In this document: piece after piece, positions 1 through 32,000 of the stretch
Position numbering within the stretch: the stretch's first letter is position 1
Layout: each line of letters starts with the position of its first letter
Source of the DNA: an uncultured Thermoproteaceae archaeon
GTDB taxonomy: Archaea > Thermoproteota > Thermoprotei > Thermoproteales > Thermocladiaceae
Reading direction: 5' to 3'
Length of the DNA: 32,000 bases
NCBI GenBank assembly: GCA_964575955.1
Contig: CAZNTG010000006.1
Location: 458,107 to 490,106 of the forward strand
The notes under the pieces: model-generated
What the model was told of the DNA's origin: nothing
Databases searched by the model: none
What the model saw: the letters and a program-made list of their open reading frames with translations, nothing else
Position numbers and translations under genes: made by a program

Positions 1-208
1 ATGTAAGAGATATGTATTGTAAACCTTGTAGATTTATAGATATAACTGTTAAAGGTCTACATGATAGTAGTATTATATCTTTAAGATTTCTAGATGATAT
101 AGGGTCTAGAGTTAGGTATGTGATGTCTAGCTTATCTACAAGTTCAGAAACTAGGTCTGGATTATTGTATTATCAGATAGTTCAACTATCTTGAATAATC
201 TACATTTA

Positions 209-943
209 TCATATTAATTTAACTTTCTTACTAATTTTGAAGTTTTCTAACTTGATTATGTGTATGTAATCGTTATCTATCATTACGACACCTCTACTCT
301 CTTCTGATGGTTTTATAATTTCACTAATAGGACCACAACCACCTATCTTTGCTATTTCTGCTAGATATCCAACATGTACTATCCTATACTTCTCATCTAT
401 GTAGAGTAGATTTGTATGTCCTATAAACCACCATGCGTCTCTAGGTAGGATACTTCTCAATCCAGCTATCTCTTCCTTCCTTCTAGCTCTTCTAGCTGCC
501 TCTATTAGAACTTGCTCATCTGAGTATTCAGGATTTAGACTTTCTGGTATTGCAATATTTATCTGTACATGTCCATGACTAAATACTAATTTTCTACCAT
601 GTATAGACTCTACATGATATGCACATAGCTTAACCATGTGTCTTCTAGTTGAGAATAATCTTGAATATGCTTCAGACCACTCTAATAATACTCCATCTCT
701 ATCACCAACAACATACACTATCTCTCTACATCCAAGTCTTAAGATTCTATTAAAAAACTTATGACTATCCTTCTCTAAACTATCTATAAATTGTCTTGTC
801 GGTCTTCTAGGGAAATCTATGAAATCTCCAAGTATTACAAGTTTTGAAAATTTAAAATTTTCTAAAATTCTTAAAAGTTCTAAAAATGATATTCCTGTAG
901 GTATATAACAGTTAGATATTATTAATATATCCCCACTAATCAC
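209..943 (-). CDS. Calcineurin-like metallophosphoesterase (GTG start)
   Basis: 244-aa ORF with metallophosphoesterase motifs in canonical order: GDFIDF (GDxxD), VVGDRDG, SHGH, IGHTN. The first motif is degenerate (ISNCYIP instead of D-x-H). Confidence 0.7.
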   Translation of the reverse strand: MISGDILIISNCYIPTGISFLELLRILENFKFSKLVILGDFIDFPRRPTRQFIDSLEKDSHKFFNRILRLGCREIVYVVGDRDGVLLEWSEAYSRLFSTRRHMVKLCAYHVESIHGRKLVFSHGHVQINIAIPESLNPEYSDEQVLIEAARRARRKEEIAGLRSILPRDAWWFIGHTNLLYIDEKYRIVHVGYLAEIAKIGGCGPISEIIKPSEESRGVVMIDNDYIHIIKLENFKISKKVKLI

Positions 944-980
944 TAGACTAGTAGTACACTTCTAGAATAAGTCAGTTTCG

Positions 981-1032
981 ATGATGAAGGCAGGGCTTAG
1001 CAGATATGTGAAGAAGCCTTGACGGGGACTGA
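981..1032 (+). ncRNA. Candidate C/D box sRNA (2'-O-methylation guide)
   Basis: C box ATGATGA (981-987), 13-nt spacer, D' CAGA (1001-1004), 3-nt loop, C' GTGAAGA (1008-1014), 14-nt spacer, D box CTGA (1029-1032). It is locally GC-rich in an AT-rich intergenic gap. Spacers are slightly longer than the canonical 12 nt. Confidence 0.45.
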
Positions 1033-1036
1033 TATT

Positions 1037-1160
1037 TGGAGCCCCGGCCGGGATTTGAACCCGGGACCTGCCGCTATCGTGGACCCCGAGGGGCTCTTAC
1101 CCACTGTACCCCTCGGGGCCTTACAAGGCGGCCGCTCTGACCGGGCTGAGCTACCGGGGC
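1037..1160 (-). tRNA. tRNA-Thr (anticodon UGU) with a 46-nt intron at the canonical 37/38 position; 3' CCA encoded
   Basis: The reverse complement folds as a cloverleaf. Acceptor GCCCCGG/CCGGGGC, D stem GCTC/GAGC, anticodon stem GCCGC/GCGGC, loop CTTGTAA, T arm CCGGG-TTCAAAT-CCCGG, discriminator U, then CCA. Exon 1 is 1160-1122, intron 1121-1076, exon 2 1075-1037. About 70% GC in an AT-rich genome. Confidence 0.85.
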
Positions 1161-1188
1161 TTTCTTGTAGTCGTTATTTTGTGTGGGG

Positions 1189-1197
1189 TTTTTAATT
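1189..1197 (-). promoter_or_regulatory. Putative TATA element for the tRNA-Thr gene
   Basis: AATTAAAAA on the minus strand, 29-37 nt upstream of the mature tRNA 5' end. Confidence 0.35.
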
Positions 1198-1286
1198 CTT
1201 TCTTCAGTTACTAAAAATACTAACTCTTTGTAGAGTCTTGGTGTCTCTATTGCCTTGAGGATACACTATTTAGAGGTACTTAGAAT

Positions 1287-2250
1287 ATGAGTAGTTCGAG
1301 ATCTATGGCAGGTGAGAAAGGTGTCTATGGATTTATTGGTATCTCACTAGCTATGATGTCTATAGTGATAATACTTGCTGCTTTAGGAACATATTTTTAA
1401 GCTACCAGCAACATTTTGGTCTATAAGTCTATTCTTTCTGACGTTTGCTATTGGAATACTAGCACCTGTTGGTGGTGTAATTTTCGTACCAGTAGTATCA
1501 GCATTCTACCCATTTAGCATAACTTTCGTTAGAGGTGCTGGTCTAGTTATGGCTCAGGTTAATGCACTAGTGTCAGTACCAAAATTTTTACGTGTAGGAC
1601 TTGCATCTCTACGCATAGGTCTATTAGCAGCAGTTGTTGCTGCTGGTGCAGCAATTGCAGGAGCTAAGATGGGTATATGGGTTGTTAAGGCTTTTCCAAA
1701 AGGAAAATACTACATATATGTAGTACTCGGTGCATTACTATTCTTCATATTTGCAATAATGGTAGCATCTAAAAGAGTAGAATTTCCAGAGGCTAAAGAA
1801 ATGAATTCACTAGCAGAGATGTTTAATTTAACAGGAGCATACTACGAACCCGCACTTGGAAGAGTTATAGAGTATAAAGTTACTAGAGTACCTCTAGCAC
1901 TTGCAGCATTTGCAGGTGTTGGATTTATAGCTGGAATGTTTGGACTAGGAGCAGGTTGGGCAAATGTTCCAGTACTAAACCTGATTATGGGAGCTCCAAT
2001 AAAAGTATCAACATCGACAAGCATGTTAATAATAGCATTAACAACACCAGCAGCATGTGTATATCTTGTAGATTGTGCAATACTACCACTAATAATGATA
2101 CCTGCAGTAGTAGGAATGTTCTTTGGATCAAGACTTGGAGCATGGTTAAGTACTATACGTATTCAACATAGTACCACCATTCGTACCAATGAACGTAATG
2201 GAGTCACTATGGCATCTAAAACCATCAGTATTCTGGCAGAAAATTTCTGA
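1287..2250 (+). pseudogene. TauE/SafE (DUF81) family anion permease, apparently frame-disrupted
   Basis: Duplicated TauE motifs GILAPVGGVIFVP and GMFGLGAGWANVPVL, with multiple TM helices. The first motif lies upstream of the first ATG (1549), in a frame open only from 1387 and lacking ATG/GTG/TTG. An ATG ORF (1287-1400, one TM helix) ends at TAA right after a T5 run and is offset by +1. The C-terminal 33 aa of frame 1 are hydrophilic, while the expected last TM helix (VLYVFNIVPPFVPMNVM) is in the next frame. Confidence 0.5.
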
Positions 2251-2473
2251 AAAACTACACCTAACACTTAAATTAGGTAAGTATTGGTGGATATTTGATA
2301 ATATTAATCACTCTGACATGATAGCTATGGTTGGTGTATTGATATTCATAATTGGCGTAATTGCAACTATAGTTGGAATATGTGCAGCATATGCAAAACA
2401 TGATAGAAAGACGCTGATAATATCGATAATATTGTTAATAATAACACTATACGCAGTATTGGAGTATATATAA
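2189..2473 (+). CDS. Small membrane protein (2 TM helices), or out-of-frame C-terminal remnant of the upstream permease
   Basis: 94-aa ORF overlapping the permease 3' end. The C-terminal half (MIAMVGVLIFIIGVIATIVGICAAY...LIISIILLIITLYAV) is two clear TM helices. No recognisable family. Confidence 0.3.
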   Translation: MNVMESLWHLKPSVFWQKISEKLHLTLKLGKYWWIFDNINHSDMIAMVGVLIFIIGVIATIVGICAAYAKHDRKTLIISIILLIITLYAVLEYI

Positions 2474-2628
2474 GTTCTACAAAGTTCATAATTAATCAAA
2501 TACAGCCTTTCTACAATCTTAAATCTATACTAGACTTTTCATTAACATTCTCTCAGTTCTAACCATTTAAACAGTTCTTTAAATGGATAGTACTCTTTTT
2601 AAGCTTAGCACATTCTTGAAGTCTTGAG

Positions 2629-4095
2629 ATGAGTAATACAAATGATGTAGAATTTTCTCGTAGAGATTTTCTTAAGCTTGCCATTTCAACAGGCGCTGCA
2701 ATTGGTATAGCTGTTACATGTTTTGGAGCTGGTATCGGTACAGGATATGCAATATCTCAAGCATTGTCTAAAGCTGTTAAAGTATCTCCAAAAGTTAAGA
2801 CTGTAATAAAGTATCAAGTACCTAAGATTAGAGTAGGCTTCATATATATTGGACCTATAGGTGACTATGGTTGGACATTTGCACATGAGAGAGGTAGAGA
2901 GTACGTGTCTAGATATCTAGGACCAATATTGAAGGAGTGGAAAGGTAAGCCACAGCCAATATATATTGAGAAGGTATTTCCTGAATCTAGAGTTATTGAA
3001 GCTATCAAAACACTTGTAGAAGAGGAAGGATGTAATCTCATATTTACAACAAGTTTTGGATATATGAGATATACTTGGGAGATGGCTAAAAAGTATCCTG
3101 ATGTACTTTTTGGACATTGTTCAGGATATTTAACACCAGAAACACCATTAAACGTTGTTGAATATTTCATAGATGAATATCCAGCATACTACCTATGTGG
3201 TATTGTTGGTGGAGCAATGACTAAAACTAACAAGGTAGGTTATGTACCTGCATTCTTAACACCAGAAATTATTAGACATATAAATGCATTTACGATAGGT
3301 GTTAAAGAAGGTGCAGCACTTGTAGGTAAAGATCCTGATAGTGTTGAAGTGATAGTAGCACCACCATTAGGAAGATGGTACTATCCTGAGAAGGCTAGAG
3401 AAGAAGCAGAAGCATTAATAGCAGAGGGATGTGACGTACTTGCATATACAGAAGATTCTCCAACAGTTCTAGAAGTTGCAGAAAGCTATCAGAAGAAGGG
3501 TATGAAGATTTGGAGCTTTAGTCATTATAGCGATATGCATGTATATGGTCCACATGCATGTCTAACAGGACAATTAGTAAATTGGGGACCAATGTATGAA
3601 GAACTTGTAATTAGAGCTTACATGGTATACCTAATGCATAAATATTGTGAAACACCACTTGAAGAAGCTTTAAAAATATGGACACAATGGCCACCTGAAA
3701 GACCAAGAGATTACTGGTGGACAATGCATAGATCACACTATGTACCACTAACATTAAAAGATGCTTTCGTACCTGTTAAAGAAACTCCATATGGAACAAT
3801 ATATGAACCTATAAATGTTGTAGATATATGGTTAATAAATCCTGCAGTTCCTGAAAATGTGAAGAACTACGTTCTCTATAAGAGAAAGCTAATCATGGAG
3901 AATATAGTAGACCCATTTGGACCACCAATATCAATAATTAAGAATGGAAAGATTGAGAAGATAGTTATGAAAGAGATTATAGATGTAGAAAGTAAGGTGA
4001 GGGTTGAACCTGGAATGAGGTTAAGTAAAGATGAGCTATATAGCATGAAGTGGTTTGTTAAAGGTGTTGTACTTCCAAAAGGTGTATCAGTTTAA
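2629..4095 (+). CDS. BMP-family (PnrA/Med-like) ABC transporter substrate-binding protein with Tat-type signal/anchor
   Basis: N-terminal SRRDFLKLA twin-arginine motif plus a hydrophobic stretch. Has BMP-like blocks (IRVGFIYIGPIGDYGWT, LIFTTSFGY, VGYVPAF) and is followed by the cognate ATPase and two permeases. At 488 aa it is roughly 100 aa longer at the C-terminus than typical BMP proteins. Confidence 0.8.
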   Translation: MSNTNDVEFSRRDFLKLAISTGAAIGIAVTCFGAGIGTGYAISQALSKAVKVSPKVKTVIKYQVPKIRVGFIYIGPIGDYGWTFAHERGREYVSRYLGPILKEWKGKPQPIYIEKVFPESRVIEAIKTLVEEEGCNLIFTTSFGYMRYTWEMAKKYPDVLFGHCSGYLTPETPLNVVEYFIDEYPAYYLCGIVGGAMTKTNKVGYVPAFLTPEIIRHINAFTIGVKEGAALVGKDPDSVEVIVAPPLGRWYYPEKAREEAEALIAEGCDVLAYTEDSPTVLEVAESYQKKGMKIWSFSHYSDMHVYGPHACLTGQLVNWGPMYEELVIRAYMVYLMHKYCETPLEEALKIWTQWPPERPRDYWWTMHRSHYVPLTLKDAFVPVKETPYGTIYEPINVVDIWLINPAVPENVKNYVLYKRKLIMENIVDPFGPPISIIKNGKIEKIVMKEIIDVESKVRVEPGMRLSKDELYSMKWFVKGVVLPKGVSV

Positions 4096-4101
4096 GAAAA
4101 T

Positions 4102-5595
4102 ATGAAGAATGCATTAAAACTTGTAGGTATAGTAAAGAAATTTCCACACGTAACAGCACTAGATAATGTAGATTTTGAACTCAACTATGGAGAGATTCAT
4201 GCACTACTAGGTGAAAATGGTGCAGGAAAAACGACATTAGTAAACATAATATCTGGAGTATACATACCCGATGAAGGAGAGATATATCTAGAGGGTAGAA
4301 GAGTAATTATAAGATCTCCAAAAGATGCCCAAAAACTTGGAATTGTATCAGTATCACAACATCCAGTACTTATAGACTCATTAACAGTTTTAGAAAATAT
4401 AGCATTAGCACTTGGTAAAAATCCTCATGATAAAAAGTTTCAAGAAAATATTAGGAGGGTAGTGAATGAGTTTAATATTAAGATTAATCTAGATGCAAAG
4501 ATATGGCAACTATCAGCTACTGAGAAAGCTAGAGTAGAGATAGTTAAGGCACTTATGAAAAATGGAAAAATATACATATTCGATGAACCGACATCTCTAG
4601 TAGGATTGAAAGATAGAGACAACATCATGAATATAATGAAAAAATTGAGAGATGAAGGAAAGGCAGTACTATTCATAACACATAAAGTTGATGAAGTATT
4701 TGAAATAGCTGATAGAGTTACAGTACTTAGAAAAGGTAAGAAAGTATTAACTAAAGATGTCAAAGAAATTACTAAAGATGAATTGATAATTGCAATGTTT
4801 GGAAGATATAGTGAAGATTTAGAATATTCAAAATGTAGAAGATATAGTAATGGACTTACACCAATATTAAAGGTAGATAATATCAAAGTTAAAGATGATC
4901 TTGGAAAGATAGCTGTAGATGATGTAAGTCTAGAAGTTTATCAAGGAGAGATAGTAGGTATTGCAGGTCCTGTAGGTTCTGGACAGAGAGAACTTCTAGA
5001 AGCAATTGCAGGTATTAGAAAGGTAGTGTCAGGTAAAGTATACATGTTTAATATAGATGTCACAAATAGAGATTCAAAATTTATTAGAAAACTCGGAGTA
5101 GCATATATACCAGATGATAGACTTAGTATAGGTTCTGCATTATCACTCACAGTTCGTGATAATTTAATTATGAGAGATTTAGACATATATACAAATAGAA
5201 TTGGCATATATGTTAAGAGTAGGTTCAGAAATCTTGAACATATCTTAAGCAAGGTTGGACTAAGTAAAGAACTTCTTGAAGTACCTTGTGCAGACTTGTC
5301 AGGTGGTATGATTCAGAGAGTTATACTCGCTAGAGAACTTCTAAATAGAGATATTAGACTTATAATAGCATCATACCCAACTAGCGGTCTTGATCATGAA
5401 ACTACAAAGCTTATTCATGACATGTTTATGAAGTTTAGAGATAGAGGATGTGGAGTAATTATCGCATCTGAAGATATTGAAGAACTATTGAGATTATGTG
5501 ATAGAATCTTAGTAATGATTAATGGTAAGATAGTTTATGAATCTAGAGTAGATAGTTTAGACATTGAAAAACTTAGAGAATTATTATCAACATAG
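4102..5595 (+). CDS. ABC transporter ATP-binding protein, duplicated ATPase domains (sugar/nucleoside uptake type)
   Basis: Walker A GENGAGKTT and a second P-loop GPVGSGQRE. Signatures LSATEKARV and LSGGMIQRV, Walker B IYIFDEPTS and LIIASYPTSGLD. 497 aa, typical of the two-domain ATPases partnered with BMP-family binding proteins. Confidence 0.9.
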   Translation: MKNALKLVGIVKKFPHVTALDNVDFELNYGEIHALLGENGAGKTTLVNIISGVYIPDEGEIYLEGRRVIIRSPKDAQKLGIVSVSQHPVLIDSLTVLENIALALGKNPHDKKFQENIRRVVNEFNIKINLDAKIWQLSATEKARVEIVKALMKNGKIYIFDEPTSLVGLKDRDNIMNIMKKLRDEGKAVLFITHKVDEVFEIADRVTVLRKGKKVLTKDVKEITKDELIIAMFGRYSEDLEYSKCRRYSNGLTPILKVDNIKVKDDLGKIAVDDVSLEVYQGEIVGIAGPVGSGQRELLEAIAGIRKVVSGKVYMFNIDVTNRDSKFIRKLGVAYIPDDRLSIGSALSLTVRDNLIMRDLDIYTNRIGIYVKSRFRNLEHILSKVGLSKELLEVPCADLSGGMIQRVILARELLNRDIRLIIASYPTSGLDHETTKLIHDMFMKFRDRGCGVIIASEDIEELLRLCDRILVMINGKIVYESRVDSLDIEKLRELLST

Positions 5596-5603
5596 TTGAG
5601 AAG

Positions 5604-6695
5604 ATGAAAATTTTAAACTATAAAATTGATATTGTAGTTAGAAGACGTGAAAAAATTTCAAAATCTAGAAAAGCACTATATACAGCATTGTCACTATTAA
5701 TAGCATTCCTACTTGCTGCACCGATAACATACTTCCTAGGTGTTAATCCAATACTATTCTATAAGTATCTAATAATTGGATCATTCTCACCATATTCAAT
5801 ATCTTCAACTATTGTAAATTTAATACCTGTAGCATTATGTTGTTTAAGTGCGATATTCTCATTTAGAGCAGGATTGTGGAATATCGGTCAAGATGGTCAA
5901 TATGTTCTAGGTGCAATAATGCTACTTTGGATATCTTCTCTCATACCAAATGTTCCAAAACCAATAGCTTACACACTTGTAGTTATTATTGGTGGAATTG
6001 CTGGAGGATTGTGGTGTCTTATTTGTGGTGTTCTTAGAGCATTTACGGAAGCTAATGAGGCTGTTACAACATTGATGATGTTGTACATAGCTACAAACAT
6101 ACTGAACTACCTATGCTATGGTCCTTGGAGAAGTAAGGTTGGATTTCCTGAGACATTTCCACTACCTCAAAATTATCAACTTCCCAATATTGGACCTATA
6201 ACATCTGCAGTAATAATATTAGCAATATTGACTATTATTGCATGGTTCATACTTGAGAAGACTAGACTAGGATTAGAGATGTCTCTACTTGCTGAAGGTA
6301 CTAGAGTTGGAGATTATGCAGGTATTAGATATAGAAGATTGATATGTACTGTAATGTTCATAAGTGGAATGTATGCAGGTATTGCAGGTTCACTATACCT
6401 ATCATACTATGCTAAGTTTCTACAACCAGGATTTGTAGCATTTTATGGATTTTCTGGAATCATAGCTGCATGGCTTTGCGAACTTAGAGTTGAATATTCA
6501 ATACTTGCATCACTACTCCTAGCAGCAATATATGCAAGTAGCTATACTATGCAGGCAGCATTAAACATACCTTCATACATGGTTGATACACTTGAAGGAC
6601 TTCTACTTACATGTATATTATTGACATACTTCTTTACTAGGTATAGTGTTAAAATAAGACTTATTAAAGTTGATAGGGTTGAGAAGAAGAAATGA
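5604..6695 (+). CDS. ABC transporter permease (BMP/nucleoside-type system)
   Basis: 363-aa polytopic membrane protein directly after the ATPase, with an ATGA stop/start overlap with the next permease. Confidence 0.8.
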   Translation: MKILNYKIDIVVRRREKISKSRKALYTALSLLIAFLLAAPITYFLGVNPILFYKYLIIGSFSPYSISSTIVNLIPVALCCLSAIFSFRAGLWNIGQDGQYVLGAIMLLWISSLIPNVPKPIAYTLVVIIGGIAGGLWCLICGVLRAFTEANEAVTTLMMLYIATNILNYLCYGPWRSKVGFPETFPLPQNYQLPNIGPITSAVIILAILTIIAWFILEKTRLGLEMSLLAEGTRVGDYAGIRYRRLICTVMFISGMYAGIAGSLYLSYYAKFLQPGFVAFYGFSGIIAAWLCELRVEYSILASLLLAAIYASSYTMQAALNIPSYMVDTLEGLLLTCILLTYFFTRYSVKIRLIKVDRVEKKK

Positions 6696-7606
6696 ATATT
6701 TCAATAATAGTTTCAGATATATTAGAGAGATCTACAGTATATCTACTAGCAACTGAAGGATCGCTAATAGTTCAGAGAGCTGGACTTCTAAATCTTGGAA
6801 TTGAAGGATTTTTCGCAATTGCCGCACTCGTAGCATATGCAGTTGCTGTATATACTGGAAATGTAATCTATGCATTTATAGCAGCAACAATATCAGCAAT
6901 AGCATTTAACATGATATTTACAGTATTGACGGTACATCTCAGATTAAATCACATAGTTTCAGGTTTAGCAGTGTCAATGTTAGGTATAGGTATTAGCTAT
7001 ACTCTAGGTATTGTCCTAGTTGGTGTTCCACTACCATCAACAATAACAATACCAACAATAAGTATATGTGGCGTATGTATAGATCCGCTAATCTTAACAT
7101 CAATAATCGTAGCAGTATTGCTATGGTACATGTTGTATAGAACTAGGATTGGGTATGAAATTAGGATTGTAGGTGAAAATCCACATGCAGCAGATCTACT
7201 TGGAATATCTATAAATAAGGTTAGGTATGTAGCAACATTAATTGAAGGCTTTTTAGTAGGTCTTGGAGCTGCATACTACTCACTAGAGGTAATACCTGTA
7301 TGGTCAACAGGTGTTACACTTGGAAAGGGTTGGCTAGCTATTGCATTAGCAATGTTTAGTCTATGGCATCCAATATATGCCATTGTTGGAGCATACTTAA
7401 TAGCATGTTCAGACACACTAGCAACAATCCTTCCAAGACTTGGAATACCTGTATCACCATACCTACTCTACACATTACCATACGCATTAACTATTGGAGT
7501 ATTAGCAGTAGTATCGTATATCGAGATTAGAAAGAAGAAGCTTGGAATACCTACAGCACTTGCTAAAGTATATTCAAGAGAGGAGAAGGCTAGAAAATAT
7601 ACCTAA
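6692..7606 (+). CDS. ABC transporter permease (second subunit)
   Basis: 304-aa polytopic membrane protein, translationally coupled to the preceding permease (4-nt overlap). Confidence 0.8.
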   Translation: MNISIIVSDILERSTVYLLATEGSLIVQRAGLLNLGIEGFFAIAALVAYAVAVYTGNVIYAFIAATISAIAFNMIFTVLTVHLRLNHIVSGLAVSMLGIGISYTLGIVLVGVPLPSTITIPTISICGVCIDPLILTSIIVAVLLWYMLYRTRIGYEIRIVGENPHAADLLGISINKVRYVATLIEGFLVGLGAAYYSLEVIPVWSTGVTLGKGWLAIALAMFSLWHPIYAIVGAYLIACSDTLATILPRLGIPVSPYLLYTLPYALTIGVLAVVSYIEIRKKKLGIPTALAKVYSREEKARKYT

Positions 7607-7609
7607 ATT

Positions 7610-8164
7610 TTACTCAACCTTAATATCGACACCCTTCCTCTTCTTCTCCCTCTTCTCAAGCTCTATTGTTAAGACACCATTTCTATATGTTGCCTTTGCT
7701 TTTGTTGGATCTACAGGTGCTGGTAGGTCAATCTCCTTATAGTATTTCCTATCCTCTCCCTTAGCTGATACTGTAAGCTTTGTACCATCTTCACTAACAG
7801 TTACCTTAATATCCTCCTTATTTACTCCAGGCATATCCATTATCACCTTAATCTTATCATCTTCCTCAATAACATCTGTTAGAGGTTCAATATCTTCCTG
7901 AACTTCTATTACAGGCTTACCAGCTGTTTCAATTCCTCTAGGTCTTATATTTCCAAATTCCCTAATCCTAGGCTTACCATCAGGACCTACAGTAATTTCA
8001 AAACCATAATAATACACTCTAGGCTTACCCATAGCAAAGAACTTACCAGGTTCTCTACTCAACCTTTCAAGTCTTTCAAACTCTGCAAGCATCTCCTTCT
8101 CCATCTCTTCAAAGAACTTCATCATACGTTTCATCCATCTCTCAAAGTCCTCCATGAAGCTCAT
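7610..8164 (-). CDS. hsp20: Small heat-shock protein, Hsp20/alpha-crystallin family
   Basis: C-terminal alpha-crystallin domain (DVIEEDDKIKVIMDMPGVNKEDIKVTVSEDGTKLTVSAKGEDRKYYKEIDLPAPVDPTKAKATYRNGVLTIELEK), preceded by a charged helical N-terminal region. Confidence 0.9.
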   Translation of the reverse strand: MSFMEDFERWMKRMMKFFEEMEKEMLAEFERLERLSREPGKFFAMGKPRVYYYGFEITVGPDGKPRIREFGNIRPRGIETAGKPVIEVQEDIEPLTDVIEEDDKIKVIMDMPGVNKEDIKVTVSEDGTKLTVSAKGEDRKYYKEIDLPAPVDPTKAKATYRNGVLTIELEKREKKRKGVDIKVE

Positions 8165-8277
8165 ACAACTAGATAACTTCTTAAAGAGTTAATAAACCAT
8201 TGGTCATAGACTACCAATATTCAATACATCAACACAGTAGACTTGAAGTCAAATTATTGATGTTACAGCACTAGAAA

Positions 8278-9078
8278 CTATATTTCAAAAACCCTCTCTA
8301 ACTCACTACACAGTCTCGACTTATCTATACACATCTTAAGTATCTCACGTATTCCTCTGAATTTATCCATTAATGATCCACCTAGTAGAAATAGAGAACC
8401 TTTAACTGCTAATGTATCAGTAACACCTTTACTTTTAAAATTATTAATTAGTTGCAATATCTTTGATAGATCCTCTGATGTACTATATTTTTCACACTCT
8501 TTAATTAATCTTAGTATTAATTCCTCAGCTGTGTTGTAATAAGAGAGTATATTTATACGAAGTGTAAAGTTACTAAATATGATGTCAATATATTGTTTTC
8601 GAATTGGGATTATATCGAACTTGCACTCTTTTACTGTTAGCACTAGCCTCAGAGATTTCCTACTACATAAATCTTCAATTTTATGTTGTAGATTATCTAG
8701 ACAATCATAATCGATTAAAACCGAAATTTGCCGTACAGACTCTACAGAGAATTTCTGAAGTTCTTTAATAACTTCAGATCTTCCTAAAGGAATATATTGA
8801 ATAACTATTGGCTTTGTGCCGTGATTGATCGTTGAATAAATTATGTGTTTGAGGAAATCTATAACACCTCCACACCCTCCACATGGTATAATCCACACAT
8901 CGTAATCATGCTTGTTGGAAATCTTCCCTCTACATATATAATCAACAATTCTTCCACCTATGTAATGCCCACCTAACACTTCAACGTTTTTTAATATACC
9001 ACATAAGTGTTCCATCATTAATCTCAACAATAAGCAGTCTCGCAATCCTTCAGTGATGATAAACATTACCTTAACCAT
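8278..9078 (-). CDS. TOPRIM-like putative nuclease (DUF4435/RloB/DUF3226-like), partner of the upstream ATPase
   Basis: 266 aa. N-terminal beta-strand plus Glu motif FIITEGLRD (Glu codon 9049-9051), Gly-rich IIPCGGCGGV, acidic LIDYDCLD (DxD, 8704-8712), helical C-terminus. Starts 15 nt after the ATPase stop on the same strand. The family assignment is by motif pattern only. Confidence 0.4.
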   Translation of the reverse strand: MVKVMFIITEGLRDCLLLRLMMEHLCGILKNVEVLGGHYIGGRIVDYICRGKISNKHDYDVWIIPCGGCGGVIDFLKHIIYSTINHGTKPIVIQYIPLGRSEVIKELQKFSVESVRQISVLIDYDCLDNLQHKIEDLCSRKSLRLVLTVKECKFDIIPIRKQYIDIIFSNFTLRINILSYYNTAEELILRLIKECEKYSTSEDLSKILQLINNFKSKGVTDTLAVKGSLFLLGGSLMDKFRGIREILKMCIDKSRLCSELERVFEI

Positions 9079-9093
9079 AAGTCTGTGGCAGAG

Positions 9094-10383
9094 CTACACT
9101 ATGAGTCTTAGGTCATAACCAAGCTTTTCAATATTTAACTCGACTTCTTCACCTGTGTAGTTAGCGATTGAGGTCATTCCATTGCTAAGATCACGCTTTA
9201 GTGCTATGAGGTTCAAGTTATCTATACCCTCCTCCTTCAGCTTAAGTACATTGATGAATTCTCTAATTAATTCTAAGCTATGTGTAGAAAGTATGACTTG
9301 TACGCCTTTTTTCGCAAATTCTATAGTCATTTCACAGAATTTTCTAAGTAAACCTGGGTGTAACGTATTCTCAGGTTCTTCAATGAGGATTATAGAGGGT
9401 CTAAGTTTCTCTGCTACGGTATATGCCAGTAGTGCTGTGATAAAACTCTTGATGCCATATCCACATAGCTCTATATCGAGTGGTCTATCTACACCTCTAT
9501 ACTTAACAAGACATCTTACACGTCTTATAGAGTCTCCTGGTACAAAATCTAAATCTTCAATATAATCTATATATGTGTTTATATACTCTTTTAATTTACT
9601 ACTTAAGCCTAGTTCTATAATTTTACGTAGAAGATTTTTAAATAACACTCTCCCTCTTTCAATTACATCTATGAGAATGCAGTTCAATAACTGTATTTCT
9701 TCTTTTCTTCTCATTCCTACAGCGAAGGTAGCAATTCCATACGTGTGTGAAATTGAATAAGACATTCCGTAGAGATCTCTATTCACTAACGTACATAAAT
9801 AAAGTCTATCATATCTATATCTTCCACCAACAATTTCAAGTCTTCTCTCTACCTCTTCCTCTACCTCTCTTGGAGTAGGTAGAACCTCCTCAGGACGTAT
9901 AAGTTGCAATACTTCAAAGCCCAATGTGCTAATTAGATTAAAGATCTTGCTTACTCCGGATAACTTTCTTTTAAATATAGCTGCCTCTTTCTTCAAATGA
10001 TCAAGATATTTTCTAACATCTCTCTCCTCTATACCTAGCTCTTTACACTTTTTCAATAAAGCTAATCTCGATTTCGATAACAATGTACTTACAGTGTAAG
10101 TATGCTCATTAAGTTTAATCTCTAAATCTATCTCTGATAAGTTTGAATCTCTAAATAGCAAATTTGTGATAGAGCTATACTTACCGGCTAGAATACACAG
10201 TGTACATTGATCAGCTAGATCACGTAATCCTCGGAGACTAGAAGTTGATAGATATATAGCTTCAAGAATAGAACTCTTACCTGCATCATTTCTTCCAACA
10301 ATTATAGATATTTTAGAGAAGGTTACTTCTGCAACCTCTCTTATACCTTTAAAATTTTTTATAGTAAGTTTTCTAACATACAT
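9094..10383 (-). CDS. ABC-type (SMC/RecF/OLD-like, AAA_15/AAA_21) ATPase
   Basis: N-terminus MYVRKLTIKNFKGI...IIVGRNDAGKSS (Walker A, 10270-10296). Long charged/helical insertion, signature-like CGYGIKSF, Walker B IILIEEPE (9370-9393), then LHP and STHS H-loop. Confidence 0.8.
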   Translation of the reverse strand: MYVRKLTIKNFKGIREVAEVTFSKISIIVGRNDAGKSSILEAIYLSTSSLRGLRDLADQCTLCILAGKYSSITNLLFRDSNLSEIDLEIKLNEHTYTVSTLLSKSRLALLKKCKELGIEERDVRKYLDHLKKEAAIFKRKLSGVSKIFNLISTLGFEVLQLIRPEEVLPTPREVEEEVERRLEIVGGRYRYDRLYLCTLVNRDLYGMSYSISHTYGIATFAVGMRRKEEIQLLNCILIDVIERGRVLFKNLLRKIIELGLSSKLKEYINTYIDYIEDLDFVPGDSIRRVRCLVKYRGVDRPLDIELCGYGIKSFITALLAYTVAEKLRPSIILIEEPENTLHPGLLRKFCEMTIEFAKKGVQVILSTHSLELIREFINVLKLKEEGIDNLNLIALKRDLSNGMTSIANYTGEEVELNIEKLGYDLRLIV

Positions 10384-10406
10384 ATTGTATAGTATAGCTT
10401 CGCTCC

Positions 10407-10415
10407 TATATATAT
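10407..10415 (-). promoter_or_regulatory. TATA box for the ATPase/TOPRIM operon
   Basis: TATATATAT lies 24-32 nt upstream of the ATG at 10383, consistent with a leaderless or short-leader archaeal transcript. Confidence 0.5.
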
Positions 10416-10446
10416 CTGTGGGATTATCATGTTCTTGAATGTGTGG

Positions 10447-11142
10447 TTAGATCAGTTTTGTCTGTTTTAGAGCTTTAATTATTCTATCTGGGTAGTCTGA
10501 TGCTACCATGTCAACTCCAAACTCTAACACTCTCTGTAGATCATGTTCATCATTTATGACCCATGTACCAACTTTCATACCTAAATTATGAGCTTCTTCT
10601 ACAAGCTCTTTATCAAGCATATCATATCTTGGCAATATTATGTCTGGTTTTTCATGTTTAAACATATCTTCAAGACTTATAGGTCTACATACGAAAATTG
10701 CACCAAACATATATCCTCTATCTTTTACATTTTTAATAATTTTATGGTGAAATGATACAAATATAATTCTATTCTTCTCTATACCATATCTAGATACTAT
10801 ATCTAATACCTTATCTACAGTGTCTGGCTCCTTTATTTCAATTATAATTTTAACATTCTTATTCTTTAAAACTTCTAATGCTTCTTCTAATGTTGGAATC
10901 CTCTCTCCCCTTATAGAGAATTTTCTAATAAATTCAAATGTTCTATCTCTAAGTCTTCCATGAATTTTTAATAGTCTGTCTAGTTTTTCATCATGGAATA
11001 GTACGATTACTCCATCTTTAGTCATTCTAACATCAAATTCTACAGCATCAACACCCATCTCAATAGCCTTCTTAATTGATACTAGCGTGTTTTCAGGATA
11101 GTAACCACAGGCACCTCTATGACCTATGACTAGAGGTCTCAT
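10447..11142 (-). CDS. Glycerophosphodiester phosphodiesterase (GDPD family)
   Basis: MRPLVIGHRGACGYYPENTLVS...GVDAVEFDVRMTKDGVIVLFHDEKLDR is the canonical GDPD N-terminal motif set. The ORF track begins at a TTG (11169). The ATG at 11142 sits about 26-36 nt downstream of an AT-rich TATA-like element and is preferred. Confidence 0.88.
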   Translation of the reverse strand: MRPLVIGHRGACGYYPENTLVSIKKAIEMGVDAVEFDVRMTKDGVIVLFHDEKLDRLLKIHGRLRDRTFEFIRKFSIRGERIPTLEEALEVLKNKNVKIIIEIKEPDTVDKVLDIVSRYGIEKNRIIFVSFHHKIIKNVKDRGYMFGAIFVCRPISLEDMFKHEKPDIILPRYDMLDKELVEEAHNLGMKVGTWVINDEHDLQRVLEFGVDMVASDYPDRIIKALKQTKLI

Positions 11143-11176
11143 AGTACTATTTAAACAACAATTATTCAATATATTA

Positions 11177-11440
11177 ATGTCTATGCCTGTAACTATAAGA
11201 ATTGAAGGTCCTGAATATTACATATACACATTGAGGTCTTGGCTTAAAGAAGTTGAAGATTTTATTAAAGAGATGACCTGTATAGATGAGTTAAACGTTA
11301 TAGAGTTAGTAGGAGATCAAGTTAGGATATATGTAGATAGTAAGCTAGTATTTGAAGGACTTCCAGATGCTGAGTGGGCTTTAGCTGAAATATTGATACA
11401 TGAGTTGAAGAGTATGGGTTATGAATGTGAGAGTGAATGA
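11177..11440 (+). CDS. Hypothetical small acidic protein
   Basis: Open frame with an ATG at 11177 (the track's 11126 start would overlap the GDPD gene). No recognisable motifs. Confidence 0.4.
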   Translation: MSMPVTIRIEGPEYYIYTLRSWLKEVEDFIKEMTCIDELNVIELVGDQVRIYVDSKLVFEGLPDAEWALAEILIHELKSMGYECESE

Positions 11441-11489
11441 TCAGCTCGTGGAATCTTCCTCAACATTCGGCGTGAATACGTTTCATCAT
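11441..11489 (-). ncRNA. C/D box sRNA (2'-O-methylation guide), canonical architecture
   Basis: Minus strand reads ATGATGA (C) - 12 nt AACGTATTCACG - CCGA (D') - ATG - TTGAGGA (C') - 12 nt AGATTCCACGAG - CTGA (D). Both spacers are exactly 12 nt with a 3-nt loop. The D' guide is complementary to GUGAAUACGU, which I recall as a universally conserved 16S rRNA segment. Confidence 0.68.
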
Positions 11490-11519
11490 AACTATCTAGT
11501 AAGACATATATAGTTAGTC

Positions 11520-11526
11520 TTATATA
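11520..11526 (+). promoter_or_regulatory. TATA box for rps6e
   Basis: TTATATA ends 26 nt upstream of the ATG at 11552. Confidence 0.5.
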
Positions 11527-11551
11527 CCCTCACACTCACCACATAATAAGC

Positions 11552-12013
11552 ATGCCAACATTTAAACTAGTACTTGCAGATCCAATGTCTGGAAAATCTA
11601 GACAATTTGAAATTAAGGATCCAGTAGCACAGAGATTTATAGGTTTAAAAATTGGTGATATTGTTGAAGCATCAATACTTAAAGGTGTTATAGATCTACC
11701 TCCTGGATTTAAAATTAAGATTACAGGAGGAAGTGGTTATGAAGGTGCACCAATGCTACCATACATTGAAGGTCCCGTAAAGAAGTATGTACTACTAAGT
11801 GGACCTCCAGGTTTTCATCCAAGAAAGAGAGGTGAAAGAAGGAGAAAGCTTGTTAGAGGTAATACGATAAATGAGCAGATAGTGCAGATAAATGCTGTAT
11901 TAATATATCCACCAAACTGGAAAGAAGGACCAATATTTCCACTTGGTGAAAAAGAGCTTCAGAAAGTCTTAGAGAAATTGAAGGGAGGTTCCGAGAAGGG
12001 TGAAGAGCAGTAA
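11552..12013 (+). CDS. rps6e: 30S ribosomal protein S6e
   Basis: MPTFKLVLADPMSGKSRQFEIKD...KIKITGGSGYEGAPM...RRRKLVRGN matches the S6e family pattern. Confidence 0.9.
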   Translation: MPTFKLVLADPMSGKSRQFEIKDPVAQRFIGLKIGDIVEASILKGVIDLPPGFKIKITGGSGYEGAPMLPYIEGPVKKYVLLSGPPGFHPRKRGERRRKLVRGNTINEQIVQINAVLIYPPNWKEGPIFPLGEKELQKVLEKLKGGSEKGEEQ

Positions 12014-12053
12014 AAATCACACTTATTAAATCTAGAATAGTATACTTAGTCTA

Positions 12054-13301
12054 GTGGTATATACAGTATTGAAACCTGAAGTATGTTATAGATGTAAGAC
12101 ATTTAAAAAGCTCTGTGGCTTACCTAGCTGTCCAATAAAGGAGAGATTGAAGGTTGTTATAAAGACTTTCACAAAAATATCTACAAACAGCGTAGTACTA
12201 GGAAGTACACCTCCAAGTGGTGTTGTTGGAGAATTTAACTATCCGAAAGTAAACATATACACAGGAATATCACCAGATAAGGATAGAGATGTAAAATTTT
12301 TAGAAGATCCTCAAAGATGGTGGTTAAACAACCTTTCTCTAGATGATGTTGTTAAAATTAGATCAAGTATGATATCAATATTAGATAAAAATGTAGACGT
12401 ACATGATGTAGATAAATTGTTAAGTAGAGAGATATCTCTAATTCAAATATCTTCAAAACCTGTTGATTGTGATGTATTTATAGAGAAGATACTTGATAAG
12501 AACATGATATTTGATCTAAAACTACTACCTCTAAGTGTTAGAGTTTTAGGAAATATTAAAATATCTTCAAATCCAAAGATTGAGAGAAGTTTAGAGAAAG
12601 TTATATATGATACAGACCTTAAAGCAAGAGATGCTGTTATTAAATTGTATAGAGATGGTATTGATATATACATTATACAGAAAGCTTTTAGCTTTGGACT
12701 ACTTGGAACTAGAAGATTTAGAAAGCTAGTACCTACAAGATGGGCTATAACTGCAGTTGATAGAATAATATCTCAATACCTTAGAAATACTATTACAAAA
12801 TTCGAATTTTTAGATAAGTTTAAATTTTATCAAATAACATATATGAATAATAGATTTACAGTAATAATGATACCAGGATCATTAAAAATTTCATGGCTAG
12901 AATTCTGGTATCCAAGATTAGGAATTGATAGTGGTGTTAAGAAAAGTCCAACTCTATCAGTACAGATTGAGGAAGATCTAAAAGGCAATGTTGAGACTAT
13001 GGATGGAGGTTTTGAAGCTGCTAGAATGGGAATATTAGAGACACTATATAGAAGAAGAGTACAGTGTAGAGTAATAATAGTTAGAGAAATACTACCTGAA
13101 TACTATATTGGTATTGGAAATTGGCATATTAGAGAAGATATGAGAAACATAGTTAACATAAAACCAATATTATCAACATATAATATTGATGAACTTATCA
13201 AAACTATAAATGAAAAACTTCCAAAAGAGATAGCTAGCGTTGTAGTGAGAAATGTTAGAAAATTATATTCTCAAAAATCTATACTAGAAACATTATGGTA
13301 A
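12054..13301 (+). CDS. Nre-family archaeal DNA repair protein (GTG start)
   Basis: N-terminal Cys cluster CYRCKTFKKLCGLPSCP is typical of the Nre N-terminal domain. Length is about 415 aa, and the C-terminus QKSILETLW resembles a PCNA-interacting (PIP-like) tail. Confidence 0.65.
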   Translation: MVYTVLKPEVCYRCKTFKKLCGLPSCPIKERLKVVIKTFTKISTNSVVLGSTPPSGVVGEFNYPKVNIYTGISPDKDRDVKFLEDPQRWWLNNLSLDDVVKIRSSMISILDKNVDVHDVDKLLSREISLIQISSKPVDCDVFIEKILDKNMIFDLKLLPLSVRVLGNIKISSNPKIERSLEKVIYDTDLKARDAVIKLYRDGIDIYIIQKAFSFGLLGTRRFRKLVPTRWAITAVDRIISQYLRNTITKFEFLDKFKFYQITYMNNRFTVIMIPGSLKISWLEFWYPRLGIDSGVKKSPTLSVQIEEDLKGNVETMDGGFEAARMGILETLYRRRVQCRVIIVREILPEYYIGIGNWHIREDMRNIVNIKPILSTYNIDELIKTINEKLPKEIASVVVRNVRKLYSQKSILETLW

Positions 13302-14251
13302 AGATACTACCTGCATTTGAATGTGAAAATAGGATAGTTGATATATGTGTTGAAGAGTTGAATAATGATAAGCTTATAGTACTACCAACAGAGACAGTAT
13401 ATGGAATTACTATAAAAATAAACTCAAAAAACATAGAATCCCTATACAGGATAAAGGGTAGACACGAAAGATTTACAATACATATATCACATATAGACGA
13501 TCTTAAGAATTTTGGAATAATAATTAAAGATAAGTATGTAGACATTATCGAAAATATAACACCAAATCCAATAACTTTAATAGTAGAAGATATTAACAAC
13601 AACAAGATTGGTATTAGAGTTCCTGACATAGAGTTAACCAGAGATATACTAAGCAGAGTAGGACCATGCTATATGCCTAGTGCAAATCTAAAAGATAATC
13701 CAAGTCCAACAAATATATATCACGTAATTGAAGATCTTTCAGAATATGTAGATCTGATAGTTGACTACGGTGAAGCTAGGTATGGTATTGATTCAACAGT
13801 TATAGATTTAACAAAAACTCCACATAAGGTATTGAGAATTGGAGCATTTACACCAGACAAATTGAGAGAGTATTTCAATAATATTGAAATTGATGAAAGA
13901 ATTTTAAAAATGAAACCTCTAGATAAGAAATATTTGAAGAATATTGAAGTATACGGATTTAAGAATATTGATAAAGTCTTTAGAATTTTAGATAAGTATG
14001 AGAGATGTATAATAGTATGTACATTAGAGACATATTACAATAATGTTGAGAAGTTTAGAGGTAATGTAGATTTCTACATCTTAGGTTCAATAGAGAATCC
14101 ATTAACACTTTATAGAAATGTATATCCATCTTTCAGATACATTATGAAGAAAAGTCCTGATAAAGTATTTCTAGAATTACTACCTGTTGAGGATGTTTTC
14201 CTACCTGTAATTGAGAAGTTTTTAAATGCTGTTAATTATATTCTTGAGTAG
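13295..14251 (+). CDS. sua5: L-threonylcarbamoyladenylate synthase (Sua5/YwlC; tRNA t6A pathway)
   Basis: YrdC-domain motifs LPTETVYGI, RIKGR, IGIRVPD, MPSANL, IDSTVIDL, plus a Sua5-type C-terminal domain. Overlaps the Nre stop by 7 nt. Confidence 0.82.
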   Translation: MVKILPAFECENRIVDICVEELNNDKLIVLPTETVYGITIKINSKNIESLYRIKGRHERFTIHISHIDDLKNFGIIIKDKYVDIIENITPNPITLIVEDINNNKIGIRVPDIELTRDILSRVGPCYMPSANLKDNPSPTNIYHVIEDLSEYVDLIVDYGEARYGIDSTVIDLTKTPHKVLRIGAFTPDKLREYFNNIEIDERILKMKPLDKKYLKNIEVYGFKNIDKVFRILDKYERCIIVCTLETYYNNVEKFRGNVDFYILGSIENPLTLYRNVYPSFRYIMKKSPDKVFLELLPVEDVFLPVIEKFLNAVNYILE

Positions 14252-14968
14252 TTACGTTCTTGGTGGTCCTTGTAATATTCTATTTAATTGTGCTAGAAAA
14301 TCATTTACAACTATCTCAAGTATTTGTTTACCCTTCTCCTTATCTAAATCTCTAGTTAATCTTCCAATTATACCAATATCTGAGATTTCCTTAGTTCTAT
14401 ATAATTTTAATGATCCTTCTCTAACAATATCAACTATTCTTTCAAATTTTACAAGTTCTTCATTTATTGTCATTATCATGTATGTTTCTACAAGTCCTGC
14501 ATGTTCTACATATACATCTCCAAGTAAATCTCTCAATTTTCTCTTAACTCTCTCATTTAGTACATAGTAGTGATATGTTTTGATACTATTTCTATAGTTT
14601 AACGTTCTTGCTACAAGATCTAGAATTTCACAATTACCTCCATGTCCATTAACTAGTACTACTCCTCTAGGTGAACATGTCTCTATTATTGACTCTACAA
14701 TATCTTCAATATATCTCATAAATGTTCTTGGAAGTACGTATATAGTTCCTGGAAAGTCTTTATGCTCCATAGAGCAGGTGTAGTATATTGGTGGTAGTAC
14801 TAGTACTGTATCTCCAAGTACTCTCTCAGCTATTGAACATAGATATTCTGCAATTATAGTATCACAAGTATATGGTAGATGAGGTCCATGTTGTTCAACA
14901 CTTCCAATAGGTATCAATACTAGTCTATTTGGAGTGAAGTCTAGAAGTGTCATATTTTCAAGTCTCAC
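14252..14968 (-). CDS. Creatininase-family amidohydrolase (possibly ArfB-like)
   Basis: LIPIGSVEQHGPHLPYTCDTIIAE and VNGHGGN are hallmark creatininase-family motifs. Confidence 0.82.
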   Translation of the reverse strand: MRLENMTLLDFTPNRLVLIPIGSVEQHGPHLPYTCDTIIAEYLCSIAERVLGDTVLVLPPIYYTCSMEHKDFPGTIYVLPRTFMRYIEDIVESIIETCSPRGVVLVNGHGGNCEILDLVARTLNYRNSIKTYHYYVLNERVKRKLRDLLGDVYVEHAGLVETYMIMTINEELVKFERIVDIVREGSLKLYRTKEISDIGIIGRLTRDLDKEKGKQILEIVVNDFLAQLNRILQGPPRT

Positions 14969-15093
14969 TATGATGCACCTACTATGAGGATTTTTAAGAG
15001 ATATTTAGAGGAGATTTAAATATGTCACTTGAATACTTAATCTAGAGTACTTTTCAAGTAGCATACTTTTAAATCATCGTAGCATCATAGAAC

Positions 15094-15525
15094 ATGATTC
15101 GAATAGCAATAGCAACAGACGATGGAAACATAGTATCCAACAGGATGTTTACAGTAGCTAAGATGTTTAAGATATATGACATGGATGAGGAGAAGGGAAC
15201 ATTAACATTTGTTGAAGATAGAAAGAATGCATTAGCAACATCTCAAGAAGTTTCAAATATGCCTGAAGAAGAGTATTGTAAACTTCTTCATGAGAAAGTT
15301 CTAAACGATATTAATGTAATAATTGGAACAGTATGCACAAGATTAACATACTACTACTTCCTATCTAACAATGTTCAAGTTCTCTTTGTTGAGAGAGATA
15401 CACCAATATCAATGGTTGAGGAATATCTTAGAAGAGTTGCAGAAGAGATAAGTAAGGAATTGAAAGCACAGAGTGGAGGTTATAGTGAGGAAGAGTTTGA
15501 GAGTGAGGAAGAGGAAGGATATTAA
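15094..15525 (+). CDS. NifB/NifX-like (dinitrogenase FeMo-cofactor-binding fold) small protein with acidic tail
   Basis: [15 protein letters not shown]...[11 protein letters not shown]...VEDRKN and ...DINVIIGT...VQVLFVE follow the layout of the NifX/NifB C-terminal domain family. The usual HFG motif is absent, and the C-terminal [12 protein letters not shown] tail is acidic. Confidence 0.45.
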
Positions 15526-16523
15526 TCATAACCAAACTCTCTTCTAAGTTCTATAGAAGCTTTAACAATATTTCTCAATTTTTCTAAAGCAATTTCTCTA
15601 GGAAGTCTCTTCAAACCACAGTCAGGATCTAGATAAATCTTTTCAGGACCTACAATATCGAGTTTCAATAATCTATATACAGCATCTTTAATCTCTTCAA
15701 CAGTCTCTACACGTAGTGTATGTACATCAACAACACCAAATCCAAGCTCCTTATTATATCCATACTCTTTCAAATATGGTAATAGTCTAAAGTTACTATT
15801 CTTAAATTCAAAATCGAATTGATCTACAGGATAGTCTAGAAGGTATGGTATTATCTTTTCAATTTTTCCAAAACATATATGGACTATCTTCTTACAGTCT
15901 AATCCATGTAGCATCTCTTTAAGAACATCTTTCAAAATCTCTACTTCCTCCTTCACAGGTCTTGTAGATAGTGCTGGTTCATCAACTTGAACAAATTTTG
16001 CACCTCTCTTAACAGCTTCCTCAATCTCTACTCTGAGAGCTTTAGCAATATCAAACATTAATTCTACTCTATCTCTATAGTATAGATTAAAACTCCAATC
16101 AACAATTGTGTATGGTCCTGTAAGTATGAATTTTACAGGTCTTCCATCACTGACACTTTTTGCAAATTCCCAATCTTCAATAATCATTTTACAACAATAC
16201 TCAACCTTATCTACAACTATAGGCTTTCTGAAATAGACATTGTCAAATATTCTAACCCAATCACCTACCTTATACCCTTTCATTCTCTCTACAAAGAATA
16301 CAACCATATCTTCTCTTGTCTGTTCACCATCACTAATTATGTCGATACCTGCAGTGATGTAGTCTTGAACTACCTTCCTAATAGCTTCTCTACAAATATT
16401 TCTAAACTCCTCCTCACCAATAAGACCTCTCTTTCTCTTCTCTATAGCTTCTTGAGCTTCTGGAAACTTTGGATAACTACCAACTACAGTTGTTATGAAT
16501 GCTTTTGGTAATCTATAAGTCAT
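15522..16523 (-). CDS. metE: Cobalamin-independent methionine synthase, catalytic (MetE C-terminal-like) subunit
   Basis: [35 protein letters not shown] and DPDCGLK (Zn ligands) are MetE catalytic-domain motifs. Confidence 0.85.
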
Positions 16524-17494
16524 GACTTAGATAATTCCTCTAAAATCCTTAAACCATATCGTCCTAATAGTCTAGTCTTCTCAATAGCATATTCTAATGG
16601 TATTAATTCAAAACTTGAAGATGTTGTTAATGCACCAATCTTTCTATCAGAAACTATCTCAAGAACTTTATCTACAATCTTCTTAACATATTCATAATCT
16701 TCACATTTAATATCTCTACCATCAATAATACCTAAACCAAGTCTTGAACCTTCAGGCTTAACATCCCTCAAAACTTGAAATGTTCTATCTGTATATTCTA
16801 CAAAGCTTATACATACAAGATCTACAGAAGTGTCAAATATTCTCTTTAACACACTACTCTTAGGAACATTGAAATATATTGATAGTATAACTCTATCATA
16901 AACCTTCTTCAACTCTCTAACACATCCATCCAATACGTCTAGAAACTTCTCATCAAAATCAGGATCTGCAACATATGGTTCATCAATCTGTAAAAATTCA
17001 GGCTTTATACCACCAATCTCAACATCAAGAATGTATAATCTAGATATTGAGTAAGCTAGCTCTACCTTATCTAGATCGGTTTTAGACATATTAACAAATG
17101 TTATAGGTCCTGGAACACTTATCTTAACTGGTTTATAATGTACAAACTTCTTAAGTAATCTACATCTTGTAGATATTACACATCTCTGTATATCTGGCTC
17201 TTCTACAAATACGGGAATTCTATAGAAGAAGTTATTGTCAAAATATCTCAATAGACCATCATAGTATACTCCTCTCCAAGATTCTACGAAGGGTCTAAAT
17301 ATGTCATGAAAATCTATCTGTGGATCTTGAATTATGGTCATATTTGAACCATCTTGAACACCACAGAGATATGCTAGATCTTCAATTAGAGATGTGTAAT
17401 ATTCTATATATGTTAGTTTACCTTCATCAAAATCTCTTATAGTTTTTCTAAATTTAGAACTTCTAGAATATCCTCCAAGTATGAATATTTCCAT
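16520..17494 (-). CDS. MetE N-terminal-domain-like protein (second half of split methionine synthase)
   Basis: 324-aa TIM-barrel-like paralogue with LQIDEPY but no Zn-ligand motifs. It has an ATGA overlap with the catalytic subunit gene. Confidence 0.65.
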
Positions 17495-17530
17495 ACTCTA
17501 GACCATGTTAAGAATATTCTAAAGTATTTT

Positions 17531-19039
17531 CTAGTACTTCCACTTAATTACTGTGTATAGTGTCTCTTGTGCAGGACCTTCTTCAACTATCTTATAGAAT
17601 TCTGCTCTACAGTATAGACATCCTGGATCATCTGCTAGTGGATCTCCAAAGTATGAGAATGCTCTTGCTCTACAACCACCACAGATATCTCTATATTTAC
17701 ATCTTGAACATACATTTCCCGTGAATGTTCTTCTATCTCTAAACTTATTCATTAATTCATCATATTTCCAAATTTCGTAAAAGCTCTTTTCACGTATATT
17801 ACCTCTAGGTATTGGCATGAATACGCATGGTGTTACTGTTCCATCTGGCTCAACTGCACAATATACACGACCTGCACCACAACCTCCAATAAATTCTACA
17901 GCTGCTTTATATATTCCAAGTTTTAGAGCAGGTACGAAGTGTGTTGGTGCTGCAAGTTCTCCCTGAGTTTCTTGTAGTATTACTCTACCATATTGTGGTG
18001 CTGTTGTAACTATTTCAATTTTCCTTCTCCTAGTCTCTCTTGCTAATAATTTTAGAAATTCTTCCCTCTCTTCAGGTGTTAAATCAATCTTATAATTATC
18101 TCTACCTCTACCAACAGGTACGAAGTTGAAAAATACTATACGTCTAACTCCAAGATCTTCAGCAAGATCTATCATATTTTCAATATCATCAATATTGAAC
18201 TTTGTTACTGTTGTTGCAATAGCTGTGAAAAATCCCTCTTTAACACAATTTTCTATTCCTTTAACAGTCTTCTCCCATGCACCTGGAACACCTCTAAACT
18301 TATCATGTATCTCAGGCTTTGAATGATCAAGACTAATCTCTACATATCTCATACCTGCCTTCTTCATCTTCTTAACAAAGTCTGAATCTGCTAATGCTAT
18401 TCCATTTGTAGCAACTGCAGCATACATTCCACGTCTAGATATCTCTGCAACAATATCTAGGAAGTGTGGATGTATTGTTGGTTCACCACCACTGAGAGCT
18501 ACTCCACATACAAACATCTTATCAAGCTCGTCTATAAGCTTCAACTTCTCTTCAAGTGTGAGTTCTCTAACTTCAGCACCTGCACGTTGATAACAGTGTA
18601 TACATCTTAAATTACACATATTTGTAAAATTCCAAACTATGAAGAATGGTGCTTCAAATGGTAATGGTATTGTTAATCCATTTAGAGCAATAGTCCTAAA
18701 TACCAACAATACACCTCTCCTCGTTGCAGGATCTGCTAATAACTCTTTAGCAAATTTATCATCTGTCTTCAATAATGCTAATGCAAATCTCATCCATGCA
18801 GAAAATACTTCACTGACAAACCTGGCTATAGGAGGTAAACCACCTCTAACAACTCCAGCAAAATATGCTAAACATATATCTAAGAGAGGTCTTTTCTCAC
18901 CATTAATCTCAACCTCTTTTAACAATGCTTTAATTATTCTCCTGGTTGCTCTATTACCTAAGAAAAGTCTGAAGAAGGCAAGAACACCAGATAAACCATG
19001 CTTACTATCTCTCTCAATCTTCAAATTACTCACAGTCAC
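17531..19039 (-). CDS. Radical SAM protein with C-terminal SPASM domain and ~130-aa N-terminal extension (GTG start)
   Basis: CNLRCIHC (Cx3Cx2C) at residues 142-149, GGEPT. The SPASM Cys pattern is GGCGAGRVYCAVEPDGTVTPC ... CSRCKYRDICGGCRARA ... DPGC. Confidence 0.85.
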   Translation of the reverse strand: MTVSNLKIERDSKHGLSGVLAFFRLFLGNRATRRIIKALLKEVEINGEKRPLLDICLAYFAGVVRGGLPPIARFVSEVFSAWMRFALALLKTDDKFAKELLADPATRRGVLLVFRTIALNGLTIPLPFEAPFFIVWNFTNMCNLRCIHCYQRAGAEVRELTLEEKLKLIDELDKMFVCGVALSGGEPTIHPHFLDIVAEISRRGMYAAVATNGIALADSDFVKKMKKAGMRYVEISLDHSKPEIHDKFRGVPGAWEKTVKGIENCVKEGFFTAIATTVTKFNIDDIENMIDLAEDLGVRRIVFFNFVPVGRGRDNYKIDLTPEEREEFLKLLARETRRRKIEIVTTAPQYGRVILQETQGELAAPTHFVPALKLGIYKAAVEFIGGCGAGRVYCAVEPDGTVTPCVFMPIPRGNIREKSFYEIWKYDELMNKFRDRRTFTGNVCSRCKYRDICGGCRARAFSYFGDPLADDPGCLYCRAEFYKIVEEGPAQETLYTVIKWKY

Positions 19040-19119
19040 GTTAAATATCTATGTCATCTAATACATAAATTTGACATCATGCAAACATCATGACCTAGAG
19101 ATGTAGATTCATGGAAATC

Positions 19120-19842
19120 CTACAAACCTGACATTAAGATATCGCAGAGTGGCTTAATCTTCCTCTTTAACTTATCTAGAAGTTGACTACTATGAGCTTC
19201 AGGTAAGACATCTTTTAAAACATCTTTAAAATATGAAAGTTTTGAAACTATATTATTCATATTTAGGTAGAGATCTGCAATTTTATTAAAATTACCACTC
19301 TTAATATCGTATATCAGTAGTAGAGTATTAATTAGAGAATCTAGAAGATCTATATGACCAGCCTCTACAAGCTTCTTAAGTAGGTATATCACATTTATAC
19401 GAATAAGATTACCCTCCTCTAACCTAGCTTCTAGATATGTATATAGTTTATACGCATTAGTTATCTGTACACATTGCACATTCTTAGAATCATACTCATC
19501 AAGCATGTATGTTTCAGACTTATCTAAGTATAGTGTACCTTTCTTCAAAACTATGTATAAGTCAACTCTAAGAAGATCATCATCATCATAAATTCTAATT
19601 CTCTTCTCATTATTTACTAAAAATTTCTTAATAATTTTCCAAATCTTTCTAATCTTACTATACCTATCCTGTCTATCTATCATAACTACACTTGAGGAAA
19701 AGCATGGCACATCTATACAATGTAGACCCCTCTCTGCACAGTATAGTGCTTGTCTACGTACTATACATGCAATATACCTAACTACATCTGCTTCAGTAAT
19801 CCTATCTCTAAGTATGAAGTTACTACAATCACCATTAATCAT
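19120..19842 (-). CDS. Hypothetical protein (240 aa), no recognisable domain
   Basis: Long ORF in a co-directional gene string with an ATG start. The mostly helical C-terminal half has no motif I can assign. Confidence 0.5.
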   Translation of the reverse strand: MINGDCSNFILRDRITEADVVRYIACIVRRQALYCAERGLHCIDVPCFSSSVVMIDRQDRYSKIRKIWKIIKKFLVNNEKRIRIYDDDDLLRVDLYIVLKKGTLYLDKSETYMLDEYDSKNVQCVQITNAYKLYTYLEARLEEGNLIRINVIYLLKKLVEAGHIDLLDSLINTLLLIYDIKSGNFNKIADLYLNMNNIVSKLSYFKDVLKDVLPEAHSSQLLDKLKRKIKPLCDILMSGL

Positions 19843-19910
19843 CTTTTACACTATCTTCAGGAAGGAAGTTTAAAAGTTGTAATTTTGATATATTTATCAC
19901 AGTCTGAATG

Positions 19911-20477
19911 TTAGGATAAGTCTTCTAATGTTCTAGCCATAACATATGCATCTTCACCATCATGATAGTACTTCTTTATTATATTTACAACTGTAAATCC
20001 AAGTTTTCTATATAGATTTATAGCTGGTTCGTTAGATACTCTAACTTCTAAATATACTTCAGATGCACCATACTTATGCTTTAATACTCTTAATGCTCTC
20101 AGAAGCATATTATATGCAATTCCAATCCTTCTAGCATGTGGTAAAACTCCAATCGATATTACATGACCTTTCCTCACAGGTTTACCAACTTTAAAGTATG
20201 ACCAGCCATACTCAACTCTACACATTACATATCCAACAACCTCACCATCAATTTCAGCAACAATAAACGCTTTTGGATGTGTTAAATAGTGATCAACAAA
20301 GAAGAATGGTGGATAATTTTCTGGTAGTACTCTCCTATTAATAGATACTACCTTATCTAGATCTTCCATTTTAAACTCTCTCAATTTAAATATCCTCCCA
20401 TCTTTACCACGAATAAGTTCTTCTCCTTCTAGTGCAGTTGTGGTATCTTTAATACCTTCCTGAAGCACAACTATCAT
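19911..20477 (-). CDS. GNAT N-acetyltransferase (RimI/Ard1-type protein N-terminal acetyltransferase)
   Basis: Acetyl-CoA binding motif HARRIGIAYNML and EVRVSNEPAINLYRKLGF are typical of the RimI/Ard1 family. Confidence 0.8.
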   Translation of the reverse strand: MIVVLQEGIKDTTTALEGEELIRGKDGRIFKLREFKMEDLDKVVSINRRVLPENYPPFFFVDHYLTHPKAFIVAEIDGEVVGYVMCRVEYGWSYFKVGKPVRKGHVISIGVLPHARRIGIAYNMLLRALRVLKHKYGASEVYLEVRVSNEPAINLYRKLGFTVVNIIKKYYHDGEDAYVMARTLEDLS

Positions 20478-20558
20478 ATTTCTATCTAAAACATCTTTTA
20501 AATATGTATCTACACACTCTCAACATAGTTAAACACGAATTATCACAATACTACTAGA

Positions 20559-21023
20559 CTACTCTTCAATTACTCTACATAGCATATATGTGACTAGTAA
20601 GTAGACTATTCCTAACATTAGTAGTAGTATCAGTTGTCCTTTTCCTCTAAATATCAAGTCTCTAAGTACTAGACCTATCAATCCTACATGAGGTATTACT
20701 AGCGTTACAACACCTCTAATCTCTCTATTATTTATAAGCCATGGATCAGGAATTGGATTTGCATCACCTTTAGTTCTAATAAACACTACATGTCCTCTAA
20801 CTATCTTCTCATATACTCTATGTACAATCTCTATACTCTCACCATGCATTTTCAATATGTATACAATGACCTGTCCTACATGTATCTCAGTTATTGGTGT
20901 CTTCTGTAAAACTACTATATCTCCAATATCTAATGCTGGAACCATACTATAACTTCCAACTACAGCCCACGGTACTCCAAGTCCTGAATATTGTGATACT
21001 ATGTAGTACGCTAGGAGTAGCAC
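20559..21023 (-). CDS. Signal peptidase I (archaeal/eukaryal Sec11-type); 5' end uncertain
   Basis: Catalytic Ser motif GSYSMVPALDIGDIVVL, HRV, TKGDANPIPDPW. The first canonical start (GTG 21023) leaves only a short hydrophobic N-terminus. The 15 in-frame codons upstream encode IEKRTVVELVILIVIV, which looks like the missing signal anchor (see findings). Confidence 0.8.
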   Translation of the reverse strand: MLLLAYYIVSQYSGLGVPWAVVGSYSMVPALDIGDIVVLQKTPITEIHVGQVIVYILKMHGESIEIVHRVYEKIVRGHVVFIRTKGDANPIPDPWLINNREIRGVVTLVIPHVGLIGLVLRDLIFRGKGQLILLLMLGIVYLLVTYMLCRVIEE

Positions 21024-21080
21024 TATTACTATTAGTATTACTAGTTCTACTACGGTTCTCTTCTCTATCTATAAATCACC

Positions 21081-21096
21081 TCTAGACATGTCTAGA
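21081..21096. promoter_or_regulatory. Perfect 16-bp palindrome TCTAGACATGTCTAGA in the divergent signal peptidase/thermosome intergenic region
   Basis: The sequence is exactly self-complementary. It sits 38 nt upstream of the thermosome TATA box. Confidence 0.3.
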
Positions 21097-21133
21097 TGAG
21101 AAGTTTTTCACATTTACTCAATATAGAGAAAGG

Positions 21134-21141
21134 TTTTTATA
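21134..21141 (+). promoter_or_regulatory. TATA box for the thermosome gene
   Basis: TTTTTATA ends 30 nt upstream of ATG 21172. This argues against the GTG at 21145 given by the ORF track. Confidence 0.5.
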
Positions 21142-21171
21142 GAAGTGGAGTCTCATGTAGTATACGAGAAC

Positions 21172-22812
21172 ATGAGCGAGAGAAGAACTGGCGCACCAGT
21201 TCTAATACTTAAGGAAGGTACTCAGAGAACAACTGGCACAGATGCTCGAAGAAGTAACATAATGGCTGCTAAGGTAATTGCAGAGATATTACAGACCAGT
21301 CTTGGACCTAGAGGTATGGATAAGCTACTCATTGACGCTTTTGGAGATGTGACAATTACAGGTGATGGTGCAACAATACTCAAAGAGATGGAGGTTCAGC
21401 ATCCTGCAGCAAAGCTTCTTGTAGAGGTTGCAAAAGCGATGGATGCTGAGGTTGGTGATGGTACAACAACAGCAGTAGTTCTTGCTGGTAAGCTATTAGA
21501 AGAGGCAGAGAAGTTGTTAGACGAGGGTATTCATCCAACAATAATAATCTCAGGATATAAGAAAGCCGCAGACTACGCTATGCAGATTGCTGAGGAGATA
21601 GCGAAGCCTGTAAATGTTGAGAACAAGGATGAGCTTATTAGAGTTGCAATGAACGCATTAAGTAGTAAAGTTGTTGCTGAAGCTAGAGACTACTTAGCAA
21701 GAATTGTAGTTGATGCATGTAGTAAGGCTGTTGAGATTAGAGATGGAAAGTATTATCTAGATCTCGACTGGATTAAGATTGAGAAGAAGAGAGGTAAGTC
21801 ACTATTTGAGACACAGCTAATTGATGGTATTGTACTTGATAAGGAAGTTGTACACCCAGGAATGCCTAGAAGAGTTGAAAATGCTAAGATAGCAGTTCTA
21901 GACTGCCCACTAGAGATTGAAAAGCCTGAGTGGAGTACTAAGATCACAGTATCATCACCAGACCAGATAAAGGCTTTCCTAGATGAAGAGGCAAAGATAT
22001 TGAAGAGCTATGTTGACAAATTGAGAGAGCTTGGTGTAAATGTTGTAATATGTCAGAAAGGTATTGATGAGATTGCACAGCACTTCCTAGCTAAGGCTGG
22101 CATTCTAGCTGTTAGAAGAGTAAAGAGAAGTGATATTGAGAAAGTATCAAGAGCAACAGGTGCTAAGATAATTACAAGTCTAAGAGACATCAGACCAGAA
22201 GATCTAGGTACAGCAAAACTTGTAGAAGAGAGAAAGGTTGGTGAAGAGAAGATGCTATTTATTGAAGGATGTCCAAATCCAAGAGCAGTAACAATACTCA
22301 TAAGAGGTGCTGCAGATAGAATACTTGACGAAGCTGAGAGAAGTGTACAAGATGCACTACACGTAGTACGTGACATATATAGAGAACCAAAGATAGTACC
22401 TGGAGGTGGAGCATTTGAGATAGAAATTGCTAGAAGATTAAGAGAGTGGGGTAGAAAGTTGCCAGGTAAGGAGCAGCTTGCAGTACTCAGATTCGCAGAT
22501 GCTCTAGAACATGTACCAACAATACTAGCAATGACAGCTGGTCTAGATCCAGTAGATGCAATTGCAGAATTAAGAAAGAGACATGAAGCAGGTGAGGTTG
22601 ATGCAGGTGTTGATGTACTTGGATGTAAGATTGATAATATGTATAAGCTAAATGTTGTAGATCCACTACTAGTTAAGAAGAATGTTATCAAGGCTGCAAC
22701 AGAAGCAGCAATAATGATATTGAGAATAGATGATATAATTGCAGCAGCACCATCAAAAGGTGAAGGAAAGACTAGAAAGACAGGTGCTCCAGAAGAGGAG
22801 GAGAGTAAGTAA
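21172..22812 (+). CDS. ths: Thermosome subunit (group II chaperonin, CCT/TCP-1 family)
   Basis: [63 protein letters not shown] and a GxxxE-rich C-terminal tail are diagnostic. Confidence 0.95.
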
Positions 22813-22885
22813 TTTTCAACATTCTAAAAGTCGTAAATTTTGAGAGAGTAAGTTTTCTAAAACCCTCAATAAATCTACCTATACT

Positions 22886-23263
22886 ATGTCTTCATCTTCA
22901 ACTACTACAAAATCTAGTAAAGTTCGAGTTTTTAATCTTGAAGAAAACTTTCCAAAAACTATAGAGGAATTGATATCTGCTCTAGAGAAGAGATCTTTAC
23001 CATTTCCACCAAGATTAACTAAGTATGAGATTGCTAGAATTGTTGCCGCTAGAGCTAAACAACTAGCTATGGGTGCTAAACCTATGATAGATATCTCAAA
23101 CTTGGGAACTTATGATCCAGTAATTATTGCTCTAGAAGAACTTAAGCAAGGTAAACTACCTCTAATAATAAGTAGGAGATTACCAACAGGTCGTAGAATT
23201 GAAATTAAGGTTCAAGATCTACAAAAGTTAGAGAGAGAATATGATTTCGGCATACCATACTGA
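22886..23263 (+). CDS. rpoK: DNA-directed RNA polymerase subunit Rpo6/RpoK with N-terminal extension
   Basis: Core LTKYEIARIVAARAKQLAMGAKPMI is the RpoK/Rpb6 signature. It is preceded by a roughly 40-aa Ser/Thr-rich and charged extension. Confidence 0.85.
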   Translation: MSSSSTTTKSSKVRVFNLEENFPKTIEELISALEKRSLPFPPRLTKYEIARIVAARAKQLAMGAKPMIDISNLGTYDPVIIALEELKQGKLPLIISRRLPTGRRIEIKVQDLQKLEREYDFGIPY

Positions 23264-23265
23264 GA

Positions 23266-23652
23266 TTATATAGATGAAGACTCTACCTCTCTCTCAGTTG
23301 GTTCACTTCTCTTAATCTCAATCTTACCATCCTGTATAGATACTTCGACATAATCACCAACATCAAGCTTACCTAAAATCTCTACCTCATCCTCAGTTAG
23401 CCAAATTGTCAATCTTGGTATTGGTATCTTACCACTAGTAGCTCCAAGACCTGGAAGTGGCATAGATTTTAATAGTTGTTGAACAAGTGGCATTACCTCT
23501 CTAGCAAGTCTAGCAATTTCATCACTACCAGCAATCACTGGTCCTGGTATTTCTCTTTCTTCAACAATGTCTATCTTTATCATTCTACTTCCAGAAAAAT
23601 CGTAGACTATAGACTTACTCAATATGTATCCTCTAAATGATACTTTTGTCAT
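23266..23652 (-). CDS. Hypothetical protein (128 aa)
   Basis: ATG-initiated ORF with its own upstream AT-rich region. The C-terminus (GDYVEVSIQDGKIEIKR) loosely resembles an AbrB/SpoVT-like hairpin, but this is not firm. Confidence 0.45.
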   Translation of the reverse strand: MTKVSFRGYILSKSIVYDFSGSRMIKIDIVEEREIPGPVIAGSDEIARLAREVMPLVQQLLKSMPLPGLGATSGKIPIPRLTIWLTEDEVEILGKLDVGDYVEVSIQDGKIEIKRSEPTEREVESSSI

Positions 23653-23801
23653 ATATTATATCCACGTGTAGTTTCATTTAACTTATTTAAAAACTTGATG
23701 TAGTATGTAGATATTTTTGGTAGATTATTAGTGAAGATTTAGAAAAGGCATTGGAAAAATTCGTCTTCTTATACAACCTTTTAACAATTTTTAGTTTTTA
23801 C

Positions 23802-24086
23802 TTATGACTTCTTTTCAAGTACTATCTCGATAGCTGCTACGTATCTCTCCTTACCTCCCTGTCCAGCTATTCTATCACTCATTAACTTCACTTCCTTTAT
23901 CTCTACTAGTCCTGGCATGAATCTGTCTCTAACCATTACTGCAGTTGCTACTGCTCTTGCAACAGCTGTTCCTCTTGCCTTTAGTATTACTCTCTTACTA
24001 CCAGCATTGAACTGCATTACTGTTGCTATAACGTAGTTTGTTGTTGGCTTACGACCTACTAGTATTACTGCTTCTGGTGCTGACAT
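23802..24086 (-). CDS. albA: Alba DNA/RNA-binding chromatin protein
   Basis: ILVGRKPTTNYVIATVMQFNAG...VILKARGTAVARAVATAVMVRDRF...IEIVLEKK matches Alba. The second ATG (24086) is preferred because it sits 30 nt from the shared TATA element. Confidence 0.9.
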   Translation of the reverse strand: MSAPEAVILVGRKPTTNYVIATVMQFNAGSKRVILKARGTAVARAVATAVMVRDRFMPGLVEIKEVKLMSDRIAGQGGKERYVAAIEIVLEKKS

Positions 24087-24115
24087 GTATGATCCGAGCA
24101 CGTTATGCACAGTGT

Positions 24116-24124
24116 ATTTTTAAA
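24116..24124. promoter_or_regulatory. Shared AT-rich TATA element between divergent albA and the crenactin operon
   Basis: ATTTTTAAA lies 24 nt upstream of ATG 24148 (+) and 30 nt upstream of ATG 24086 (-). The whole divergent spacer is only 61 nt. Confidence 0.45.
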
Positions 24125-24147
24125 GTATTACCGTTTAGTTCTACTAG

Positions 24148-25814
<1,667 letters not shown>

Positions 25815-25850
25815 AAACATATATCAACAACCTAGTAGAAGATAATCACG

Positions 25851-26579
25851 ATGTCATCATTACTAATTTTAGATAAGGTAAGAACATTATTGAAAAGATG
25901 GGCAAAAGAAAATAACTTAATACTGGAAGAGCTAGGTGATAGTTCAGCAATACTTAGAGAAGGTGATAATACAATATTTATAAAATTTCTAATATATGAA
26001 GATATACCTGACATAGATGATTTAAATAGACAAATAACATTATTAGCATCAAAAAGATCAGAATACAATAAGATGTATATATTGACAGGTAGAGATACTG
26101 TAAGTATACTAGATGGAAAACTGTTGAAGAAGGTTGGAATTGGTGTATTAGTTGTAGACTTCGATAATGAGGAGATTAGAGAAGTCTTACAGAGTCCAGC
26201 AGTTAGTGTGAAGAAGACATATGATATAGATATATCAAAAATCGAGAATTATATAAAGAATATAGTTGAAAAATATGTTAAGAATGAAATTGAGAAAGTG
26301 TATGATCTTGTGAGAAGTATTGAAGAGAGAGTTCTAAATATAGAGAAGATGTTGAGTAATATGAAATCTTATAAACAAGATATTGAAGATATATGGAATG
26401 TTATAGATAGACTGAAGTTAGAGATTGAAAGATTGAAAAATATGTGTACCGATACCAGTGCTAGACCTGTTAAAGAGGAAGCTGTTGAAGTATCTAGAAG
26501 AGAAGAGAAGATTGAAATGCCTGAATATCTTAAAGATAATCCATGGATTCAAATAATAGCAAACAAATCTGTAAGATAG
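25851..26579 (+). CDS. Arcadin-2-like protein (globular N-domain, coiled coil, C-terminal peptide)
   Basis: 242 aa, immediately downstream of crenactin. Has a central heptad-rich region and a C-terminal EMPEYLKDNPWIQIIANK tail. The assignment is by synteny and architecture. Confidence 0.5.
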   Translation: MSSLLILDKVRTLLKRWAKENNLILEELGDSSAILREGDNTIFIKFLIYEDIPDIDDLNRQITLLASKRSEYNKMYILTGRDTVSILDGKLLKKVGIGVLVVDFDNEEIREVLQSPAVSVKKTYDIDISKIENYIKNIVEKYVKNEIEKVYDLVRSIEERVLNIEKMLSNMKSYKQDIEDIWNVIDRLKLEIERLKNMCTDTSARPVKEEAVEVSRREEKIEMPEYLKDNPWIQIIANKSVR

Positions 26580-26580
26580 T

Positions 26581-26763
26581 ATGAGTACAGAGATTGATAG
26601 GATAATTATAGAACTCTTAAAAAGTGAGATTTCAGATGAAGAAACATATAGATTAGCTGAAGAACTATATAGAGCATATAAGGAGGGTGGTCAGAGAAAG
26701 GTTAGAGAATACATACTTAAGTTATTAAGAGATCTCGGTATTGAAGATATAGAAAATGAGTAA
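26581..26763 (+). CDS. Arcadin-3-like small helical protein
   Basis: 60-aa ORF starting 2 nt after the previous stop and overlapping the next gene by 8 nt. Assigned by synteny only. Confidence 0.4.
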   Translation: MSTEIDRIIIELLKSEISDEETYRLAEELYRAYKEGGQRKVREYILKLLRDLGIEDIENE

Positions 26764-29239
26764 GTTTAGAATTAAGGAATTAGTAATTGAAAATTTTAAA
26801 GGATATAAAGGTAGACATGTAGTACAGTTTAATCCAGGAATCATAGCAATTTACGGTCCTGTTGGTTCAGGTAAGTCAAGTATTGCACAAGCAATAGAAT
26901 ATGCACTATATGGTCAACAACTTGAAATTAAAGAGAGGATAGCAAAACTTGTAGATTTAATAAATGAGGAGGCTAGTGAAGCTAGAGTTCAATTAACTTT
27001 AGAAGATTATGAAGGTAATGTAGTGAAGATAATTAGACATTTAAGAAGATATGGAGATTCTGCTAGAGAAACACTTGCAGAATTGTGGTTTAATAATAAG
27101 AAGATAGCTTCAACAGCTAGAGAAGTTAATGAGAAGATTATAGAGATATTAAAATTAGATGAAGATGACTTCTCAAGATTTGTATTAGTTACTCATAGAG
27201 TTTTAGAAGGACTCGTATATGGAACTCCTGCAAAGAGAAGCTTAGTAATAGATAGATTATTCGGAATTGAAATGCTTGAACAGATATACAAAGCTATACC
27301 AATAAGAAAGATTGAAGAAATCTTAGAAAGAGAGAAACAGAAATTATCATCATATAAAGAGCTACCTGAAATATTATCGAAATATGGTTCAATACAAAAT
27401 GCAAGAGAGATATTAGAAAAGATGAAGAAAGAAATTGAGGAATATAGAGAAGTTGAATCTGAGCTTCAAAGAAGACTTGAAAAATTAATTGAACAGAGAA
27501 AACAAATTTTAGAGAAATTCTCAACAGTAGAGTCAGACTACGTTAAGTATCTTAAAATTAAAGCCGAGAGAGAAATGCTTGAAGAAGAATTAAAAAATTA
27601 TCAGGAAGTATCTGAAAAAACTATTAGAGTTGAACTTGATTTAATAAAATCATTCTTAATATCTAAACTCGAAGAGTTACTATTAAGTAGAGAAGTTGAA
27701 GAACTTTCACAAATCGATACTACATCACAAAATTTAGAGGATGTTAGTATGAAAATATTTAATATTGTTAGAAGATTAGAAGATTATTTAACGAAGATTA
27801 ATGAAGAAATTGAAAATTTGACAAATCTATGTGAAGAACTTAGAGCTGACTCTGAAAGACTTAGTAATGAAATTAGAATTTTAGAGAGAAGAATTAGAGA
27901 GATAGAAGATCAGTATAGAGAGTATAAGTCTCTAATATCGAAATATGGAACTCCTGAACATATTAAACAAGAGTTAGATAGATTGAGAGAGAAGATACAG
28001 TCTATAGAAGAGTTTGATAGACATGTTGAAGCTATAATTAGTGAAATTGTTAGAAAAGGATTGAAAAATTGTCCTATATGTGGTAGAGAGATTGATGATA
28101 ATGTACTTGAGAATATCAAATCTAGACTTGAAGAACTTAGAAAGAGGAGTAGAGTTGAAGAGTTAGAGTCTCTTCAGAAGAAGGTTGAAGAATTAGAACA
28201 TGCATTATCTAAGATTAAATCATTAAAATCTATTGTTGAAGAATATGAAGAACTGTATAGTAAAGTTAAGACTTTGAGAGAGATGTATAGTAATGTTATA
28301 GCTAAATTAGAGAATGCTGAAAAGAATAGGAGAATTCTTGAGAGACGTAGTCAGGTAATTAAAGCATTGATTGATGAGATTAGAGAGAGAATAGACAAGG
28401 TTGATAAAAATATTGCACTACTTAGGAAGTTTAAGAAATTGAAGAGTTTGATTAGAGAGGAGAGAGAACTTGAAGAGAAGTTGAAAAGTTCAGGACTTGA
28501 TTTAAAACAGTTAACATCTCTAGAGTTAGAAATTCAAGATATTAGTAAGAGACTTGATGAAGTTAGAAATAGGTTAAATAGTTTGAGTATTGAAGTTTCT
28601 AGATTAGAGAGAATACTATCTTCAATTCCTGTTGAATCTATCGAAAAACTTCGTGATAGAGTGTATAGTCTAGAGAAGTTGTATAATCAGTTAACTAATG
28701 TCAGATCTGCAATTAGGAAAGTACAATCTAGATTAAGAGAGAAGATGGTTGAGAAAGTTAGAGATTTAGTAGATAACTATTTCAAGCTCATGTACCCATA
28801 CTCAGACATGTCTGGTGCTGGAATTGAGTTGAGTATTAAGGAGAGACTTGGCACTCTAGTTAGTGAATATACTCTATACGGTTTGAGAGGTGGTAGACGT
28901 GTTCCAATATCTAGAATGAGTGATGGACAGAGACTTACTCTCTCACTATCATTTATGCTTTCTGTATATGTTGTTGCTAATCATAATGTAGATTTCATGA
29001 TTATGGATGAACCAATGCCATATGTTGATGTTGCTATAAGATCATCATTTTCAACATTAATATCAAAGTTAGTTAAAGAGTGTCTCGTTAATCAATTAAT
29101 AATAACTTCTCAAAGTAGAGAGTTTATAGATCAAATTATTAGAGAAGCTTTGAAGAATAATATCAATACTACACTTCTAAGTATTGAGAGAGAAGACTCT
29201 CAGAGAAGGATTAAAGTTGAGAAGATTGAACATAGCTAA
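26756..29239 (+). CDS. Arcadin-4-like SMC/Rad50-family coiled-coil ATPase
   Basis: N-terminal IENFKGYKG...GPVGSGKSS (Walker A), about 600 aa of heptad-rich coiled coil, central CPICG (28070-28084), C-terminal signature SDGQRLTLSLSF and Walker B FMIMDEP. It is the last gene of the crenactin cluster. Confidence 0.75.
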   Translation: MSKFRIKELVIENFKGYKGRHVVQFNPGIIAIYGPVGSGKSSIAQAIEYALYGQQLEIKERIAKLVDLINEEASEARVQLTLEDYEGNVVKIIRHLRRYGDSARETLAELWFNNKKIASTAREVNEKIIEILKLDEDDFSRFVLVTHRVLEGLVYGTPAKRSLVIDRLFGIEMLEQIYKAIPIRKIEEILEREKQKLSSYKELPEILSKYGSIQNAREILEKMKKEIEEYREVESELQRRLEKLIEQRKQILEKFSTVESDYVKYLKIKAEREMLEEELKNYQEVSEKTIRVELDLIKSFLISKLEELLLSREVEELSQIDTTSQNLEDVSMKIFNIVRRLEDYLTKINEEIENLTNLCEELRADSERLSNEIRILERRIREIEDQYREYKSLISKYGTPEHIKQELDRLREKIQSIEEFDRHVEAIISEIVRKGLKNCPICGREIDDNVLENIKSRLEELRKRSRVEELESLQKKVEELEHALSKIKSLKSIVEEYEELYSKVKTLREMYSNVIAKLENAEKNRRILERRSQVIKALIDEIRERIDKVDKNIALLRKFKKLKSLIREERELEEKLKSSGLDLKQLTSLELEIQDISKRLDEVRNRLNSLSIEVSRLERILSSIPVESIEKLRDRVYSLEKLYNQLTNVRSAIRKVQSRLREKMVEKVRDLVDNYFKLMYPYSDMSGAGIELSIKERLGTLVSEYTLYGLRGGRRVPISRMSDGQRLTLSLSFMLSVYVVANHNVDFMIMDEPMPYVDVAIRSSFSTLISKLVKECLVNQLIITSQSREFIDQIIREALKNNINTTLLSIEREDSQRRIKVEKIEHS

Positions 29240-29286
29240 TCTTGTAAGTTTCCCGAACCCTTATTAACTCTCTAATATTTAGCTTC

Positions 29287-30519
29287 ATGTATATGGGCAA
29301 TTTCATATATCCAGACACCATACTGACAACGTTAGGACATGTTGATCATGGTAAAACAACTCTAGTACAGGCTTTAAGTGGTGTTTGGGTTGCTAGACAT
29401 AGTGAAGAGATTAAGAGAGCTATGACTATAAAGTTGGGATATATAACAATTGGAATTTACGAATGTCAAGATGGTGAGTATAGGTATGTAAGTGATGGAC
29501 TTTTAGAAAATGGTAAATGTCCTGATGGTTCAGAACCTAGACTTGTTAGAAGAATATCTATTCTAGATGTTCCAGGACATGAAGTACTACTATCAACAAT
29601 GATTGCCGGTATTGGATTTGTAGATGGTGCATTAATGATTATTGATGCATCAATGCCATGTCCACAACCACAAACTGAAGAACATTTCCTAGCTGCAACA
29701 ATAATGGGTCTTAGAAGGATGATAGTTATTCAAAATAAGATTGACCTAGTACCGAAAGAGAAAGCTATTGAAAATTATCAACAAATTAAGAAATTTCTAT
29801 CAGGTACTTGGGCTGAAAATTCTCCAATAATACCAGCATCAGCATTACATAAAGTGAATATTGATGCAATAGCAACATTAATACATGAATATTTTCCAAA
29901 ACATGAAGAACAGAGTTCAGGACCACCAATGATGCACGTCTTAAGAAGTTTCAATGTCAACAAACCTGGTACACCACCAGAAAAGTTGGTAGGTGGTGTT
30001 CTTGGTGGTGTTGTTGTTAGAGGACAATTGAAGGTTAATGATGAGATTTAGATAAGACCAGGACTTAAACTTGGTGCTAAACATGTACCATTAAGAACAT
30101 GGATAACATCAATATCCATAGGTACAGAATTTGTAGAATATGCAAAACCTGGAGCACTCGTTGGAATAGGTACAAAACTAGACCCAGCATTAACGAAGGC
30201 AGACTCACTTGTAGGTAGTGTTGTAGGATTACCAAATCAGTTACCACCAGTCTGGTCTGAAGTTGAGCTTGAGTATGAGTTAATCAGGAAGGAGAAGCAG
30301 TACCAGATCAGGAAAGGTGATGTATTGATGATTAATGCAGGTGCTGCAACAGTACTTGGAATGGTTAAAGATGTGAAGAAGGAGAGAATTATAATAACAT
30401 TGAGAAAAGCTATATGTGCAGAACAAGGTTCTAAAATGGTAATAACAAAACAGGTTGAGAATAGGTGGAGAATAGTTGGTTATGGAACTATAAGTGGTGG
30501 TCACGTAGTATATGAGTAG
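29287..30519 (+). CDS. eif2g: Translation initiation factor aIF2 gamma, interrupted by an in-frame TAG at 30049-30051
   Basis: G domain GHVDHGKTTLVQALSGVW..HSEEIKRAMTIKLGY, DVPGHE, QNKIDL, SAL. After VNDEI-TAG the same frame continues IRPGL...AKPGALVGIGTKLDPALTKADSLVGSVVG...ENRWRIVGYG, which are domains II and III, to the TAG-TAG at 30517-30522. Confidence 0.85.
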
Positions 30520-30910
30520 TAGAGTACCAGTAGTATTGTACGATACTAGTATACTAATATTGATGTTTAGAGAAAATGTTAAAGTTTTTCAAAATGTTAA
30601 AGATATAGTAGGTCTACATATTCCTACAATCACTGAATTAACATTAAAAGAACTTGAAAAGATGTTAAAATTTAGAGAAATAAAAACTAGAAATGCTGCA
30701 AGATTAGCATTAGAATTTGTAAAGAAGTACATGTCTATATGTAAGTGTAGTAGTGATATATGTGATGATTGTATATTTGAGATGTGTATTGAGAAGAATG
30801 TCGATTATGTAGTTACATGTGATCTAGAACTTAGAAAGAGAATTTTAGAAAATACTTCCTGTAAAGTACTCTACTATTTAGCTAGTAAGAATAGAATTGT
30901 TCTTGATTAA
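30512..30910 (+). CDS. PIN-domain protein (Fcf1/Utp24-like)
   Basis: The N-terminal VVLYDTSIL acidic motif and C-terminal VVTCDLELRKRI fit this PIN family. It has the conserved position between aIF2-gamma and rpo7, with an 8-nt overlap with aIF2-gamma. Confidence 0.7.
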   Translation: MSSRVPVVLYDTSILILMFRENVKVFQNVKDIVGLHIPTITELTLKELEKMLKFREIKTRNAARLALEFVKKYMSICKCSSDICDDCIFEMCIEKNVDYVVTCDLELRKRILENTSCKVLYYLASKNRIVLD

Positions 30911-30960
30911 AAACGTAAACTTCATAAACACTAGCAATAGTATGCGTATGGAGATTATCC

Positions 30961-31545
30961 TTGTGGAGAGTTGTGACATTGGAAGACTATGTTAGGATTC
31001 CACCATCAAGATTTGGAGAACCACTTGACAAGGTAGCATATGAACAGCTTAGAGATAAGTATGAGGGTAAGGTTGAGCGTGATATTGGAATATTTGTTAA
31101 GATACTATCACTTGAGGTAAGTAAGAAAGGAATAATAACTTTTGGTGATGGTGCAACATATCATAAAGTTAGAGTTAAGATACTAGTATTCTCACCACTA
31201 AATAATGAGATTGTTGAAGGTGATGTTGTTGAAACTACAGAATATGGAGCATTCATCAGAATAGGACCTGTAAGAGGACTACTACATAAAACACAGATGA
31301 TGAGTGATAACATAATATTCTACGATAAGACAAGTGGAACTTTCATAGGTGAGAAGAGTAAGAGAAGACTTGGTAAAGGTGATGTTGTTAGAGTAAGAAT
31401 AGTAAGTGTAAGCTATGTACTAACATCATCAGGACTTGGACTAAGAATAAGCTTAACAGCAAGACAACCTTTCTTAGGTAAGTATGAGTGGATTGAAGAG
31501 GACATACAGGCACTACGTAAAAAGCCTGTAAAGACTGGTAAGTAG
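30961..31545 (+). CDS. rpoE1: RNA polymerase subunit Rpo7 (RpoE'), TTG or GTG start
   Basis: N-terminal LEDYVRIPPSRFG and the S1 domain GDVVETTEYGAFIRIGPVRGLLH are typical of Rpo7. An alternative GTG start is at 30973. Confidence 0.85.
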   Translation: MWRVVTLEDYVRIPPSRFGEPLDKVAYEQLRDKYEGKVERDIGIFVKILSLEVSKKGIITFGDGATYHKVRVKILVFSPLNNEIVEGDVVETTEYGAFIRIGPVRGLLHKTQMMSDNIIFYDKTSGTFIGEKSKRRLGKGDVVRVRIVSVSYVLTSSGLGLRISLTARQPFLGKYEWIEEDIQALRKKPVKTGK

Positions 31546-31561
31546 AGTATAGGTGTACAGT

Positions 31562-31792
31562 ATGGCAACACCAAGAAGAAGAGGTAGAAAGAGAGCATTA
31601 CCAGGATATAAAGCATGTAGAAACTGCAAAGCTGTAGTTCCTGAAAATGAGCCAAAATGTCCATACTGTGGATCAACAGACTTCTCAGATGAGTGGTATG
31701 GATTAATAATAATTATCGATCCTGAAAAATCAGCATTAGCAAAAGCATTAGGATTATCAAGAAAGGGAATATACGCTATAGATGTTCCGTAA
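31562..31792 (+). CDS. spt4: Transcription elongation factor Spt4 (RpoE'')
   Basis: Zinc ribbon CRNCKAVV...CPYCGS followed by FSDEWYGLIIIIDPEKSALAKALG. The ATG at 31562 is preferred over the track's GTG at 31553. Confidence 0.85.
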   Translation: MATPRRRGRKRALPGYKACRNCKAVVPENEPKCPYCGSTDFSDEWYGLIIIIDPEKSALAKALGLSRKGIYAIDVP

Positions 31793-31826
31793 AGTTTTTT
31801 AAAATATTTAAAGATTGACATGATGC

Positions 31827-32000
31827 ATGTCAATACCTGAAAATCTTGTAAAAATACTACCAGAAGGCGTTGAACCTGGAAAAATAGTGTATAAAATTGT
31901 TGAAGATAGAAGAAATCCACTACTCTTCAGAAGAGAATTAATGGTAGAGATATGGCATATAGGTCTACCAACACCAAATAGACTTGAAGTAAGACAAAAA
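31827..32000 (+). CDS. rps24e: 30S ribosomal protein S24e (5' partial, runs off window)
   Basis: Hand translation from ATG 31827 gives MSIPENLVKILPEGVEPGKIVYKIVEDRRNPLLFRRELMVEIWHIGLPTPNRLEVRQK, which carries the S24e signature (NPLL.R.E....H.G..TP.R.E.R). It is absent from the ORF track because it is truncated. Confidence 0.8.
   Translation, partial: MSIPENLVKILPEGVEPGKIVYKIVEDRRNPLLFRRELMVEIWHIGLPTPNRLEVRQK

Follow-up and report, generated by a model that had tools for sequence, protein, structure and literature searches.

A sporadic two-gene ATPase cassette of AbiL/PARIS-like organisation, with an orphan candidate effector, in a thermophilic archaeon

Introduction

The locus described here raises the question of whether an archaeal thermophile carries a two-gene module of the type in which an ABC ATPase acts as sensor and a small nuclease as effector, and of what kind of protein its second gene encodes. 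Bacterial examples of this pairing are AbiL (AbiLi/AbiLii), PARIS (AriA/AriB), PDC-M38 and split OLD; to our knowledge, split immune systems that pair an ABC ATPase with a TOPRIM protein, such as PARIS and AbiL, have been characterised in bacteria only. Among archaea only a single OLD protein has been studied to date, namely Cran1, which proved to be a cell-cycle factor.

The window, that is the whole stretch of 32,000 nucleotides that was analysed, comes from an uncultured Thermoproteaceae archaeon. Its relatives are Thermoproteota MAGs, and the composition of the proteome (IVYWREL 0.487; (E+K)/(Q+H) 4.95) is in keeping with a (hyper)thermophile.

Our verdict is that the cassette is an accessory module of the AbiL/PARIS-like type, rare and sporadic, whose candidate effector is an orphan; it is a divergent example of a known system type and looks like an anti-virus defence module.

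Organisation of the cassette

The cassette consists of two ORFs on the minus strand: one of 429 aa for the ATPase (9094-10383) and, after a spacer of 15 nt between the stop of the first and the start of the second (9079-9093), one of 266 aa for its partner (8278-9078). The lengths, the common strand, the spacing and all the motifs quoted in the original prediction were found again when the ORFs were read. The two genes are, as judged from the sequence, co-transcriptionally arranged, and the tight coupling is kept in the only other known copies. The upstream intergenic region (10384-10446, minus strand) contains the TATA-like element ATATATATA at 10407-10415, where a TATA box had been predicted, 24-32 nt 5′ of the ATPase ATG; it is a putative promoter element of the cassette. 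At the other end, a 3′ tail of extra DNA (8229-8277, minus strand) runs from the partner stop until the sequence becomes homologous again to the empty sites described below; there begins the promoter-proximal stretch of hsp20 that is common to those sites (GACCAATGGTTTATTAA..., 8165-8228, minus strand), which forms the right edge of the indel.

Outside the module, and on the same strand, lie GDPD (10447-11169; PF03009, 7.3e-41) and hsp20 (7610-8164; PF00011, 8.9e-14), the latter being the anchor of the empty-site comparison; both are unrelated housekeeping genes, as had been proposed. An ABC transporter and S6e are the other neighbours, also housekeeping, and neither a defence island nor a mobile element surrounds the cassette. 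Its GC content is in line with that of the surrounding genome, with no anomaly, and the four ATPase-bearing contigs of the window's organism all have it intact and identical.

The ATPase and its relatives

The ATPase motifs can be read directly: Walker A GRNDAGKSS, signature CGYGIKSF, Walker B IILIEEPE and H-loop STHS, with a helical insertion of about 275 aa; the Walker B/D-loop region is IILIEEPENTLHP and the C-terminal tail ends in GYDLRLIV. Three Pfam families match above the gathering threshold, namely AAA_15 (1.8e-29, 104 bits, cut-off 32.1), AAA_21 (6e-20, 73 bits, cut-off 27), labelled by Pfam as a putative AbiEii-type toxin domain, and SMC_N (1.9e-10), so that the predicted AAA_15/AAA_21 architecture holds. 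The best defence models in PADLOC are AriA, AbiLi, PDC-M38A, NsnB and Old. AriA (PDLC02979) reaches 1.9e-29 over two stretches, the best of which covers residues 1-67, AbiLi 3e-29 (100.7 bits, with its best stretch at 242-419) and PDC-M38A 1.2e-26, about level with the other two. The protein belongs to the AAA_15/AAA_21 ABC ATPases, in the OLD/AriA/AbiLi clade.

The stand-alone relatives of the ATPase each have a gene of about 175-255 aa immediately downstream. One of them, from Campylobacter (P0009), is a true AbiLi (1.3e-73, 246 bits, full length), and its neighbour is matched by DUF3226 (4.3e-20) as well as by OLD-like_TOPRIM_1, AbiLii and PDC-M38B. The neighbours of two archaeal relatives, P0005 and P0006, match DUF3226 below threshold (2.4e-5 and 3.6e-3, respectively).

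An insertion present or absent at a precise site

A metagenome scan anchored on hsp20 revealed two related contigs, L016 and L017, in which GDPD lies directly beside hsp20, with about 90 nt between them (87 and 93 nt, respectively, from the GDPD end); hsp20 is 81-82% identical and GDPD about 70% identical to the genes of the window. Since the two genes adjoin in both contigs, the cassette of about 2.2 kb is an indel. Its right edge is supported by a local alignment of the right-hand intergenic DNA with the L016 spacer, which begins at about 8228 with a score of 40, reached by 2 of 2000 shuffles; the upstream intergenic region (10384-10446) shows no similarity to the L016 and L017 spacers above that of shuffles. 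The cassette was at none of the 37 hsp20-anchored loci. Synteny anchored on S6e in GTDB genomes gave a synteny break only and no empty site. Neither a tRNA gene nor flanking repeats accompany the insertion, and it has no target-site duplication. A possible TTCAAG direct repeat at the two junctions does not exceed chance.

The inserted accessory module that the original prediction had supposed is thus supported by the empty sites and by the copies decaying in a different neighbourhood; the cassette is sporadic, and one exact position in the chromosome either has it or lacks it.

Probably decaying copies in a second lineage

The only other copies of the cassette, L001 and L002, belong to another lineage of Thermoproteota and lie in a different gene neighbourhood. 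Their ATPases are 49% and 41% identical, respectively, to that of the window, and the pairing of ATPase and partner is conserved. Comparison of L001 with L002 gave ω=0.10 for the ATPase and ω=0.21 for the partner; both genes have evolved under purifying selection in this lineage. Frameshifts, independent of one another, and a nonsense codon now interrupt the genes of L001 and L002, with lesions confined to the cassette, and both ATPase and partner are inactivated there. Assembly errors were considered as the source of these lesions: one does fall in an A-run, and among the others are a nonsense substitution and indels outside homopolymers. Because of the nature of these other lesions, and because all are confined to the cassette, a real, recent and independent inactivation in L001 and L002 is likelier, not proven.

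The partner, an orphan candidate nuclease

The partner contains the motifs FIITEGLRD (E10), IIPCGGCGG and LIDYDCLD (D123 and D125). The public gene call (P0001) is a 245-aa protein starting at M22, in which E10 would be lost; the longer ORF of 266 aa is supported by the homologues in L001 and L002, which begin MVTLILTEGTRD. These homologues were found by tblastn at 30-31% identity, and the three sequences are mutually 30-33% identical (three-sequence alignment A1). E10 (ITEGxRD), PCGG65-68 and D123-x-D125-C-x-D128 are invariant in all three, so the E and DxD residues picked out beforehand are conserved, at the three known loci, two of whose three sequences are pseudogenes. Conservation within the family is strongest in a C-terminal block, the invariant KGSLFLxGxSL (226-236).

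The divergence expected of this protein was borne out everywhere that was searched: profile searches of Pfam and PADLOC, which recognised the ATPase, returned no match for the partner, nor did NCBIfam or PHROGs, searches at E≤10 in Pfam, at E≤1 in PADLOC and with the N-terminal domain alone included. The models for TOPRIM, DUF4435, DUF3226, RloB, DUF4276, AriB and AbiLii likewise fail at E≤10. Exhaustive phmmer (HMMER) over 1.84 billion representatives recovered the partner itself and one fragment (P0016) only, and a word-indexed homology search nothing beyond itself and one fragment. Profiles of the family gave no match in the PDB and no relatives in JGI metagenome contigs or IMG/VR, and tblastn against phage records none either; no viral or plasmid homologue was found.

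Two AF2 models of the partner were built, both of low confidence (pLDDT 56 and 52), the second, less confident one with a four-sequence MSA. Their secondary structure has an alternating beta/alpha domain in the N-terminal 150-180 aa or so and a helical domain in the C-terminal 80 aa or so; in both of these low-confidence models E10 and D123 lie at or just past strand ends and G67-G68 after a strand. In Foldseek searches, the sole significant PDB match of the first model is PH0156 (2p62; E 4.8e-5, TM 0.46/0.49), a structure that is also the top HHpred match (>97%) published for a DUF4435 AriB (PMC11381338). The match is lost with the second model, for which TOP3B comes no higher than rank 40 (E 0.076). 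No AriB, OLD or GajA chain is among the matches of either model, and a search of BFVD returned noise only. The structural check thus produced PH0156, from one model of two, and none of the nucleases with which similarity had been anticipated.

Comparison of profiles is similarly divided. With hhalign, the N-terminal profile of the partner scored 25.5 against a six-sequence, multi-family TOPRIM alignment, at a probability of only 21%; column shuffles gave 11.0±1.9, with a maximum of 20.1, and 0 of 300 reached the real score. Against individual families the probabilities were 1% (Campylobacter AbiLii), 7.8% (an archaeal DUF3226-like pair) and 0.3% (fused OLD-type TOPRIM), and the comparisons align the N-terminal E motif only, over 10-44 columns. 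An HMM of three DUF3226-like proteins, whose template alignment is poor, did not score the window partner significantly against shuffles, and a homology search from the archaeal DUF3226-like partners for a bridging profile returned only the two query proteins.

On these grounds the TOPRIM fold of the partner is only tentatively supported. From the motifs and the models we infer that the protein may be a highly divergent TOPRIM-like metal-dependent nuclease. Of the original assignment to TOPRIM, the conserved E...DxD arrangement stood, no model for DUF4435, DUF3226 or RloB recognised the protein, and the PH0156 match is given by one AF2 model and not by the other.

It is possible, and in our opinion rather unlikely, that the locus is a conflict or defence pair built on an AAA_15/21-type ATPase whose partner is some other effector or adaptor, the E...DxD residues being coincidental or otherwise used. 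That all searches for TOPRIM-type families, by sequence and by profile, failed speaks for this, as do the second model with neither a TOPRIM nor a PH0156 match and the fact that the best conserved block is KGSLFLxGxSL and not the putative catalytic motifs; moreover, AAA_15/21 ATPases pair with many unrelated effectors (PMC11464382). A TOPRIM-like partner, in turn, is favoured by the invariant E, GG and DxD at predicted strand ends and in TOPRIM order, by an N-terminal motif match better than 300 of 300 shuffles, by the PH0156 match of the first model and by the DUF3226-type TOPRIM proteins that occupy the same position beside the closest stand-alone ATPase relatives. With about the same low likelihood, the partner could be the founder of an effector family that has so far gone unrecognised and is peculiar to thermophilic Thermoproteota, either a very divergent TOPRIM subfamily or a non-TOPRIM fold.

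Proposed function and alternative roles

On balance, the DNA of about 2.2 kb from ~8229 to ~10446 is probably a horizontally acquired, self-contained accessory module combining an ABC ATPase sensor with a small nuclease effector. By analogy with PARIS, an oligomer of the ATPase would keep the effector inactive and detect a viral trigger; the nuclease would then be released or activated in an ATP-dependent way and cut nucleic acid (tRNA in PARIS), and this cleavage would arrest the infected cell. In the partner, E10 would end strand 1, the PCGG glycine turn would follow strand 2 and D123-x-D125 would end strand 3; the C-terminal helical domain would come next, as in AriB and PH0156.

A selfish module of the toxin-antitoxin type, bringing no net benefit to the host, in which post-segregational toxicity of the partner is neutralised by the ATPase, appears distinctly improbable. 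Its attraction is that PARIS is formally a type II TA system, with AriB as toxin and AriA as antitoxin (PMC13064643), that Pfam gives AAA_21 the toxin label mentioned above, and that the distribution is sporadic with frequent loss. Nevertheless, this explanation is not truly distinct from abortive-infection defence, because the mechanisms overlap; furthermore, nothing ties the cassette to a plasmid, virus or integrated element, and both genes, not the toxin alone, are inactivated in L001 and L002.

A cellular role outside defence, for instance in DNA repair, in chromatin processing or in controlling the cell cycle, is very improbable: Cran1, an ATPase-nickase of the Sulfolobales, is a precedent for an archaeal OLD-family protein that is an essential cell-cycle factor (PMC12796447), and the housekeeping neighbours and ordinary GC content would suit such a role, but Cran1 is fused, vertically inherited and essential throughout its order, whereas the window pair is split, missing at the site in the closest available relatives, found in just two lineages although billions of proteins were searched, and pseudogenised in one of them.

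The accessory sensor-effector module is, therefore, the reading that we retain. The analysis turned up neither a pair universally syntenic in the core genome nor a partner shown to be devoid of a TOPRIM fold or of conserved E/DxD residues.

The locus, with its site seen both filled and empty and with copies elsewhere that decayed independently, offers a clean natural case of such a pair as a dispensable insert in an archaeal thermophile. Its effector is missed by every current defence-finder model, which illustrates the extent to which profile-based catalogues overlook archaeal immune diversity, and the partner is a thermostable candidate, small and open to testing. The advance, however, is incremental, as the architecture is familiar, many variants of AAA_15/21 plus effector are catalogued and the family is tiny. 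If the partner did found a new effector family, this would define a new archaeal immune system of ATPase plus effector, which would have a trigger and a target of its own and could serve as a thermostable nuclease, programmable or abortive.

Comparison with known systems

As to the kinship to PARIS and AbiL that had been predicted, the ATPase gives partial matches to AriA and AbiLi, and on the partner DUF4435, DUF3226, AriB and AbiLii all fail. Like AbiL and its relative PDC-M38, a PADLOC candidate, the cassette has two co-oriented genes, the ATPase leading and the small partner right after it; the nearest stand-alone ATPase relatives beyond the orthologues, Campylobacter AbiL included, pair with DUF3226-like proteins, and the window partner has the same E...G...DxD order as AbiLii. 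However, the partner is unmatched by AbiLii, PDC-M38B or DUF3226 (PF11536) at any threshold, is about 70-90 aa longer and has an extra beta-hairpin (~29-54), an extra beta/alpha unit and the C-terminal helical domain; the ATPase is only a partial AbiLi match (101 bits versus 246 for the true AbiLi), and the host is an archaeal thermophile.

With PARIS (OLD class 4), the cassette shares a split sensor and effector in identical gene order, and AriA is the top PADLOC match of its ATPase (1.9e-29). The partner is comparable in size to AriB (266 versus ~290 aa), its predicted layout is also that of an N-terminal Toprim-like and a C-terminal helical domain, and its sole significant structural match, PH0156/2P62, is that of the DUF4435 AriB in HHpred. 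Yet the AriA match lies mainly at the conserved ATPase termini, and the partner has no DUF4435 (PF14491) or AriB match and no AriB structure in Foldseek. PARIS is reported as restricted to bacteria and often found on phage satellites (PMC12796447, PMC11464382); such a mobile-element context is not seen at the window cassette.

PH0156, an uncharacterised protein of Pyrococcus horikoshii, shares with the partner an origin in an archaeal hyperthermophile and a similar length (241 versus 266 aa), but identity is only 14% and the match is gone with the second model. In Cran1 of the Sulfolobales (clade U11), ATPase and TOPRIM are fused in one polypeptide; the protein is inherited vertically, is essential and has a link to the cell cycle (PMC12796447). 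It resembles the window pair as an OLD-family ABC ATPase of Thermoproteota tied to a TOPRIM nuclease; the window pair, in contrast, is split, sporadic, polymorphic and dispensable, and is pseudogenised in the other lineage.

Gene content and layout of the cassette

The cassette lies on the minus strand of the window and is composed of an ABC ATPase gene (9094-10383, 429 aa) and a partner gene (8278-9078, 266 aa), co-oriented and 15 nt apart, with GDPD (PF03009) upstream and hsp20 (PF00011) downstream. The two-gene feature is real and was rightly described in the original prediction, both ORFs and every quoted motif being found in the window. A ATATATATA element is located 24-32 nt 5′ of the ATPase ATG, and the GC content of the cassette (0.32-0.35) matches that of its surroundings. 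The public partner call, P0001, is 245 aa long and starts at M22; it drops codons 1-21 (window 9016-9078), and hence the conserved I(I/L)TEGxRD motif with the putative catalytic Glu. Since the partner homologues in two other contigs open with MVTLILTEGTRD, the longer ORF containing E10 is, on sequence grounds, the correct one; this beginning, MVTLILTEG, points to a partner start at 9078. An antisense ORF of 127 aa inside the ATPase gene (9182-9565, plus strand) does not argue for an additional gene: its tblastn matches in L001 and L002, two loci of a second Thermoproteota lineage, are expected because the sense gene is conserved.

Profile searches agreed with the predicted AAA_15/AAA_21 architecture of the ATPase, which matched AAA_15 (1.8e-29), AAA_21 (6e-20) and SMC_N above the Pfam gathering scores; its best PADLOC models were AriA (1.9e-29), AbiLi (3e-29), PDC-M38A (1.2e-26), NsnB and Old, while NCBIfam gave sub-threshold matches only (MAD3, retron-Eco8-effector, RecF/Rad50). 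This pattern places the ATPase in the OLD/AriA/AbiLi clade of ABC ATPases, as judged by profile similarity, not assignable to one named system. The stand-alone ATPases of the clade (the window ATPase, P0005-P0009 and P0013) have in common a C-terminal (G/E)xDLR tail, LGYDLRLIV in the window (9094-9120) and GGDLRGP, IEEDLR, GVELRK or NLDLRG in the others, which may serve in docking of the partner or in oligomerisation.

Accessory status and genomic context

The cassette was absent from all 37 hsp20-anchored loci retrieved from metagenome contigs in an empty-site search. The hsp20-anchored metagenome contigs L016 and L017 carry hsp20 and GDPD genes 81-82% and ~70% identical to the window counterparts, in the order orf104-GDPD-hsp20, the spacer from GDPD to hsp20 being 87 and 93 nt long, with no cassette in it. 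Because the two genes nearly adjoin there, the pair amounts to an indel of ~2.2 kb when compared with close relatives, by gain here or loss there; the accessory behaviour predicted for the hsp20-GDPD junction is thus seen in these empty sites. Homology to the empty-site spacer covers the ~55 nt of the right-hand spacer that lie nearest hsp20 in the window (score reached by 2 of 2000 shuffles), so that the extra DNA ends on this side near 8228. The spacer on the left gave no alignment to it, and the junctions showed neither a target-site duplication nor an inverted repeat or a tRNA gene.

From S6e rightwards gene order is kept in the nearest GTDB Thermoproteota MAGs, and it breaks immediately left of S6e (window 1-11500 versus 11500-22800, compared with loci L005 and L006), so that the GDPD-cassette-hsp20-ABC transporter block lies at a rearrangement boundary. 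A small ORF (11126-11440, plus strand; listed with 104 aa, publicly called with 85 aa), divergent from GDPD and overlapping its listed 5′ end, is probably a real gene, as it is conserved beside GDPD in L016 and L017 (52-60% identity). All related contigs are Thermoproteota MAGs, and the composition of the 27 window ORFs (IVYWREL 0.487; (E+K)/(Q+H) 4.95) fits a (hyper)thermophile.

Decaying copies in a second lineage

The closest ATPase relatives, P0003 (49% identity; L001, Crenarchaeota MAG GCA_013153275.1) and P0004 (41%; L002), both have a wyosine radical-SAM gene on one side and, on the other, a 112-aa gene with an F420 ligase gene after it. The setting has nothing in common with that of the window pair, which favours mobility of the pair. 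In both loci tblastn revealed a partner homologue (30-31% identity) directly 3′ of the ATPase, and both cassette genes are broken, by different lesions: in L001 a +1 in an A-run of the ATPase and −2, −2 and −1 in the partner; in L002 a +1 in the ATPase, and a GGA→TGA nonsense change and a +1 in the partner. Flanking genes are intact. Comparison of the two loci gives a dN/dS of 0.10 in the ATPase (307 codons, dS 0.47) and 0.21 in the partner (227 codons, dS 0.52), with 0.085-0.09 in the flanking genes. The low ratios, together with the differing lesions and intact flanks, indicate real genes that were long constrained and appear to have been recently and independently inactivated.

Nucleotide identity between L001 5324-9175 and L002 93-3971 is a mosaic (radical-SAM 3′ end 100%, ATPase codons 1-97 99.3%, remaining ATPase 88.6%, partner 83-86%, 112-aa gene 90%, F420 ligase 74%), implying a probable recombination breakpoint inside the ATPase gene, near the L001 frameshift.

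Nature of the partner protein

Family searches did not place the partner: Pfam, PADLOC, NCBIfam and PHROGs gave no match, also when the cut-off was relaxed to E≤10 or the N-terminal domain was searched by itself, a word-indexed search of 5.8 billion clusters returned only the partner itself, and its family profile had zero matches in PDB, JGI metagenome contigs, IMG/VR and phage records. Exhaustive phmmer on 1.84 billion representatives added one 141-aa fragment, P0016. The three partner sequences (30-33% identity) share invariant E10, G67, G68, D123, D125 and D128, including the three acidic residues (E10, D123, D125) whose conservation the original prediction had named as a check. Their strongest-conserved block, A(V/I)KGSLFL(L/F)G(G/S)SL (aa 224-236, window 8371-8409), is located in the C-terminal helical domain, outside the putative catalytic motifs.

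Two AF2 models, both weak (pLDDT 56 and 52), agree on the succession of secondary structure: strand 1 (~2-9) ending at E10, helix 12-25, a beta-hairpin (~29-54), strand 58-66 ending at two glycines, helix 69-84, strand 115-123 ending at DxD, helix 124-140, then more strands and, at the C-terminus, a helical domain. The match of the first model to Pyrococcus horikoshii PH0156 (PDB 2p62) was lost with the second model, whose matches were noise, and no AriB, OLD or GajA structure was among the matches. In hhalign, the N-terminal profile scored 25.5 against a six-sequence multi-family TOPRIM alignment, a value reached by 0 of 300 column shuffles (11.0±1.9). Over all the hhalign comparisons of the partner the probabilities were 0.3-21%, with alignments confined to the first motif or to the strand that ends at DxD, and one HMM-versus-shuffle test was negative. 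The C-terminus of P0010, an obvious fused TOPRIM of the same ATPase clade, is sub-threshold in Pfam; non-detection is therefore expected for divergent members, yet it is no evidence of membership. The invariant E/GG/DxD residues, the secondary structure on which the two models agree, the small proteins that follow stand-alone ATPase relatives and the hhalign shuffle test speak for the proposed TOPRIM assignment; the low model confidence, the lost PH0156 match, the low hhalign probabilities and the negative HMM test speak against it. We lean towards a TOPRIM-like partner.

Relation to known systems

Each stand-alone ATPase relative is followed by a small protein gene at the same position. The Campylobacter relative is a bona fide AbiL pair (ATPase AbiLi 1.3e-73), its partner matching DUF3226 (4.3e-20), OLD-like_TOPRIM_1, AbiLii and PDC-M38B. 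The partners of two Thermoproteales relatives match DUF3226 below threshold (2.4e-5 and 3.6e-3) and carry the motifs ILCEGKRDC, IIENGK and IIDLD. The more distant, bacterial-type P0007 and P0008 precede 229-255-aa proteins (L011 5181-5870; 4996-5763 in the P0008 locus) devoid of Pfam or PADLOC matches, which suggests that further undetected partner families may exist for this clade.

Of the original reading, the part with good support is the accessory module of an ATPase plus an effector; that the effector is a TOPRIM protein and that the module acts in defence are plausible but unproven. By analogy with PARIS (PMC11464382) and AbiL (PMC13064643), an ATPase oligomer would sequester the effector and sense a viral trigger, and ATP-dependent release would activate the effector nuclease, leading to growth arrest; the module would work like AbiL, PARIS or PDC-M38. 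Its partner, however, matches neither the effectors of AbiL/PDC-M38 (no DUF3226, AbiLii or PDC-M38B match) nor that of PARIS (no DUF4435/AriB match). In contrast to Cran1, a fused protein of vertical inheritance that is essential and linked to the cell cycle (PMC12796447), the window pair is split; the pairing is kept, co-oriented, across two lineages, and its behaviour is accessory, polymorphic and loss-prone. Split class 4 systems were found only in bacteria (PMC12796447); since DUF3226-type pairs occur in Thermoproteales, split pairs in archaea already have precedents in sequence, albeit uncharacterised ones.

Follow-up and report, generated by a model that had tools for sequence, protein, structure and literature searches.

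A premature TAG in the aIF2-gamma gene of an uncultured Thermoproteales relative is probably a consensus error or a captured minor variant

The aIF2-gamma gene in the window (the whole 32-kb stretch of DNA that was analysed, from an uncultured relative of the Thermoproteales, with a low GC content of about 33%) carries an in-frame TAG at 30049-30051 on the + strand, where its frame reads ...RGQLKVNDEI*IRPGLKLGAKHVP..., as the first-pass annotation had noticed. Two independent assemblies have GAG at this codon, and the T at 30049 is probably a consensus or base-call error, or else a minor variant captured by the assembly. The gene and its parts are located as follows:

29293..30519, + strand: aIF2-gamma gene of 408 codons followed by a stop; TAG at codon 253 (numbering from the ATG at 29293)
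30049..30051, + strand: in-frame TAG; base 30049 is T in the window, whereas the ENA and Logan assemblies have G (GAG, Glu)
29293..30048, + strand: N-terminal fragment with the G domain and the first part of domain II; 252-aa product P0032
30052..30516, + strand: C-terminal part of 155 codons with the rest of domain II and domain III
30512..30910, + strand: downstream gene for a PIN_9/Fcf1-like protein of 132 aa, whose ATG overlaps the aIF2-gamma end

Counted from the ATG at 29293, which is the start used by the orthologues, the N-terminal part has 252 codons (254 from an ATG at 29287), and its product matched the Pfam family GTP_EFTU (3.8e-28, residues 11-203). The C-terminal part matched eIF2_C (8.4e-21), and its 155 codons stay open in the same frame, so the earlier statements that intact domains flank the TAG and that the downstream frame is open both held. 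Domain II and domain III are coded in one frame, and the window's TAG cuts them from the G domain, leaving a product without domain III and without most of domain II. In the intact protein P0121, which is identical to the window protein except for the stop, GTP_EFTU_D2 and eIF2_C were both matched, and the GAG allele thus carries the G domain, GTP_EFTU_D2 and eIF2_C in one polypeptide. The motifs GHVDHGKT and NKID, as expected of an EF-Tu-type G domain, were invariant in the aIF2-gamma alignment. Downstream, genes for the PIN/Fcf1-like protein, RpoE'/Rpb7, Spt4 and S24e form a conserved archaeal context. On these sequence grounds, orthology and the conserved neighbourhood, the gene is assigned as aIF2-gamma. 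Similar to aIF2-gamma/eIF2-gamma in general, it encodes all three domains, is 57-91% identical to annotated Thermoproteales proteins and lies in the conserved neighbourhood, and the single stop codon in this record is the only difference. C60 and C78 are the only two cysteines conserved in the aligned Thermoproteales aIF2-gamma proteins at residues about 58-80 (window 29460-29530); the equivalent region of other archaeal aIF2-gamma proteins holds a four-Cys zinc knuckle.

The gene naturally ends with a tandem TAG-TAG at 30517-30522, as had been described. This tandem sits within the ATG AGT AGT AGA start (30512) of the PIN_9/Fcf1-like gene, and since the second TAG is constrained by the Ser-Ser-Arg codons of that gene, it need not be a back-up stop. 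The first in-frame ATG, GTG or TTG after the internal TAG is a TTG at 30325, 92 codons on and within domain III, which agrees with the earlier remark that no start codon follows directly. Re-initiation after the TAG was rejected on this ground.

The conservation of codon 253 was evaluated in related genomes. In the protein collection, full-length aIF2-gamma proteins 408-426 aa long were matched; the closest non-identical ones were 91, 88, 86, 85, 83 and 80% identical and came from uncultured Thermoproteota and Thermoproteales, while the annotated aIF2-gamma proteins of Vulcanisaeta, Caldivirga, Thermocladium, Thermoproteus and Pyrobaculum were 57-66% identical. At the stop position, Glu is present in each of the 17 aligned full-length orthologues (57-91% identity), and it is the invariant Glu of the motif (N/G)DE(I/V)E(I/L)RPG, for example DEIEIRPG. 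The sense codon expected there by the first-pass annotation is thus a Glu codon, and TAG lies one change, G>T, from GAG. At the nucleotide level, the codon was GAG or GAA in 31 of the 31 related genome loci in which the motif could be located, so the question of whether close relatives share the TAG was answered in the negative.

Further, the same organism was recovered in other assemblies. The truncated product P0032 (252 aa; NCBI; 621-kb contig) shares its 90%-identity cluster with one other member, P0121 (408 aa; JGI/IMG, Logan and ENA), which matches the window's conceptual protein at all residues and has Glu at the stop. The exact P0032 was found on no other contig of the collection, which would fit a private allele, although the index seems to lack the window's own record as well. 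The 27-mer around the site, with N at the variable base, matched nothing in genome_contigs or metagenome_contigs, two collections that do not include this species and thus yielded no allele counts. Alignment of the window with the sister contigs gave the following:

ENA ERZ27262694:k141_294541 (356 kb, MEGAHIT), window 19293-32000, 12,708 bases: sole mismatch at 30049, G vs. T, no gaps
ENA ERZ27262694:k141_294541, second fetch, window 18504-31814, 13,311 bases: sole mismatch at 30049
Logan SRR8542060_23138 (22 kb), window 22102-31814, 9,713 bases: sole mismatch at 30049
ENA ERZ27262694:k141_294541, upstream half, window 1-20383: sole mismatch at 16895, GAT/GAC, synonymous
second Logan contig, L003 (15.8 kb), window 1136-16894: sole mismatch at 16155, AGT/AGC, synonymous

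The Logan contig SRR8542060_23138 differs from the ENA contig in both assembler and source. Over the full 32 kb, the window and the ENA contig differed at two bases, the G>T at 30049 and one synonymous A/G transition, and the only differences from the ENA and Logan contigs beyond 30049 were those at 16155 and 16895, both synonymous third-position A/G transitions. At about 99.99% identity, the window, ENA and Logan sequences can therefore be assigned to a single population, in which assemblies differ by roughly one SNP per 16-32 kb. The nonsense G>T at 30049 is private to the window's record among the assemblies compared. A sense codon in the reads at 30049-30051 had been named beforehand as the finding that would undo the internal stop; by proxy, this is what the GAG of two independent assemblies provides. 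Because the only other differences are two synonymous third-position transitions, the genuine variation in the population looks neutral or purified by selection, and against it the nonsense transversion stands out. The contig L003 ends at window position 16894, one base short of the 16895 SNP, suggesting that strain micro-diversity breaks the Logan assembly there.

These comparisons point to the T as a probable consensus or base-call error, or captured minor variant. Under this explanation, the working gene of the organism would read GAG (Glu) at codon 253, and the T would have arisen at consensus building, through a wrong base call, a fault of polishing or the capture of a rare variant by the assembler. 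Decoding would play no part, and the cell would make a normal 408-residue aIF2-gamma from the GAG-bearing gene. aIF2-gamma is a single-copy essential factor, and it is from this essentiality, together with the truncation in the middle of domain II, that we infer the T to be an artefact or a minor variant and not the allele that most cells of a living lineage carry. Stop-creating changes make up 4.9% of all possible single-base changes in the gene, and as many windows were screened, one random stop would be unremarkable. Interrupted genes that arise from consensus errors or minor variants in draft genomes and MAGs likewise show a single-base lesion in an otherwise perfect essential gene, which is absent from other assemblies of the organism and unaccompanied by a second lesion. 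In contrast to such cases, the error would here be deduced from comparison, and the rest of the 32 kb bears no sign of poor assembly. Indeed, several observations count against an error: the record cannot be called generally error-prone, with neither indels nor further suspect differences in its 32 kb; the G>T lies beside TT, unlike the classic homopolymer indel of long reads; and, given the real micro-diversity of the population, the T could be a genuine allele.

The last of these observations bears on a second explanation, which we consider possible though clearly less probable, namely that the T is a real and very recent nonsense mutation in the sampled lineage, without a compensating mechanism. 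Such an allele would be deleterious and probably lethal, being carried by a minority of cells, by one chromosome copy or by a lineage near extinction. The gene contains no second lesion and its flanks are identical to those of the intact allele, and hence any mutation at 30049 must be extremely young, in agreement with this explanation. Real SNPs do occur in the population, at the rate given above, and a Logan contig terminates right beside one of them. However, aIF2-gamma is established as single-copy and essential, and since the product lacks domain III entirely and most of domain II, a haploid population cannot have this allele as its majority form. The remaining real SNPs are synonymous transitions, and the T was seen in no other assembly. 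Were the T shown to be fixed in living cells, the archaeal translation apparatus would offer a striking example of tolerated nonsense; nothing here points there. All other explanations taken together were considered very unlikely. Among the three options left open by the first-pass annotation, recent nonsense mutation and assembly error remain, whereas local readthrough or suppression is removed.

Programmed readthrough or suppression at this site, in which a near-cognate or suppressor tRNA aided by context or RNA structure would yield full-length aIF2-gamma, would fit two intact halves that have no restart codon near the TAG. The 100-150 nt after the TAG also folded better than shuffled sequences, with z = -3.0 for the 100 nt from the TAG onward, and z = -3.2 and -3.5 at 37 C for two windows after it (30084-30198, domain II coding). 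The latter two were among the best 2% of 216 windows spanning 21-32 kb, which is mildly unusual. However, the main hairpin begins about 35 nt past the stop, and the GAG allele has exactly the same bases downstream, which means that the fold cannot have evolved for the TAG. Neither was the fold conserved: RNAalifold on the window and nine relatives gave a consensus energy of -2.7 kcal/mol, the covariation term was unfavourable, and the hairpins of the window were not kept. The genera related to this organism are hyperthermophiles with a growth range of 75-85 C, and the 150-nt fold, which has -33.9 kcal/mol at 37 C, retained just -2.2 kcal/mol at 75 C and -0.4 kcal/mol at 85 C. The downstream structure was therefore rejected as a stimulator, being unconserved among the 10 sequences, nearly unfolded at 75-85 C and the same in the GAG allele, and the fold at 30084-30198 is probably a compositional accident. 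The answer to the earlier suggestion of a readthrough-stimulating RNA 3' of the TAG is accordingly negative.

The stop itself is conserved neither within the species, with GAG in two assemblies, nor in any relative, and no tRNA gene, including one for tRNA-CUA, was found by ARAGORN in the 32-kb window. Of the features that mark programmed readthrough, neither a conserved stop nor a conserved 3' context or structure was thus observed. Sec and Pyl are the only documented cases of archaeal readthrough (PMC8037382, PMC8211752). The interrupted Saccharolobus solfataricus fucA1, a -1 programmed frameshift, and the proposed case of aIF1/SUI1 (PMC8211752) resemble the present gene in that an archaeal gene is present as two ORFs with both halves intact, and aIF1/SUI1 is likewise an initiation factor. 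Those, however, are experimentally validated frameshifts at a strain-conserved slippery site, whereas the present stop lies in the same frame, lacks any slippery or stimulatory signal and does not occur in the sister assemblies. Readthrough, which on all these grounds was considered highly unlikely, appears close to refuted by the sister assemblies. Still more improbable is the combination of a real and dominant T with a UAG at which a near-cognate tRNA places Glu, Gln, Lys or Tyr often enough for the archaeon to survive; if true, it would be the first archaeal readthrough without Sec or Pyl, and in an essential translation factor.

The whole 32 kb was scanned in six frames for same-frame segments split by one stop. 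The sole gene so interrupted was aIF2-gamma, and no other gene in the window had an internal TAG; the other same-frame ORF pairs were separate neighbouring genes or non-coding frames. Other split genes were also sought as a sign of a code change or of poor assembly and none was found, the pair 9094..10383 / 8278..9078 being two genes. TAG ended 12 of the 36 listed ORFs, comprising the aIF2-gamma finding, one antisense ORF that is probably spurious, and 10 credible genes, the ends of which agree with the gene calls in the sister contig. The earlier figure of about 12 TAG-ended genes was roughly right as a count of ORFs, while the credible others number 10. TAG thus serves as the normal stop in 10 other genes, and the earlier view that a global codon reassignment is not supported was upheld.

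A reassigned TAG, or its decoding as pyrrolysine, scarcely deserves credence in this organism, as nothing speaks for it beyond the in-frame TAG itself. Against it stand the TAG at the ends of the 10 credible genes and of aIF2-gamma itself, the lack of an internal TAG in any other window gene, the ancestral residue, which is Glu and neither Lys nor Pyl, and the absence of tRNA-CUA from the 32-kb window. The UAG-to-pyrrolysine genes of methanogens (mtmB, mtbB and mttB) likewise have an in-frame UAG in a functional-looking archaeal gene, in genomes in which UAG is also a stop. Their UAG is conserved across orthologues, lies at the active site and needs pylTSBCD. In contrast, every relative has Glu at this codon, as do the other assemblies of the species, so a UAG conserved in orthologues and functionally required was not observed; the lineage is Thermoproteales, not a methanogen, and neither pyl genes nor tRNA-CUA were seen in the 32-kb window.

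Extremely doubtful, too, is that the window copy is a pseudogene with an intact paralogue doing the work. The best non-identical match (91%) sits on a contig of another MAG, and the window copy lies in the conserved archaeal context of aIF2-gamma, PIN, RpoE', Spt4 and S24e. Its protein equals the intact P0121 with no other lesion or non-synonymous change, and instead of the multiple lesions or relaxed constraint of a decaying gene, zero other differences from the intact allele were found over at least 9.7 kb. The impression that the gene is not in decay was accordingly borne out.

The main value of the finding is as a quality flag, in that the deposited record has a premature stop in an essential gene. 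Automatic annotation will report aIF2-gamma as truncated or missing, completeness estimates may drop, and a gene loss may be suggested. For recoding candidates in metagenome-derived genomes, comparison with independent assemblies of the same population is a cheap and decisive check, to be made before any mechanism is considered.

Two other loci in the window were also examined. A crenactin cytoskeleton cluster at 23266-29239 lies directly upstream of aIF2-gamma, with the following annotated members:

23266..23652, - strand: Arcadin_1
23802..24086, - strand: Alba
24504..25814: crenactin (PF00022)
26756..29239: SMC_N/Rad50-like protein of 827 aa

The cluster also contains a 117-aa ORF before crenactin and 242-aa and 60-aa ORFs after it, and it supports the affiliation with the Thermoproteales.

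At 8278-10383 on the - strand, a gene for a 429-aa ABC-type ATPase matched the PADLOC models AriA (1.9e-29), AbiLi (3e-29) and OLD/GajA. After the TAG stop of this gene follows an ORF of 245-266 aa in the same frame, for which no Pfam or PADLOC match was found. The AriA/AbiL-like ATPase and the following ORF may form a putative two-gene defence pair with an uncharacterised effector, and their shared frame is probably due to chance.
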